Shown here piece after piece: positions 1-64,000 of a stretch of DNA of 64,000 nt. Under the pieces are notes generated by a model. The model worked only from the letters and a program-made list of their open reading frames with translations. It did not search any database and was not told the DNA's origin. This DNA is from Escherichia coli (GTDB lineage: Bacteria > Pseudomonadota > Gammaproteobacteria > Enterobacterales > Enterobacteriaceae). A program made the translations under genes and the position numbers. Within the stretch, counting starts at the first letter, position 1, and each line of letters starts with the position of its first letter. Where the stretch lies: the NCBI RefSeq assembly GCF_024223415.1, contig NZ_CP100500.1. One strand, written 5' to 3'.

Positions 1-1033
1 TACCTTCCGGCATCGACAGCGTTGGCGCTTGTTCCTGCATCATCAGGGCAAAGGCCGCTTTGCGATAATCCGGGTTAGTCATGGTGTCGGCAATGGTTTC
101 ATAGCCGCCGAGGTAACCGAGGTACGCCAGGAAAGAGTGGCTGCCGTTCAGCATACGCAGTTTCATCATTTCGAACGGCACAACGTCTGCAACGAACTGT
201 GCGCCCACTTTATCCCAGTCCGGACGACCATTAACGAAGTTATCTTCAATCACCCACTGACGGAACGGTTCGCAGGCAATGGCGCACGGGTCGTAAACAC
301 CCAGCTGGTCAGCAATTTCCTGTAAGGTTTCTGGCGTCGCCGCCGGAACGATGCGGTCAACCATGGTGCACGGGAAGGTGACGTTCTCTTCAATCCATGC
401 CGCCAGCTGCGGGTCACGCGCCTGAGCCAGCCCCAGTACCGCGACCTTCGCCACATGACCGTTTTCACGCACGTTATCGCAGGACATGACAGTAAATGCT
501 TTCAGCCCTTTTTCACGACGCAGACGCAAGGCTTCGACGATGTAACCAATCGCGGACTTCGGCGCAGTCGGGTTTTCCAGATCGTGCTTGATCAGCGGGT
601 TATTGAGATCCAGTTGACCGCTTGCCGCATCAGCGCAGTAGCCTTTTTCCGTGACCGTCAGGGAGACAATCGCCGTCTGCGGACGCGCCATCGCGTTGAG
701 AATACCTTCGCAACCGTCGATTTCCGGATGCAGCGCTTCTTTCATCGAACCGATAATTTTCAGCTCGGTGCTTTCTGCGCCTTTTTCCGCCACGGTGTAC
801 AGCAGTTGCTGTTTTTTCAGGTTTTCGATCAGCACGCGGTCGTTGCCTGGCATCAGGTTAACTTCGCAGATGCCCCAGTCGCTGTCGGTGCTTTCCAGCA
901 GATGATGGGTATACAGCGCCTGGTGCGCGCGGTGAAACGCCCCGCAACCGAGATGCACAATGCGTGATTCCAGACGAGAATGATCCCATGACGGGCGGGC
1001 AACCGGCAGATTGCTGTCAACAATAGTAGTCAT
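1..1033 (-). CDS. uxuB: D-mannonate oxidoreductase (fructuronate reductase), 3-prime end cut by window edge
   Basis: Minus-strand frame opens with ATG at 1031-1033 and translates MTTIVDSNLPVARPSWDHSRLESRIVHLGCGAFHRAHQ... It runs to the window edge without a stop, which is why it is absent from the ORF track. It lies directly downstream of uxuA in the same orientation, as in the uxuAB operon. Confidence 0.85.
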   Translation of the reverse strand, partial: MTTIVDSNLPVARPSWDHSRLESRIVHLGCGAFHRAHQALYTHHLLESTDSDWGICEVNLMPGNDRVLIENLKKQQLLYTVAEKGAESTELKIIGSMKEALHPEIDGCEGILNAMARPQTAIVSLTVTEKGYCADAASGQLDLNNPLIKHDLENPTAPKSAIGYIVEALRLRREKGLKAFTVMSCDNVRENGHVAKVAVLGLAQARDPQLAAWIEENVTFPCTMVDRIVPAATPETLQEIADQLGVYDPCAIACEPFRQWVIEDNFVNGRPDWDKVGAQFVADVVPFEMMKLRMLNGSHSFLAYLGYLGGYETIADTMTNPDYRKAAFALMMQEQAPTLSMPEG

Positions 1034-1113
1034 CGTAAACTCCAGAATCCGTCTTCAAAGAGTGACGGCAAGGAAGAAGGAACCGGCACGGCGCGCAGCC
1101 ATGCCGGTGGATA

Positions 1114-2298
1114 TTAACGGCTAAAGAAAGCGCGCTGGATCGCCAGTTCGACACCGCGAACTTCGGCCAGGCCTTTCAGACGACCAATTGCGGAGTAACC
1201 TGGGTTAGTTTTCTTCTTCAGGTCGTCCAGCATCTGATGACCGTGGTCCGGGCGCATCGGGATCAGGTCTTCTTTGCCTTCCGCTTTACGACGGTGTTCT
1301 TCTTCAACAATCGCTTTCACCACTTCGTACATATCAACGTCACCGTTCAGGTGCGCCGCTTCGTGGAAGGTTTTCGGGTTATCTTCACGCATGGTGGAAC
1401 GCAGATGGGTGAAGTAAATGCGCGGACCGAACTGCTTGATCATATCAACCAGATCGTTGTCAGCACGCACGCCGTAGGAACCGGTGCACATGGTGAAACC
1501 GTTCGCCATGCTATTTACGGTATCAACCATCCACTGCATATCTTCAATGGTAGAAACAATGCGCGGCAGGCCGAGGATTGGGCGCGGCGGATCGTCCGGG
1601 TGAACAGCCATACGCACGCCAACTTCTTCGGCAACCGGAATAATCGCCTTCAGGAAGACCGCAAAGTTTTCGCGCAGTTTGGCTTTGTCGATATCTTTGT
1701 ACAGCTCCAGGTGCTTACGGAACTGGTCGAGGGTGTACCCTTCTTCCGCGCCCGGCAGACCGGCAATGATGTTACGGGTCAGACGCGCTTTGTCTTCGTC
1801 GCTCATAGTGGCGAAGCGTTCAGCTGCCTGAGCAACTTCTTCTTCGGTGTAATCCGCTTCCGCGCCTGGACGTTTCAGGATATGCATTTCGAATGCAGCG
1901 AATTCGATCTGGTCGAAGCGCAGAGCTTTGGAGCCGTCTGGCAGCACGTATTCGAGGTCAGTACGGGTCCAGTCGAGCACCGGCATGAAGTTGTAGCACA
2001 CGGTGCGAATGCCGCACTGCGCCAGGTTGCGCAGAGTCTGCTGATAGTTAGCGATCCACTGCTCATAGTTGCCGGTATGGGTTTTGATATCTTCATGAAT
2101 TGGCACGCTTTCTACGACAGACCACACCAGGCCTGCGTCTTCAACGATCGCCTTGCGTTTGAGGATCTCTTCTACGGACCATACTTCGCCGTTCGGGATA
2201 TGGTGCAGCGCGGTAACCACGCCAGTTGCGCCCGCCTGACGGACATCAGCTAAAGAAACCGGATCGTTTGGGCCGTACCAGCGCCAGGTCTGTTCCAT
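1114..2298 (-). CDS. uxuA: mannonate dehydratase
   Basis: ORF 1114..2334 (-). Translation from the internal Met reads [40 protein letters not shown]..., the recognised UxuA N-terminus, so the start is placed at 2298 rather than 2334. Confidence 0.9.
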
Positions 2299-2460
2299 GA
2301 TTTTTCCTCTTTCACATAGTGGGTTCCACAGCAAAGAGACGCGGAACCCTGGAGTTGTTTAGGTATCCGGATGAACAACCAGACCGCAGCCGTGGCGTTG
2401 CATCGGATGAGATGGCGTATAAGTTCTACCTTTTGGTAAGACATGTCAACCCGAATTCTA

Positions 2461-2477
2461 AAATTGGTTAACCACAT
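2461..2477. promoter_or_regulatory. candidate UxuR/ExuR-type operator (AAATTGGTTAACCA palindrome) in the uxuA-gntP divergent region
   Basis: Sequence aaattggttaaccaca contains the palindromic core tggttaacca, about 165 bp upstream of the uxuA start. It resembles the hexuronate regulon operator recalled from the literature. Confidence 0.4.
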
Positions 2478-2637
2478 CACAAGAATTTCACTCTCCTGGT
2501 TGTTGCTGCAAATTGCAGCAAAGGGTAATCGATGGTTATTGATCAGAGGATGTGACATTCATCGCAACAATGGTTGACCAATTTACATAACATGTCGCCC
2601 AAAATAACAACGGTTCAACCAGGTAAGGTAAAACGTT

Positions 2638-3981
2638 ATGCATGTGCTTAACATTCTCTGGGTGGTATTCGGCATTGGTCTGATGCTGGTACTGAATTTG
2701 AAGTTCAAAATCAATTCAATGGTGGCTTTGTTGGTGGCGGCGCTGTCCGTCGGGATGCTGGCGGGCATGGATTTGATGTCGCTGCTGCACACCATGAAAG
2801 CGGGCTTCGGCAACACGCTGGGGGAACTGGCTATCATCGTGGTGTTCGGTGCGGTCATCGGTAAATTGATGGTCGACTCCGGCGCGGCTCACCAGATAGC
2901 GCATACGTTGCTGGCGCGTCTCGGTCTGCGCTATGTACAGCTGTCAGTGATTATCATCGGCCTGATTTTTGGTCTGGCGATGTTCTATGAAGTGGCCTTT
3001 ATCATGTTAGCGCCGCTGGTTATTGTTATTGCCGCCGAAGCTAAAATTCCGTTCCTGAAACTGGCGATCCCGGCAGTAGCAGCTGCCACTACCGCACATT
3101 CACTGTTCCCACCGCAGCCGGGTCCGGTGGCGCTGGTGAATGCTTATGGCGCAGATATGGGGATGGTTTATATCTATGGCGTACTGGTGACGATCCCAAG
3201 TGTAATCTGCGCAGGTCTGATCCTGCCGAAGTTCCTCGGCAATCTTGAGCGCCCAACGCCATCATTCCTGAAAGCAGATCAACCGGTAGATATGAACAAT
3301 CTGCCCTCTTTCGGCGTTTCGATTCTGGTGCCGCTGATCCCGGCGATCATTATGATCTCTACCACCATCGCCAATATCTGGCTGGTAAAAGATACCCCTG
3401 CCTGGGAAGTGGTTAACTTTATCGGTTCCTCGCCGATTGCAATGTTTATTGCGATGGTGGTTGCATTCGTACTCTTTGGCACCGCACGTGGTCATGACAT
3501 GCAATGGGTGATGAACGCTTTTGAAAGTGCGGTGAAAAGCATTGCAATGGTGATTCTGATCATCGGTGCGGGTGGCGTGCTGAAGCAAACTATCATCGAC
3601 ACCGGCATTGGCGACACCATCGGCATGTTGATGTCCCACGGCAATATCTCGCCCTACATTATGGCATGGCTGATCACTGTGCTAATTCGTCTGGCGACGG
3701 GTCAGGGTGTCGTTTCGGCGATGACCGCCGCCGGGATTATCAGTGCTGCAATCCTTGATCCAGCAACTGGTCAGCTGATTGGCGTGAATTCGGCGCTGCT
3801 GGTGCTGGCGACGGCTGCGGGTTCCAACACCCTCACCCACATTAATGATGCCTCATTCTGGCTGTTCAAAGGTTACTTTGACCTGTCAGTAAAAGACACG
3901 TTGAAAACCTGGGGACTGCTGGAGCTGGTCAACTCCGTGGTTGGGCTGATTATTGTGTTGATTATTAGCATGGTAGCGTAA
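2638..3981 (+). CDS. gntP: GntP-family gluconate/fructuronate permease
   Basis: 447-aa polytopic membrane protein ([19 protein letters not shown]...), divergent from uxuA as in E. coli. Confidence 0.85.
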
Positions 3982-4046
3982 AAGAACACCAGAGCCTGCC
4001 AATGGCAGGCTCAGTTCGGATTGTCGGCAAAGTGCGCTTTGTTTAT

Positions 4047-4083
4047 GCCAGATGCGACGCTGACGCGTCTTATCTGGCCTACA
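4047..4083. repeat. REP (repetitive extragenic palindromic) element
   Basis: gccagatgcgacgctgacgcgtcttatctggcctac, a typical REP palindrome, lies just downstream of gntP. Confidence 0.55.
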
Positions 4084-4155
4084 AAGGGCTAACGTGCAGG
4101 TTTTTAGCTTCAGGTAATATTTGCGTACCTGCATTAGCAATGCCCTGTGATTTCT

Positions 4156-5058
4156 TTATTGATAAACAAAAGTCACGCCAATAATCGATTGCACATTCCC
4201 TGCAGTCACCTGCCCTCCGGTACGTGCGTAATTTGCCGTTAATCCCAGACTTACCGCCGAAGTTCCTACTGCTCCTAACGATACCGTGTTATTCGCTGGA
4301 ATAATCGTACCGTTGCGCGTCAACTGTACGCCGACGCCCTGCGCTGGTGAAAACGACGCGGTATTGGTGAAAATCGAGTTGCCCGCATCTGCGGTTGTGC
4401 CGGAGAGGTAATACCCCAGGTTTTGGCTTTTCGCACAATAAACGGTAAGAGGAATTGGCACTGAACCAGGGTAGTCCGGCAGAGTAACAGTGACATCACG
4501 AGCAGAAACATCGCAGCCGCCAGTAGGCACCACCACATCATTATTGGCGTAAATATTCCACACAAACTGGAAATCATCGCTGTTATAGTTGTTGGTCTGT
4601 CGCAAAATAAGCACGGCAATTAATGAGCCAGCTTTAATCGCCACCCCGCCCGCACTGCTCACAGGCGTCAAATAAAGCGCCACCGGCCACGGCTTATCCG
4701 TTCTCGAATTATAAACAACCCGCGGCGTTTCGCTGGTGGTCGGAAATGGATAGCTACTGCCACTATATTTTACGGTCCCGGAAAAATTAGATAACACGCC
4801 GCCATAAGCCGAGCCTCGTTGCAGTGTGACATAGTCTGTAATGGTTTCCGGATAATCGTTATGGCAAAAGATTTGCGTCGAAAGATCTACGACCAGGTTT
4901 TGCCCCACATTCACGGCAGGCGCAAGGTTTACATAAACATTAGCGCTGCCACCGCCAATAGGGATAGCGGTACCATTGGCGGTTTTACAGGCGAATGACC
5001 AGGCATTTACCGACCAGCCCATCAGCAGTACAGCAAACAGGGTAATAACTCGTTTCAT
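4156..5058 (-). CDS. fimH: type 1 fimbrial adhesin (mannose-binding tip)
   Basis: 300-aa ORF with signal peptide, mature N-terminus FACKTANGTAIPIGGGSANVYVNL and C-terminal pilin domain ending GVTFVYQ. Confidence 0.95.
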   Translation of the reverse strand: MKRVITLFAVLLMGWSVNAWSFACKTANGTAIPIGGGSANVYVNLAPAVNVGQNLVVDLSTQIFCHNDYPETITDYVTLQRGSAYGGVLSNFSGTVKYSGSSYPFPTTSETPRVVYNSRTDKPWPVALYLTPVSSAGGVAIKAGSLIAVLILRQTNNYNSDDFQFVWNIYANNDVVVPTGGCDVSARDVTVTLPDYPGSVPIPLTVYCAKSQNLGYYLSGTTADAGNSIFTNTASFSPAQGVGVQLTRNGTIIPANNTVSLGAVGTSAVSLGLTANYARTGGQVTAGNVQSIIGVTFVYQ

Positions 5059-5077
5059 TACAATTATCTCTTCGGGT

Positions 5078-5581
5078 TCAGCTGTAGGTATAGGTGATGC
5101 TAATCACTGCCTGAATGGTTCCCTGAGTGGCTCCGCCATTTACCGTCAATGCTCTGACCTGTAACGGGAAGTGCGCTGATTGTGAGGAATCATCCACCTG
5201 AACTGTTTTGGTTGCGCCAGTATTCAATGTGTTGCCACTGTCATCCTGTAGCTCTAACTGGATGTTTTGCGCGGTCCCCTGGTTTTTATAATATCCGGTA
5301 CTGTCGGCTGCCCCGCTGAAGCTGGCAGTGACCCTCGACGTTCCCACCGGACAATTAGTCAACTCAAGCGCAACATCATGCCAGGCCGATGCCGCCCCGG
5401 CAGACATCAGACTGAAAGAATAAAGATCGCCGAGATCAACCATGGCATTGGTGGTGGAAACTGTGCACGGTTTGGCGACGACCTTACCGTTCACCGTGAT
5501 GGTGACATCGGCTGCCTGTATCGTCGCACTTGCGAGCGCCAATATTGCCGCCAATAAATACCCACGTTTGCGCCATTTCAT
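5078..5581 (-). CDS. fimG: type 1 fimbrial minor subunit
   Basis: ORF 5078..5587. The product MKWRKRGYLLAAILALASATIQA... is a pilin fold ending ISITYTYS and sits in the fimG position. The start is taken at the second Met. Confidence 0.9.
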   Translation of the reverse strand: MKWRKRGYLLAAILALASATIQAADVTITVNGKVVAKPCTVSTTNAMVDLGDLYSFSLMSAGAASAWHDVALELTNCPVGTSRVTASFSGAADSTGYYKNQGTAQNIQLELQDDSGNTLNTGATKTVQVDDSSQSAHFPLQVRALTVNGGATQGTIQAVISITYTYS

Positions 5582-5593
5582 GAGCATCTCCAG

Positions 5594-6124
5594 TTACTGA
5601 TATTCAAGAGTGAAGGTAGCCGTGGCATTGATATGCCCCGCAGTGACAGGCACCTGTGTCGCCATTAGCCGGGCGTAAAAATTCAACGTATTTGGTTTAC
5701 CCGGCGTCAGGGTCGTCCACGAAATCGCGGACGATGGAGCATTAAGGGGTATCTGATTTTGCTGCTCATTCAGAAGCTGTATTCCCAGTCCCGAAGCCGC
5801 TGACACCGTATTTTCAAGTGCAAGCAGGTTGGCATTGTGGCTATCTGCAACGCCGGTAAACCCAACCTTTACGGCAGAAACGGCGTTACCACAGGGTGAC
5901 AGCAAAATACGAAATGGAACGACAGGAGTCGTTGCGCCAATGTTGTTAAATTGCTTCGCCGCGTTTTCCATCAAATCAACAGTAAAATTGGTTGATTCAG
6001 CGGCCACACTACAGCCGTTATCTCTGACATAGCCGCGGATAGTAATCGTGCTATCCGCAGCCAAAGCGTGACTCACCGCCAGCCACAAAAAAGCGCACAG
6101 AAGATAAAAAGGTTTGTTTCTCAT
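5594..6124 (-). CDS. fimF: type 1 fimbrial minor subunit
   Basis: [22 protein letters not shown] signal peptide followed by a pilin domain, in the fimF position. Confidence 0.9.
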
Positions 6125-6133
6125 CACGCCCCC

Positions 6134-8770
6134 TTAACGACATTCAGCTGATAGCTGGGTTAATAACTGCTGCTGACTCTCTGGTGGCAGTTGATAATTG
6201 GCGACACAGTGAGCATTTTCCTCTTCTCCCCATTTCACCTGAACTTTTCCCGCTAGAGGCATTCCGCTGAGGTAAACCTGACCATTATCCGCAACAATGC
6301 CGCTACTCTGGCTACTCTCTGATGTCACCATCGCCCCAAACGGCAGCGGCTTATTATTGTGGGTTAGCGTCATGAGCAGTTTTATCCCAACGCGCGCTTT
6401 AAACTCTGCTCGCACGATCGCCCCACGAGTGGGAACAACGTTAGCGACCGCGTTATCTAAATCGACGTTATCAGCCAGGGTATTGGTATCCAGCGCCACT
6501 CTGTTTTCCCGATATTCGGTGGCATAAGGCAGCACGGCATAACCGCGCCAGTCGGTACGCACCCCCGTCTGGTTTTCGACTTTTGCATCTTTTGCGCCAG
6601 GCGCTTTAACAAGCACCACCGTATCGTTTAACGGCTGCCCCAGCGTTACGCCATTGGCATGAGCCAGTACCCCACCGCTGACTCCGTAATAGAGCTGCTT
6701 AATATCATCGCTATGGCTGTAACCGATATTGGCATTGCCGTAACCACCGCGATAATTCAGCGTGGCGTAGCCTGTACTTCCGCTATTACCATCGCCTCCC
6801 CCGGCATAGCCGGTTTGCACGCTATAACTGAGGTTGTTGTCTTCCAGCAACGTACCGTATACACCAGCCAGATTGGTCATCCGACCGTTGAGATCGTGTG
6901 ACATGCTGTAGCTGGCACTGGCATGTCGCCACTGAGATCTACTGTCAGAACGCAGCCAGTGGCTGAAAGGAATATTGACGTTAAGCGCTAACATCTGATC
7001 CCGTCCTTTTTGCCAGGCGTTTTTCGTCAGGCTATAGCTGAGCGTCCAGTTGATATCTTCGAACGCAGTATTTAAACCAGCCTGGAATTGCTCATCGACA
7101 TTACTCGTTCCCCAATAAGTTTGATGGCTACCACTCAAATACAGTGTTGATGTGCGCCCGAGTTGCTGAGTAACGGTGAGCTGTAATTTCCCGCGTTTGT
7201 TATAAGCGAGGTTGTAATAGTCGGTGAATTTCGGCTTAACCTGAATAACTCCATCCTGTGTTTCGATGTTGTAGCCATTCATTCGACTGTATGTTGTATC
7301 AGCGAAATTAAAATATCCGCTGGTCGAATAACGGTAACCCACTAACTGAATATTCGTGCCTGACTCATTGAGCGATTTGTTATAGAGAAAACGCACCGAT
7401 TGTCCGTCATGCTGACTGTCATCGGGAAGTGTGGAATTAGCCTGCGTCATATCCACAGACAGAGCGCCCAGTGCCCCCATGTTTTTCCCGATACCGAAAT
7501 TAAAAGCACGATAACGATCTGCCAGTTGCGTTCCACCATATATTGTCCAGCCAGCCGGAAGGCCGTGGAGTAATGTACTTTGGAAAAAGCGGGGTTTTTC
7601 CTGTTGCGCATTTCCACTACGGTATTCTCCTGCCGTAATGGAATAACGAGTATGCCCTTCACGTTGCAAAAGCGGGACTGACGAATAGGGTACGGTAAAA
7701 ATCTGCGTGCTGCCGTCAGCCTCTTTAATCGTTACCTGCAAGTCACCACTATTACCTGCGGCATAGATATCGTTGATGGTAAAAGGCCCCGGCGGCACCG
7801 TACTATTATAAATGTCATACCCATTTTGTTTAATAGTGACCTGTGCAGTACCACGAGCAATACCGTGGATCACCGGGGCAAATCCTCTTTGGCTATCGGG
7901 TAACATATTGTCATCTGAGGCCAATTGTGCGCCGCGAAAGTTAATACCATCGAAAATATCGCCCTGAGTATAACCATCACCCAGCGTCAGCCGGGAACGT
8001 AACGGTATTATGTCTCGCTCAAGCCAGGTATTGATATGCTGCCATTTATTTTTGCTACCTGATGATCTGTCGCTACTGTTATAACTCCAGGTGGTATTGT
8101 CGCGTAAACGCCACGCACCAATATTTAACCCACTCTGTAGGTTTAAATATGCATAATGGCTGTTACCCCCAATCCGATTCTGTACACTATTTCCGCTGAA
8201 ATTATAATTGAGCAATCCGGCATTAATACCGGGATCCCATAACTCAGGAGGAATATAACCACGCGCGCGATTACTCATAAATGCCTGAGGGATCGTCAGG
8301 TTGAGTCGCTGCTGACCAACATCCAGATGCGCAGTAGCGTCATGGATCATTGAGGTTAATGGCACGCAGGCATCATCCGCCAGCAGATTCATACCGGAGA
8401 CAGAAGCCGTATTCAGCCCCATACTGGCAAGTTGCGCGCGTGTCAGGCAGGGAACAATCCCTTGTTCGCTGTCGCCCGTATTAAATGTGACATCACGCGT
8501 TGCCATATAACCATTATTCAAATAGATATCGACACGATACGTCCCTGGCGGTAATTCTTGCCCATTTTCAAAACGCGATAAATCGGCCACAGCCTGGGGA
8601 TCATCCGCTAAAAAGCGCGGATTAAAATAGAGTTCGGCAGATGACAAAGGTGCCTGTGCGGCAAAAGCACAGGCGACAACGAGCCGGACAAAAAAACCAG
8701 CCAAACGATGCTTACGAATATGCAAGCATTGTGTGTTTCGCTGGTAAAGTCTTAAATTCAGATATGACAT
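6134..8770 (-). CDS. fimD: fimbrial outer-membrane usher
   Basis: 878-aa ORF with usher-type N-terminus and C-terminal Cys pair, in the fimD position. Confidence 0.95.
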   Translation of the reverse strand: MSYLNLRLYQRNTQCLHIRKHRLAGFFVRLVVACAFAAQAPLSSAELYFNPRFLADDPQAVADLSRFENGQELPPGTYRVDIYLNNGYMATRDVTFNTGDSEQGIVPCLTRAQLASMGLNTASVSGMNLLADDACVPLTSMIHDATAHLDVGQQRLNLTIPQAFMSNRARGYIPPELWDPGINAGLLNYNFSGNSVQNRIGGNSHYAYLNLQSGLNIGAWRLRDNTTWSYNSSDRSSGSKNKWQHINTWLERDIIPLRSRLTLGDGYTQGDIFDGINFRGAQLASDDNMLPDSQRGFAPVIHGIARGTAQVTIKQNGYDIYNSTVPPGPFTINDIYAAGNSGDLQVTIKEADGSTQIFTVPYSSVPLLQREGHTRYSITAGEYRSGNAQQEKPRFFQSTLLHGLPAGWTIYGGTQLADRYRAFNFGIGKNMGALGALSVDMTQANSTLPDDSQHDGQSVRFLYNKSLNESGTNIQLVGYRYSTSGYFNFADTTYSRMNGYNIETQDGVIQVKPKFTDYYNLAYNKRGKLQLTVTQQLGRTSTLYLSGSHQTYWGTSNVDEQFQAGLNTAFEDINWTLSYSLTKNAWQKGRDQMLALNVNIPFSHWLRSDSRSQWRHASASYSMSHDLNGRMTNLAGVYGTLLEDNNLSYSVQTGYAGGGDGNSGSTGYATLNYRGGYGNANIGYSHSDDIKQLYYGVSGGVLAHANGVTLGQPLNDTVVLVKAPGAKDAKVENQTGVRTDWRGYAVLPYATEYRENRVALDTNTLADNVDLDNAVANVVPTRGAIVRAEFKARVGIKLLMTLTHNNKPLPFGAMVTSESSQSSGIVADNGQVYLSGMPLAGKVQVKWGEEENAHCVANYQLPPESQQQLLTQLSAECR

Positions 8771-8836
8771 TATTCCTCCGGTTTAAAATCACCCGGCAGT
8801 CAATTCTTTTTATTCAGGCGAAAAATTCCCCCTGCG

Positions 8837-9562
8837 TTATTCCATTACGCCCGTCATTTTGGGGGTAAGTGCGCCATAATCATTTATTGTTCGGTAAGTA
8901 ATATTGCTTCCTGCATCAGAAGGCAATTTAACCGTGCTTTCGCCCATTGGAGGCACCAATGCATTTTCAAGAACCCGGGTTCCGGCATTCAACTCTGTTA
9001 CCGTCAGGTAATAGGGTGTCGGGTTAATCAGCGTCAGAGAATTCGCGCTACGACGAAATCTTAATTTTTCTGCGGCCTGATCGGGTGGCAACGCTAATTT
9101 AGCCGGACGATAGTACAGTTTAATGCGGCTGATAATTGCGAGCTGTAGCGTATTCTCAGTCAATTTTGATTTATCCATTGACGGAATCGCTTTAACGTTC
9201 ATCCAGAATAAACTTTCCCGGTCCTGTGGCAATTGGTTATTTGTTGCATCAAGAATACGCAAGGTATTCTCTTTTTTTCCCTTCATCGCAAACAGAGGAG
9301 GCGTCACGATAAAACGACCATCCTTTACACCATCGGCATTTTCCACCCATGATTGAATTAAATAGGTACTATTTTCATCATTATTTGTCACGGCAAGTTG
9401 CACTTGTTTTTGCCCTGCCGGATAAATTACGCGAGTCGCACCTAAGGCCACTCCCGCTTCAGCGCGTCCGGCAACCATCATTGCCATGAACATCAGGATA
9501 CCTGCCAGCAAGCAGAATATTATTTCCTGCGATTTCCTTACATTGACGTTTTTATTACTCAC
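8837..9562 (-). CDS. fimC: periplasmic fimbrial chaperone
   Basis: 241-aa ORF, PapD-like chaperone (…GVALGATRVIYPAGQKQVQLAVTNNDE…). Confidence 0.95.
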   Translation of the reverse strand: MSNKNVNVRKSQEIIFCLLAGILMFMAMMVAGRAEAGVALGATRVIYPAGQKQVQLAVTNNDENSTYLIQSWVENADGVKDGRFIVTPPLFAMKGKKENTLRILDATNNQLPQDRESLFWMNVKAIPSMDKSKLTENTLQLAIISRIKLYYRPAKLALPPDQAAEKLRFRRSANSLTLINPTPYYLTVTELNAGTRVLENALVPPMGESTVKLPSDAGSNITYRTINDYGALTPKMTGVME

Positions 9563-9598
9563 TGTCCTGTTCCTGTTATCACATTATCTGCTGAACAA

Positions 9599-10138
9599 TT
9601 ACTGATAGGTTAAAGAGAACCAGGCCTGGGCATTGGCGATGCCGCCAGTAACCCGACGCCCGGTAGCACGATATTTGGCGATGAAATGTAGCGAAGTAGA
9701 GCCTGAGTAAAGCCGTTTCCAGTTTGCTGGAGGACGATTAATCGGTACGAGGTTTCCTTCATCATCAAACAACGCTACGCCAATATTGGTGGCTATCCCT
9801 GGCCCCTCTCCCACGGAAAGCACATCCGGATTTTTACCATCCGCGACACCGTGAAACGCCACACCCACACGTTCACTCACCACCGTGCTACATTCCCGTA
9901 AATGAATAACAAAAGGCACCGGTGCGCTATCTTCCCCTACCGCATGAAACCGGTTACTGCTGATTTGCCCCATATTGACCGTCATTTGTTTATCACCGGC
10001 TTCAATCCGGCAAGTTTCCGCAATAATGACGCCCTGAAATTGCATATTTCCGCCGGGCAGCGTGGTATTCCATTTATTTCCGGCCAGAGCAAACATTGGC
10101 AGCAACGACGCTAATAGAAATAATCTCTTCCTTTTCAT
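9599..10138 (-). CDS. fimI: fimbrin-like protein FimI
   Basis: ORF 9599..10270. The start is taken at [19 protein letters not shown] (signal peptide); the C-terminus ends with a pilin-like ...AWFSLTYQ. Confidence 0.85.
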
Positions 10139-10202
10139 CGTTATTTTTATCGCACAAGGGTGGGCATCCCTGCCCGTAATGACGTCCCTGAACCTGGGTA
10201 GG

Positions 10203-10751
10203 TTATTGATACTGAACCTTGAAGGTCGCATCCGCATTAGCTGCGCCAGGGGTTGCGGCACCGGTTGCAAAATAACGCGCCTGGAACGGAATGGTGTTGG
10301 TTCCGTTATTCAGGGTTGTTTGTGCACTAAATGTCGCACCGTCCAGCGCCAGCGCAGCGCCCGTTCTGTCCAGGATCTGCACACCAACTTTTGTTGCGCT
10401 ACCCGCAGCTGAACTCTGCAAAGCTAATACGTTAGGATGAGTGCCATCAATTGCGGTACCAAGGAAGGCAATAGCTGCTTTGTCTGCAACAGTAGTGTCA
10501 CAATCGTTCAGTTGAATGTTAAAACCGACAGCAGAACTGGTTGCTCCTTCTTGTGCCAGCGATGCGGTACGAACCTGTCCTAACTGAACGGTTTGATCAA
10601 CAGAGCCTGCATCAACTGCGCAAGCGGCATTAACAATTTCCCCTTTAAAGTGAACGGTCCCACCATTTACCGTCGTAGTATCGGCCAGAGCCGCTGCGGA
10701 ACTGAGGGACAGAGCCGACAGAACAACGATTGCCAGAGTTTTAATTTTCAT
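10203..10751 (-). CDS. fimA: type 1 fimbrial major subunit
   Basis: Translation from the internal Met reads [23 protein letters not shown]...ATFKVQYQ, the major pilin. The ORF-track start at 10808 is an upstream extension. Confidence 0.95.
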
Positions 10752-10870
10752 GCTGCTTTCCTTTAAAAAAACTATTTCTAAATCGACATGGGCAGTCGTT
10801 CTGTACACTTTGTTTTGTCAACGAGTTTGACTGCCAACACTGCACAGTTTTCCCCCAAAAGATGAAACAT

Positions 10871-11184
10871 TTGGGGCCATTTTGACTCATAGAGGAAAGC
10901 ATCGCGCACAAACTTTTTCAGTTTATTTGTTGGCTTAATATTCTATTGTTATCTTTATTTATAGATTTTTATATTGAATGAGGTGGTTTTTGGAGAGAAG
11001 AATGAGGAAGATGCGTCGAGCCACAGAAACGTTAGCTTTACATATAGCGGAGGTGATGTGAAATTAATTTACAAGAGAAATAATTTACATATCAAACAGT
11101 TAGATGATTTTTGTCGTTTTTTAAGATTTTTATGCTTGAGAAAAAATACGTAACTTATTTATGATATGGACAGTTTGGCCCCAA
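10871..11184. promoter_or_regulatory. fimS: fimS invertible switch (314 bp) bounded by 9-bp inverted repeats ttggggcca (10871-10879) and tggccccaa (11176-11184)
   Basis: Two perfect 9-bp inverted repeats lie exactly 314 bp apart (outer edges) between fimE and fimA. Confidence 0.85.
11136..11165 (+). promoter_or_regulatory. sigma70-like promoter inside fimS (TTGAGA, 18-bp spacer, TATGAT) reading toward fimE, away from fimA
   Basis: TTGAGA at 11136-11141 and TATGAT at 11160-11165 on the plus strand; fimA is on the minus strand at lower coordinates. Confidence 0.55.
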
Positions 11185-11231
11185 TTGTCTTGTATTTATT
11201 TGTTTTTTAACTTTATTATCAATAAGTTAAA

Positions 11232-11828
11232 TCAAACCTCTTCTCTTTTTAATTTTTCGTTTATGAGATTATTTCTTTCCCATAATCCGGCAAAACGAGC
11301 AGCATTACTGGCGGTATAACGTACAGTATGGCGAATATTTCGATGCCCGAGATAATCCTGAATTAAACGAGTATCTGCACCACGCTCCGCCAGTTCATAA
11401 CCGCAAGCATGCCTTAACATATGAGGATGAGTCTGCGTTACGGTTCCAGCTTCAATACCGGCATCACGAATAATGCGATAGGCCTGCTGGCGAGAAAGCC
11501 GACTCCCGCGGCGAGAAATAAATATGGCGTCGGTCCGGTCAGCGCCTTTCCAGTTAGCACGTTCCTGGGTCCAGCGTTCCACGGCTTCACGCTCATCAAA
11601 ACGCAACGGGTGAACGGTAGAAAACCCGTTCTTCAGTCGGCGAATATTTATTCGACCTTCATTAAGGTCAAGATCCTGATAATGCAGATCAAGCAGTTCA
11701 CTAATACGCATCCCATGCCGATATGCCAACAGAATAAGACAATAATCTCTGGCTCCCGTTGCCCCGTAACAAACCGCCTGCATCATGGCCTGAACTTCTT
11801 TACCGGTAAGATAACGACGTTTACTCAC
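11232..11828 (-). CDS. fimE: tyrosine recombinase (ON-to-OFF fim switch recombinase)
   Basis: 198-aa ORF with recombinase motifs (…HPHMLRHACGYELAERGADTRLIQDYLGHRNIRHTVRYT…), immediately upstream of fimS. Confidence 0.95.
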   Translation of the reverse strand: MSKRRYLTGKEVQAMMQAVCYGATGARDYCLILLAYRHGMRISELLDLHYQDLDLNEGRINIRRLKNGFSTVHPLRFDEREAVERWTQERANWKGADRTDAIFISRRGSRLSRQQAYRIIRDAGIEAGTVTQTHPHMLRHACGYELAERGADTRLIQDYLGHRNIRHTVRYTASNAARFAGLWERNNLINEKLKREEV

Positions 11829-12305
11829 AATAGTAGTACTCCTAACTGAGATATATTTGAATGAATACCTATAGGAAACCTCAATAGGTCAAAATTAGCC
11901 CAATAGATAAAAAGATAACCACACACGACGTGATGTGGCTATCAGTCAATTACATTAAATATCATACAAAAATAAAATATCACTGATGTGATAACATCTA
12001 TTTTCATTGATTTGATTCAATATAACAATAGATTGCAGTGGATTAACTTCCAGTTGCTTAAAAAATAAAGAAAAAAGTGCGAAAACAGGAGAATTTAAGT
12101 GATGTGTAAATTTATGAATGATTTTGTTTATTTATTTTGAAGAACACAAACCATTGTATTTTGTATGGATATGGTTAACTTAATGTTTATTATGATAATT
12201 AAGAATTATACTTACAATAACATCAATTAATAAATGGTTAATCATTTTTGATATATCGTAAGAATAATGTAGTTTTTAACACCATCCCTGGTATCTCAAC
12301 TATCT

Positions 12306-12908
12306 CTATAAAACAGCGTGACGCTGTCGTCCTCTGGCTCTATCCCAGATGCCGTAAAAACGCCCTGCATTGCTGGCGGTATACCAGACAGTATGACGAA
12401 TATTGCGATGCCCAAGATAATCCTGGATAAGTCGCGTATCTATTCCCATATTCGCCAAAGCAAAACCACACGAATGGCGTAACATGTGCGGATGAATCTC
12501 CAGTGACAACCCGGCATTACCACCGGAAGTCGAGATAATATGGTAAAACTGTTGCCGAGAAAGCGGATTCCCCTTACGCGATAAAAATACCCACTCGCTC
12601 TCAGCATGCGGGTACGAAGTACGGATACTCAACCAGTTTTTTAAAGCCTGAACTTCTTTGTTCAATAGCGGGTGCGTTGTTGAAAAGCCTTTTTTTAATC
12701 GATGGATATATATACACTTTGCCTTAAGATCAATATCCGAAATCCTCAATCGACAAATTTCACTCGCCCGGAAACCATGAATAAAACAAAGCAAAGTCAG
12801 ACAATAATTACGTGCTGCATGAGGCCCGGTATTTGCTGCTTTAAGGAGTGATTCGATTTCACTATGGGTCAGGAAGTTCCTTTTTTTGTTATCAGCCTTA
12901 TTCTTCAT
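12306..12908 (-). CDS. fimB: tyrosine recombinase (bidirectional fim switch recombinase)
   Basis: ORF 12306..12938. The start is taken at MKNKADNKKRNFLTHSEIESLL. It is a paralog of fimE (…HPHMLRHSCGFALANMGIDTRLIQDYLGHRNIRHTVWYT…). Confidence 0.9.
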   Translation of the reverse strand: MKNKADNKKRNFLTHSEIESLLKAANTGPHAARNYCLTLLCFIHGFRASEICRLRISDIDLKAKCIYIHRLKKGFSTTHPLLNKEVQALKNWLSIRTSYPHAESEWVFLSRKGNPLSRQQFYHIISTSGGNAGLSLEIHPHMLRHSCGFALANMGIDTRLIQDYLGHRNIRHTVWYTASNAGRFYGIWDRARGRQRHAVL

Positions 12909-13923
12909 CGTTTTTCCCTTATAATTACAGACGCGCACTAGCTGTGCTGGGTTAGCAATAATCCAACATTTTTATCCTGATTATGTTTATAAAAGCGAAC
13001 GTTTGCTTAATAACTAACGTAAGTGGACCAGTTCTTCTGAGTGAACTTAAATGGGGTAGCAACAGTTAATTATAATAACGTTGCCATACAAACGCTATGC
13101 TCTTGCATGCTATGTACCTTTATATATTTATCAATCGGATACGAATCTAATAATAACCCTCATCATTAATGCAACTAATCTTATCTATATATCATGTGAT
13201 ATGTTCTGTAACAAGTAAAATCAACATAAAAAATTCAGCAAAATTTAATATTCGTTCAACTAGCCGTCTCACATATGACATTATTAGTCAACTCCATTTG
13301 CCACAAAATGGCTATTTCATGGAGCGCAGTAATTTCTTAGTGGCTATTATCATGCTAATTCTTAGGTCCCTAGCGATTATTCCTGGCTGGTTCGTCAGCT
13401 TACGCCATGAGATTGTTACATTCCTTTTTATCCTGGAGATATGGGGGAACGCAGGAGATGATTTTTTCATCTACATTCGTTGGTAAATATGGCTTTGGTC
13501 ACTACGACTTAAACCTTCCTCAATCACAGCCATTCGCCGGGCGATACGGCAAACAAACTAAGTGAAACATCATCCTGAAAACACCAACATCAACAAGCCT
13601 CTCCAGATCGACTTCAGAAGTGACCAGTTACAAGCCACAAACCAGGAAACATATTTCATGATGAGAATTATGCTCAGCCTGATGGCGGGTAAACACTGAT
13701 TTTCACCAAGCTCACTGAGTTAGCTTGCAAAGCTTCCCTTGTTTAGACTCTAAATAAATTTTTTATAAAACAAATAGTTAAAAGAAGATCTTTAGTTTTT
13801 GAAGACCACTGCAAGTGTTCGTCTGGCTTCACATGGCATCTTCCTCTTAGAAAAAGATCGACATATTTTGTGACACGAATTGCAAATCTGGTTTTGTTGT
13901 ATGGATTGCGTGATTTTTGATCT

Positions 13924-13938
13924 GGTATAACAGGTATA
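13924..13938. promoter_or_regulatory. GGTATA direct repeats (NanR-type operator) in the fimB-nanC intergenic region
   Basis: ggtataacaggtataa has GGTATA at 13924-13929 and 13933-13938, upstream of nanC. NanR is known to bind GGTATA repeats. Confidence 0.5.
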
Positions 13939-14361
13939 AAGGTGCACCAAGATAGTCAATGAGACAGGGCATCTCGCAATCTATGGCAAACATCACTTCA
14001 GTTCTTTCTCATCGGGTGATGAAAACGCACTTCAGTCTGAAAGGAATATGAAAATGAGATCAATAGACACTCTATTTTATGACTCTGGGTAAAATGAATT
14101 GAGTAAGTGATATAGCTTACGAACATTCAAATCAATTAAACATCAGAAGAGATTTTATACTCAGGTATTTAATCTGGCTCTCTGTTTATTTAAATAATGT
14201 GGAAAGAGAATTTTCACAGGAGACCTTATACAAAAAATATAAAATAAGCTACCCGTTGCCAAAGACACTATAAGCCTGGCAAAAAATATTACACAACATA
14301 AATGCTAATTGTTTATGCGGGCTTTGTATTGCTTTCTGTATCCTACAAATGAGTGAAATTT

Positions 14362-15078
14362 ATGAAAAAGGCTAAAATACTTTCTGGCGTATTATTACTG
14401 TGCTTTTCGTCACCATTAATTTCTCAGGCTGCGACACTGGACGTACGTGGTGGATATCGTAGTGGAAGCCACGCCTATGAGACTCGACTCAAAGTCAGTG
14501 AGGGATGGCAAAATGGATGGTGGGCAAGTATGGAAAGTAATACCTGGAATACCATTCATGATAATAAAAAGGAAAATGCCGCACTCAATGATGTTCAGGT
14601 TGAAGTTAATTACGCGATTAAACTTGATGATCAATGGACGGTGCGCCCGGGAATGTTAACGCATTTTAGCAGCAACGGCACACGCTACGGACCCTACGTA
14701 AAACTGTCCTGGGACGCGACAAAAGATCTTAATTTTGGCATTCGCTATCGTTACGACTGGAAAGCTTACCGACAACAAGACTTATCCGGTGATATGTCTC
14801 GTGATAACGTTCATCGTTGGGATGGATATGTCACTTACCATATTAATAGTGATTTCACCTTCGCATGGCAAACGACGCTATACAGCAAACAGAACGATTA
14901 TCGCTATGCAAACCATAAGAAATGGGCGACGGAAAATGCATTTGTTCTACAATACCATATGACGCCCGATATTACGCCATACATAGAATATGACTACCTG
15001 GACCGTCAGGGTGTTTACAACGGCAGAGATAATTTATCGGAAAACAGTTATCGCATTGGTGTGTCATTTAAACTGTAG
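14362..15078 (+). CDS. nanC: N-acetylneuraminic acid outer-membrane channel
   Basis: MKKAKILSGVLLLCFSSPLISQA signal peptide, KdgM-family beta-barrel ending RIGVSFKL. Confidence 0.9.
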   Translation: MKKAKILSGVLLLCFSSPLISQAATLDVRGGYRSGSHAYETRLKVSEGWQNGWWASMESNTWNTIHDNKKENAALNDVQVEVNYAIKLDDQWTVRPGMLTHFSSNGTRYGPYVKLSWDATKDLNFGIRYRYDWKAYRQQDLSGDMSRDNVHRWDGYVTYHINSDFTFAWQTTLYSKQNDYRYANHKKWATENAFVLQYHMTPDITPYIEYDYLDRQGVYNGRDNLSENSYRIGVSFKL

Positions 15079-15097
15079 TAGACAGGAGACAGTCACA

Positions 15098-16204
15098 ATG
15101 AATAAAACAATAACGGCGCTTGCTATCATGATGGCTTCATTTGCCGCAAACGCGTCTGTATTACCGGAAACTCCTGTGCCATTTAAAAGTGGTACCGGAG
15201 CAATTGATAACGACACTGTCTACATTGGTTTAGGTAGCGCAGGTACGGCATGGTACAAGCTGGATACACAGGCCAAAGATAAAAAATGGACAGCGTTAGC
15301 TGCATTCCCTGGCGGACCAAGAGATCAAGCAACCTCTGCATTTATTGATGGCAATCTGTATGTGTTTGGCGGCATTGGCAAAAACAGCGAGGGCTTGACT
15401 CAGGTATTTAATGACGTACACAAATACAACCCCAAAACCAATAGCTGGGTTAAATTGATGTCGCACGCGCCGATGGGCATGGCGGGCCATGTGACTTTTG
15501 TACACAACGGCAAGGCTTATGTTACTGGCGGTGTTAACCAGAATATCTTCAATGGCTATTTTGAAGATCTCAACGAGGCTGGAAAAGATTCAACCGCTAT
15601 AGATAAAATCAACGCTCACTATTTTGACAAAAAAGCAGAAGATTATTTCTTCAATAAGTTTCTGTTGTCTTTTGATCCCTCAACACAGCAATGGAGTTAC
15701 GCTGGCGAATCTCCCTGGTACGGAACGGCTGGTGCGGCGGTTGTGAATAAAGGTGATAAAACCTGGCTTATTAATGGCGAAGCCAAACCAGGATTGCGAA
15801 CGGATGCCGTATTTGAACTTGATTTCACCGGCAATAATTTAAAATGGAATAAGCTTGCTCCCGTCTCATCACCAGATGGCGTCGCTGGCGGTTTTGCGGG
15901 GATAAGCAATGATTCTCTTATATTTGCCGGAGGGGCCGGATTCAAAGGTTCACGAGAAAATTACCAGAACGGTAAGAACTATGCGCATGAAGGCCTGAAA
16001 AAATCATATAGCACTGATATTCATCTTTGGCATAACGGGAAATGGGATAAATCGGGTGAATTATCGCAAGGTCGGGCCTACGGAGTATCATTGCCCTGGA
16101 ATAATAGTCTATTGATTATTGGCGGTGAAACTGCAGGCGGCAAAGCGGTGACGGATTCAGTTTTGATCTCTGTGAAGGATAATAAAGTCACAGTACAAAA
16201 CTAA
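15098..16204 (+). CDS. nanM: N-acetylneuraminate mutarotase (Kelch-repeat)
   Basis: The start is taken at ATG 15098 (MNKTITALAIMMASFAANA signal peptide) with GGAG-like RBS upstream. The ORF-track start at 14990 overlaps nanC and is rejected. Confidence 0.9.
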   Translation: MNKTITALAIMMASFAANASVLPETPVPFKSGTGAIDNDTVYIGLGSAGTAWYKLDTQAKDKKWTALAAFPGGPRDQATSAFIDGNLYVFGGIGKNSEGLTQVFNDVHKYNPKTNSWVKLMSHAPMGMAGHVTFVHNGKAYVTGGVNQNIFNGYFEDLNEAGKDSTAIDKINAHYFDKKAEDYFFNKFLLSFDPSTQQWSYAGESPWYGTAGAAVVNKGDKTWLINGEAKPGLRTDAVFELDFTGNNLKWNKLAPVSSPDGVAGGFAGISNDSLIFAGGAGFKGSRENYQNGKNYAHEGLKKSYSTDIHLWHNGKWDKSGELSQGRAYGVSLPWNNSLLIIGGETAGGKAVTDSVLISVKDNKVTVQN

Positions 16205-16268
16205 CGCTTCAGGGCCCCAGTAAAGGGGCCCTGCTATCAATTTGTCATTTCAATTACGCGAAATTTAT

Positions 16269-17249
16269 ATGAACGCAATAATATCGCCTGATTATTACTA
16301 TGTTCTTACCGTTGCTGGTCAGTCTAATGCCATGGCGTATGGCGAAGGACTGCCATTACCGGACAGGGAAGATGCGCCTCATCCCAGAATTAAACAATTA
16401 GCGAGATTTGCGCATACGCATCCCGGAGGCCCGTCATGTCACTTTAACGACATTATTCCACTGACTCACTGCCCACACGATGTTCAGGATATGCAGGGTT
16501 ATCACCATCCTCTGGCAACGAATCATCAAACACAGTACGGCACCGTTGGCCAGGCACTGCATATTGCACGGAAATTACTGCCCTTTATTCCTGATAACGC
16601 AGGGGTTCTCATCGTTCCGTGTTGCCGTGGCGGATCGGCTTTTACCGCGGGCAGCGAAGGGACATATTCAGAACGGCACGGAGCCAGCCATGATGCTTGT
16701 CGTTGGGGAACGGATACTCCGCTATACCAGGATTTAGTCAGCAGAACGCGAGCCGCATTGGCAAAAAATCCGCAGAACAAATTCCTCGGCGTATGCTGGA
16801 TGCAAGGCGAATTTGACTTAATGACCAGTGACTACGCGTCACACCCTCAACACTTTAATCATATGGTTGAAGCCTTTCGTAGGGATCTAAAACAATACCA
16901 TTCTCAGCTTAATAATATTACTGATGCGCCCTGGTTTTGCGGCGATACCACCTGGTACTGGAAAGAAAATTTCCCTCATGCGTATGAAGCTATTTATGGC
17001 AATTACCAAAATAATGTTTTAGCCAATATTATTTTCGTCGACTTCCAGCAACAAGGTGAAAGAGGACTGACGAACGCGCCTGATGAAGACCCGGACGATT
17101 TAAGCACGGGATATTACGGTTCAGCGTACCGGTCACCGGAGAACTGGACGACGGCACTGAGAAGCAGCCATTTCAGCGCGGCAGCCCGTCGGGGGATTAT
17201 TTCTGACAGGTTTGTAGAAGCAATTTTGCAGTTTTGGCGCGAAAAGTGA
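16269..17249 (+). CDS. nanS: 9-O-acetyl-N-acetylneuraminate esterase
   Basis: ORF 16242..17249, probable start at MNAIISPDYYYVLTVAGQSNAMAYGEG, downstream of nanM. The exact start is uncertain. Confidence 0.85.
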   Translation: MNAIISPDYYYVLTVAGQSNAMAYGEGLPLPDREDAPHPRIKQLARFAHTHPGGPSCHFNDIIPLTHCPHDVQDMQGYHHPLATNHQTQYGTVGQALHIARKLLPFIPDNAGVLIVPCCRGGSAFTAGSEGTYSERHGASHDACRWGTDTPLYQDLVSRTRAALAKNPQNKFLGVCWMQGEFDLMTSDYASHPQHFNHMVEAFRRDLKQYHSQLNNITDAPWFCGDTTWYWKENFPHAYEAIYGNYQNNVLANIIFVDFQQQGERGLTNAPDEDPDDLSTGYYGSAYRSPENWTTALRSSHFSAAARRGIISDRFVEAILQFWREK

Positions 17250-17302
17250 GCGTTCATTAATTTGATTTATTCGCATCCATCAACGCTTTTAACTCCTCCG
17301 GC

Positions 17303-17978
17303 GTGCGGCACTATAACGACTTCCACAACAAGGAGCCATTTTCTTATACCACTTTCAGTGACCATCCGCTTATGCCACCACCCTCTACGCAACTGTTTGC
17401 AGAGCACCTTCCCACCGAGTGGATACAGCACTTCCTGACGCTTTCTGCTCATGCGACCGTTCGTCGTCTTAACCTGAGCGTGGATGGCGAAGCGGGGATG
17501 AACCTGCTGGCGCCCGCAGCGCTGTCACCCAGGCGCGTCAGCGCGTGGGGGCCGCCCCGGTGGAATGGCTCTTCCGCCAGACCGCACAGACATGGGGCGC
17601 GGAACGTTACCTGAAGGATGACTGGCACGGCCTGCAACTTTTTGCCATTGATGGCGCACAGTTCAGGACACCTGATGAACCCGAGCTGCGTGAATATTAT
17701 GGCTCTGCCAACACATCCACTGAGCGGCAGAGCGCCTACCCCGTCATGCGTCTGGTGGCGTTAATGAATCTGGGAATCACATTCTACTGAATGCCATGAC
17801 CGCGCCTACCAGCGGAGCGATACGGCGTGAGGCAACAAAAGCGGCGTCAGAGATCAGCTTTAAGTTCGCGTTCCAGTTTATCGTGACAGAAATGATAGTG
17901 CTGGGAAACACGGCGTCACCGGGGACTATCCCGAAACGACTGGAGCATCTGCGGGGGCTCTGGAAGTGGTGTTCATAA
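17303..17978 (+). pseudogene. IS4-family transposase remnant (fragmented across three frames, internally deleted)
   Basis: Fragments …WLFRQTAQTWGAERYLKDDWHGLQLFAIDGAQFRTPDEPE… and …ASPGTIPKRLEHL… resemble N- and C-terminal parts of IS4-type transposase as recalled. No intact ORF or terminal inverted repeats were identified. Confidence 0.55.
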
Positions 17979-18702
17979 CAAAACGCCCCCGACCATCAAG
18001 GGCGAGGGCGGTTAAGATATCAAAAACCCGTTATCCTGTGAAACACAGTGCCGCCCCGATTAAGTGAACGGCATTGTGTTTCTGAGGGACCTTAATTTTC
18101 CCTGATTCTCTGACGTTCCTTACCATTGATATTTCCTTCATTCCTCACCAGAGAAATAAAAAATCACTATACTCATCAAAATATGAGATTACCTTTATTC
18201 AGGTGATCACCTTACTATTTTTTACGGAAAATAAATTATGAATAACAAGAAATCACTGACAAACCACCTGTAAAATGTCAATCATTTTAGTTCAATTGCC
18301 TTTGTCATGATTATCTTTTTATCGTCCTGACGATACTATTAACAATTGCAATTTTTATACCCCTCCTGAACAAATAGAAAAGAACTAATATATTCGTTTA
18401 TAATTCTGGTAATCCTGGCATCATACGTTTAAAACTTAAGATATTTATTTTATCATCATCATGGTTCCAGAGACTATTGGTCAGCTGGAAATGCCAGCCT
18501 TTTCGTGCCAGCTATATTTGTCCAGTGTGTCACCCCATCCAAAAATCATCCACATCCTGACGTTACGTTAGATATAGAGAAAACAGGTTGTACTGTGCAA
18601 TATGCAAACCGCATAAGCGAATATAATTTCTAAGTTGATATTGTCTGGCTGTTGGGAGCTAAGCAATATAAATATCGCCAGTTGCCAGAACGGTTATATA
18701 GA

Positions 18703-18732
18703 CCAGGAGCGTTTCGGCTCCTGGCCTGTTTT
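18703..18732. terminator. GC-rich hairpin (ccaggagc-loop-gctcctgg) immediately downstream of the UvrD-like gene
   Basis: Perfect 8-bp stem, T-run on the plus strand and A/T-rich tail on the minus strand. Possible bidirectional terminator closing the four-gene operon. Confidence 0.4.
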
Positions 18733-18742
18733 GGACATATTA

Positions 18743-20857
18743 TCAGTCAGCCACTAATAGCGGACTAGGGACACCAGATGATGAAACAAACAGCCCTTTT
18801 ACGGCACGGGTTGCAGCCACATGCAGTAACGCGCGCTCATTAAATAATGCATCACGCTGTTCAACGGGATCATCGGATGCTAATGCTTTTATTTCCGGCA
18901 CAACGCCTTCGTTAATCCCCACCAGGAACACATACTGGAACTCAAGCCCTTTAATACGGTGCATCGTTGCAACCCGCACGCCAGGGCGTGCATCGCTGTC
19001 ACCGCTATCATTGCCTAAATTAAATGTCTCAATTCCGGCGTCATTCAGTGCTGATGCGTAGCGGTCACAAGCATGTTTAGTACGCGCAGTAATGCAGATA
19101 TCCTGAGAACGAACCTGATTCGCCAGCAATGCCTGAATTTGCTTGACGAGCGTTGCAGCCTCTTCTTTGAAATCTGCCGCATGCGTAATCATGGGCTTTT
19201 CCCCGTGCAGTAATGACAAATAATCATTACTGGTATCCGCTTCGCCATCGAGGTTATCAACCTTCACACCAGTTAACAGCCCAACAGCAAATTGACGCGT
19301 CTCTTCTGTGGTCCGATAGTTAATCTTCAATTTTTTACTGCGACGACCACGGACGTTAATACCACACTGACCAAGAACGACCTTATTGCGATAAATACGC
19401 TGATGCCCATCCCCGACAATAAACAGATCGTTGGGCGACTCGGGAACCAGGCTGCGAATAAGAGTAAATGCCGGGGCACCGATATCTTGAGCTTCATCGA
19501 CCACAATACTGCTATAAGGTAGTTGGACCTGCTTTTCTTTAAACAGAACAATAGCCTCATGCATGGCATCGCCCATTTCGCGCAGTTTGGCACGCGCCAT
19601 TTGTGCTCTGAATTCTTCAAAGACTGGCCAGATTTTCGCCCGTTGAATACGGGATAACGCTGTACCACGTCCAACCCGGCTGACTTTGAGGTATTCCTCC
19701 CGGGTGTAAACCGCATTTGGCTGGACAACGCGTTGCCACTCTTCAGCATAGAAATTATCAGGTAGCCCCAGTTCGGCAGGTGCCTGCTGCAAGGCATAGT
19801 TCCAGCATTTGCGTCGCCCTTCATCGCTGTCGTATACCACGCGGAAATCATAACCGTGGCGTTTTAGTTGGTCGCTCATCCAGGCATCAATGTTAACGAC
19901 GTCAATACGCGCCATCTCTTCTCGCGTACACAACCGCTGGAGATTAGCGCGAATATCTGCCGCCAGGTTACGCGTAAAGGTCGTGAAAAGTACCTTCTTA
20001 CCGGGTTTATCTGCCAGACGCTGAGATAACCACCGCGCACGGTGCATCGCAACAACCGTTTTCCCTGTACCTGCACCGCCCAGTACTCGTACCGGACCAT
20101 TAGCGGGCGACTCCACCAGTTTTCGCTGGCTCGGATGCAGAAATACACGCCATTTTTCTAAAGGCGCATTAAGCATCTGCAACAGCTCCTGTTCATTTTC
20201 AACGACATGGAAGCGACGTTTACTTCGTTCAATCGCCTCCATAAAGTCGTTGGTATCAACAGGCTCATCACGATGATCGTTAAACTCTTCCAGCACTTCC
20301 TGGTAATCCAGCCCTTCTGCCAGCCAGTGCAGAGGTTCCCAGGCTTCTGCTGGCATTATGCTTTCAAGTTGGTTAAGCCCGGCTTCATCGGTAAGCGCCA
20401 TCACCTGATCAATAAAGACAGGCGGCACGCCCAGGGCCAGAATCTGTTCCGCGCTGTAAGCCGCGAAGAGTTTCGGTTTATCAACCACCGCTTCCGGTGC
20501 CGGTTTGATATAGCTAATATCAATAACCTGAATCGCGCCGGTAACTGGGTGAATCGAACAATCATGCCGCCGCGCCCAGTCGTATGCTTCGTCGTGTTTA
20601 TCCACCCACATCAGCATATACAGGGCACCCTGTTCAGGTTTCAGAACAATGCCGCGATAAGTTTGATCGATTCGCACCGAATGGACATTTTTACTGCGCG
20701 CATCGTGGATCTTTTCATAGTTAAGTCCATTACTGGTCGGGTCCTGACGGAATTTGGAGATGAATTCCTGCACCTTTTTTTGCTGTGCTTTTGGGATCCG
20801 CGCGAATGCGCCCAGAAAACCATCAGAAAGTGCCACCTTGGGCGTTTGCACCGTCAT
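18743..20857 (-). CDS. UvrD/PcrA-like superfamily-1 helicase with ~250-aa N-terminal extension (last gene of four-gene defence operon)
   Basis: Walker A VLGGAGTGKTVVAMHR, Walker B IVVDEAQDI, C-terminal motif VATMHRIKGLEFQYVFLVG. The start ATG overlaps the stop of the upstream 2113-aa gene (ATGA). Confidence 0.75.
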   Translation of the reverse strand: MTVQTPKVALSDGFLGAFARIPKAQQKKVQEFISKFRQDPTSNGLNYEKIHDARSKNVHSVRIDQTYRGIVLKPEQGALYMLMWVDKHDEAYDWARRHDCSIHPVTGAIQVIDISYIKPAPEAVVDKPKLFAAYSAEQILALGVPPVFIDQVMALTDEAGLNQLESIMPAEAWEPLHWLAEGLDYQEVLEEFNDHRDEPVDTNDFMEAIERSKRRFHVVENEQELLQMLNAPLEKWRVFLHPSQRKLVESPANGPVRVLGGAGTGKTVVAMHRARWLSQRLADKPGKKVLFTTFTRNLAADIRANLQRLCTREEMARIDVVNIDAWMSDQLKRHGYDFRVVYDSDEGRRKCWNYALQQAPAELGLPDNFYAEEWQRVVQPNAVYTREEYLKVSRVGRGTALSRIQRAKIWPVFEEFRAQMARAKLREMGDAMHEAIVLFKEKQVQLPYSSIVVDEAQDIGAPAFTLIRSLVPESPNDLFIVGDGHQRIYRNKVVLGQCGINVRGRRSKKLKINYRTTEETRQFAVGLLTGVKVDNLDGEADTSNDYLSLLHGEKPMITHAADFKEEAATLVKQIQALLANQVRSQDICITARTKHACDRYASALNDAGIETFNLGNDSGDSDARPGVRVATMHRIKGLEFQYVFLVGINEGVVPEIKALASDDPVEQRDALFNERALLHVAATRAVKGLFVSSSGVPSPLLVAD

Positions 20858-23800
20858 TTGTCACCTCCGGACAGATGTTGCAATGTATTTTCGTCAATTG
20901 GCCCGAATGCAACGTGCCAACCTCTGGTTGTGAATAATGGAATAAATTCTTGATTATCAATAATCAATGCCCATTTTTGTGATGGCCAGGCGAGATCGGC
21001 TTCCGCAATAATTTCACCTTCATCATTTTGCAATTCGTAGCCGAGAGTCGGCGCAGAGAGAGAATGAGACTGAAGCAACGCGATCTCTTCAGCGCTTAAT
21101 AAGCCAAACTCAATAATCTCAGCCCAACTCTCATCAGTCTCTGGTACTGCCTCTGGCGTTGCCGAAACTTTAGTGTCAACGCTTTCCTGCGGTAAATGCA
21201 CGGCTTTACGGCTGGTAAAGGTCATATCCGGCAGGAACTGTAACAGGTTTACCAGTCGCCAGAAGCCATTGAGTCCCGCTTCATAACCGTCATCCTGCGT
21301 ATAGCGATCGTCAAAACAGATATGCAAACGCAGCCAGCTGCGCATTTGTGCGACGCTGGTCGTCGGTTTAATGGCTTGTTGTGGCAACACCGAAGCCAGC
21401 TCAATAAATTGCTGCGATGAGTTACAGCTATCGAGTAAACCACCAAAGACAAACGGTTCGTCTGGCAAAAGCTCTGCTAGCCGCCAGGCTGGCGCGTTTT
21501 CCTGCATTTCATAGGCATACTTTTGTTTCGTTCCCGCGTCCTGTGACTTCTTCACATCCAACCACACCCAGGCATGTGCAGCAGCCATTCTCTGCCATAA
21601 CTGCGTTCTTCCGCCCGGATCGGCGAGATAATCCAGCAGCAGTGCAAAACTGTTGCGTTCCCGGAACGACGCTTCAAGGGCCGCAAAGTTGGTATCGTGA
21701 AACAGGTTATAAAACTTAGGCTGTTTCATATCCGGGTTATGCCCAAGTCCCAGGACATCCTGAACATGTTTAAGCCCAGGCTCTTTGAGATCGGCCCACG
21801 TGACTGTCCACACCCAGAAATTACCGCTATCCCGAATCGCCTGGCGTTTTTGCACATCCTCTGCGACGCTATTTTTGTGGAACGCAAAGCCATCAAGGAA
21901 AATAGCCACCGGTTTAATGACATCAGACTGCATAAGCGGATATAGCACGTAATCCGGGCGACAAGGGATCCCCACCGCCTCTTTAGCGCCTAAATCCACC
22001 TGAGCTTTAAGATGCCAGCTCATCATCGGTTCGCTGCGGGTGTTAATAATCCACCCAGCGCCCTGATGCGCGTAACTGCGACTGACAATCAGGTTTTTAT
22101 TTTCTTGCAGGCAGCTAATAAACCGTTTTTCCAGCTCACTGCCCATCATGGCTTCGAGGGAAATGTTTTTGATGGAATCAATTACCCGTATCGAATCTCT
22201 TGCCTGCAAAATTTTCGCCAGCAAGAGACGCGCCTGATCGCGGGAGACATACTTCATGCGCCCACGGTCACGGTAAGCGTAAACGCAACGATAACAACCA
22301 TCTTTATGCGTATCATTGTTGCAACTGCATTCCACTATTGCCTGATAGGCCAGTTCAAGTAATTTCAGCAAATTGTCGGGAGTGCGCATCAGCTCTTTAA
22401 GAGAACCAGTTCCCCCCGGGACGGTATCGTAAATCACCAGATACTGCCTCCAGGATTCGCCTTCATTTTCCGGCTCGCGGTACACAACGCCTTTCAGGTG
22501 ATCGACATTCCCCTTGAAGTAATGTTTAAGGCCGAGCTGGATCGCCGCCCCAAGAGAAGCCTCCACGACACGGTCATTACTGTAACTGCTTACCGGGAGC
22601 AGAATACGCAACGCTTCTGACTCCAGCTGGCGATAGAGATAGAGATAATCTTCGAACTTCGCCTTTTCCGGTTCCGTGCGATATTTGCAGCTCAAATCAT
22701 GACGTGGTTCATGATCGCGAGGACGCTGCACCATGCCGCACCCGAGGCAAACTTTAAACCCGGTTCGCTTCTTCGCTTCTCCGGCAATCATCAACTCATT
22801 GGCATCATCCGCCATTTTGCCGAAGTTGATATCCCGCAGGGTGACTTTGCTTAAAAATTCAAAACCAAACGGAACTTCGCCTTCCTCAATCGCGTATGCC
22901 GCCGATACATCTTCTTTTTCGAAACTAACCAATAGCTGACGCTGGAAGAAAGCAGGTTCACGGCTGTCGCTATCGTCGCTGATCTGGCTATCACGTGCGC
23001 TGGCGCGGGCATAAACCTGGCGAAGTTTCAGCAGCGTGGTTTTTTGTCCGGCATCGGCCCACCCCGGTGTGCCACATTTCGGGCAATATTTATGCTGGTC
23101 GCCCGTCTGGTCGATATTTTCGCTGTAGTTACAGTGGCTACAGATACGCCAGTTCTCCGGCTCAGAGACCTTCAGGTCTATCTGCTCAATTTCAACTTTA
23201 TGCCCACCGGCATAGAAATTATTCAGCGGAGCCAGCTCAGCCAGCGCCGTTGATGCCGGGCGTTCATATTCGAAAGTGGTGTTTTGATATTCACGCGCTT
23301 CCCCGCCTTCTTTACGCCGCCAGAGCACAGAACGTAACGTAATACCGGCTTCCGGGAAGGCGTAGTTAGGCAGCAGACCTTCATCCGTGAGGAAATTCAG
23401 CGTTTGCTTATTGTTGATTTGATTGACCAGCGCCATCAGCGCCTGCCGTTCTGAAGTCAGTTCGCGCATATCGCTGTCAAAGTTTTGATCGCGCGGCGCG
23501 TTCTCCAGTTTATCGATGCTGCGCTTGAGTTTATCGATGCGTGAGCGCAAAGATTTGCGATCTTCCACCAGCAGTTTTAACGCTTCTTCGATACGCTGCA
23601 CCAGCGAACGTTGCCCTGGCGCGCCCTGAAGATAAGACAACAGCTGTTGGCGAGTTTCTGCGGCAAGATCGGGGAAGATCGCCGTAAATTGTGCAGCAAT
23701 CTCCGCATGATGCTGTTCGATATATCGCAGTAAGTTATACGGAAAACCCGATTTACGCCCGAACTCCAGCTCATCCAGCATCTGTTTGACGTTTTTACAG

Positions 23801-26800
23801 ATAGCGGATTCTGGTACACCGGTTTTCACCCAGTTATCCATACAAAAAGCTGCCAGCTGGCGTTCGAGAATAGCCGTTGCATTGAGGAAGACGCCAGGAG
23901 CCTGCACCTGGCCCTGCATCATCTCCAGCGGTTCTTCAAAGAAAAACTGATCGTGCGGGTTCCCTTCTGCCACGGTAATGTTTAACGCGTTACCATCTTT
24001 ACGACCGGCGCGACCAATACGCTGCAAGTAGTTGGCCTGAGCAGGTGGGACAGAACAGAGTAAAACGGTGGAAAGATCGCCAACGTCAATACCCATCTCC
24101 AGCGTCGGTGTTGCCGACAACAGGTTGATATTCCACGGTTGGTTGCCGCGGTAGAACGATTTTTCGGTGGCTTCGCGATCTTCACGGCTAAGCAGCCCCG
24201 TGTGTTCTGCGCCCTGTACGCGCGCGATGTCCATGTTCTCCCAACGCCAGGTCGCCGTATTGTCGACTTCCTGGTAACGACCTTCACAACGTAAAGAGAG
24301 ACAAGGCGCATTACGCCACTGCCAGCCTTGATCGGCCGGAGCCCGGACAACCTCACGGCAACATGAACAATTAAGCTGAACGACGTCACGGCTCACCACC
24401 AGCGCCGAAGGCACCAGTCCCCAGGCTTCACGCCCTTTGGTGTCAAAATCTTTTACTACTCCGGCTATTTTCAACGCCGTAAACAGGCGTCGTAACACTG
24501 TTTCCGCAACGCTACTGATAAACAGATTATTGCCGTTACTCAGCGTGCGATTGATCCAATGCTGATACCAACTGGGGTTAGACTTCGCGCCAATCAGGCG
24601 ATGGAAACCATTAATTTTTTCAAACGACGCATAAGCCGGTTTACGCGTTTTCGGACCGATAGAAGGCATATAGCGCGAGGTACGCTCTTTTTGCGTCATC
24701 ATAAAGGTCGTGCCATCACGGCGATAACTTTCGAACGCCGGATGCATAACGGCCCCGGCCTGGCGTTGATACCAGATAACCCCCAGCGCCAGGTGCGCGA
24801 CCTGCTCGACGCTCACACCGGACATCTCATCACCCAGCTCTTCACAAAGCTGTTGATGCAGGGCGGTAATTGCCGGATTAAAGCGTTCTTTATCCACTCC
24901 GGCAACGGCATAACCGGTGGCTTCCAGCGTACGTCCGATACGCGCGCGCAGGGTGAATTCGCTGTACACCTCCCAGTCGAGGCGCAGGGAAACCAGCTCC
25001 GGCAGATCGGAGTTCTCCGCCAGTTTGCCTTCATTTTTCAGCATCTGATAATCATTCAGCCACTGCATATTTGGTGCGATGAAGTTCGCTGCAAAATGAG
25101 CATCGTCCGGTGAACGTTCACGCGTTTGTTGGCAAACACGCGCCGCGAACGCATCCAGCGGTAATGTCTCTTTTTCGCCAAGAACACTGGCGATTTGCCC
25201 ACGAATCATCAGCGGCCAGGTACGGGCAGTAAAGAAGCTGGCACGATGCGCGGCGTCTTGTACCGAGTCAGAAAACGTAATCAGCTTTTTATGTTCGTTG
25301 AACTGGCTGCCATAAAGCTGGTGAATCATCACCGCCGACAAACTGGCAGCCCGTGACCCCAGGATCGAAATCCCCTGTTTGCTGTTGCAGTACGGGCATT
25401 CATTAGCAAACTCCAGCTCGTCCTTACGCTCTTTGAGCATATCCGGGATCAGTACCTGCAACAGTTCCGTATGACCGCAATGTCCACACTGGACGCTGGA
25501 CTGTCGGTTCAGTTTCAGACAGGTAGGACACAGTTTCTGGTGTGCGCCACTGACCGCTTTTTCGTTGTTATCCGGGAAAGCAAGGACGATGGAGCGTCCT
25601 TTTTCAAAGAACTGGCGATAAATGCCGTCGAGGTCTGTTTCCAGCTGAACGCTTTGCCCATGACGCAGGCTGGCCCAGCCAGTTGCGTGGCAGTCACGGC
25701 AGTGGATAACCGGCAAATAGTGTTCGCGATCTTCCACCGCCACATCATCGGCAAACACCAGTCGGGGCGTTTTCGCCACGCTGGCGACCAGACGACGCAT
25801 CTCACGAAGCCACAACTGGGAGCGCAGTTGCACAAACGGCAGCACCGGACGCGCTTTCTTCGCCTGGAGACGTTTTTGCCGATCGTGTTCCGTTTCCGGT
25901 ACTTCGAGACGTGCCTGTGCGATCAGCGCCAGAATGCTTTGCAGCACGCGTCGGGCATGGTCGGCGCTTTCTGCCAGCATGACCTGGAGATTTTCCAGAC
26001 ACTCTCGTTCAGAGAGGATCCCGCCTTGCAGATCATGGAGTAAGACATGCATCACGCTGTGGCGGCGTAACAGTGACCCCAGCGCAATACGCTTTTCACG
26101 CCCGTCGTCGCTCTCCAGATCGTCCGGGAGTTGCAAGTCGCTGTCGGGGAACCACAAAGGGATTTGCCCGTTAAGATACGCTACCGGGGTAGCGTAACTC
26201 TGCGGGTCCAGGGCCGAAGCGACCTCCGGCCCCGGATACTGACTGTACGCAATGGCGTAATCCTGCAAGTACTCCGCTGCCGTGTAGCGATCTTCGCGAA
26301 TAACGGCGTCATCGGTAAACGGCTGGTCAAAGATTGTTTTTGCGTAATCGAGCAGTTGCCCCAGCTCGTCGCCGACGGTAGCTGATGTCCCGACGCAGGC
26401 GAATCGTTGGTTATCTACACCTATGTGATGCTTCAGACGTCGCACCAGACAGGCCAGATCCGACCCTTGCGCGCCATCAAACGTATGCAATTCATCCACG
26501 ACCAGGTAACGCAATGAACCGGGCTGGTTGTAACGCCAGAGCGGCTGATCGCCAGGGCGCATCAGCAGGTAGTCGAGCATTTTGTAGTTGGTCAACAGGA
26601 TGTCCGGCGGGCTTTCGCGCAGCGTGTGCTTGCAGGTAATGACCTTTTCTGCCGACATTTTTTTGCTGGGTTCGATTTCGCTGTCGCCGACAAACAGGCC
26701 GACGGTCACCTTGCCATGCAGTTGTGTATCGCTGGCGATGGTTTTGGCGAAACGGCTGGCCTGATCGGTTGCCAGGGCGTTCATCGGGTAGATGATAATC

Positions 26801-27195
26801 GCTTTAACCCCGGCTTGTGACGCGCCCGCGCAGTGGTTGAGCAGCGGGAACATAAAGCATTCTGTTTTACCGGAGCCGGTACCGGTAGCAACCAGCGTCG
26901 GCTGTGGCGCGTCGCTTCCCAGACGCTGAAATGCCCGGGCCTGATGCGCGTGCGGCGGGAACGGCAGCGTCAGATTAGGGAAGAAATTCAGCGGTAAGTC
27001 ACTTTTACGAAACGGCAACTGGGCGGAAAGGTATGGTCCTTTCAGCAGCGTTTCGGGCTGGGCCAGAAATTGCTCCAGCATTGAGACATTATCGTTATTC
27101 TCACCGTTAAACAGCGGACTGTTTAGCGGGAACGCCGCCCGTAAAAAGGCGGCAACGCTGTCGGCGACCTGCCGACTGACAACGGATGGCAGCAT
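20854..27195 (-). CDS. 2113-aa DEAD/DEAH-box helicase with Cys-rich DUF1998-like region (DrmA+DrmB-like or DruE-like giant helicase)
   Basis: Motif I ATGTGSGKTECF, motif II VVDELHTFDG, motif VI QRIGRAGRKDG about 800 residues later, then CxxC clusters (CSHCNYS…CPKCG, CLGCG, CSCNND…CYRCV). C-terminal PDYVLYP…IFLDGFAFH patch might be a nuclease-like fold. Confidence 0.7.
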   Translation of the reverse strand: MLPSVVSRQVADSVAAFLRAAFPLNSPLFNGENNDNVSMLEQFLAQPETLLKGPYLSAQLPFRKSDLPLNFFPNLTLPFPPHAHQARAFQRLGSDAPQPTLVATGTGSGKTECFMFPLLNHCAGASQAGVKAIIIYPMNALATDQASRFAKTIASDTQLHGKVTVGLFVGDSEIEPSKKMSAEKVITCKHTLRESPPDILLTNYKMLDYLLMRPGDQPLWRYNQPGSLRYLVVDELHTFDGAQGSDLACLVRRLKHHIGVDNQRFACVGTSATVGDELGQLLDYAKTIFDQPFTDDAVIREDRYTAAEYLQDYAIAYSQYPGPEVASALDPQSYATPVAYLNGQIPLWFPDSDLQLPDDLESDDGREKRIALGSLLRRHSVMHVLLHDLQGGILSERECLENLQVMLAESADHARRVLQSILALIAQARLEVPETEHDRQKRLQAKKARPVLPFVQLRSQLWLREMRRLVASVAKTPRLVFADDVAVEDREHYLPVIHCRDCHATGWASLRHGQSVQLETDLDGIYRQFFEKGRSIVLAFPDNNEKAVSGAHQKLCPTCLKLNRQSSVQCGHCGHTELLQVLIPDMLKERKDELEFANECPYCNSKQGISILGSRAASLSAVMIHQLYGSQFNEHKKLITFSDSVQDAAHRASFFTARTWPLMIRGQIASVLGEKETLPLDAFAARVCQQTRERSPDDAHFAANFIAPNMQWLNDYQMLKNEGKLAENSDLPELVSLRLDWEVYSEFTLRARIGRTLEATGYAVAGVDKERFNPAITALHQQLCEELGDEMSGVSVEQVAHLALGVIWYQRQAGAVMHPAFESYRRDGTTFMMTQKERTSRYMPSIGPKTRKPAYASFEKINGFHRLIGAKSNPSWYQHWINRTLSNGNNLFISSVAETVLRRLFTALKIAGVVKDFDTKGREAWGLVPSALVVSRDVVQLNCSCCREVVRAPADQGWQWRNAPCLSLRCEGRYQEVDNTATWRWENMDIARVQGAEHTGLLSREDREATEKSFYRGNQPWNINLLSATPTLEMGIDVGDLSTVLLCSVPPAQANYLQRIGRAGRKDGNALNITVAEGNPHDQFFFEEPLEMMQGQVQAPGVFLNATAILERQLAAFCMDNWVKTGVPESAICKNVKQMLDELEFGRKSGFPYNLLRYIEQHHAEIAAQFTAIFPDLAAETRQQLLSYLQGAPGQRSLVQRIEEALKLLVEDRKSLRSRIDKLKRSIDKLENAPRDQNFDSDMRELTSERQALMALVNQINNKQTLNFLTDEGLLPNYAFPEAGITLRSVLWRRKEGGEAREYQNTTFEYERPASTALAELAPLNNFYAGGHKVEIEQIDLKVSEPENWRICSHCNYSENIDQTGDQHKYCPKCGTPGWADAGQKTTLLKLRQVYARASARDSQISDDSDSREPAFFQRQLLVSFEKEDVSAAYAIEEGEVPFGFEFLSKVTLRDINFGKMADDANELMIAGEAKKRTGFKVCLGCGMVQRPRDHEPRHDLSCKYRTEPEKAKFEDYLYLYRQLESEALRILLPVSSYSNDRVVEASLGAAIQLGLKHYFKGNVDHLKGVVYREPENEGESWRQYLVIYDTVPGGTGSLKELMRTPDNLLKLLELAYQAIVECSCNNDTHKDGCYRCVYAYRDRGRMKYVSRDQARLLLAKILQARDSIRVIDSIKNISLEAMMGSELEKRFISCLQENKNLIVSRSYAHQGAGWIINTRSEPMMSWHLKAQVDLGAKEAVGIPCRPDYVLYPLMQSDVIKPVAIFLDGFAFHKNSVAEDVQKRQAIRDSGNFWVWTVTWADLKEPGLKHVQDVLGLGHNPDMKQPKFYNLFHDTNFAALEASFRERNSFALLLDYLADPGGRTQLWQRMAAAHAWVWLDVKKSQDAGTKQKYAYEMQENAPAWRLAELLPDEPFVFGGLLDSCNSSQQFIELASVLPQQAIKPTTSVAQMRSWLRLHICFDDRYTQDDGYEAGLNGFWRLVNLLQFLPDMTFTSRKAVHLPQESVDTKVSATPEAVPETDESWAEIIEFGLLSAEEIALLQSHSLSAPTLGYELQNDEGEIIAEADLAWPSQKWALIIDNQEFIPLFTTRGWHVAFGPIDENTLQHLSGGDK

Positions 27196-30100
27196 CAGGC
27201 GTTCTCCTTATCTTGTGCAAAGAACGCCCAGGCCACTTTGTAGTCGTCTTCGCGATCTGGCTTGATAAACGGAGCCTGCCAGGTGACGGTGCGGCGCTCG
27301 CCTTCGTCGCTGCGGGTATAGTCATCAAAGGTGACGCTGACGGTACCGGTTTTCAGATGTTTGACATCATCCCAGCCGATGGCTTGATCGGTGCAGTCAC
27401 CGCCGGTCCACTCCGGGCTGTCGACGTTAAAGACAAAGCTGTTTTTCAGATCAGCTTTACGGGCGGTACGCGGCAGACCGACGCCCACCAGCCCTTTGCT
27501 TGGGGTAAAGATGATGCGGCCGTTTTGGTCGTACCAGGTGTCCGCTTCGTACTGGCGCATCACCGGGAACTGTACACGGTAAATGGTAAGCAGCTCTTCG
27601 AGAGTTAACCCCAGCGCCTGTGCCACCAGCACGTCGATTTCCACCAGCGCCTGACGACGACTGTAGTCGGAGCGTAAGGCGCAGTTACGCTGCCACTCTG
27701 GGGTCAGATTGGTGAAGAAATCTTGTGGCAGCAGCGGGAGATCGCGGCTCCAACGCTGGGTGTTGAAGTCTGGGGTGTAGCAGGATTGCCAGAGATCGGC
27801 GTAATCTTTCGTTAACACATTCAAAGCTAATGCTCTTGAGTTTGCACTCATTAGCTCAACATAAGGGAAGCCACGCAATGTTGATTCATAAACATCCGCC
27901 CGTCCTGTTGTTTTCAAATAAAAATCAGCCACTATTGAATGGCAAAATGCAGAGAAACTTAGCAGGTTTATTGGCTCTCTAAATGTTGTTGAGAGTACAG
28001 GGTGTATATGAGCAACGTGCTTTGGAACTATGCTGGATATCATCGAGCGTTCTGATGATGCCCCAAACATTCTCCGATTAACAAAACGATAATAATCCGT
28101 CACCTTCCTCGGCTCGTCTTCATCCTGCTCTTTCCACGAAACCCGTGGGGTGCGCTTTGCATACTCCTGTGCATCACATGCCGGAATGTAGTTAGTTCGC
28201 GGCAGGTAATCGTCGGGCAGGGTTAATAAATCAAGGCAATCATAATGGCTATTTGCCTCACAGAGAGCTCTTGGTGTCTTATTGAAAGGATTACCCACGA
28301 AGAAATGGGGACCAGACAATACCCATTGAGAAGCATCTTTTGGATACATTGTTTTACGCTCGATAGTGCCATCAATTTGCTGATTTGTTTCATGCCACAT
28401 TTCCAGAGAAAAATACTGGCCTTGCAAATCGCCTAATCGCTTCGGCTGATTGGCAAATTTTTCCAATACCGCGACAAGTTGCTCTGCGTGCAAAGCGGGA
28501 AGACGAGCCTGTAATGCTGGCGTGTCGGGTTCATCATACAAACGAGCAAATAAAGCTAGCTGCTCTTTCGTGACACGAATAAGCCTGGATTTATGACCTT
28601 TAGTATTCCATCGGCTATAGTAAACATCTTTTATATAACCTTCTTCCTTAATGCCACCAACCAATCCATCACCTGAATGCTCAAAACTCTCATCAAGAGT
28701 TGAAGGAATAAAAAGATTATTAATATTAATAAACTCCACGTCGTTCGATTTGGTCATAGAGTAAACATGTGTCCCAAATTTCATTCGACCGTGATCATTT
28801 GTTCCAACAAATAGAGAAAACTCATTTTGATATTGGCAATGTAGACGTAACCTTGGATAGATCTCTTCTCTGAAGAGCCCTCCCTTAGGATCGTCATATA
28901 CCCCCTCTGGGTGAACAAATCCTGCCACGCCTTTCTCTGCCCCCAGACGCCAGGCCTGAGGCAGGAAGCATTTATACAAGTTGGTCTGCACCCCGCGCAG
29001 TACCGGGTAGTTTTGCTGCGCATTGAGGAAGTTTTGCATCCCTTCACAGCCTTCATACTCGCTGCGCCAGGCCGCTTCCAGCGCCGGGATCTGGTTAAAG
29101 GTATCAATACGCAACGTTGCCAGCTTCGATGCACTCAGCTTACGCAGCACAAATTCCGGCTCGTAATCACCCAGCACGCCCGCTTCCTGCCATTCCACTT
29201 TCAGCCACGGCGGGTTTCCGAGCATCAGGTCAAAACCGCCGCGCTCGGCAAACAGGTCGCAGAACTCCAGATCCCAGTGGAAGAAACGGTGCTGCTTTCT
29301 CAGGGCATCGACAATCGCCAGACGCGGCAAATGGCGGAACAGCACATCGGTTTTCAGACGACCAGCAACGGAAAACAGCGAAGACTCTTCTCGCAGCAGG
29401 CCTTCTTCGGCAAACAGATCGCCAGTAGTGCGCTCCGCAACTTCAGTGACTTTTTCCGTAATCACAATCCCGTCGAGCAGGGTTTCAATCTCAAACAACC
29501 AGGTACCGCGATCCGGTAACTCATCGGCTTTGTCGATCGGCCAGAACCACAGCGCGCACCAGTAGTCCATCACCCAACGCAGCTTCTGGTAGGCGCTGTT
29601 ATCTTCAAGACGACCGCTAAAGGTTTCATCTTTACTGCTCAGCGAAGAACGCGTCTGCTCGCTGTTTTCTGCCGGCCACACCGGGTAGCTGTCGGCGGTT
29701 TTCAGACGTTCTGCTTTAAGTTGCTGGCGATAGGTGTTCCACAGTGCTTCCACCTTTTCGCTGATACGCTGCACATCAGCAATCTCATGCCCGGCAAAGC
29801 TTTTAATAAACTCTTTGCGCCAGCTGTCCAGCGCTTTGAAGTCATCCGGATAACGCTGCTTAACAGTTTTATCGCTGTAGTTAGCCATACCGCCGTCGGG
29901 CAGCAGGAAGTGGAAAATCTGCGTCTCTTCACGCGGCGTGTTCATCGCCAGTTCGACCGGCTCGCTGTTAAGCCAGCTAGGATCTTTGGCTTTTTTGTAG
30001 GTCAGTTCGCTCTTGTTGAACACCTGACGGCGCGCGCCCACCAGCGAGTTACCGCAGTGCAGCTGGTAACCAAACCACGGTACAAAGGCATCGCCACTGA

Positions 30101-32126
30101 TGGCGTTCAGCCACAGCGACACTTCCGCCAGCTCCACCGCCACCGGGTTTAAGTCCACGCCGAAAACATTGTTATCGGCAATGTACATTTTCACCCGCTG
30201 TAACTCCTGGGTGTAACGATCCTGCGGAATACGGCGACCTTCCGCCTGCTGCTTGTGGAACAGATACGCTTCCGCCAGCTGGTTGATGGCTTCGTTAAGG
30301 AACGCCGCGCTGCCCATCGCCGGTTCGCACACAGTGAGGTTTAAGATGGCGTCGGCTTTGGCGTGCGGATCGCTAATGGGATCAATCTGCTCCTTAAACA
30401 GTTCTTTCAGGGCATATTTAACCAGTGAGCGGGTCAGCACTTCCGGGGTGTAATAAGAGGCAGATTTCTCACGGTCGCGCCCGGCCATACGGTAGATAAA
30501 GCTGCCTTTGCGGTGAATGCGCAGACTGCCGTCTTTCTCGTAGACCTTCTCGTCTTCGTGGTATTTGCCAATCTCATCCTTACTGACGAAGTAACCTGTC
30601 TCCAGCTCGTTAAACTCTTCCCCGGCTTTCTTCACCTCGTAGAGATCTTCGCTGGCGAAGAATCCACGATAGGAGAGCAGCGCCTCATACACCGCACCCA
30701 ACTGGTTGATACCCAACTGGCGATAAGAAATACGTCCGCGGCGGTTAAAGCGCCCTTTGGCCGGGCGGCTTAACGACATCGCCTGGATAATCTGTTGCAG
30801 GGTTTCGTTACGGAATACCACGCGGTTAAGAATGCGCGTGTTGTTGGCATCAAACAGATGACTTTCCAGACGCGGGACGCTGAACTGATGACTATGGATG
30901 GTGATCCGGTCGCCGCTCTCCAGGTCACTCTGCATTTTCACGCCGCCGTTGTAGCCTTCGCGCACCAGTTTAAACAGCATATTCAGGCTGTCGTGGAAGT
31001 AGCGCCCGTTGCGATCTTCTTCGCTGGTCAGCGGGATCATCTCCAGATCGCGCAACGTTTCCAGACTGTAACCTTGCAGATAGGTTTTGGCTGTCATTGG
31101 CGCATAACCCAGCTCCGGGCGCGCTTCAATGTAGAACAGGAACAGCAGGCGGTACATGTAACGCAGACATTCGCGGCTCAGTTCATCCGGGTCCACCGCA
31201 CGGTTACCGGTATAGTTTGCCAGGCCACGGTCGATCAGATAATGCATCGCTTCGTTGCCCAGCAACTCAATGCTTTCGCGCAGGGCATATTTCAGATCTT
31301 CCGAAACACCAAACGCATGTTTGTGCGAATTGTCATCCAGCGAGTCAAGATAAGGTGCCCCACTGCCCGGCAGCAGAGAATCTTTATGTAACAACACCGC
31401 AGTCGCTTTCAGCGTATCCGTTTCACGACGGCTTAAAATCTCTTCAAAATCAAAACGTAGCAGACGGTTTTGCGCCCACTTAGTACGGTCCAGCAGCAAT
31501 AGCTGACGGTTACCGAGCAGCAGCACAAAACGCGGCGGTTCATTTTGGGTGAAGACCGCCGTAGAGAGCAGATCCTGCCAGCTGCGATATTCACCGTTGG
31601 CTTTTTTGCGCAGGCTGTCGCGCTTATGTTTGTCGGTATCCGCCGGGAATTGCGCGGTCAGTAAGGAGAGCGCCAGCGGATCCAGCGTTCCTTCTTCCTG
31701 ATCGTGTGCTTCAACAATCCACAGCCACGGGCTACCGTCAGTGCTGTTGTAACGCGCCAGTACCGGCAGCGGTGTATCGTCATCCAGCATTTGGATCTGT
31801 GGCGTAATTTCGTAGCCCAGCGCCTTTAACAATGGCTGCCAGCGATTACGTTGATCGGCCAGACGCTGCGGGATCTGACGCTGTTTTTCGTGCTCGGCAA
31901 GTTTGCGGAAAAACTCAGTCGCCAGACTGTTAAACTGGTTCCACGGAGCGCGGTATCCCGGCTCCACGTCTTTGCCCTGTTCACGAGCGGCACGCTCCGC
32001 TTCACGCGCTGCATTTTCCTTGGCTATCCAGGGTTCCAGCACATCGCGGATATCACTGGTGAAAACCTCACCCAAATAGTGGTTAGAGTAAAATTCGTTT
32101 TCGTTATTAATACCGACCAGCGCCAT
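27195..32126 (-). CDS. 1643-aa N6-adenine DNA methyltransferase (gamma-class; DrmMI/PglX-like)
   Basis: SAM-binding motif I …CEPAMGSAAFL… and catalytic motif IV …LGNPPWLKVEW… (NPPW). Its stop overlaps the start of the 2113-aa gene. Confidence 0.8.
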   Translation of the reverse strand: MALVGINNENEFYSNHYLGEVFTSDIRDVLEPWIAKENAAREAERAAREQGKDVEPGYRAPWNQFNSLATEFFRKLAEHEKQRQIPQRLADQRNRWQPLLKALGYEITPQIQMLDDDTPLPVLARYNSTDGSPWLWIVEAHDQEEGTLDPLALSLLTAQFPADTDKHKRDSLRKKANGEYRSWQDLLSTAVFTQNEPPRFVLLLGNRQLLLLDRTKWAQNRLLRFDFEEILSRRETDTLKATAVLLHKDSLLPGSGAPYLDSLDDNSHKHAFGVSEDLKYALRESIELLGNEAMHYLIDRGLANYTGNRAVDPDELSRECLRYMYRLLFLFYIEARPELGYAPMTAKTYLQGYSLETLRDLEMIPLTSEEDRNGRYFHDSLNMLFKLVREGYNGGVKMQSDLESGDRITIHSHQFSVPRLESHLFDANNTRILNRVVFRNETLQQIIQAMSLSRPAKGRFNRRGRISYRQLGINQLGAVYEALLSYRGFFASEDLYEVKKAGEEFNELETGYFVSKDEIGKYHEDEKVYEKDGSLRIHRKGSFIYRMAGRDREKSASYYTPEVLTRSLVKYALKELFKEQIDPISDPHAKADAILNLTVCEPAMGSAAFLNEAINQLAEAYLFHKQQAEGRRIPQDRYTQELQRVKMYIADNNVFGVDLNPVAVELAEVSLWLNAISGDAFVPWFGYQLHCGNSLVGARRQVFNKSELTYKKAKDPSWLNSEPVELAMNTPREETQIFHFLLPDGGMANYSDKTVKQRYPDDFKALDSWRKEFIKSFAGHEIADVQRISEKVEALWNTYRQQLKAERLKTADSYPVWPAENSEQTRSSLSSKDETFSGRLEDNSAYQKLRWVMDYWCALWFWPIDKADELPDRGTWLFEIETLLDGIVITEKVTEVAERTTGDLFAEEGLLREESSLFSVAGRLKTDVLFRHLPRLAIVDALRKQHRFFHWDLEFCDLFAERGGFDLMLGNPPWLKVEWQEAGVLGDYEPEFVLRKLSASKLATLRIDTFNQIPALEAAWRSEYEGCEGMQNFLNAQQNYPVLRGVQTNLYKCFLPQAWRLGAEKGVAGFVHPEGVYDDPKGGLFREEIYPRLRLHCQYQNEFSLFVGTNDHGRMKFGTHVYSMTKSNDVEFININNLFIPSTLDESFEHSGDGLVGGIKEEGYIKDVYYSRWNTKGHKSRLIRVTKEQLALFARLYDEPDTPALQARLPALHAEQLVAVLEKFANQPKRLGDLQGQYFSLEMWHETNQQIDGTIERKTMYPKDASQWVLSGPHFFVGNPFNKTPRALCEANSHYDCLDLLTLPDDYLPRTNYIPACDAQEYAKRTPRVSWKEQDEDEPRKVTDYYRFVNRRMFGASSERSMISSIVPKHVAHIHPVLSTTFREPINLLSFSAFCHSIVADFYLKTTGRADVYESTLRGFPYVELMSANSRALALNVLTKDYADLWQSCYTPDFNTQRWSRDLPLLPQDFFTNLTPEWQRNCALRSDYSRRQALVEIDVLVAQALGLTLEELLTIYRVQFPVMRQYEADTWYDQNGRIIFTPSKGLVGVGLPRTARKADLKNSFVFNVDSPEWTGGDCTDQAIGWDDVKHLKTGTVSVTFDDYTRSDEGERRTVTWQAPFIKPDREDDYKVAWAFFAQDKENA

Positions 32127-32128
32127 GA

Positions 32129-34987
32129 TTAACCCTCCGCTCCGGTGATAACAGCAATTACCTGAATGTAGGGTTCTTTTTCAGTCGTCATGGTGTCCTC
32201 AATCCATTCGATATAGCTGTCAAAATTGTGTTCGATTTCGCGTTGTCTCTGCTCTTTACGGCTCTGCTTGACTGACAATTGCTGTTTGTTATCGGCAAAA
32301 TCCAGCTCAAGTTGGCTCAACTGCCGCCCACGCAAAACGTCCAGCTTTTGCAGATGCTCATTCAGTTGCTGGTTAATGTGCGTTTCAAACGCATTCCGAT
32401 CATGGATGAATACCTCCCGGGCATGAGCAATAGCCGCTTCAAGTAAATCCTGCTGGCGTTGGTGATTACGATCTTTACCGCCGCTGTTAGTCAGCTTGTT
32501 ACTCAACTGCGGATGACGTTGTAAAAACTCAGCGAATGGCTGACTGCCGATTAGCGATTCACGGTTAAAGCTCACCACTATCCACGGGTTCACCATCGGA
32601 TGTGATTTACGGTTCGGGAATAACCCGGAAAGAATGAAGTGATCTTCATCGGGTTCAAGCAGGTATGGCAGACGGATAACTGGTGCCTGATGACGACCAA
32701 AAGCCGAAGAGATTTTATCGTCCAGCCACTGCACTACCGGGTTGATTTGCCAGAGATACTGCACATCGGGCCAGGCATGTTGCTCACCGCGAGCGCGCGC
32801 AATCGCGTCGGTGATGACGGTTTTATCCTGACTTAAATAGAGCTGCCAGTTCTCCGGGGCAATTTCAGGCGGTAGCTGGTTGAAGCGGCGGCGTAACTCC
32901 TCCGGAGCCACCAGCGACAAGGTATTATCAGGCAAGGTTTCATACTGGATAGTTTGACCACTGGCTTTCAGGTAACCCAATGCTCTTTCGCAGTACGCCT
33001 GTTCGCTGGCAAACAAGCTGGTGTCTGCTTCGGTGACCATTGAGGCATCGCTGGAAACCGCACTGCATATTTCGCCAAACAGATCGTGTTCGGCGCTTTC
33101 CGAGACGTTGCTGTTCAGCAGTTGATCAAACAGGCTGGCACCATCATCCTGCATCATGAACTCTGCAACCTGCTCTTCTTCCTCTTCCTGGGTAAATTTG
33201 CCGGTAAACTCCGAACTGTCCCCAATGTTCTTCTGCGCCTGTTCGTCTTTGTTGATCAACACTTCCAGTACGCGCATATCGCCATTGATCTGTGGTTCGC
33301 TGGCCTCAGTAAGCAGATAGCGGATTTGAGGCTGATGTTTTTGCCCATAGCGGTCAATACGCCCGTTACGTTGCTGGAATACCATCAACGACCACGGAAT
33401 ATCAAAGTGAATCATTTTGTGGCTAAGGTGATGCAGGTTGATCCCTTCAGATGCCACATCCGAACAAACCAGAAGACGCAACGGCGACTGCGTTTTACCA
33501 AAGGCTTCTACGGTTTCCATCAATACCGTATCGCCCTGATCGCCGCGCAGCGTGGCGATCTGGTCATCTTTCAATTTCAGATCCGCTCGCAGTTGCTGTT
33601 CGAGGAACTCCAGCGTTTTAATACTTTCGGTGAAGATCACCAGGCGATCTTCCGTGTTATTGGCTTTCCAGGCGAGGTCTTTTCGGATGGTGTCGAGCAG
33701 CAACTGGTATTTGCTAAACTGGCTGGCATCAATATTATTCAGCGCCAACAGCAATGACTCCAGTTCGTTGATCTGGCTCTGGCTATTATGATCTTTACGG
33801 CTCTCAAGACGCTTCAGACGATTCGCCACGACGCTGGCACACGCCATCGGGCTGGAAAATAGCGCTTTTTCGAGGGTTATCTTGAACAGACGACCTTTGT
33901 TAGACTGGGCCTGTTCATCGTCATCATCACGGAACTGGCTCTCAACCAGACGACGGTATGCTTCTTCTTCGGCACCGGATGCCAGGCGAGTCAATTTGAC
34001 AATATTGCGCTCGGGAAACTCGCCGGACATCTGATCTTTCACGTCTTTTTTGAAGCGACGGACAACCAGATTTTTATCGGCAAAGTCGGCGTATTCATAC
34101 TCTTTCGGGTTGGCGATCGCCGTCGGGTCAAGCATGTTCATCAGGCTGGCAAAACTTTCAGCCTTACCATCATGCGGCGTTGCTGAAAGCATAATCAGCG
34201 TATCGCTACGCCCGGCGAGCAGTTTTGCCAGTTTACTGCGTAACGAACTGGTTCCACGTTCTGCGACGTTATGGGCCTCATCAATGACAATAATATCCCA
34301 CCAGGCATTTTCCAGATGGTGACGATATTCAATGTCTTGTTTCAGCGTATCGATGGAGATAATGGTCTTGTCAAAATAGTGGAACGGGTTGTGGTTGGTT
34401 GGGATGCGGTTACGCACCTTTTGTAAACCAGCAGAATCCAGGCGGGTCAATGGGATCGCAAAACGGCTCCAGAACTCCTTCTGGAATTGTGTCAGCATCG
34501 ATTTGACCGCCAGAACCAGAATACGTTTTCCGCGCCCACGACGGATCAGCTCCGAAACCAGAATACCCGCTTCCAGTGTTTTACCCAGACCGACAGCGTC
34601 GGCAATGAGTATCCGCTGACGCGGTTGTGCCAGCGCCATCCGCGTAGGATCGAGCTGAAACGGCATGGAATCCATCGCCGCCAGATGACCAAAATGGACT
34701 TTACTGTCTGTCGGTACGCGTTGGCGTAACTGACTTTCGATATACAACTGCGCCGCTTGATAATTGGCGGATTCATCTTCCACCAAATGCGTTTTTGCGG
34801 GATCCAGGATCTCTACTTTTTGTTCCAGTTTGGTCAGAAATAACCCTTCTTTACCGCGCACAAGCTCTGAAATACCATCGCAGGTCAGCAAATACCCACC
34901 ATCACCACTGTCATCCGCCCGGCGAATACGCCATTCGGCATCACGAATAACCACCCGCATACCAGGTGCATAATTTTGCTTATTCAT
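32129..34987 (-). CDS. 952-aa SNF2-family helicase (DrmD-like), first gene of operon
   Basis: SNF2 Walker A LIADAVGLGKTLEAG, DEAH box IIVIDEAHNV, motif III LMLSATPHDG, C-terminal helicase motif …FQQRNGRIDRYGQ. It ends 2 nt before the methyltransferase start. Confidence 0.85.
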   Translation of the reverse strand: MNKQNYAPGMRVVIRDAEWRIRRADDSGDGGYLLTCDGISELVRGKEGLFLTKLEQKVEILDPAKTHLVEDESANYQAAQLYIESQLRQRVPTDSKVHFGHLAAMDSMPFQLDPTRMALAQPRQRILIADAVGLGKTLEAGILVSELIRRGRGKRILVLAVKSMLTQFQKEFWSRFAIPLTRLDSAGLQKVRNRIPTNHNPFHYFDKTIISIDTLKQDIEYRHHLENAWWDIIVIDEAHNVAERGTSSLRSKLAKLLAGRSDTLIMLSATPHDGKAESFASLMNMLDPTAIANPKEYEYADFADKNLVVRRFKKDVKDQMSGEFPERNIVKLTRLASGAEEEAYRRLVESQFRDDDDEQAQSNKGRLFKITLEKALFSSPMACASVVANRLKRLESRKDHNSQSQINELESLLLALNNIDASQFSKYQLLLDTIRKDLAWKANNTEDRLVIFTESIKTLEFLEQQLRADLKLKDDQIATLRGDQGDTVLMETVEAFGKTQSPLRLLVCSDVASEGINLHHLSHKMIHFDIPWSLMVFQQRNGRIDRYGQKHQPQIRYLLTEASEPQINGDMRVLEVLINKDEQAQKNIGDSSEFTGKFTQEEEEEQVAEFMMQDDGASLFDQLLNSNVSESAEHDLFGEICSAVSSDASMVTEADTSLFASEQAYCERALGYLKASGQTIQYETLPDNTLSLVAPEELRRRFNQLPPEIAPENWQLYLSQDKTVITDAIARARGEQHAWPDVQYLWQINPVVQWLDDKISSAFGRHQAPVIRLPYLLEPDEDHFILSGLFPNRKSHPMVNPWIVVSFNRESLIGSQPFAEFLQRHPQLSNKLTNSGGKDRNHQRQQDLLEAAIAHAREVFIHDRNAFETHINQQLNEHLQKLDVLRGRQLSQLELDFADNKQQLSVKQSRKEQRQREIEHNFDSYIEWIEDTMTTEKEPYIQVIAVITGAEG

Positions 34988-35058
34988 CGGTTTTTCTGTC
35001 TATTTGGGGCAGTGGCGGTAACGTCATCCTGAAAAATGTGGCGCGGCACACTGCGATA

Positions 35059-35093
35059 AAAAAGAGGGCCTTAAAGATATCATGAAGGCCCCC
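35059..35093 (-). terminator. candidate rho-independent terminator between the Druantia-like operon and the SNF2-led operon
   Basis: On the minus strand: gggcctt-(12 nt loop)-aaggccc followed by tctttttt. Confidence 0.4.
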
Positions 35094-35210
35094 GGCAAAG
35101 TGACAAAATGGGAGGGAATGCGCATAAATTGCGCATGATTTTCAAACAAAAATTATTAAAAAGTGAGCTGGGTCAACTCCCCTGGAAGATATCCCCAGGG
35201 AAGCAATTAT

Positions 35211-38200
35211 TTATCCAGCGATAATATAACTCCTAAGGTCATTACCCGGGGCAACAGCTCGCGCTCGCGTGTTTGCCAGCCGTTCAACTTGCTGCGGTAC
35301 TCGCAGGGCAAAATCAAAGAAGGTATCTTCAATACAGCGCCAGTAGCTAAGCCCCATGTCGAGCAGGACATAATGCTGACTGCCATCGCTGAAGGTGACT
35401 GTCAGTTCTCGTCCATGCTCCGTACTCTGGTTATCCCCCGTTAACCAGCTAATTGCTCCCGGCCACGCAGGCCCCAGATATCCTTCTTCAAGTAAAGTGG
35501 TCACAACCTGCTGACGATCTTCCTCATTAAGCCACGCGTTATAGAGAGCGTCGTGTTGGCGAGAGTTGTAATCCAATTTTTTGACGCAAACAGTGAGGCT
35601 GGCGCGTTCCGCCATTCCCTGTTCAACCAGCTCGGTTAAGATTTCACCTAACAAACGCGCCGTGAATGGGCTATTAAGATAACGATCGCTGTACTCAACA
35701 TGCGTTATCTCTTTGTGGCGGGTAAATGCCTGCTTCCAGCCAGCGTGCTGTTGCGTGACTAACGACCAGAAACGCGAACCAAAACCTTCCAGCGGCCCGT
35801 CCAGTTGTTCACAGAGATTGATGCGCACCGCCCCGGTGGGTAAGGCGGGCAGTAAATCTTCTGCACTTAAGGTCTGACCCGAGAAGTTTTTTCCGGACGT
35901 TCCTTTAAGTGTCACTACTGGTGAAGACGCACTTTGTCCCCATAATTCACCAGGGGCAACGGTAGCGCTGTCGTCTGCGGCCCACTGTTGGCTTTGCCCT
36001 TCGCGAGTCACCTGCGCAAGCCAGCGCCCCTTTCCTTGCATGAGTTGCGCAGTGGCAATGGATTTCACTTGTAAGCGTCCTCCCGGCATCGCCGCCAACG
36101 CGGAAAGCTGATGTCTGGAGCTATCAGTTAAGTTTTCCAGCGGCGTGGCCACCAGCAACTCAACATTCCCACCGGAGGAGGCAAACTGGAGCAACTCTTT
36201 AAATAATGGCCATTGGGCAAAGTCCCACTGTTCCTGCGGCCCCGCAAGAACCAGCGAGCAGGAGTCATAAATCTCGCTGTTCAGGCATTGCGCAATACGT
36301 AAACTCAGAGGGTTAGTTTCAACCCGGCTACCATCGCCGAAGTACTGATATTCTGGCGCGAGGTTAAGTCGCTGCAACCGTACATTGGTAAGCAGGGTTA
36401 ATGCATGGTGACGATCTAATCTGTTGACATAATGCTGACTGTCGTAGCTGAGCAAGCAGTGGTGACAAAATTTATCGCAACTGCAATCGAGCAATTTTCT
36501 GGCGTAATTAAAGACATCAGCCCAATGGTCGATCAATTGCACTGCATAACCTGCACCACCCGCATTATTGTCGTATATGAAGATGGAATATCCGGTATAG
36601 CCATTGATATCGCGCGCTTGCTGCGTCGTCACGCCCAGCTCAGTATTTTCGATACCCAATTTATGCGCTAACCCTTCACGCAAAGCGACCGCAAGGGAAC
36701 GCGCGGCAACCTCATCACGGATCAACAGGCCATTATCATCATTGAGTTGCAGCTCAACCATATCTGTACGACTGCTATATCCCAACCACAGATCTTTATG
36801 CACATGACCGTGGCACAATTTATTGCTCCCCTGACGATCGTTACTGCCCCCTCGCAACAGGTAATGCGTATTTTCCCGCTCTGGGTTCTTTAGATTTTCA
36901 GGGGTACGCTGGGGTTGAGTTTGAGATTCTGCCCGACCACATGAGAGGCAAATTGCGTAGCCGTGCCCAAATTCCCCTTCACTGAAGTGGAACAATTCCC
37001 CACTATGGCTAAAACGGTAACGTCCTAGCCCAGCATCGGGTAAAGAAACCCACACCGAAGACGGTACAAGAACACGTGGATCTTTCCAAGGAAGTTGTGC
37101 AGGCATGGATACATCATTATGTGCCTGATAACGAATATCTGTCGCAAAACCAACAGGCTGTAAATAACGCTTCACATCAAGTTGCTGTATATCCGCTTTG
37201 CAGTGACTACATTCGACAGGACGGGTAGTACTGGTTGCCCCCGCACCACATTTACGGCAATGCCAGAACCACGGAATGTGATGATCGCCTGACAGCTCCT
37301 GCCCGCTGGCAAGTACCTTGCCAAGCATAATGCCCGAGGAACGATATACTTTTCCGCCCAATACCACATCTGCACCAGGCGCATACTCGCGTAATGCTGT
37401 AGGTAGATCACGGCTGGGCAATTTTTCAATACGACGAGAAAAGCTTTCTCCCCCTTCATTAGGGTCAGCCTGAGTAGCTTTTATTGCACGACGTTTTTCC
37501 AGCTCATCTGCCGTCAGATAATTGAAATTGACGACGCCAACCGGGAAACCATGCCCCGGCAGGAACGCTTCACTAATGAGTTTAGAAAACAGATATGCAC
37601 CGCGATAATCACGAAGCTGATAAGCGATGGCTTTACCTGCTGGCGTTTCTTCCCACGCGCTGTTATCCGCCTTCAACGCTTCGATATTTTCCAACAGTAT
37701 CGCAAGTTGGCTTCTCCAGCGGATATCAACCTGCTGCATCATTGCTTGTGTGCGGGTCAAGAGCTGGGTTGCCGTCAATGACTTCAGGACGGTTCCCTGA
37801 GTAAGGCGTTTAAGTTTATCCGCCAGCTCATCGGCCTGGTGATTTAACCAATGAAGAAAACGAAGACACTGGCTCTCATCACCTTCAAAGAACCATTTGC
37901 AACTCAGTTTTGTCGCATCAGGTACTTCAGCTCGTAAAAACAGACCTAAAACCAGGGCATTAACATGTCGTTGAACAATACTACTGCTCCCAAAACGAAC
38001 CCGTGGCGCACTGGCAGTAGTGTTGAACGCCCAGAGGGGGTCTTTGAATACCTCCATTCCATGCGCCGTGTTTTTACATAACGTAATGGCAGCAGATGCA
38101 CTCTCTCCACGACGCCCCGCGCGACCTGCACGCTGCAAATAATTTGCCGGCGCTGGAGGAACGTTGTTCATTGCCACCAAACTCATACCACCAATATCCA

Positions 38201-38693
38201 CCCCCATCTCCATGGTCGTGGAACAGTTCAGCACATTAACTTTGCCTGACTTAAATTGTTTTTCATTAAACTGGTTCTGCTCAGGCGTTCTCTGCGCAGA
38301 GTGTTCCTCCAGACGATACCAGCTATCTTTCAGGGCCAGTCGGTCGCTGCGAGTAGACCATAATCCTTCCTCGCGGGCATGTTGAATCAGCGCATTACTT
38401 TCCAGCCACTCCAGACGTTCTTCTCGGGCGATTTCTCCACCACCAGACAAACGCCAGTGACGTACAGGAAGCTCAGGCATTTCAATCAACACTGCTTTTT
38501 CAGGTGCAATTTCTTTGCTACCCGGCAAATACGGAGAGTATCCCAGCAACGTGACGTCTAACGCACGTCGAGTATAGGGGCAACGCCACACTTGCTTTGG
38601 ACTGTAAAATTCAGCCTGTTGTTTAATATCCAGCTGATAACCCGACTCAAACTGACGTAAGCAGGGTCGAATTGCATCCCAGACCTCAATCAT
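35211..38693 (-). CDS. C-terminal segment (1160 aa) of a DruE-like giant helicase; frame open upstream to the A7 tract at 38830-38836
   Basis: Helicase motif VI …ANYLQRAGRAGRRGE… near its N-terminus (matching the C-terminal lobe of the upstream ORF), then Cys clusters (CRKCGAG…CSHCKAD, CLSCGRAES, CSCDKFCHHC). Architecture parallels the 2113-aa protein. Confidence 0.7.
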   Translation of the reverse strand: MIEVWDAIRPCLRQFESGYQLDIKQQAEFYSPKQVWRCPYTRRALDVTLLGYSPYLPGSKEIAPEKAVLIEMPELPVRHWRLSGGGEIAREERLEWLESNALIQHAREEGLWSTRSDRLALKDSWYRLEEHSAQRTPEQNQFNEKQFKSGKVNVLNCSTTMEMGVDIGGMSLVAMNNVPPAPANYLQRAGRAGRRGESASAAITLCKNTAHGMEVFKDPLWAFNTTASAPRVRFGSSSIVQRHVNALVLGLFLRAEVPDATKLSCKWFFEGDESQCLRFLHWLNHQADELADKLKRLTQGTVLKSLTATQLLTRTQAMMQQVDIRWRSQLAILLENIEALKADNSAWEETPAGKAIAYQLRDYRGAYLFSKLISEAFLPGHGFPVGVVNFNYLTADELEKRRAIKATQADPNEGGESFSRRIEKLPSRDLPTALREYAPGADVVLGGKVYRSSGIMLGKVLASGQELSGDHHIPWFWHCRKCGAGATSTTRPVECSHCKADIQQLDVKRYLQPVGFATDIRYQAHNDVSMPAQLPWKDPRVLVPSSVWVSLPDAGLGRYRFSHSGELFHFSEGEFGHGYAICLSCGRAESQTQPQRTPENLKNPERENTHYLLRGGSNDRQGSNKLCHGHVHKDLWLGYSSRTDMVELQLNDDNGLLIRDEVAARSLAVALREGLAHKLGIENTELGVTTQQARDINGYTGYSIFIYDNNAGGAGYAVQLIDHWADVFNYARKLLDCSCDKFCHHCLLSYDSQHYVNRLDRHHALTLLTNVRLQRLNLAPEYQYFGDGSRVETNPLSLRIAQCLNSEIYDSCSLVLAGPQEQWDFAQWPLFKELLQFASSGGNVELLVATPLENLTDSSRHQLSALAAMPGGRLQVKSIATAQLMQGKGRWLAQVTREGQSQQWAADDSATVAPGELWGQSASSPVVTLKGTSGKNFSGQTLSAEDLLPALPTGAVRINLCEQLDGPLEGFGSRFWSLVTQQHAGWKQAFTRHKEITHVEYSDRYLNSPFTARLLGEILTELVEQGMAERASLTVCVKKLDYNSRQHDALYNAWLNEEDRQQVVTTLLEEGYLGPAWPGAISWLTGDNQSTEHGRELTVTFSDGSQHYVLLDMGLSYWRCIEDTFFDFALRVPQQVERLANTRARAVAPGNDLRSYIIAG

Positions 38694-38755
38694 TAAGTGG
38701 TTAACTAACGATTTCCAGTGAGCCTGCTCAGGTTGTATTGCCGGAAAGACTGCGA

Positions 38756-41533
38756 TTAATAGCTTAATGACCCGGTTATAATGGCGATCGCGTATTTGTG
38801 GCCAAAGTTGATCACGTTTCTGCCCTTTGTTTTTTTATCTGGCCCCTGGAGCATTTTTACCGGGAAACGTGCCCCCATCCAGCGAGGGTATTGCTCGTTT
38901 TCGTAAAAAACGGCACTGTTTTCACGGATAAAGAAATCAAGAGTAATCTTCAATAAATTACGCCATTCCGCTAATTGCTTATCGGGATCGGGTAATAATG
39001 TCTTCCAGTCCTGCGGGCAGGTTGTAACTTTATCAATAAATGGATAGTGAATGGCTACCAGACCCAGACTTTCGAGGGTCCAGGCATTTTTAGGGCGGCG
39101 ACCAAACTCGCTGTATAAACAAAAATCTGCAAACTGTTGTTTAGTAAGATCAAGCCCAGACAATTCTTTAAAACTGCCTCTCATTCTATCGGCAAGGTCC
39201 ACACTGCCAACCAGCTGTTCAGACAGCGTTTGCCATGACATGGTTTTCTTCTGCTGATTGCCAGAGTTAACCTGAAGTATTTGCATCGCTTCAGCATGCT
39301 CCGGGCTTAAGGAACTCACCATCGGCTCAATAATTTTAAGTGACTGAATGTCCGCCGGGCTAAGCTCCTCATTCGCAGCCATCGCTTTTTTCAGCGCGTC
39401 GATGGAATTTTTTAAAGGGAGGACAGAAAACTGGCTAATAACTTTCTCTAACAGTGCACAGTGTGCCGGGCTGAGTTTTGCTGAAGGCTCTGTAATATTT
39501 GCCAGCTCCTGGTAACAAAGAGCTCGCAACGTCGCTTTATCGGCATCCTGCTGTAAGCGGGCTGAAATGCGAGCGGTACCCTGACGCGAATCCGTAAAGG
39601 TGAGCAAGCGTCGACCATTAAACGGTCCTAACTGCTCTTCTCTTGTTTGCGGTAATGGAGAAAACTCCAGCAGAGTAGGAATAATTTCATTTAAAAAAAA
39701 GGGCGCGCCGAGCCGAAGCGGACGGAATAAAGGATTATTTTTCCGTTGAGTGTCACCACAGCAAACACAAGCAAAGGAGTTATTGCGCCCCTCACCTCGA
39801 GATTCCGGTCTTAACAGGTTTATTTCATAGTGCTTTTGCGCTTCACTATCAATTTTCCCCGCCGTCGTTTCTTCCAGTGAAATGATATATTTTTCACCAT
39901 CGCTCGCAATCAGACGATCAAATTGAGAGTTATTGTCTAATTCGTCGTTGTCTTCATCTTCAGAATAAACATCTACATCAAGAGCAAACTCATCCACTTC
40001 GGCAGCGGCTGGTTGCGCTACCAACCAGTTCGTTCCATCACCGCGCATCTCCTCTTTGGCAGACAAATAAGCTGAACCACACCCGGAGCAACGTAAAACT
40101 TCAAATACCGGCGCTCCACAGTCACAATATTGGCGCTGCTCAAACCATACCTGACCAAATGGCCAGTCACTCTGATTTAATTCATGTGCTTTATGTGAGC
40201 ATTGTTTGTTTGAACATGCCCATAGACCCGCCAGTGTTCTGATAAACCCATGCATACGTAATGGCGTAAAAGCCAGTTCACCTTCTCGCGATCTTGCCAT
40301 TAGATCGAGGAGTTGCAGTAGCTCACGGTGATTAATATCTGGCCAGGTTCTTCTGGCAACATTGAGCAACTCACTCAAACGTACTGCCTGCCGTCCGGGA
40401 TGAGTTAACGCCTGACGCAATTGCTGGGCCACACGGTAATGACAAAGCTGTTGGTAAAGATCCTGAGGGCTCAGGGATTTAAGAGAAGTTAAAGATGTGG
40501 GGTATTCATGACGAATCAGCGACTCCGATACCCGCGGTATTTGTCGATAACCGCGAACCACTTTGACATCACGTTCTGTAACGCCCGCGAGATCAGCGAC
40601 AAATTTAGCAAGCTCCTTATTACCTTCAGGAGAGTCTTCACCAATAGTGGCAGAGGTCGCGATAATCTGCACAGGTTTATCTGTGCCGGGTCCAACATTG
40701 AAAGCCTGCATAACACGACGTAAAAGCAGCGCTAACTCAGCAGCCTGAGAACCAATATAACTATGGGCTTCATCCAGGACGATATACTTTAACATCCCCT
40801 GAGACTTTTCGATGATTGGGGCATCTTTACGACGAATCAGCATATATTCCAGCATGGTGGTATTCGTCACCATGATGGAAGGTGGTGCTTCATAAATGGC
40901 TTCCCGACTCAAAGCTTGTTCAGGTACTTTCAACTGATCTTCCTGAACTTCGTATTTGGTATGCCGGGTTTCGCCATTATATAGCGCGAAGCGTATTTTC
41001 CCCTTAAATCCGCGCGTCCATTCGCGAAGCCGCTCCTGTTGGCTGTTAATTAATGCATTTAACGGATACAAGAAAATAGCTTGTGTCCCTGTTAGTGACT
41101 GGCGGGTCGATTTTTGCTGACGAATAAGATCTTCCAGAACCGGTACCATAAAGCATTCTGTTTTCCCGGATCCCGTACCGCTGCTCACTAACAAGGATTT
41201 TTTGTCTTCCAGAATCGTTCGCCACGCAGTAAGTTGATGACGAAATGGCACTGGCGCTTTGCTCAATGCATCAACCAGCGGGCTGGAGATCAGCTTGTCC
41301 CGCAAATCCTCCATTGTTTCATCCGCAGGCATCCAGCCGAATGTACTTTCGAATACCGGGTCTGCAAGCAGTGACCCCTCCTGACCGGGAGGCTGAAAAT
41401 ATTGTGATTCCAGATAATGAGTCAACGACTTGCTCCGCAATGCCAACTGACTTACCACCGACCTCACCGCACGCTGATGAAGCTGATTTAGAAGTGGCGC
41501 ATAATGCAGTTGCTGAACGTCCATCAATGACAT
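38756..41533 (-). CDS. N-terminal segment (925 aa) of a DruE-like giant helicase; ends 2 codons... stop shortly after an A7 tract
   Basis: Motif I VSSGTGSGKTECFMVPVL, motif II VLDEAHSYIG, internal Cys clusters as in the 2113-aa paralog. It is in a different frame from the downstream 1160-aa ORF by exactly one nucleotide. Confidence 0.7.
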   Translation of the reverse strand: MSLMDVQQLHYAPLLNQLHQRAVRSVVSQLALRSKSLTHYLESQYFQPPGQEGSLLADPVFESTFGWMPADETMEDLRDKLISSPLVDALSKAPVPFRHQLTAWRTILEDKKSLLVSSGTGSGKTECFMVPVLEDLIRQQKSTRQSLTGTQAIFLYPLNALINSQQERLREWTRGFKGKIRFALYNGETRHTKYEVQEDQLKVPEQALSREAIYEAPPSIMVTNTTMLEYMLIRRKDAPIIEKSQGMLKYIVLDEAHSYIGSQAAELALLLRRVMQAFNVGPGTDKPVQIIATSATIGEDSPEGNKELAKFVADLAGVTERDVKVVRGYRQIPRVSESLIRHEYPTSLTSLKSLSPQDLYQQLCHYRVAQQLRQALTHPGRQAVRLSELLNVARRTWPDINHRELLQLLDLMARSREGELAFTPLRMHGFIRTLAGLWACSNKQCSHKAHELNQSDWPFGQVWFEQRQYCDCGAPVFEVLRCSGCGSAYLSAKEEMRGDGTNWLVAQPAAAEVDEFALDVDVYSEDEDNDELDNNSQFDRLIASDGEKYIISLEETTAGKIDSEAQKHYEINLLRPESRGEGRNNSFACVCCGDTQRKNNPLFRPLRLGAPFFLNEIIPTLLEFSPLPQTREEQLGPFNGRRLLTFTDSRQGTARISARLQQDADKATLRALCYQELANITEPSAKLSPAHCALLEKVISQFSVLPLKNSIDALKKAMAANEELSPADIQSLKIIEPMVSSLSPEHAEAMQILQVNSGNQQKKTMSWQTLSEQLVGSVDLADRMRGSFKELSGLDLTKQQFADFCLYSEFGRRPKNAWTLESLGLVAIHYPFIDKVTTCPQDWKTLLPDPDKQLAEWRNLLKITLDFFIRENSAVFYENEQYPRWMGARFPVKMLQGPDKKTKGRNVINFGHKYAIAIITGSLSY

Positions 41534-44500
41534 ACTCCTGCTTGTTCAAAATAATATTGATAGATTACACCTAATTGCTGTGGGGCTTGCTGATAGTGAA
41601 ATTCAAAAAGCGCAGACAGTTGATGTATCAGGTTATTATCTTTTTGGGTTAACAGCGCTGCGACTAACATCAAATTAAAACGTTTTTCAAGCCGTGAGTG
41701 ATATTTATCTTCAATCCAAAGCTTATTAAAAACAGATTTTAACTCTGGAGTAATAGCACTAGACCAAAGTTCTTTAGGGAAGATACTGATACGCCCAAAG
41801 CTGTCGGGGTTCCTTAATAGCATCTGTTTAGCTTCATTAAACTGCTCACGACTAACAGTTGGCAATACATCACAACCGGTTGGTAGGCTCTCACTATATG
41901 TAAGTAACATATTCGCAATCGGAGCCAGCCGACGATCGATATGTGCACGATGGTTCATAAAAGCAATAAAGGGTTGCAATATATGTAATGCTAATGTTTT
42001 ATCGTTAATCTGTTTCTCCAGATAAGTCCAACATTTTTGGAAAACATCTTTCCAGATTGAAACGGGAATCCATCCCCATGAAAAGGGTAATTCTTCCTGT
42101 ATATCATAAATCGTATCGCTATCACCAGAAAGACATGATGATATTAACAATTGAACAACCACGCGGTAATTACTCGAAATACCTCTGAACAAGTCCAGAT
42201 CCAGCAAGGATAAGCCATTATTCATTTTGTATTTCTTAATATACTCTGTTAATAAACAGCAATAATTTTGCAATGGGTTGTTATCTATTTCAAAAATTAG
42301 CTCATTAAAATTTTTTTTGCGCTGTTCTGGGTCTGCTTCGCATAGAGCATTTAGTAATAAATCATTTGTCTGCAATACAGGTAGCATCCATTTAATTACT
42401 GGTGCAATGCGAGCTGTACCATCAAGTTTTCCCACAATTAACCATGGACTATCCTGAACATTCAGAGCTGAAAGATCATAAGCAAACTCATCTTTTTTTA
42501 ACAATGATATGTGTAAGCCAGGATTCTTAAGAGAAATAGCATCAACAACCAGTTCGTCTATTCTATTTGCAGGAAAAACAACAGAATTTTTTATATCAAC
42601 CAGTAACCCTTGATCGTGTTCAATAAAACTACCATCGTAGCGTTTAATATTGAGTGTTGCTTTATCCTTTCCAAATCTGTCAGAGTAAAAATCAACACAT
42701 AATGTACTATTGCTGTTCCATGCACATGCCAGCATAGCATTTAGCAAATTATAGTTCTCATAAAGTGAAATTTGTTGTAATTTGTCATTGCGTCCTGATA
42801 AAAGAGGAAGGTCGGCATGTAAATAGCGGAATTTTTCAGCTACTGGATTTTCATCCAATAACTCGATATTAAGATATCCTCTTCCAGCACATGATATGGT
42901 TAATAACTCAGCATCTATTCCATGCAAATGTGCTATAGATGCCACACCATCAAAATGAACAGAACCATCATTAGTTACAAATCGGCCACCGCTAACCGGC
43001 TTAGGTAATAATAGTTTAAGATTAGAACCATCTTTCCAGGAGACCCGTAAATCAACGGTATTTTCCAGCATCAGCGATGAATTATAATAAATAGCACACT
43101 CGTTTTGTGAATAATCGGACTTAAGTGTTACTTTTTCATTGTTTAAATATTTATCAATTCTAGTATCCGTTATACCAGAAAGCATAATAATGCCTTGCTG
43201 AGCACTCTCAGGTATAATATTAATATCGAAGTCTGCTGGTAAAACTACAACTTTACCGCTAAATAAAACCTCATCATTAACTATTCGCCGGACTTCTATC
43301 TGTCCTTTTGGCATTTCTGATGCGACAGAATACCAGGCATTGTTACCTGAACGAATGGAACGCCAAAAAAGTTCTTTCTCCGGTACAATGCCATATTGCA
43401 GATCCTTTTTCCAACCGATCTTCGGCCAGGCTCGATGGACAGGATAATCCGATTTAACCAGTTCAACTTCTGTCGATTTAATATAATATTCAATCGCAGA
43501 ATCATAAAGTTGCTGGGTGCGAATTGTACAAACTGCACCATCATGTAAAACAACGCTAAATACTCCACTTATTTTAGTTAAGCTGCGTTCACTGTTTTTC
43601 AGCAACCTTGGGATATCAAACTCACCTTCTCCACTAATATCTAAATGGCTATTTTTCGGTAGCGAAATAAACAGAGCATTTAGCCTGGAACTCACAGACC
43701 CCATACCAACAAGTTTTAGCTGCGATTCACTCTCATTCATCGCTTCAAAAACCCAGGGAAGTTCTTCAGTAAGTTCATAACCGCCTTTTGGAATTGTGTG
43801 ACCTAACAGAATTGGACCTTCATGAAGCGACAATGAGATTTCGGCCATTGCATCTGCACCAGAGAGTTTTTGCATCGCAATAGGTAATAACTCGACCCGC
43901 CAATCTTGCTGCTCATAACGGCTTAGCATTGCCAACCTTGCCCCGCCATTTTTCCATTTTCCTGAAATGATGAGTCGGGTCTGCTCCGGCTGAATATGGC
44001 ATTCAAACAAAGAGGTTAACTGTTCTGTACGCATTGTGGCCGGGAATCGGAACCGGGCATCGCAATACCAACTGTCATCAACATCGACCCAGATTCTTTC
44101 AACCTGAAGACTACTTGCACTGCGTATTTCAGAAGATTGAGATAGTAATCGCCTTACAATCTCTGCAGCATTCGCTTCGGGGAGAACGAGTGGAAGTTTA
44201 AGATGCCAGTCTGGAGAGAGCTTACGTAATGCAGAAACGGGATCACTGCTTTGAGGAGGATGCTCACTAAGTAATCGGCAGAGAGTCTCGCAGAATTCAC
44301 CGGCTATTTCATAGACCAGTTCGTTTTGCATTGTGACAGGAATCGTATCGCCTAATTCTTGTGCAATTTTAGCGGCAGGATATTGAGATGATTGCCCACG
44401 AAGCGCCTGATATATCCTTCTGAAATAGGTAATCAAATAACCGCTCTCATTTTCAATCATGCGGATAGGCAAACCACCTTCACAAGCCAGTGTATGCAGA

Positions 44501-44883
44501 TAACCCGAAGCTTGTCCCAGGTTTCTTATCTTTCTTTTCCAGTAGCGAATGCCATCATTAACCAGCTTCTGTCGATGAACATACGGAACTTTCCAGTTAA
44601 TAGAATCTAAAATTGTGTCCCATTTAGGGTGTCCGACCGTATGAGTCCGGCGGATAAACTCTGCGGCATATATGCTAAATAGAACATCGCTATAGGAAAT
44701 GAATATCGTTCTTGGATAACTACGGGGGGCATATGTACGCAGTAGTTCTGCCAAACTTTCGTACTCTGTATCAGTACAACGGTAAGCATATAACGCCCGT
44801 CCATCAGCTCCGGATAATGAACGGCGACTAAAAAACATGTTAAGCCATTGCAAAAGTGGGTTAACTGGAGTTTTCACAAGCAA
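41524..44883 (-). CDS. 1119-aa protein of unknown function (DruH-like partner of the giant helicase)
   Basis: Large ORF with no motif recognisable by eye. Its stop overlaps the start of the 925-aa helicase ORF by ~10 nt, implying co-translation. Position and size fit the partner gene of Druantia type III. Confidence 0.5.
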   Translation of the reverse strand: MLVKTPVNPLLQWLNMFFSRRSLSGADGRALYAYRCTDTEYESLAELLRTYAPRSYPRTIFISYSDVLFSIYAAEFIRRTHTVGHPKWDTILDSINWKVPYVHRQKLVNDGIRYWKRKIRNLGQASGYLHTLACEGGLPIRMIENESGYLITYFRRIYQALRGQSSQYPAAKIAQELGDTIPVTMQNELVYEIAGEFCETLCRLLSEHPPQSSDPVSALRKLSPDWHLKLPLVLPEANAAEIVRRLLSQSSEIRSASSLQVERIWVDVDDSWYCDARFRFPATMRTEQLTSLFECHIQPEQTRLIISGKWKNGGARLAMLSRYEQQDWRVELLPIAMQKLSGADAMAEISLSLHEGPILLGHTIPKGGYELTEELPWVFEAMNESESQLKLVGMGSVSSRLNALFISLPKNSHLDISGEGEFDIPRLLKNSERSLTKISGVFSVVLHDGAVCTIRTQQLYDSAIEYYIKSTEVELVKSDYPVHRAWPKIGWKKDLQYGIVPEKELFWRSIRSGNNAWYSVASEMPKGQIEVRRIVNDEVLFSGKVVVLPADFDINIIPESAQQGIIMLSGITDTRIDKYLNNEKVTLKSDYSQNECAIYYNSSLMLENTVDLRVSWKDGSNLKLLLPKPVSGGRFVTNDGSVHFDGVASIAHLHGIDAELLTISCAGRGYLNIELLDENPVAEKFRYLHADLPLLSGRNDKLQQISLYENYNLLNAMLACAWNSNSTLCVDFYSDRFGKDKATLNIKRYDGSFIEHDQGLLVDIKNSVVFPANRIDELVVDAISLKNPGLHISLLKKDEFAYDLSALNVQDSPWLIVGKLDGTARIAPVIKWMLPVLQTNDLLLNALCEADPEQRKKNFNELIFEIDNNPLQNYCCLLTEYIKKYKMNNGLSLLDLDLFRGISSNYRVVVQLLISSCLSGDSDTIYDIQEELPFSWGWIPVSIWKDVFQKCWTYLEKQINDKTLALHILQPFIAFMNHRAHIDRRLAPIANMLLTYSESLPTGCDVLPTVSREQFNEAKQMLLRNPDSFGRISIFPKELWSSAITPELKSVFNKLWIEDKYHSRLEKRFNLMLVAALLTQKDNNLIHQLSALFEFHYQQAPQQLGVIYQYYFEQAGVCH

Positions 44884-45094
44884 CCTGCCTTCCTTTGATA
44901 CAATTCGTAACAGGTTACTATCATCATAAAAAAGCTCAACCCGATGAACTCGCTAAAAATGAGACAAATCATTTATATCTCGAAAAAACTTGTTACAATC
45001 ATGAGCGCTACACCGAACTTAACCATATAAATTATGTGTGTTTTGTTTATTTTTTAAACGATTACAACTATCCATTATTTACACAGGTATCAAA

Positions 45095-46747
45095 ATGTTA
45101 GCGCAGCTTTTTGAGCAGTTGTTTCAATCGATAGACTCTACACTGATCACCAATATTTTCATCTGGGCTGTTATATTCGTATTTTTATCAGCGTGGTGGT
45201 GTGACAAAAAAAATATACATAGTAAGTTTAGAGAATATGCTCCAACCTTAATGGGGGCATTAGGTATTCTGGGTACTTTCATTGGTATTATTATTGGTTT
45301 ACTCAATTTTAATACCGAAAGTATTGATACCAGCATCCCCGTATTATTAGGTGGCCTAAAAACAGCATTCATTACAAGCATTGTAGGTATGTTTTTTGCC
45401 ATTTTATTTAATGGAATGGATGCTTTCTTTTTTGCCAATAAACGAAGTGCGTTAGCAGAAAATAACCCTGAATCTGTTACACCTGAACATATCTATCATG
45501 AATTAAAAGAGCAGAACCAGACTCTGACTAAATTAGTCTCGGGTATTAACGGTGATAGTGAAGGTTCTCTTATTGCTCAAATAAAATTACTACGTACTGA
45601 GATTAGCGATTCCTCGCAGGCACAATTAGCTAATCACACTCATTTCAGTAATAAGCTTTGGGAACAACTTGAACAATTTGCAGATCTAATGGCAAAAGGT
45701 GCTACAGAACAAATTATTGATGCTTTGCGACAAGTCATTATTGATTTTAATCAAAATTTAACTGAACAGTTTGGTGAAAACTTTAAAGCTCTTGATGCCT
45801 CTGTAAAAAAACTTGTTGAGTGGCAGGGAAATTATAAAACGCAAATTGAGCAGATGTCAGAACAATATCAACAAAGTGTCGAGTCCCTGGTTGAAACAAA
45901 AACTGCGGTTGCAGGGATTTGGGAAGAATGTAAAGAAATTCCTCTGGCTATGTCTGAACTGCGTGAAGTGCTTCAGGTGAACCAACATCAAATCAGCGAA
46001 CTCTCCCGCCATTTAGAAACCTTTGTCGCCATCCGCGATAAAGCTACAACCGTATTACCTGAAATACAGAACAAAATGGCTGAAGTGGGTGAACTGCTGA
46101 AATCCGGAGCTGCAAATGTTAGTGCATCTCTTGAGCAAACCAGCCAGCAAATACTTCTTAATGCAGATTCAATGCGCGTTGCCCTGGATGAAGGTACCGA
46201 AGGATTCAGACAATCGGTTACCCAAACACAACAAGCATTTGCCTCGATGGCACATGATGTCAGCAATTCCTCCGAAACCTTAACCAGCACGTTAGGTGAA
46301 ACAATTACTGAAATGAAACAAAGTGGTGAAGAATTCCTGAAATCACTAGAGTCGCACTCGAAAGAATTGCATAGAAATATGGAACAAAATACGACGAATG
46401 TGATTGATATGTTCAGTAAGACTGGTGAAAAGATTAACCATCAACTATCCAGTAATGCCGATAATATGTTTGATTCAATCCAGACATCATTTGATAAGGC
46501 AAGTGCAGGGCTGACTTCTCAAGTCAGAGAATCAATTGAAAAATTTGCTCTATCCATCAACGAGCAGTTACATGCTTTTGAGCAAGCAACTGAACGTGAA
46601 ATGAACCGTGAAATCCAATCATTAGGTAATGCTCTGCTTTCAATCAGCAAAGGTTTTGTCGGTAACTATGAAAAACTTATTAAAGATTACCAAATAGTTA
46701 TGGGGCAGTTACAAACATTAATTTCTGCTAATAAACATCGCGGGTAA
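45095..46747 (+). CDS. zorA: Zorya ZorA-like (MotA/ExbB-like membrane domain with long coiled-coil tail)
   Basis: N-terminal TM helices (…LMGALGILGTFIGIIIGLLNF…, …FITSIVGMFFAILFNG…) then ~400 aa of heptad-rich low-complexity sequence. The start is taken at ATG 45095 (AGG RBS); the ORF track uses an upstream GTG at 45038. Confidence 0.75.
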   Translation: MLAQLFEQLFQSIDSTLITNIFIWAVIFVFLSAWWCDKKNIHSKFREYAPTLMGALGILGTFIGIIIGLLNFNTESIDTSIPVLLGGLKTAFITSIVGMFFAILFNGMDAFFFANKRSALAENNPESVTPEHIYHELKEQNQTLTKLVSGINGDSEGSLIAQIKLLRTEISDSSQAQLANHTHFSNKLWEQLEQFADLMAKGATEQIIDALRQVIIDFNQNLTEQFGENFKALDASVKKLVEWQGNYKTQIEQMSEQYQQSVESLVETKTAVAGIWEECKEIPLAMSELREVLQVNQHQISELSRHLETFVAIRDKATTVLPEIQNKMAEVGELLKSGAANVSASLEQTSQQILLNADSMRVALDEGTEGFRQSVTQTQQAFASMAHDVSNSSETLTSTLGETITEMKQSGEEFLKSLESHSKELHRNMEQNTTNVIDMFSKTGEKINHQLSSNADNMFDSIQTSFDKASAGLTSQVRESIEKFALSINEQLHAFEQATEREMNREIQSLGNALLSISKGFVGNYEKLIKDYQIVMGQLQTLISANKHRG

Positions 46748-46753
46748 TCGATC

Positions 46754-47461
46754 ATGGATAAGATTATAGGGAAACAATTACCTAAAAAAGATCAAGATAA
46801 TGAACATTGGGTATCCATGTCAGACCTAATGGCAGGGCTGATGATGGTTTTTATGTTCATATCTATTGCTTATATGCACTACGTACGTATTGAAAAAGAA
46901 AAAATTAAAGAAGTTGCCGTAGCCTACGAGAATGCTCAGTTACAGCTTTATAATGCTCTGGATATTGAGTTTGCAAAGGATTTACAAGACTGGGATGCAG
47001 AGATCGATAAACAGACTCTGGAGGTTCGATTTAAATCACCGGATGTTTTATTTGGCTTAGGAAGCACAGAGCTAAAACCAAAGTTTAAACTCATTCTTGA
47101 CGACTTCTTTCCTCGCTACCTAAAAGTTCTAGATAATTATCAGGAACATATTACTGAAGTCCGCATTGAAGGTCACACAAGTACTGACTGGACAGGAACA
47201 ACGAATCCTGATATTGCTTATTTTAATAATATGGCACTATCGCAAGGTCGTACACGTGCAGTATTACAATACGTTTATGACATAAAAAATATCGCGACAC
47301 ACCAACAATGGGTTAAAAGTAAATTTGCCGCAGTAGGTTATTCATCTGCACATCCCATTCTTGATAAAACCGGCAAGGAGGATCCTAATCGCTCTCGTCG
47401 TGTCACCTTCAAAGTTGTAACAAATGCCGAGTTGCAGATTAGAAAGATTATTCAGGAGTAA
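46754..47461 (+). CDS. zorB: Zorya ZorB-like (MotB-like membrane anchor with OmpA-type peptidoglycan-binding domain)
   Basis: N-terminal TM (…LMAGLMMVFMFISIAYM…) and OmpA-like motif …RIEGHTSTDW…NMALSQGRTRAV…NRSRRVTFKV. Confidence 0.75.
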   Translation: MDKIIGKQLPKKDQDNEHWVSMSDLMAGLMMVFMFISIAYMHYVRIEKEKIKEVAVAYENAQLQLYNALDIEFAKDLQDWDAEIDKQTLEVRFKSPDVLFGLGSTELKPKFKLILDDFFPRYLKVLDNYQEHITEVRIEGHTSTDWTGTTNPDIAYFNNMALSQGRTRAVLQYVYDIKNIATHQQWVKSKFAAVGYSSAHPILDKTGKEDPNRSRRVTFKVVTNAELQIRKIIQE

Positions 47462-47464
47462 GAG

Positions 47465-48568
47465 ATGAAATTATCTATCGACCTTTCAGAACTTATTCAA
47501 TTAGGGAAGAAAATGTTACCAGAAGGAGTCGATTTTTTTCTGGATGAATCCCCTATTGACTTTGATCCTATAGATATTGAGTTATCCACGGGTAAAGAAG
47601 TTAGTATCGAAGATCTTGACCCTGGTAGCGGGCTTATCTCTTATCATGGCCGCCAGGTTCTTTTATATATTCGGGACCATTCAGGGCGTTATGATGCGGC
47701 TATCGTAGATGGCGAAAAAGGAAAACGTTTTCATATTGCCTGGTGCAGAACTCTTGATGAAATGCGCCATAAAAATCGATTTGAAAGGTATCATGCAACT
47801 AACCGCATAGATGGTTTATTCGAAATTGATGATGGTTCAGGTCGGAGCCAGGATGTTGATTTACGGGTATGTATGAATTGCCTCGAACGACTTAATTATA
47901 AAGGAAGTATTGATAAACAACGAAAAAGAGAGATTTTTAAATCATTCTCATTAAATGAGTTTTTTTCAGATTATAGTACCTGTTTTCGTCATATGCCTAA
48001 GGGTATCTATGACAAAACAAATAGTGGGTATGTCGAAAACTGGAAGGAAATATCTAAAGAAATACGAGAAAAGGCCAATTATGTTTGTAATGATTGTGGC
48101 GTGAATTTATCAACCGCCAAAAACTTGTGCCATGTCCATCATAAAAATGGCATCAAATATGATAATCACCATGAAAACCTTCTTGTTCTGTGCAAGGATT
48201 GCCATCGAAAACAGCCCCTCCACGAAGGTATATTCGTTACCCAAGCTGAGATGGCTATCATTCAACGTTTACGTTCCCAACAAGGGCTATTAAAAGCAGA
48301 ATCCTGGAATAAAATATATGACCTGACTGATCCATCAGTGCATGGTGATATTAATATGATGCAACATAAAGGCTTTCAACCTCCTGTTCCTGGGTTAGAT
48401 CTTCAAAACTCAGAACATGAAATTATTGCAACCGTAGAAGCTGCATGGCCAGGCCTTAAAATTGCAGTTAACCTTACTCCCGCCGAAGTCGAAGGATGGA
48501 GAATATATACCGTGGGTGAGCTGGTTAAAGAAATACAAACCGGAGCCTTTACGCCAGCAACTTTGTAA
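47465..48568 (+). CDS. zorE: Zorya type II effector ZorE-like HNH endonuclease
   Basis: HNH motif CNDCGVNLSTAKNLCHVHHKNGIKYDNHHENLLVLCKDCH. It follows zorB by 3 nt. Confidence 0.7.
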   Translation: MKLSIDLSELIQLGKKMLPEGVDFFLDESPIDFDPIDIELSTGKEVSIEDLDPGSGLISYHGRQVLLYIRDHSGRYDAAIVDGEKGKRFHIAWCRTLDEMRHKNRFERYHATNRIDGLFEIDDGSGRSQDVDLRVCMNCLERLNYKGSIDKQRKREIFKSFSLNEFFSDYSTCFRHMPKGIYDKTNSGYVENWKEISKEIREKANYVCNDCGVNLSTAKNLCHVHHKNGIKYDNHHENLLVLCKDCHRKQPLHEGIFVTQAEMAIIQRLRSQQGLLKAESWNKIYDLTDPSVHGDINMMQHKGFQPPVPGLDLQNSEHEIIATVEAAWPGLKIAVNLTPAEVEGWRIYTVGELVKEIQTGAFTPATL

Positions 48569-48579
48569 ATTCTAACACT

Positions 48580-48603
48580 CCGTGAAAGTTAAGACTTTCA
48601 CGG
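48580..48603 (+). terminator. 10-bp perfect hairpin (ccgtgaaagt-taag-actttcacgg) after zorE
   Basis: Perfect stem-loop immediately downstream of the zorE stop. No clear U-run follows, so terminator function is uncertain. Confidence 0.35.
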
Positions 48604-48753
48604 AAGATAAATAAAACTTCCCTGATTTGTGACTCAAATTACAAAAGTAGTTTATGGCATAACTTGTCTATCTTTATGGTGTAATAGGTATAAAGGTATA
48701 TGCTATGGTTCGCCTCATACTTAAAACTTCCCTCATACGGGTGAAGGTTAAAG

Positions 48754-49032
48754 CTTTGTAGACAGGAGACAGTCACAATGAATAAAACAATAAATTGATG
48801 TCGCACGCGCCGATGGGCATGGCGGGTAATGTAACTTTTGTACACAACGGCAAGGCTTATGTTACTGGCGGTGTTAACCAGAACATCTTCAATGGCTATT
48901 TTGAAGATCTCAACGATGCTGGAGAATATTTAGCAGCTATAGACAAGATCAATGCCTATTATTTCGACAAAAAAGCAGAAGATTATTTCTTCAATAAGTT
49001 TTTGTTGTCTTTTGATCCCTCAACACAGCAAT
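48754..49032 (+). pseudogene. diverged nanM remnant (first ~37 bp of nanM fused to an internal ~240-bp nanM segment), preceded by a nanC-promoter-like GGTATA repeat at 48687-48700
   Basis: 48754-48790 matches 15079-15115 (gtagacaggagacagtcacaatgaataaaacaataa). 48791-49032 matches 15460-15700 at roughly 90 percent identity by eye. Same orientation as the intact nanM. Confidence 0.8.
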
Positions 49033-49107
49033 GGATCTTCACTTGCAGGCTTGAACAGCAGAAAATTTGCGAGCATGATCGCAATTATTTCACTGCCAGG
49101 GATATCA

Positions 49108-49980
49108 ATGGCTTCCAGTAAATCGCTACAGCAGGCAATTGCCAACATAAAAATCTGGCACAAGGGTGAACAGCGCGCGCCGCATAAGCCATTGTTATTG
49201 CTATACGTATTAGCGGGATACCTGAATGGACATCCACGCCTTTTCGATTATGGATCGGAAATCTACGAACCTCTGCACAGTTTACTGGAACGTTTTGGGC
49301 CACAGCGTTCACAGTACCGACCTGATATGCCGTTCTGGCGATTACAAGGCGACGGATTCTGGCAATTACACAATGCCGAGCTTTGCTCAACAGCAGGGAG
49401 CAGCCGACAACCGCCAGTGAAGGAACTGAACGAATACCACGTTGCAGGCGGTTTCGATGAACAGCACTACGCCCTGGTAACCGGCAATAAAAAACTCATC
49501 AATACTCTGGCGCAACAGATACTCGAAGCGCACTTCACCGAGAGTATTCAGGAAGAAATTGCTGACGAGCTGGGTTTTGATCTCCAGCAAATCCGTAAAC
49601 AGCGCGACCCGTTATTTCGCAAAAATGTATTACGCGCTTATAACTACCAGTGCGCGATATGTGGCTTTAATATGCGCCACGACGACACCACCGTCGCGCT
49701 GGAAGCGGCGCATATAAAATGGAAACAGCACGGCGGTCCTTGTGAAATTCCTAATGGCCTGGCGCTTTGCGCAATTCACCATAAAGCCTTTGATAAAGGA
49801 TCGATTGGCCTGGATGAAAATATGCGGGTACTGGTCTCGGATGCGGTAAACGGCGGAGGGATCGTTGAGAGATTATTCTGGGATTTTGACGGGAAAACTA
49901 TTGCGTTGCCGCAGGTGCGTAAAAATTACCCTTATGAGGGGTTTGTGGAGTGGCATCGGGAAGAGGTTTTTAGGGGGTGA
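49108..49980 (+). CDS. HNH endonuclease with unidentified N-terminal domain (candidate modification-dependent restriction enzyme)
   Basis: C-terminal HNH motif YQCAICGFNMRHDDTTVALEAAHIKWKQHGGPCEIPNGLALCAIHHKAFD. The start is taken at ATG 49108 (MASSKSLQQAIANIKIW) with AGGGA RBS, because the ORF-track start at 48952 lies in the nanM remnant. Confidence 0.6.
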   Translation: MASSKSLQQAIANIKIWHKGEQRAPHKPLLLLYVLAGYLNGHPRLFDYGSEIYEPLHSLLERFGPQRSQYRPDMPFWRLQGDGFWQLHNAELCSTAGSSRQPPVKELNEYHVAGGFDEQHYALVTGNKKLINTLAQQILEAHFTESIQEEIADELGFDLQQIRKQRDPLFRKNVLRAYNYQCAICGFNMRHDDTTVALEAAHIKWKQHGGPCEIPNGLALCAIHHKAFDKGSIGLDENMRVLVSDAVNGGGIVERLFWDFDGKTIALPQVRKNYPYEGFVEWHREEVFRG

Positions 49981-50024
49981 GGTTGATAACTATCGCAGTA
50001 TGTTCAATATTGCTGACATAATCA

Positions 50025-50204
50025 GTGCAGGATCTTGCCGCTAGTTTACAACTCGCCTTCGATAGCGGCGCAAAACGTGTTCTGTTGCCGATATCCTCGG
50101 CTATGGATATTCCAACAGTTCCGGCAGAGTTGTTTACCAAGTTTCAGGTAAGTTTTTACTCAGAACCGGTTGATGTGGTTTATAAGGCGCTGGATGTGAA
50201 TTAA
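50025..50204 (+). pseudogene. possible 3-prime remnant of a Lon-like protease gene (BrxL-like C-terminus)
   Basis: Short frame encoding …GAKRVLLPISSAMDIPTVPAELFTKFQVSFYSEPVDVVYKALDVN*, which resembles the extreme C-terminus of Lon-family proteases from memory. No upstream coding sequence remains. Confidence 0.3.
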
Positions 50205-50537
50205 CACATTCCTCAGCTTATTTACAAAAGGATTATTCCCATTTGATATAATATCAGTGCCAATTTACTTTTTTCAATGGAATATATCTCGGCTAAATAA
50301 CAATAAAACTTATCGCTAATTGATTAAATAAACAATTTTCTAATTCATTTCACCACCTTTGATATAGAAATTGATGGTGTTGTCGCTGCCATTGCTTATG
50401 GTGATGATAAAATCCACGTTTCTGGATCGTTGCGTAGAAAATCATCACTACCTTGATATTTTGATGCGATATGATCATACCGTTCCGTAGTACCAATTTC
50501 AATTTCAGGCTAAACCCCAACATTAAAAAAATTAGAG

Positions 50538-50579
50538 TTATTCACTGATTATATTATCAATAATATAATCAGTGAATAA
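50538..50579. repeat. 42-bp near-perfect AT-rich palindrome (20-bp arms, 2-nt centre)
   Basis: ttattcactgattatattat-ca-ataatataatcagtgaataa; all 20 arm positions pair. It lies ~25 bp downstream of the stop of the 682-aa minus-strand ORF. Confidence 0.8.
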
Positions 50580-50602
50580 CATGGACTATATAATAAATTG
50601 CT

Positions 50603-52651
50603 CTAATCATTTCCCTTACGAATATATGGGCCAAAAGCCCAAGAATCATAATAAGGGTGATGGACTAGTTTTTCATTAAATCGAACACTATAAGTTAATT
50701 TTTTTATATTTTTACGTACAGCATTAATACTGGGCAAAGAGGAAAGATAATCTATAAACTTATCGATAGTGATTTCCCCTTCGCAACACTCAAACCCATC
50801 AATGATATTTTTCGCCATTTTTCCATTTTCATTTGTTTGATATATCACTCCAGGTATTCGTTGAAAAAAACTAGATAATGCATATTTGTCCGCTACATAT
50901 GTATCATCCACATGATATTTCCCACCGAGCATAGTTGTAGTAACAATAAGCTTATACACACCTTTGGGTTGCCATGTTGATGGTAGTTCGAATTCTTTAA
51001 TGATCACATCAAGATGATTAAGATAATGTTCAGAAATTCGATTTATTTGTTGAAAATAAGAACGCATAAATTTATTATTATGATCATGTATTAATGAGCT
51101 ATCTCCAACGATGTTACACATTTGCTGATAGTATTTACCATAATATATTGGTTGACCATTTGATTTTAGTTCTGTAAAAATCAAACAATCATCCAGGAGA
51201 ATCACGCAATCGCACTGATAATTAGCATGAGCATCAATTGGAGAAGCTTTAATCCCCGCATCACGAACTTGTTTTATAAATTGTTGCTCATGAAATCGCC
51301 CTTTACTTGCTTGAGAAATTTTTTTGGAACCAAATAATGACATTAGAGAGCGAGTCACTGAGCTATTTGCTATTAATGCAGGCATTAAGCATAAACCGTC
51401 CATACAGGGAATAAATGGGCAATCATTAAGATCATGTGATTTTGAATTGAAGGTAAAATAATCTATCAGTTTTTTTGCTGCATCTGCTGCAATCCCCTTA
51501 CGTTGAAAGAATGATAACCAACTCTCACGGCTTTTTATGATCAGCCAGCGATCCAACTGTAGGGGTATAGGTTTTGTCGATGAAAATCTTTTGCTCATTT
51601 CTTCTTTAGATAACTCGACTAAACATTGATAAGCGTGCACCCAATTAAATAATGATATATTCCCATATTCTTCATGAAGGTCATCAGGAGACATATTTTC
51701 CAACTCGCTTAGATGAAATGAGCTAAAAACGCCATCAGAATTTAAGTAAGATGGCATATGATCCTTTACCCAACTATTTAGATGAAAATGTTTGTTACTA
51801 AATTCATGAACTTCGCTATATAGATGTGACGCTCTCATCATTAGTCTATTTCTTGCAATCTCATAATCTCGGTATAAACAAAAACTATCAACCTCAAGAG
51901 AGTAAATGTTATTATCCAATTTTGTAAATACTGCACTACTTAGTCTGAAAAAGTCTCTTACTCTGCTTAATGAGTCAAAAACATTCCACTCATTAAGGTA
52001 CCCTCCCATTGAAAGCAAGGTTTGTTTATTCACACAAGAAGTTAGTTTCAATGGCTCATGAGTCCGTAAATAAGAAAATATTCTTCCGGTGTAATTGGCT
52101 ACCTCATCAAATGCCCTATCGATAACTCGAAAATATTCGATATCAGGTTCAGCATGAATATTAATATTTTCAGAAACGATAAATAATGGAAAAATCCTCT
52201 TCATTTTTTTAGGATCATTGACCACAACCAAGGATGATAATGATGATAAAAACATCTCACAAAACATGATGAGATTAAGTATTAATGCATGTGATTTTTT
52301 TGTATTTTTACGCCAAATACCAGCACATTTTGTAGCCGCAAAGAAAGAATTATTTATATCATGCATAATTTTACATTGACTCTCGAACTCAGAAATTAGT
52401 TCAATGTTATCAGGAAATGAGTTTACTAGCTCATTAATACATTTTTTGAATGTATTGTTATACTCAACTTCAGTCTGAACTGAAAATCTATTATAATAGA
52501 TGGAAGATATTCTCAGCACATCCAAGGCGATATCTATACTAATATCATCTCTTTTTATGTACTCACAAAAAAAAGAACAAAACTGTTTCGGGTCGTTAGC
52601 AAGATTACTAATTCTAGTGGTATCATAAACTTTTTCCATTTTTCCATACAT
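50603..52651 (-). CDS. 682-aa hypothetical protein, very AT-rich, possible C-terminal PD-(D/E)xK-like patch
   Basis: Long uninterrupted ORF in the most AT-rich stretch of the window, adjacent to leuX. No recognisable P-loop. C-terminal segment …YQCDCVILLDDCLIFTELK… has the hydrophobic-D…E-x-K spacing of PD-(D/E)xK nucleases (weak, by eye). Confidence 0.6.
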   Translation of the reverse strand: MYGKMEKVYDTTRISNLANDPKQFCSFFCEYIKRDDISIDIALDVLRISSIYYNRFSVQTEVEYNNTFKKCINELVNSFPDNIELISEFESQCKIMHDINNSFFAATKCAGIWRKNTKKSHALILNLIMFCEMFLSSLSSLVVVNDPKKMKRIFPLFIVSENINIHAEPDIEYFRVIDRAFDEVANYTGRIFSYLRTHEPLKLTSCVNKQTLLSMGGYLNEWNVFDSLSRVRDFFRLSSAVFTKLDNNIYSLEVDSFCLYRDYEIARNRLMMRASHLYSEVHEFSNKHFHLNSWVKDHMPSYLNSDGVFSSFHLSELENMSPDDLHEEYGNISLFNWVHAYQCLVELSKEEMSKRFSSTKPIPLQLDRWLIIKSRESWLSFFQRKGIAADAAKKLIDYFTFNSKSHDLNDCPFIPCMDGLCLMPALIANSSVTRSLMSLFGSKKISQASKGRFHEQQFIKQVRDAGIKASPIDAHANYQCDCVILLDDCLIFTELKSNGQPIYYGKYYQQMCNIVGDSSLIHDHNNKFMRSYFQQINRISEHYLNHLDVIIKEFELPSTWQPKGVYKLIVTTTMLGGKYHVDDTYVADKYALSSFFQRIPGVIYQTNENGKMAKNIIDGFECCEGEITIDKFIDYLSSLPSINAVRKNIKKLTYSVRFNEKLVHHPYYDSWAFGPYIRKGND

Positions 52652-53328
52652 CCTATTGTCTAAATTACTATAAAACTAGCCACTTAACTAATAATTATAA
52701 ATTTCATCTTTTACACCTTGCATTTTTATAACCAATGAAATCTACGACAAGCAACTGATGGATAATCCGATATTGGTCGCATTTAATGGCATGGTAGCAA
52801 AGTTTTCATCACATACCTCCTTTGCACCAGAATAAACGCCAGAGATCTGAAATTGCGAGTACACTACAGAAATTGTACTGCCGGTCCCATCAGCATAAAA
52901 CCATAGTTACACAGGTAATCATCATTATTCGCCAAGATAATAAATATTATTCGGTAGAATAGCGTTCTCAGGTGGTCAGTATAATTGTCTTCAACAAGAT
53001 GTCTGCGCATCTCGTCTGCTAGCCCTACATAACTGCTCTCGACCGAAACTATTTATTGAATGTTCACCAAGGTGGGCGTGGAGACAAAATGACGTCTTTT
53101 GATATTAGCTACCTGAGCCACATGGTCAAAACGTTCAAGTAGCATAGCGAAACCACCCTGCCCACGTAATGTGGACGATGCAGCTTCCAGCCAGAGCAAA
53201 CTTGGGACCATCGACTACAAAATGAAGAATACTGAACTGCTTTTCTGGCAGGCCTATATACTGCACGGATATGGGTGATTTCAGACACAAAAAAAGCCGC
53301 CCTTGAGCGACTCGATTTGCATACGGTG

Positions 53329-53413
53329 TGGTGCCGAAGGCCGGACTCGAACCGGCACGTATTTCTACGGTTGATTTTGAATCAACTGCGTCTACCGATT
53401 TCGCCACTTCGGC
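53329..53413 (-). tRNA. leuX: tRNA-Leu (anticodon CAA)
   Basis: Reverse complement reads GCCGAAGTGGCGAAATCGGTAGACGCAGTTGATTCAAAATCAACCGTAGAAATACGTGCCGGTTCGAGTCCGGCCTTCGGCACCA, with anticodon loop TTCAAAA and a T-run downstream. Confidence 0.95.
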
Positions 53414-53608
53414 ACTGAAGAGGTATGCGGAAAACGTTGTGGATTATACCTGTCGCACGCCACCATGCAAGCGCCAGCTTGCTCGCACCTCGCTAAGTGC
53501 TGAAATTTTCAGCATTGCATACAGCGATGTGTAACCTTTGTCACACTCCAGGCACCCCGCCCTGCCATGCTCTACACTTCCCAGACAACACCAGAGAAGG
53601 ACCAAAAA

Positions 53609-54628
53609 ATGTCGATGATAAAAAGCTATGCCGCAAAAGAAGCAGGCGGCGAACTGGAAGTTTATGAGTACGCTCCCGGTGAGCTGAAGCCACAAGATGT
53701 TGAAGTGCAGGTGGATTACTGCGGGATCTGCCATTCCGATCTGTCGATGATCGATAACGAATGGGGATTTTCACAATATCCGCTGGTTGCCGGGCATGAG
53801 GTGATTGGGCGCGTGGTGGCACTCGGGAGCGCCGCGCAGGATAAAGGTTTGCAGGTCGGTCAGCGTGTCGGGATTGGCTGGACGGCGCGTAGCTGTGGTC
53901 ACTGCGACGCCTGTATTAGCGGTAATCAGATCAACTGCGAGCAAGGTGCGGTGCCGACGATTATGAATCGCGGTGGCTTTGCCGAGAAGTTGCGTGCGGA
54001 CTGGCAATGGGTGATTCCACTGCCAGAAAATATTGATATCGAGTCCGCCGGGCCGCTGTTGTGCGGCGGTATCACGGTCTTTAAACCACTGTTGATGCAC
54101 CATATCACTGCTACCAGCCGCGTTGGGGTAATTGGTATTGGCGGGCTGGGGCATATCGCTATAAAACTTCTGCACGCAATGGGATGCGAGGTGACAGCCT
54201 TTAGTTCTAATCCGGCGAAAGAGCAGGAAGTGCTGGCGATGGGTGCCGATAAAGTGGTGAATAGCCGCGATCCGCAGGCACTGAAAGCACTGGCGGGGCA
54301 GTTTGATCTCATTATCAACACCGTCAACGTCAGCCTCGACTGGCAGCCCTATTTTGAGGCGCTGACCTATGGCGGTAATTTCCATACGGTCGGTGCGGTT
54401 CTCACGCCGCTGTCTGTTCCGGCCTTTACGTTAATTGCGGGCGATCGCAGCGTCTCTGGTTCTGCTACCGGCACGCCTTATGAGTTGCGTAAGCTGATGC
54501 GCTTTGCCGCCCGCAGCAAGGTTGCGCCGACTACCGAACTGTTCCCGATGTCGAAAATTAACGACGCCATCCAGCATGTGCGCGACGGTAAGGCGCGTTA
54601 CCGCGTGGTGTTGAAAGCCGATTTTTGA
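53609..54628 (+). CDS. ahr: NADPH-dependent aldehyde reductase (zinc-type alcohol dehydrogenase)
   Basis: The start is taken at [21 protein letters not shown]. Zn-ADH motifs GHEVIGRV and CGHCDAC are present, followed by a GxGxxG NAD(P)-binding motif. Confidence 0.9.
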
Positions 54629-54631
54629 AAA

Positions 54632-55195
54632 TCATTCGCAGCGCTGATCTGAGGCGCTGCCCTCTTTCGCACGTATTCTGTTTTGTCGTATCGCCAGCAC
54701 AGCCTGCCGACATTGTTCGGTGACATTGGCAATATCATGGTTGATATCAATGCGCACAATATCCTGTTCATCTGCTTGTGGACGCTCCAGTGCCTCAAAC
54801 TGACTTTTTAGTAACGCTACCGGCATAAAATGCCCAGCCCGACGCTGCATTCGCGCGAGAATAGTTTCATAGTCGCCATCTAACCAGAGGAAATGAACAT
54901 GGGGGCTACCCTTGCGTAAAATATCACGATACTGTTTTTTTAATGACGAACAGACAATAAATCCTGTTTCATTCTTTTTATAAAGACTGTATGAAGCATC
55001 ATTTAAGCGTTCCAGCCAGGGAAGTCGATCTTCATCAGATAATGGAATACCCTGCGACATTTTATCTATATTTTTGGCTGGATGAAGATCGTCACCATCA
55101 ATAAATTTAGCAGATAATAACGCGGCAACCTTGCTACCAATTAATGTTTTACCACTCCCTGAAACGCCCATCAAAATAAAGCTTTCACCCGCCAT
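54632..55195 (-). CDS. idnK: gluconokinase (thermosensitive, idonate pathway)
   Basis: 187-aa protein with P-loop MAGESFILMGVSGSGKTLIGS, divergent from idnD. Confidence 0.9.
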   Translation of the reverse strand: MAGESFILMGVSGSGKTLIGSKVAALLSAKFIDGDDLHPAKNIDKMSQGIPLSDEDRLPWLERLNDASYSLYKKNETGFIVCSSLKKQYRDILRKGSPHVHFLWLDGDYETILARMQRRAGHFMPVALLKSQFEALERPQADEQDIVRIDINHDIANVTEQCRQAVLAIRQNRIRAKEGSASDQRCE

Positions 55196-55295
55196 TTAAA
55201 ATCTCCTGAATCATCTTACCTGCTGCGATACTACGCCTGGCGGCATAATAATTTCACGTTTTTTTATTTCTGCTGATAAGAATTACAAGGCACAT

Positions 55296-55326
55296 CACGT
55301 TATGCGTAACATAGTAATGTAACAAT
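55296..55326. promoter_or_regulatory. candidate GntR/IdnR-type operator(s) in the idnK-idnD divergent promoter region
   Basis: acgttatgcgtaacat followed by agtaatgtaacaat: imperfect TGTTAC/GTAACA-type palindromes between the divergent idn genes. Confidence 0.35.
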
Positions 55327-55411
55327 TTTCTGACGTGATCTTCATCACAAATAATGACAATTAAAACCGCTTAAATGCTTCCGAGGTGTCTACCTGACCA
55401 GTGAGGAATTT

Positions 55412-56443
55412 ATGCAAGTGAAAACACAGTCCTGCGTTGTTGCGGGCAAGAAAACTGTTGCCGTTACCGAGCAGACGATAGATTGGAATAATAATGGAAC
55501 ATTAGTACAAATAACCCGAGGTGGAATTTGCGGTTCCGATTTACATTATTATCAGGAAGGAAAAGTAGGTAATTTCATGATAAAGGCACCGATGGTGTTA
55601 GGTCATGAAGTTATCGGTAAAGTTATTCATAGCGACTCATCAGAATTACATGAAGGGCAAACGGTAGCCATTAATCCGTCTAAACCGTGCGGTCACTGCA
55701 AATACTGCATTGAACATAACGAGAATCAGTGTACAGATATGCGTTTTTTTGGCAGTGCCATGTATTTCCCTCATGTTGATGGTGGTTTTACCCGTTATAA
55801 AATGGTCGAAACGTCGCAATGTGTCCCTTATCCGGCCAAAGCTGACGAAAAGGTTATGGCTTTTGCCGAACCTTTAGCCGTCGCGATTCATGCCGCACAT
55901 CAGGCCGGCGAGTTACAGGGCAAGCGAGTATTTATTTCCGGTGTTGGACCCATTGGCTGCCTGATTGTCAGTGCAGTGAAAACACTGGGGGCCGCGGAAA
56001 TTGTCTGTGCTGATGTGAGTCCCCGTTCCCTTTCGCTGGGCAAAGAGATGGGGGCGGATGTGCTCGTAAACCCACAAAACGACGACATGGATCACTGGAA
56101 AGCGGAAAAAGGCTATTTCGATGTCAGCTTTGAAGTGTCCGGTCATCCTTCATCAGTGAATACCTGTCTGGAGGTCACTCGTGCACGCGGCGTAATGGTG
56201 CAGGTAGGTATGGGAGGCGCGATGGCAGAATTCCCAATGATGACGTTGATTGGTAAGGAGATTTCACTCAGAGGCTCTTTCCGTTTTACCAGCGAATTTA
56301 ATACCGCAGTGTCATGGCTGGCGAATGGCGTTATCAATCCACTGCCTTTACTGAGTGCTGAATATCCCTTCACTGACCTGGAAGAGGCGCTACGTTTCGC
56401 CGGTGATAAAACCCAGGCAGCAAAAGTCCAGCTTGTTTTCTAA
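55412..56443 (+). CDS. idnD: L-idonate 5-dehydrogenase
   Basis: 343-aa Zn-dependent MDR dehydrogenase (GGICGSDLHYY, GHEVIGKV, CGHCKYC). Confidence 0.9.
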   Translation: MQVKTQSCVVAGKKTVAVTEQTIDWNNNGTLVQITRGGICGSDLHYYQEGKVGNFMIKAPMVLGHEVIGKVIHSDSSELHEGQTVAINPSKPCGHCKYCIEHNENQCTDMRFFGSAMYFPHVDGGFTRYKMVETSQCVPYPAKADEKVMAFAEPLAVAIHAAHQAGELQGKRVFISGVGPIGCLIVSAVKTLGAAEIVCADVSPRSLSLGKEMGADVLVNPQNDDMDHWKAEKGYFDVSFEVSGHPSSVNTCLEVTRARGVMVQVGMGGAMAEFPMMTLIGKEISLRGSFRFTSEFNTAVSWLANGVINPLPLLSAEYPFTDLEEALRFAGDKTQAAKVQLVF

Positions 56444-56466
56444 GAGATAAATAAAGGAATAATACA

Positions 56467-57231
56467 ATGAACGATCTATTTTCACTGGCAGGAAAAAATA
56501 TCTTGATTACCGGTTCAGCACAGGGCATTGGCTTTTTACTGGCAAGCGGCCTGGGTAAATATGGCGCACAAATAATTATTAATGATATTACTGCCGAACG
56601 CGCAGAACTTGCTGTAGAAAAACTCCACCAGGAGGGTATTCAGGCCGTTGCCGCACCTTTTAATGTTACTCATAAACATGAAATTGATGCCGCCGTTGAA
56701 CATATCGAAAAGGACATCGGCCCCATTGATGTGCTGGTGAATAACGCCGGTATCCAGCGCCGTCATCCTTTTACTGAGTTCCCTGAACAAGAGTGGAATG
56801 ATGTGATCGCAGTAAACCAGACCGCCGTGTTCCTGGTATCGCAAGCGGTAACTCGTCACATGGTTGAACGCAAGGCAGGTAAAGTTATTAATATTTGCTC
56901 GATGCAAAGCGAACTGGGACGTGACACCATCACCCCTTATGCCGCATCGAAAGGGGCGGTAAAAATGCTCACCCGCGGCATGTGCGTCGAGCTGGCGCGC
57001 CACAATATTCAGGTCAACGGTATTGCGCCGGGCTATTTCAAAACAGAAATGACTAAAGCACTGGTTGAGGACGAAGCCTTCACCGCCTGGTTGTGCAAAC
57101 GGACCCCCGCCGCACGCTGGGGAGATCCGCAGGAACTGATTGGTGCTGCGGTGTTCCTTTCTTCAAAAGCCTCTGATTTCGTAAACGGCCACCTGTTGTT
57201 TGTTGATGGCGGCATGTTAGTGGCTGTTTAA
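56467..57231 (+). CDS. idnO: 5-keto-D-gluconate 5-reductase (SDR family)
   Basis: 254-aa short-chain dehydrogenase (TGSAQGIG cofactor motif, YAASKGAVK catalytic motif). Confidence 0.9.
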   Translation: MNDLFSLAGKNILITGSAQGIGFLLASGLGKYGAQIIINDITAERAELAVEKLHQEGIQAVAAPFNVTHKHEIDAAVEHIEKDIGPIDVLVNNAGIQRRHPFTEFPEQEWNDVIAVNQTAVFLVSQAVTRHMVERKAGKVINICSMQSELGRDTITPYAASKGAVKMLTRGMCVELARHNIQVNGIAPGYFKTEMTKALVEDEAFTAWLCKRTPAARWGDPQELIGAAVFLSSKASDFVNGHLLFVDGGMLVAV

Positions 57232-57292
57232 CAGCCCCCCTACGTGCAGCGCGAAAGCGCTGCTTTTCTGGCACTAATAAGAGATAAAGACT

Positions 57293-58612
57293 ATGCCATT
57301 AATCATTATTGCGGCAGGCGTCGCGCTGCTTCTTATCCTGATGATCGGCTTTAAAGTTAACGGCTTTATTGCCCTCGTTCTGGTAGCTGCCGTCGTCGGA
57401 TTTGCCGAAGGGATGGATGCACAGGCCGTCCTGCACTCTATACAAAATGGTATCGGCAGCACGCTCGGCGGGCTGGCAATGATCCTCGGTTTCGGGGCCA
57501 TGTTAGGCAAGCTGATTTCTGATACGGGTGCGGCACAACGTATCGCCACTACGCTGATTGCTACTTTTGGTAAAAAACGCGTGCAATGGGCGCTAGTGAT
57601 CACCGGTCTGGTTGTGGGCCTCGCCATGTTTTTTGAAGTGGGTTTTGTCCTGCTGTTGCCGTTGGTATTTACCATCGTAGCATCATCAGGATTACCCCTG
57701 TTGTATGTTGGCGTACCAATGGTAGCAGCGCTCTCTGTAACCCACTGTTTTCTGCCGCCACATTCAGGGCCTACTGCCATCGCGACTATCTTTGAGGCTA
57801 ATCTCGGAACGACTTTACTGTATGGATTTATCATTACCATTCCGACAGTTATTGTCGCAGGACCGCTGTTTTCTAAACTGCTAACTCGCTTTGAGAAAGC
57901 ACCACCGGAAGGCTTATTTAATCCTCATCTGTTTAGCGAAGAGGAGATGCCCTCCTTCTGGAACAGTATTTTCGCTGCCGTGATCCCGGTCATCCTGATG
58001 GCTATCGCCGCCGTTTGTGAAATTACGTTACCGAAAACTAACACCGTGCGCCTCTTCTTTGAATTTGTCGGTAACCCTGCCGTTGCGCTGTTTATTGCCA
58101 TTGTTATTGCGATTTTCACACTGGGCCGACGTAATGGACGCACCATCGAGCAAATCATGGATATCATTGGGGATTCTATAGGCGCTATCGCGATGATTGT
58201 GTTTATTATCGCTGGCGGCGGCGCGTTTAAGCAGGTATTAGTAGATAGCGGTGTCGGGCACTATATTTCACACTTAATGACCGGAACTACACTTTCGCCG
58301 TTATTGATGTGCTGGACTGTTGCGGCGCTGTTGCGTATCGCTCTGGGCTCTGCCACCGTCGCGGCCATTACCACCGCGGGTGTGGTGTTGCCGATTATCA
58401 ACGTTACCCATGCCGATCCCGCTTTAATGGTACTGGCAACCGGTGCGGGCAGCGTGATCGCGTCACACGTAAACGACCCTGGCTTCTGGCTATTTAAAGG
58501 GTATTTTAATCTGACGGTTGGTGAAACGTTGCGTACCTGGACGGTGATGGAAACCCTTATTTCTATTATGGGTTTGCTGGGCGTGTTAGCCATTAACGCC
58601 GTATTGCACTGA
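57293..58612 (+). CDS. idnT: L-idonate/5-ketogluconate/gluconate transporter (GntP family)
   Basis: 439-aa polytopic membrane protein, paralogous to the gntP product at 2638-3981. Confidence 0.9.
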   Translation: MPLIIIAAGVALLLILMIGFKVNGFIALVLVAAVVGFAEGMDAQAVLHSIQNGIGSTLGGLAMILGFGAMLGKLISDTGAAQRIATTLIATFGKKRVQWALVITGLVVGLAMFFEVGFVLLLPLVFTIVASSGLPLLYVGVPMVAALSVTHCFLPPHSGPTAIATIFEANLGTTLLYGFIITIPTVIVAGPLFSKLLTRFEKAPPEGLFNPHLFSEEEMPSFWNSIFAAVIPVILMAIAAVCEITLPKTNTVRLFFEFVGNPAVALFIAIVIAIFTLGRRNGRTIEQIMDIIGDSIGAIAMIVFIIAGGGAFKQVLVDSGVGHYISHLMTGTTLSPLLMCWTVAALLRIALGSATVAAITTAGVVLPIINVTHADPALMVLATGAGSVIASHVNDPGFWLFKGYFNLTVGETLRTWTVMETLISIMGLLGVLAINAVLH

Positions 58613-58678
58613 AAGAATAAAATATTGTGATGTAGTTTCGGGGGAAGATTGAAGATTCCCCCGACGTTGGGAGAAGTT

Positions 58679-59677
58679 ATGCGCAATCACAGAATTTCTT
58701 TACAGGATATCGCTACGCTGGCTGGCGTAACAAAAATGACCGTGAGTCGTTATATCCGCTCGCCGAAAAAGGTGGCAAAGGAAACAGGCGAGCGCATCGC
58801 CAAAATTATGGAAGAGATCAATTATATCCCTAATCGCGCTCCCGGCATGTTGTTGAATGCACAAAGTTATACCCTCGGTATCTTGATTCCGTCATTTCAA
58901 AATCAACTCTTCGCTGACATTCTCGCGGGAATAGAATCCGTCACCTCTGAGCATAATTATCAGACCCTTATTGCTAATTACAATTACGATCGCGATTCCG
59001 AAGAAGAGTCGGTGATTAACCTGCTCTCTTATAACATTGACGGGATTATACTTTCGGAAAAATATCACACCATCAGGACGGTGAAATTTCTGCGTTCAGC
59101 CACCATTCCGGTCGTGGAATTGATGGATGTACAGGGAGAACGGCTGGATATGGAGGTCGGTTTTGATAATCGGCAGGCCGCTTTTGACATGGTGTGTACC
59201 ATGCTGGAGAAGCGAGTCAGGCACAAAATTCTGTATCTCGGTTCCAAAGATGACACCCGCGATGAACAGCGTTATCAGGGGTATTGCGATGCGATGATGC
59301 TGCATAATCTTTCCCCATTACGCATGAATCCACGCGCCATCTCATCCATTCATTTAGGAATGCAGTTAATGCGTGATGCCCTTAGCGCAAACCCGGATTT
59401 AGACGGTGTATTTTGCACCAATGACGATATTGCGATGGGTGCGCTTCTGCTGTGCCGCGAGCGAAACCTCGCCGTGCCAGAACAAATTTCCATTGCGGGT
59501 TTTCATGGGCTGGAGATTGGCAGGCAAATGATCCCAAGCCTCGCCAGCGTAATTACTCCCCGTTTTGATATTGGTCGGATGGCCGCCCAAATGTTGCTGA
59601 GCAAAATTAAAAATAACGATCACAACCACAACACTGTTGACCTCGGGTATCAGATTTATCACGGCAACACGCTTTAG
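58679..59677 (+). CDS. idnR: LacI-family transcriptional regulator of the idn operon
   Basis: The start is taken at [27 protein letters not shown] (helix-turn-helix), followed by a periplasmic-binding-protein-like domain. Confidence 0.85.
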
Positions 59678-59754
59678 GTTATTTTCTCTTCATTACACGT
59701 ATTCTCTTTGCCGGACGTTGCCTATACTCCAGGCAGGAAACTGGAGGAAATCTC

Positions 59755-61257
59755 ATGAGCGAACCCCTGTTAATTGCCCGCACGCCGGACACAGAACTGT
59801 TTTTACTGCCGGGAATGGCTAACCGTCACGGGCTGATTACTGGCGCAACGGGGACGGGTAAAACTGTCACGTTGCAAAAACTGGCAGAGTCATTGTCGGA
59901 AATCGGCGTGCCGGTGTTTATGGCTGATGTGAAAGGCGATCTGACCGGCGTCGCGCAGGCAGGAACGGCGTCGGAAAAACTGCTCGCAAGGCTTAAAAAT
60001 ATCGGCGTCAATGATTGGCAACCGCATGCCAATCCGGTGGTGGTGTGGGATATCTTTGGCGAGAAAGGCCATCCGGTGCGGGCGACGGTTTCGGATCTGG
60101 GGCCGCTGTTGCTGGCGCGGCTGTTGAATCTCAACGATGTGCAATCTGGCGTGCTGAATATCATTTTCCGCATTGCTGACGATCAGGGGCTGTTACTGCT
60201 CGACTTTAAAGATCTGCGGGCAATTACCCAGTACATCGGCGATAACGCCAAATCTTTCCAGAATCAGTACGGAAATATCAGTAGCGCATCGGTTGGTGCC
60301 ATCCAGCGCGGGCTGTTGTCGCTGGAACAGCAAGGCGCAGCACACTTCTTTGGTGAGCCGATGCTGGATATCAAAGACTGGATGCGCACCGATGCCAACG
60401 GTAAAGGCGTTATCAATATCCTCAGCGCCGAGAAACTTTATCAGATGCCGAAACTGTACGCCGCCAGCCTGTTGTGGATGCTCTCGGAGTTGTATGAACA
60501 ATTGCCGGAAGCGGGCGATCTGGAGAAACCAAAACTGGTGTTTTTCTTCGACGAAGCACATCTGCTGTTTAACGATGCACCGCAGGTACTGCTGGATAAG
60601 ATTGAGCAGGTGATAAGGCTTATTCGCTCAAAAGGCGTGGGCGTCTGGTTCGTTTCGCAAAACCCGTCTGATATTCCAGATAATGTGCTCGGCCAGCTCG
60701 GTAATCGCGTTCAACACGCTTTGCGTGCTTTTACGCCCAAAGATCAGAAAGCGGTAAAAGCTGCGGCGCAAACCATGCGGGCCAATCCAGCGTTTGATAC
60801 CGAAAAGGCGATTCAGGAACTGGGCACTGGCGAGGCGTTAATCTCGTTTCTCGATGCGAAAGGAAGCCCTTCTGTGGTGGAGCGTGCGATGGTGATCGCG
60901 CCTTGTTCGCGGATGGGGCCGGTGACGGAAGATGAGCGTAATGGCTTGATTAATCACTCTCCGGTGTATGGCAAGTACGAGGATGACGTGGACCGGGAAT
61001 CCGCCTATGAGATGTTGCAAAAAGGCTTTCAGGCCAGTACCGAGCAGCAAAATAATCCCCCCGCGAAAGGGAAAGAGGTAGCGGTAGATGACGGCATTCT
61101 TGGTGGATTGAAGGATATTTTGTTCGGCACTACCGGACCACGCGGCGGGAAGAAAGATGGTGTTGTGCAAACAATGGCGAAAAGCGCCGCCCGCCAGGTG
61201 ACGAATCAGATTGTGCGTGGAATGTTGGGGAGTTTGCTGGGGGGGAGAAAAAGGTAA
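59755..61257 (+). CDS. yjgR: DUF853-type P-loop NTPase (HerA-like ATPase)
   Basis: 500-aa protein with Walker [13 protein letters not shown] and Walker B-like [11 protein letters not shown]. Confidence 0.85.
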
Positions 61258-61277
61258 GCCAGGTGCGATTTGTCTTT

Positions 61278-61313
61278 GCCTGATGCGACGCTGGCGCGTC
61301 TTATCATGCCTAC
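61278..61313. repeat. REP element
   Basis: gcctgatgcgacgctggcgcgtcttatcatgcctac between yjgR and lptG. Confidence 0.55.
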
Positions 61314-61417
61314 ACCACTGCAATATATTGGATTTTCATAATTTTTCAGGAATGAACGAAGCACACTTTGCTAACAATAATAAAGGGAGCTTTCGCTCCC
61401 TTTATTCGTTCATTCGG

Positions 61418-62500
61418 TTACGATTTTCTCATTAACAGCCACAGGCTGATTAAGAAGAAGCTGGCGCTTGGCAACAGTGCGCCGATGATCGGCGGGATGC
61501 CATAAACCAACGTCAGCGGGCCGAAGATCTGGTCCAGTACGTAGAAGACAAAACCGAAGCTAATACCGGTGACCACACGCACACCCATCGGTACGCTACG
61601 CAGTGGGCCAAAGATGAACGACAGCGCCATCAGCATCATCACCGCCACGGATAGCGGCTGGAAGATTTTGCTCCACATGTTGAGCTGATAACGTCCGGCA
61701 TCCTGACCGCTCGACTTCAGATACTTCACATAGTTGTGCAAACCGCTGATAGAGAGTGCATCCGGGTCCAGCGCCACCACGCCCAGTTTGTCAGGCGTGA
61801 GGTTGGTTTTCCAGGTGCCGCTCACCGTCTGCGAACCGGTGATCTGTTTCGGATTGGTCAGATCAGATTCATCAACCTGCGACAGACGCCAGACTTTATG
61901 TTCCGGGTCAAACTTCGCGGTAGCGGCATAGCGTACGGATTGCAGACGACGATTCTCGTTAAAGGCATAAATACTGATGCCACCTAACTCTTCGTCACCT
62001 TTAACCCGCTCAATGTAGACGAAGTTGTTGCCATCTTTCGCCCATAAGCCTTGCTGGGTAGAGAGCAACGAGCCGCCGTACATCGCCTGCGCACGGTAGT
62101 TACGCGCCATCTGCTCGCCCTGCGGCGCGACCCATTCGCCAATCGCCATCGTCAGCAAGACCAGCGGAATGGCGGTTTTCATCACCGACAGCGCAACCTG
62201 CATACGGGTGAAACCAGAAGCCTGCATCACCACCAGTTCGCTGCGCTGCGCCAGCATCCCAAGACCAAGCAACGCCCCAAGCAGAGCCGCCATCGGGAAG
62301 AAGATCTGCACATCTTTCGGCACGCTCAGCAAGGTATACATTCCTGCGCCTAACGCGTCGTAACTCCCCTGCCCGGCTTTTTTCAGCTGATCGACAAACT
62401 TGATAATGCCCGACAGCGACACCAGCATGAACAGCGTCATCATGATGGTGGTGAAAATAGTTTTACCGATATAGCGGTCAAGTACGCCAAAAGGTTGCAT
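61418..62500 (-). CDS. lptG: LPS export ABC transporter permease
   Basis: The start is taken at MQPFGVLDRYIGK with a 1-nt overlap with the lptF stop. Six-TM permease with periplasmic beta-jellyroll region. Confidence 0.9.
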   Translation of the reverse strand: MQPFGVLDRYIGKTIFTTIMMTLFMLVSLSGIIKFVDQLKKAGQGSYDALGAGMYTLLSVPKDVQIFFPMAALLGALLGLGMLAQRSELVVMQASGFTRMQVALSVMKTAIPLVLLTMAIGEWVAPQGEQMARNYRAQAMYGGSLLSTQQGLWAKDGNNFVYIERVKGDEELGGISIYAFNENRRLQSVRYAATAKFDPEHKVWRLSQVDESDLTNPKQITGSQTVSGTWKTNLTPDKLGVVALDPDALSISGLHNYVKYLKSSGQDAGRYQLNMWSKIFQPLSVAVMMLMALSFIFGPLRSVPMGVRVVTGISFGFVFYVLDQIFGPLTLVYGIPPIIGALLPSASFFLISLWLLMRKS

Positions 62501-63600
62501 CACACCGCTCCTTTACGCGAAAAACTGGCGCGCAGGCGGCGGACCGGCACGGTGTCCCAAAGGTTGAGAACAATCGCCAAAGCCAGATAAATCAGGTTAA
62601 CGGTCCACATCCACAGCGTCGGGTCCAGCTTACCTTTACCGCCGTTCGATTTCAGGGAGGTCTGGATCAGGAAGAAAAGTAGATACAGCAGCATGGCTGG
62701 CAGCATCGACAGTACGCGTCCCTGACGTGGGTTAACCACGCTCAGCGGTACGACCATAAGTGCCATCATAAACACGGTGAATACCAACGTGATACGCCAG
62801 TTCAGTTCTGCGCGAGCACGATCGGTGTCAGTGTTCCACAATGTGCGCATGTCCATCTGGTCGGTATCGTTCGGGTCGAGCGCCACCGCCTGGTGACCAA
62901 TGATCGCCTGATAATCCTGGAAATCCGTAATGCGGAAATCACGTAACAGTGCAGTGCCTTCGAAGCGCGTTCCCTGGTTGAGAGTGACGACCTGGGAGCC
63001 GTCGCGCAGCTGGGTTAAATGTCCGGAATCGGCCACCACCACAGAAGGACGTGCATTACCTTTTGGTCGAATTTGCGCGAGGAACACATCTTTGAAATCG
63101 CTGCCGTCAACGCTTTCGATGAACAGCACCGAGCTGCCATTAGTCGCTTGCTGGAATTGCCCTTGCGCCAGCGCCGCCATGCCAGGGTTCGCTTTCGCTT
63201 CTGCTAACACTTCATCCTGATGACGCGATGACCACGGTCCCGCCCACATCACGTTAACCGCCGCGACGATTGCCGTGAATACCGCAAGGATCATTGCCGC
63301 TTTCACCAGAACCGCTTTGCTCAGGCCGCAGGCATGCATTACCGTAATTTCACTTTCGGTATACAGTTTGCCCAGCGTCATCAGCAGCCCGAGGAACAGG
63401 CTTAATGGCAGGATAAGCTGCGCCATTTCCGGCACGCCCAACCCGAGAAGGGAGAGCACCAGATTCGCCGGAATATCGCCGTCAACCGCTGCGCCGAGGA
63501 TCCTCACTAACTTTTGACAGAAGAAGATCAAAAGCAAGATGAAGAGTATCGCCAGCTGGCTTTTGAGCGTCTCCCGCACCAGATATCTTATGATTATCAC
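62500..63600 (-). CDS. lptF: LPS export ABC transporter permease
   Basis: 366-aa protein MIIIRYLVRETLKSQLAILFILLLIFF…, paralog of lptG and upstream of it. Confidence 0.9.
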   Translation of the reverse strand: MIIIRYLVRETLKSQLAILFILLLIFFCQKLVRILGAAVDGDIPANLVLSLLGLGVPEMAQLILPLSLFLGLLMTLGKLYTESEITVMHACGLSKAVLVKAAMILAVFTAIVAAVNVMWAGPWSSRHQDEVLAEAKANPGMAALAQGQFQQATNGSSVLFIESVDGSDFKDVFLAQIRPKGNARPSVVVADSGHLTQLRDGSQVVTLNQGTRFEGTALLRDFRITDFQDYQAIIGHQAVALDPNDTDQMDMRTLWNTDTDRARAELNWRITLVFTVFMMALMVVPLSVVNPRQGRVLSMLPAMLLYLLFFLIQTSLKSNGGKGKLDPTLWMWTVNLIYLALAIVLNLWDTVPVRRLRASFSRKGAV

Positions 63601-63863
63601 TTTAAATACGCCCGTAAAAACTCGTCTTTTGCAGGATTTTAGCTTGTTTCATGGCTTAAACGTCATTTATTCTCTTGAGTCGTCGAAATCGTCGCTAAGA
63701 TAATTATACTCAACGGATTCACCTCTCAGATTTTGTTCTGACGTGCCAATGCCGTAATAACGTTAAGATTAACACGAAGTCATCGCAACAGCGGACATGA
63801 GTTACGAAAGCTTGCAATTCTATCTGTAGCCACCGCCGTTGTCTTTAAGATTCAGGAGCGTAG

Positions 63864-64000
<137 letters not shown>

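Follow-up and report, generated by a model that had tools for sequence, protein, structure and literature searches.

The segment 49990-50487 of the window, a 64,000-nucleotide stretch of the Escherichia coli contig NZ_CP100500.1 (assembly GCF_024223415.1), is very probably a non-functional deletion scar, left by a BREX type 1 island with an adjoining phospholipase-D-like (PLD-like) gene that formerly occupied the leuX hotspot. What it retains of brxL, the last gene of the BREX type 1 phage-defence system, is the 3' end. The scar is documented by homology, by its junctions, by disabling lesions, by synteny with intact islands and by relaxed constraint. The leuX locus corresponds to E. coli defence hotspot #37, which is reported as the most heavily occupied of 41 hotspots and as hosting BREX in 9% of its islands (PMC12707154); BREX has been reported only at E. 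coli hotspots #1 and #37 (PMC10121019).

The recognizable part of the scar is an open reading frame (ORF) located on the plus strand at 50025-50204. It starts with GTG, encodes 59 amino acids ending in ...FYSEPVDVVYKALDVN, and corresponds to the last 59 brxL codons (residues 636-694) plus the stop codon. Residues 2-60 of the ORF match positions 622-680 of the 680 of the PADLOC BrxL profile PDLC02506 (E=2.9e-19), and the NCBIfam BrxL model TIGR02653 is matched at positions 617-675 of 675 (E=7e-24), with 84.1 bits against a cut-off of 628.25. A tblastn search of the window with intact E. coli BrxL yields one HSP (E=4e-28), in which residues 606-694 correspond to 49992-50201. The tail is 93.9% identical in nucleotide sequence to intact E. 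coli brxL. The match to the Pfam domain Lon_C (PF05362) is marginal (E=0.095, 12.7 bits against a cut-off of 21.1). Judging from these comparisons, the ORF can be assigned specifically to the BrxL C-terminus, at a level far beyond chance. The original prediction had noted a resemblance of this orphan frame to the extreme C-terminus of Lon-family proteases, and had read it as a BrxL-type remnant of a former BREX type 1 system. The resemblance is BrxL-specific, and the proposed search against BrxL and Lon sequences returned similarity, not its absence, both by tblastn and with two BrxL profiles. The former system is also accounted for, as an intact array is found at the same position in strain PapM-32-1. 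The solved C-terminal domain of BrxL (8EIL) spans residues 512-693, and the ORF covers less than one third of this Lon-like domain. The GPSTATS segment (residues ~595-601), hosting the GPS serine motif, lies upstream of the retained codons and is absent from the remnant.

The interval 50025-50204, to which the remnant had been confined in the original prediction, correctly delimits the ORF, but the island-derived DNA is not limited to these 180 bp and covers about 500 bp (49990-50487). When compared in nucleotides and codons to its intact counterpart in PapM-32-1 (locus L001), the plus-strand segment 49990-50024 corresponds to BrxL codons 605-616. Here the relic reads TIAVCSILLT*S in place of the intact LIALCSILLAKP, and a TAA at 50019-50021 has replaced the codon for Lys615. 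Nineteen codons (V617-P635) are then missing because of an in-frame 57-bp deletion located between two 8-bp GTGCAGGA direct repeats; deletions between direct repeats are the typical pattern of slippage. Altogether about 70 of the 694 brxL codons are left, codons 1-604 and 617-635 being absent. Alignments show that the ORF is followed by a remnant of the spacer separating brxL from the PLD-like gene (50205-50302, plus strand), which measures 98 bp versus 118 bp in intact islands, about 19 bp having been deleted. The 5' fragment of the PLD-like gene (codons 1-62) comes next, at 50303-50487 on the same strand, as determined by tblastn, frame translations and alignment. Its start codon has been lost (ATG to ATA), single-base indels scatter its sequence over three reading frames, and a TGA is found at 50321-50323 in this window. 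In tblastn searches, residues 1-16, 13-37 and 37-62 of the PLD-like protein are found in three different frames (E=1e-13). Alignment to intact islands shows that homology stops at 50487/50488. Searched by tblastn with all six BREX proteins, the window gave the brxL tail as sole match, and no brxA, brxB, brxC, pglX or pglZ.

Comparison of leuX-proximal islands in other E. coli strains, also suggested in the original prediction, provided the counterpart of the scar. The BREX-positive reference is PapM-32-1, the one genome whose flanks were fully read. The gene order in this strain is nanC, nanM, nanS', HNH', a PT-DNA restriction gene, a NucS_C-like gene, brxA, brxB, brxC, pglX, pglZ, brxL, the PLD-like gene, AbiEi/AbiEii and further island content. 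The intact brxABC-pglXZ-brxL-PLD array thus lies at the same locus as the scar, after the same PT-DNA restriction gene. Relative to PapM-32-1, the window lacks 14,450 bp (L001 5458-19907), containing the NucS_C-like gene, five BREX genes and brxL codons 1-604. The adjacency of brxL and the PLD-like gene is also seen in strains 504838 and ETEC-2264, and about 400 genomes host an intact brxL of this family. The gene may be located at the leuX hotspot, as in PapM-32-1, or elsewhere, as in E. coli HS, at ~0.35 Mb; the HS locus is the thrW island (PMC9009780).

The breakpoints of the scar are at 49989/49990 on the left and at 50487/50488 on the right. The left flank is the intact PT-DNA restriction gene (49108-49980, plus strand), which encodes a phosphorothioated-DNA-binding HNH endonuclease of the ScoMcrA type (NCBIfam NF045808, E=7e-132; Pfam HNH_2). 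The gene and the 9 bp past its stop codon are 98.1% identical to PapM-32-1, and homology extends up to 49989. The brxL-derived DNA begins at 49990, directly after. As no foreign DNA is present at this junction, the left breakpoint is a plain 14,450-bp deletion. No convincing microhomology was found there: the flank ends ...GATAA, brxL resumes C(T)TATCGC, and one base is unaccounted for. The search for repeats or att-like sites at the breakpoints similarly returned only short, chance-level repeats.

At the right breakpoint the scar adjoins a different cassette on the minus strand (50488-52651; the whole, ~2.8 kb, extends to about 53276); in intact islands this place is taken by the remainder of the PLD-like gene, by the AbiE genes and by the integrase. 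The cassette segment is complete in 331 E. coli genomes. Just inside it, at 50537-50580, a perfect 21-bp inverted repeat with a 2-nt loop is followed by a minus-strand T-run, and is probably the terminator of the gene for a conserved hypothetical protein of 682 amino acids (50603-52651, minus strand) placed between the BREX scar and leuX. The protein has no family match in Pfam, NCBIfam or PADLOC. Homologues are found in Salmonella (75%) and, at 41-56%, in Izhakiella ('NERD domain' in UniRef), Xenorhabdus, Pectobacterium and Pantoea. Residues D481, D487, E494 and K496 are invariant, and the stretch ...CDCVILLDDCLIFTELK... in which they lie is reminiscent of a PD-(D/E)xK nuclease motif. The gene is a possible single-gene defence candidate of no known family. 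An AlphaFold model of the protein (mean pLDDT 56, pTM 0.37) was too poor for a fold search. The tRNA-Leu(CAA) gene leuX, identified by ARAGORN at 53329-53413 on the minus strand, anchors the variable island. The region is the fim-nan-leuX-idn region of E. coli, with ahr, idnK and idnD to the right of leuX and the fim and nan genes far to the left, and the defence island occupies the nanS-leuX interval.

The distribution of the scar was monitored by a nucleotide search of 5,426 complete E. coli genomes with the segment 49981-50620. Matches were found in 474 genomes, 339 of which gave a single match spanning at least 80% of the query. Identity was at least 95% in 360 genomes, and the same junctions were found in every high-identity genome inspected. 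The scar junctions hence appear to be common to about 360 of the 5,426 genomes (~6%), and the scar is older than this strain. In another 114 genomes similarity was 80-90% and restricted to 50025-50487; among the matches listed, most of these are annotated with the PLD-like gene downstream of an intact brxL. The closest database match to 49981-50620 is 99.8% identical, not 100%. Among nine scar copies compared, a GCG to GTG change (Ala to Val) at 50176 in the tail is unique to this window. In RefSeq, window-type remnants are labelled as pseudogenes, either as 'peptidase' or as 'hypothetical protein; incomplete; missing N-terminus' (E371, EC1515, RM9872, BH100, MS20655, HB37), and the pseudogene mark is found in every relic genome inspected. 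A 4180-bp contig assigned to a 'Lachnospiraceae bacterium' MAG (SFGN01000178.1) carries the E. coli scar at 98.6% identity; almost certainly it derives from E. coli and was mis-binned into a Firmicutes MAG.

Other outcomes of BREX decay have been identified at the locus. ECJXMCRH7 and a divergent Escherichia genome (GCA_903932005.1, hereafter L010) share the left junction of the window, but another cassette directly follows the brxL stop codon. The 57-bp deletion is likewise present in L010 (positions 8001-8228), whose tail shares 97.8% identity with the extant intact E. coli brxL allele. This combination of relic lesions and nearly intact tail would imply recombination between relic and intact alleles. 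In LR-25 (L004 7245-9379) an IS1-flanked deletion has spared the PLD-like gene, and IS1 is found in place of brxA-brxL. In strain 503440 (L015 1004-3177) a deletion fuses fimC' to brxL, of which 1,875 bp are left. With LR-25 and strain 503440, at least two further independent losses of BREX are known at this locus. All these products, as well as the engineered Salmonella 'brxL remnant, resemble the scar in being independent BREX losses or truncations in the leuX island with flanking genes kept. They differ from it in their breakpoints: the PLD-like gene is intact in LR-25, brxL is 1,875 bp long in strain 503440, and in ECJXMCRH7 and L010 the left junction is shared and the cassette is different.

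Decay is uneven along the scar. Once changes were polarised with K. oxytoca, the fixed relic-derived substitutions numbered 2 (4 when ambiguous sites are counted) in the 180-bp tail, 24 plus indels in the downstream 283 bp, and ~5 in the upstream 35 bp (Fisher p=6e-4). The two fixed tail substitutions change Met to Ile at 50093 and Gly to Asp at 50194. Five more differences between the tail and the extant E. coli allele are third-position changes that occurred on the intact lineage, which makes the parent of the scar a slightly different brxL allele. Such a parent, namely an intact brxL showing the synonymous states of the window type, was found neither in E. coli, nor in 100,044 species-representative genomes, nor in metagenomes. 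A degenerate-codon DNA pattern of the tail peptide, run against the 100,044 species genomes, detected only brxL genes of Cedecea, Franconibacter ('Enterobacter pulveris'), K. oxytoca and Pantoea (70-81%), and one MAG contig with the scar itself. A protein search with the 60-aa fragment retrieved short fragments only, among which scar variants, and no full-length BrxL and no donor. A divergent E. coli brxL allele of 95.5% identity (MS 69-1, N24) was also considered as parent and rejected, as its tail is of the ordinary E. coli type. Simple simultaneous inactivation does not explain the uneven decay. The data fit best either with the PLD-like gene having died long before BREX in the parent lineage, or with recombination between relic and intact alleles within the tail.

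The uneven decay and the L010 alleles are also why a small probability is kept for the tail having been retained as useful. Though distinctly improbable, the tail may serve either as a small BrxL C-terminal peptide coupled to the PT-DNA restriction gene, or as a homology anchor for the recombinational exchange of BREX-adjacent cassettes. The latter idea fits the occurrence of the same junction with two tail alleles, and the few fixed changes in the tail relative to the flanks. A functional small protein, either of 59 amino acids made from the internal GTG or of 75 amino acids translationally coupled to the restriction gene where the stop is missing, might modulate the endonuclease or interfere with incoming BREX, and is highly improbable. 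The frame is open in most copies and is reported as a protein by many gene callers, and fixed changes are far scarcer in the tail than in the adjoining DNA. Copies of the L010 and P0001 types have no stop at the Lys615 codon, and the resulting 75-aa ORF starts at a GTG overlapping the TGA of the restriction gene (GTGA), preceded by AGGGGG. In Salmonella, moreover, an over-expressed 807-nt brxL 3' remnant had global effects (PMC9009780).

Substitutions weaken the case for such a protein. In the nine window-type scar copies compared, a small sample, tail changes are 6 non-synonymous, including one nonsense (GAA to TAA in ECJXMCRH7), and 2 synonymous; the intact tails of E. coli and K. oxytoca differ at 4 non-synonymous and 33 synonymous positions (Fisher p=6e-4). 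Polymorphism is no lower in the tail (5 sites in 180 bp) than in the downstream flank (6 in 283 bp). The TAA at 50019-50021 of the window cuts off the coupled start, and a consensus scan found no Shine-Dalgarno sequence ahead of the GTG at 50025; promoter-like matches were also returned by consensus scans, and are uninformative. The peptide would cover less than a third of the Lon-like domain and would lack the GPS serine motif, and RefSeq treats the remnant as a pseudogene. Since changes among scar copies mostly alter amino acids, as opposed to the 4:33 ratio of intact alleles, we conclude that the tail is most plausibly a pseudogene fragment free of constraint, and that its open frame is accidental.

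The DNA to the left of the scar is rich in defence genes. A four-gene cluster on the minus strand (18743-34987) encodes a DrmD-like SNF2 helicase (952 aa), a type IIG methyltransferase/restriction enzyme (1643 aa), a 2113-aa DruE-like helicase with a ZorE-like HNH C-terminus and a UvrD/GajB-like helicase (704 aa). The cluster may be described as DISARM-like or Druantia-like, and does not cleanly fit one named system. It is followed by a Druantia type III system, with druE at 35211-41533 (minus strand) and druH, intact, at 41524-44883. A single in-frame stop at ~38756-38758 (...GAR*KNKGQ...) divides druE into ORFs of 925 and 1160 amino acids, which correspond to positions 4-865 and 907-2051 of the DruE3 profile. 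Unless this stop is a sequencing error, the system is probably inactivated. The Zorya type II genes zorA, zorB and zorE are located at 45038-48568. Between zorE and the restriction gene, at 48758-49035, lies a second copy of an internal part of nanM, ~93% identical to the genuine gene and marked as a pseudogene in EC1515 and RM9872. This fragment marks the right edge of the defence block (~31 kb) whose insertion separated nanS from the restriction gene. The mechanically called ORF 48952-49980 is an artefactual 5' extension of the restriction gene through this fragment, the real start being at 49108.

The original prediction had attributed the truncation of the earlier system to incoming DNA. 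At the left breakpoint the attribution fails, and only the right breakpoint adjoins a different cassette, that of the 682-aa gene. That insertion of the adjacent Zorya II, Druantia III and helicase/IIG cluster truncated BREX is a very remote prospect. These systems do lie directly to the left of the scar (18743-48568), and cassette replacement at the leuX hotspot is known (PMC12707154). Against this, the Zorya/Druantia block is separated from the scar by the restriction gene, intact and still followed by 9 bp of its native flank, and the left junction is free of foreign DNA. E371, BH100, MS20655 and HB37 carry the same scar with identical junctions and no Zorya/Druantia block, in the order nanM, nanS', HNH', restriction gene, scar and a gene for a 678-aa protein. 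The block is therefore not responsible for the truncation, and its insertion as the cause of the left breakpoint is refuted.

That the similarity of the ORF arose by chance, or that the fragment comes from a housekeeping Lon protease and not from BREX, is next to inconceivable, and is refuted: the marginal Lon_C match would suit this reading, but the BrxL-specific models match at their exact C-terminal profile positions, nucleotide identity to E. coli brxL is high, and BREX-island homology runs on downstream into the spacer and the PLD-like gene.

A deletion scar of the BREX and PLD-like island remains the preferred reading, and its history may be sketched as follows. The ancestral order would have been PT-DNA restriction gene, NucS_C-like gene, brxA, brxB, brxC, pglX, pglZ, brxL, PLD-like gene, AbiEi/AbiEii, integrase and leuX, an arrangement that persists in some E. 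coli. One deletion of ~14.45 kb would have removed the DNA from 9 bp past the stop of the restriction gene to brxL codon 604. In a second event the PLD-like gene from codon 63 on and the rest of the island would have been lost, the cassette of the 682-aa gene taking their place. Later decay would have introduced the nonsense codon, the 57-bp slippage-type deletion between the 8-bp direct repeats, the loss of the PLD start codon and the frameshifts. We infer this order of deletion events, and also that the 59-aa ORF is not expressed; it would be an accident of the surviving reading frame, devoid of function.

Compared to BrxL (TIGR02653; PDLC02506; structures 8EMC, 8EMH and 8EIL), the remnant is alike in that its last 59 residues and 12 upstream residues are BrxL, and it shares with intact brxL the chromosomal position and the spacer and PLD-like gene that follow. 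It differs in that the Lon-like domain has lost two thirds of its length and the domains ahead of it (N-terminal and ATPase) are missing, so that the architecture of full-length BrxL (~680-700 aa: N-terminal domain, ATPase, Lon-like C-terminal domain) is not retained. Nor is it the last gene of a brxA-brxB-brxC-pglX-pglZ-brxL operon in the window. The ORF neither reaches the gathering score of the Lon protease S16 C-terminal domain nor holds its catalytic serine motif. Truncation relative to orthologues at the same locus, disabling lesions and relaxed constraint, the marks of a pseudogene and of a deletion scar, are all found, and the remnant is a pseudogene, not a BrxL. The window conforms to the pattern published for hotspot #37, with BREX, AbiE, Zorya and DISARM-like content and replacement. 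The surveys PMC10121019 and, in its leuX passages, PMC12707154 catalogue intact systems, and term searches of these texts gave no mention of this scar. The scar is ordinary, the hotspot is well described, and RefSeq already flags the pseudogene in every relic genome inspected.

On its own the scar carries little weight, adding a further example of how defence systems turn over at the busiest such hotspot of E. coli. Its analysis provides exact breakpoints for BREX loss in ~6% of complete E. coli genomes, and corrects the annotations 'hypothetical protein', 'peptidase' and 'ATP-dependent Lon protease' to BrxL pseudogene. In defence-system finders and gene callers, ORF 50025-50204 should count neither as a gene nor as evidence of BREX. 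For tracing the history of hotspot #37, the scar could be of use as a lineage marker.

Follow-up and report, generated by a model that had tools for sequence, protein, structure and literature searches.

Single-protein sensor-nucleases, among them Upx, Shedu and ZwsA, are the described systems with which the gene reported here is most readily compared. Upx, an 'uncharacterised PD-(D/E)xK defence protein' from a family of about 1200-1270 amino acids, has 1272 residues divided into an NTD, an MD and a CTD, with a second, atypical nuclease residing in the NTD and the canonical core spanning residues 1121-1272 (PMC13099982), and terminase or gp16 serves as its activator (PMC13099982; 10.64898/2026.04.30.721860). 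ZwsA is a stand-alone 82-kDa protein in which a long helical N-terminus is combined with a NERD site composed of E535, D567, E580 and K582 and a small C-terminal domain, and it cleaves genomes of ssRNA phages, with activity on the RNA of PP7 and MS2 (bioRxiv 10.64898/2026.04.06.716636).

Here we describe an open reading frame (ORF) whose product plausibly belongs among such stand-alone sensor-nuclease defence proteins, a known type that is represented in this case by an uncharacterised family. The ORF was encountered in a window of 64,000 nucleotides, which is the whole stretch of DNA that was analysed and derives from an Escherichia coli chromosome. In this window, the core genes that begin with ahr, idnK and idnD lie to the right of leuX, whereas an island lies to its left and has nanM and a nanS remnant as its bounds. 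The leuX gene itself, which encodes tRNA-Leu(CAA), is located at 53329..53413 on the minus strand (ARAGORN; Rfam tRNA, 59.4 bits), has its own terminator at 53294-53313 as judged by a terminator scan, and is an integration hotspot at the island boundary.

The ORF occupies positions 50603..52651 on the minus strand and encodes 682 amino acids when read from the first ATG, as in the ORF list. An initial annotation had described this segment as a long intact ORF, strongly AT-rich, compositionally foreign and adjacent to leuX, and each of these points holds. The reading frame is intact on the minus strand, and the tRNA gene lies upstream of the ORF at a distance of 677 bp and shares its strand. 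The GC content of the ORF is 0.327 (GC3 0.254), compared with 0.474 for the window, and marks the compositional minimum of the window: just 0.4% of stretches of the same length have a lower value, and the lowest 1-kb values of the GC profile fall between 50 and 53 kb. In near-identical genomes, PGAP begins the protein at M5 (nt 52639), which lies 4 codons further in and leaves 678 amino acids, and M5 is where the alignment begins for all homologues. Therefore, nt 52639 is likely to be the true start. The gene product in the RefSeq record of a genome that is 99.9% identical is WP_097345962.1, a 'hypothetical protein' of 678 amino acids, and the identical-protein cluster of the ORF product has 3303 members.

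Downstream of the ORF, 23 nt beyond its stop codon, a hairpin with a perfect 20-bp stem followed by a T-run (50537..50580, minus strand; terminator scan and sequence) is likely to be the transcription terminator of the gene. The intergenic region between leuX and the ORF (52652..53328, minus strand; 677 bp, GC 0.41) accompanies the ORF in E. coli genomes, and at least 80% of the segment 50000-53500 is present in 330 genomes. Promoter-like sites upstream of the ORF do not exceed the frequency seen in shuffled sequence, a scan of the ORF flanks with Rfam returned no family besides the tRNA of leuX, and no convincing small ORFs were found in these flanks.

The protein had also been called an orphan, and this description must be abandoned. 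Remote-homology searches and an AlphaFold/Foldseek comparison place it in a widespread family that carries the machine-assigned label NERD. A phmmer search against 1.84 billion cluster representatives yielded 226 matches at E<=1e-3, of which 114 reach E<=1e-10. Most matches measure 600-700 amino acids and align end to end. When the modelled structure was compared with AFDB50 using Foldseek, 361 matches at E<=1e-3 were recovered with whole-protein TM-scores of 0.65-0.97, and these matches are named 'NERD domain-containing protein' in UniProt. Their hosts include Bacillus, Paenibacillus, Listeria, Streptococcus, Enterococcus, Legionella, Agrobacterium, Brevundimonas and a planctomycete, such that the family, whose members range from 600 to 740 amino acids, spans Firmicutes, Proteobacteria and Planctomycetes; a member was also found in Pseudomonas helleri. 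A word-indexed search reached only Enterobacterales, with 75% identity in Salmonella and 41-56% in Izhakiella, Xenorhabdus, Pectobacterium and Pantoea.

Curated resources are nearly silent on these proteins. The ORF protein has no usable match in Pfam, NCBIfam (June 2026), PHROGs or PDB sequences, and a PADLOC scan gave a single match, of marginal strength, with the candidate model PDC-M29B (E=0.001). Outside the nuclease core, no model in Pfam, NCBIfam, PHROG or PADLOC covers the family, and a literature search by protein accessions returned no paper that mentions them. The family is thus widespread yet uncharacterised, with neither a curated family nor a paper found for it.

Structure prediction with AlphaFold gave a pLDDT of 92.7 and a pTM of 0.91 with a 100-sequence alignment, and a pLDDT of 56 with a 7-sequence alignment. 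Conservation was evaluated from a 100-sequence alignment whose mean identity to the query is about 20%. In the model, residues 5-400 (51452..52639, minus strand) form an N-terminal domain that is helical throughout except for one β-hairpin at residues 241-253. Relatives of this domain were not detected outside the family, where only generic helical-bundle similarities were seen. It is also the fastest-diverging portion of the protein, with a mean pairwise identity of 0.15-0.17 versus 0.28-0.31 for residues 401-600. Divergence that is quicker than that of the catalytic half is what would be expected of a sensor, and we propose, by inference, that the helical domain serves as a sensor or regulatory module.

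The nuclease core follows at residues 447-600 (50852..51313, minus strand). Its modelled fold has the α-β-β-β-α-β order that characterizes the PD-(D/E)xK superfamily, and the predicted catalytic residues are E455 (51287-51289), D481 (51209-51211), E494 (51170-51172) and K496 (51164-51166), all encoded on the minus strand. Among the 100 sequences, P412, G451, D481, E494 and K496 are invariant, and D407, D410, E455, Q535, R538, D588 and G625 are conserved in at least 90%; hence the superfamily motif, an acidic residue on β2 with (D/E)xK on β3 and usually a Glu on helix 1, is represented by invariant D481 and E494/K496 together with E455 at the latter level. Q535 and R538 are located on the helix after the catalytic set. 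A PD-(D/E)xK-like patch, DCVILLDDCLIFTELK, had been pointed out in the initial annotation and is indeed present at residues 481-496, where it corresponds exactly to D481...E494-L-K496. However, its placement near the C-terminus was inaccurate, as it lies about 70% of the way along the protein. The core is succeeded by a small C-terminal α/β subdomain in the AlphaFold model (residues 601-672; 50636..50851, minus strand), which carries the conserved G625.

The most conserved segment of the family comprises residues 401-446 (51314..51451, minus strand; regional identity 0.31, the highest of any region). It contains the motif S-x-D-L-x-D-C-P-[F/L]-I at residues 405-414 (nt 51410-51439), after which a β-hairpin and helices are found. 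That conservation should peak just before the nuclease core rather than within it was unexpected.

Several profile comparisons bear on the nuclease domain. Pfam scans of 100 family members identified NERD in 8 of them at E<=1e-3 and in 23 at E<=0.1, with no match for the query itself, and the same member-wise scan gave weak matches to Card1-endonuclease (7 members) and Mrr (4 members). The family profile, when compared with PDB sequences, weakly matched the nuclease domain of Can2 on GxxFE...D...ExK (E=0.046), and PADLOC CARF_PDDEXK models matched the nuclease region in two of the 10 family members scanned. No significant whole-protein match was returned by Foldseek against the PDB. Among the nearest structural relatives, DNA nucleases predominate. 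As modelled, the ORF protein belongs to the PD-(D/E)xK superfamily and has a complete E-D-ExK set on a Mg-dependent-type endonuclease fold, and its nuclease domain is at best a divergent example of the NERD type.

How, then, does this protein relate to the described nucleases? It lies outside Upx, given that it has no sequence match to that system, is half the size and has a different domain order. At 682 amino acids, it places its core at residues 447-600 and adds an extra subdomain after it, and its aligned identity with SeUpx (PDB 9wuf) is 9%; Upx is absent from the Foldseek match list. Likewise, no match to Upx emerged when the query and 10 family members were scanned with PADLOC 2.0, which presumably includes a Upx model, or when the family profile was compared with PDB sequences, among them 9wuf. 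The ORF family shares with NERD (PF08378) an E...D...ExK arrangement with a GxxxE helix. In contrast, the query has no PF08378 match, and the roughly 440 residues preceding the core, together with the S-x-D-L-x-D-C-P-F-I element, are specific to the ORF family. Unlike Can2 and Card1, the ORF protein has no association with type III CRISPR and no CARF domain: none was detected in the query by Pfam or PADLOC, and its modelled N-terminal region is all-helical rather than Rossmann-like. Shedu (SduA, DUF4263) differs in its accessory domains, and the ORF protein has no DUF4263 match or PADLOC Shedu match. The resemblance to ZwsA, which was assessed from its published description, includes the order of the modules, the capacity to act alone and a compatible motif spacing.

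We lean towards the view that the ORF encodes a self-contained, one-polypeptide sensor-nuclease that provides defence against phages or mobile elements. This is the most economical reading of an intact active site, a variable accessory domain, the lack of a partner and mobility as a single cassette. Under such a scheme, the helical N-terminal domain would keep the nuclease inactive or restricted in substrate before infection, and would sense an infection cue, either an unusual nucleic acid or a protein of the phage. The activated nuclease would then cut phage nucleic acid, and possibly that of the host as well, to bring the infection to a halt. By analogy, the logic may parallel that of the single-protein sensor-nucleases Upx, Shedu and ZwsA. 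A broader claim, to which we would assign slightly less than an even chance, is that the family constitutes a widespread and unrecognised group of single-protein immune nucleases in which a new helical sensor and the S-x-D-L-x-D-C-P-F-I element gate a NERD-like site. The ORF is one of many such defence candidates and no new principle is indicated. The family, with its single gene of about 2 kb, could offer a compact model for the control of a restriction-type active site by a novel helical domain.

The neighbourhoods of homologues bear directly on this interpretation. Across about 23 contexts, no conserved partner, methyltransferase or immunity gene was found, and the absence of any conserved neighbour agrees with the suggestion of a single-gene unit made in the initial annotation. 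Its further suggestion, that the ORF sits beside defence systems, is correct for the E. coli island. In that island, ARMADA II (ORFs 18743-20857, 20854-27195, 27195-32126 and 32129-34987), Druantia III (DruE at about 35.2-41.5 kb and DruH at 41524-44883) and Zorya II (zorA2/B2/E, about 45.1-48.57 kb) are followed by a nanM fragment, a gene for a phosphorothioated-DNA-binding HNH endonuclease (PT-endonuclease; 49108-49980), a gene fragment and then the ORF. The names of the island systems are taken from a study of the equivalent O-island 172 (OI-172) whose scope is z5894-z5902 only and in which the ORF is unmentioned (bioRxiv 10.1101/2025.09.22.677730).

Defence or candidate-defence genes adjoin the family member in 9 of the approximately 23 contexts (39%), a fraction that counts E. 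coli once and comes from a small sample without a matched control. In addition to the E. coli island, two of these contexts belong to distant homologues, one of which neighbours a type I restriction-modification (R-M) system, a Cap4-type nuclease and an SMC-like gene, whereas the other resides inside a cluster of Gabija, NERD-UvrD and PLD-helicase genes. The other six were found with a profile of the Firmicute subgroup, which identified 17 loci in representative genomes and makes the context sample taxonomically biased. At these loci the neighbours are, respectively, PDC-M22A/B (Lamassu-like) directly upstream; a BREX set (PglX, PglZ, BrxA and helicase) with MzaC; PDC-M09A accompanied by LmuA-like genes; AAA ATPases of PDC-M68B/LmuB type, which flank the family member on either side; a type I R-M system; and a type IIG R-M system with PDC-S49. 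When PADLOC was applied to the large neighbours of 10 of the 17 loci, defence or candidate genes were found at six and none at four.

The close enterobacterial homologues present a different picture, in that all five reside in non-defence neighbourhoods. One lies between enterobactin and sugar genes, one adjoins a P4-type integrase and Vsr, one is between housekeeping genes, one is beside an Hcp-Ntox44 islet and one adjoins CcdA/TacA antitoxin genes. Of two other distant homologues, one adjoins an integrase where a prophage-like element ends, and one is beside a small HNH islet. Distant members are often beside BREX, R-M, Gabija, Cap4-type or Lamassu-like genes, but the close enterobacterial members are not (0/5). 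Published defence-island screens reportedly use a defence-adjacency cut-off of roughly 65%, and the 39% observed here falls below it. In our judgement, which is an uncontrolled one, this adjacency is suggestive and well above the expectation for ordinary genes. As a single cassette, the gene is transferred horizontally both into variable regions and into defence islands.

These mixed neighbourhoods lend themselves to an explanation that does not involve immunity, in which the gene is a mobile nuclease for DNA repair or recombination, a factor for maintenance or exclusion of integrative elements, or a selfish occupant of hotspots. Many contexts are plain variable regions that hold core genes, T6SS/T7SS effector islets, antitoxin genes or integrases, the fold matches include Holliday-junction resolvases, and NERD domains reportedly came to notice in connection with plasmids and DNA processing. 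We nevertheless consider a non-immune role unlikely. No single type of element serves as the consistent carrier: a tblastn search of 50,697 phage records was negative, a result on which a phage origin for the ORF was also rejected, and only 5 plasmids carry a homologue, with Bacillus-group ones (Bacillus, Priestia and Exiguobacterium) among them. Moreover, a free-standing nuclease with a large, variable accessory domain and no immunity gene is a typical build for a defence effector, and family members repeatedly neighbour bona fide defence systems in unrelated phyla.

Another possibility is a modification-dependent, type IV-like enzyme, in which the helical domain would recognise modification or damage of a base or of the backbone in incoming DNA and the PD-(D/E)xK domain would make the cut. 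Such an enzyme would still be a defence protein, with constitutive restriction of modified DNA taking the place of activation triggered by infection. We give this possibility little weight. Pfam, PADLOC, NCBIfam and fold searches revealed no SRA, EVE/YTH, SBD, winged-helix or inactive EndoIII reader and no NTPase motor, so the protein cannot be recognised as a type IV enzyme, though a reader of an unrecognised kind could be present. Furthermore, the PT-endonuclease occurs without the ORF in the O157:H7 and K-12 lineages, and ORF homologues in other genera have no PT-endonuclease as a neighbour. Because each gene is found alone, the idea that the two form a functional pair was also dropped.

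If the sensor-nuclease were instead directed at RNA in the manner of Pseudomonas aeruginosa ZwsA, it would cut structured phage RNA, whether ssRNA genomes or transcripts of the phage, and spare host mRNA. The two proteins have the same module order and the same spacing from D to ExK (13 residues), and the E-to-D spacing is 31 in the Pseudomonas family member compared with 32 in ZwsA. Against these similarities, no retrieved protein has the E535, D567, E580, K582 numbering, the S4, VHS and DUF647 Pfam matches are absent from the query and the family, and, as noted above, the nearest structural relatives mostly act on DNA. An RNA-targeting role ranks as a shade more improbable than the type IV-like one. 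Should a relationship to ZwsA nevertheless exist, it would link Pseudomonas RNA-phage defence to a broad bacterial family. Two further candidates were rejected, namely a T6SS/T7SS effector (several homologues are found near Hcp, Ntox44, VasX or WXG100 genes, but the protein lacks a secretion-associated domain and an adjacent immunity gene that is conserved) and the END nucleases, which join a type IIS-like nuclease to an inactive EndoIII (PMC12191111) and differ in architecture.

If the sensor-nuclease interpretation is correct, about 6% of complete E. coli genomes, including APEC/ExPEC lineages, O145 STEC and others, carry an extra immune nuclease, encoded by one gene, that goes undetected by present tools for defence annotation, which would bear on the prediction of phage host range and on phage therapy. 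It would also be pertinent to experiments on the leuX island, as strains like that of the window hold an additional candidate nuclease beside the OI-172 systems that have been studied.

The ORF is carried by 334 of 5426 complete E. coli genomes, with an identity of at least 99.4% in every one, and the zorE-to-leuX arrangement of the window is present in only 96 genomes. In O157:H7, zorE and the PT-endonuclease gene are present and similarity ends just before the ORF, whereas APEC O1 and strain 24AR0180 retain the order nanS'-HNH'-PT-endonuclease-ORF without Zorya, Druantia or ARMADA. The presence of the ORF is thus independent of Zorya and Druantia, and these patterns indicate that it is gained and lost independently of the large systems. 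Since the islet composed of the PT-endonuclease gene and the ORF is found without the large block in other lineages, it looks like the older resident, into which a defence block of about 30 kb was inserted later. This history qualifies the earlier description of the ORF as recently acquired: its foreign origin stands, but its recency is doubtful. In 24AR0180, a P4-like satellite is inserted between the ORF and leuX. The duplicated nanM fragment between Zorya II and the HNH endonuclease gene would be the scar left by insertion of the ~30-kb block.

A partial copy of nanM resides at window positions 48792-49040, between zorE and the gene for a phosphorothioation (PT)-dependent endonuclease, whereas an intact nanM gene and a truncated nanS gene are located about 32 kb away (~15100-16900). 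In APEC O1 and similar strains, the gene order is nanM-nanS'-HNH'-PT-endonuclease-ORF-leuX with nothing intervening, where the ORF is the AT-rich gene predicted to encode a NERD-like nuclease. Given both the second, partial nanM copy and this uninterrupted arrangement, it seems that an older islet was in place first and that ARMADA II, Druantia III and Zorya II were inserted into it afterwards as a block.

The leuX hotspot is still turning over, as shown by strain 24AR0180, wherein a P4-like satellite (NZ_CP195356.1, 16744-22100) is integrated at leuX between the tRNA gene and the ORF. Encoded on this satellite are an integrase and a remnant of psu, along with a SMEK / ABC-three-component / DUF2326 cargo.

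The endonuclease gene that adjoins the ORF in the window (49108-49980, + strand) encodes an HNH enzyme that binds phosphorothioated DNA, and a gene fragment of 180 nt (50025-50204, + strand) lies between the two. This endonuclease is common across E. coli, including K-12 derivatives, and is found in this species both with and without the ORF.

The most conserved element of the ORF family is the motif S-x-D-L-x-D-C-P-[F/L]-I (amino acids 405-414; window 51410-51439, - strand), which is located directly upstream of the nuclease core and whose residues D407, D410 and P412 are invariant or almost invariant. In the APEC O1 copy (NC_008563.1, 14001-16048), 2048 of the 2049 nucleotides of the ORF can be aligned, yet the RefSeq coding sequence spans only 1764 nt. 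This discrepancy suggests that a 1-nt indel has removed the N-terminus in this well-known strain. Several homologues (L003, L004, L005 and L018) adjoin type VI or type VII secretion effector islets (Hcp, Hcp-Ntox44, VasX, WXG100/SMI1), probably because both occupy a shared variable hotspot and not because their functions are connected.

Within the ORF for the ARMADA II methyltransferase ArmB (27195-32126), a block at ~27800-28900 diverges sharply from the reference strain, with 81.6% identity at 28051-28463 and with part of it unalignable, whereas the flanking sequence is 98-99% identical. This pattern looks like an exchanged target-recognition region. The DruE gene of Druantia III (35211-41533, - strand) is divided into two ORFs (35211-38693 and 38756-41533), whereas the near-identical genome NZ_CP048605.1 carries one undivided coding sequence of 6.3 kb. 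Because exactly one gap separates these genomes across a 34-kb alignment, the division is a probable frameshift, which may leave Druantia III inactive in the strain represented by the window.
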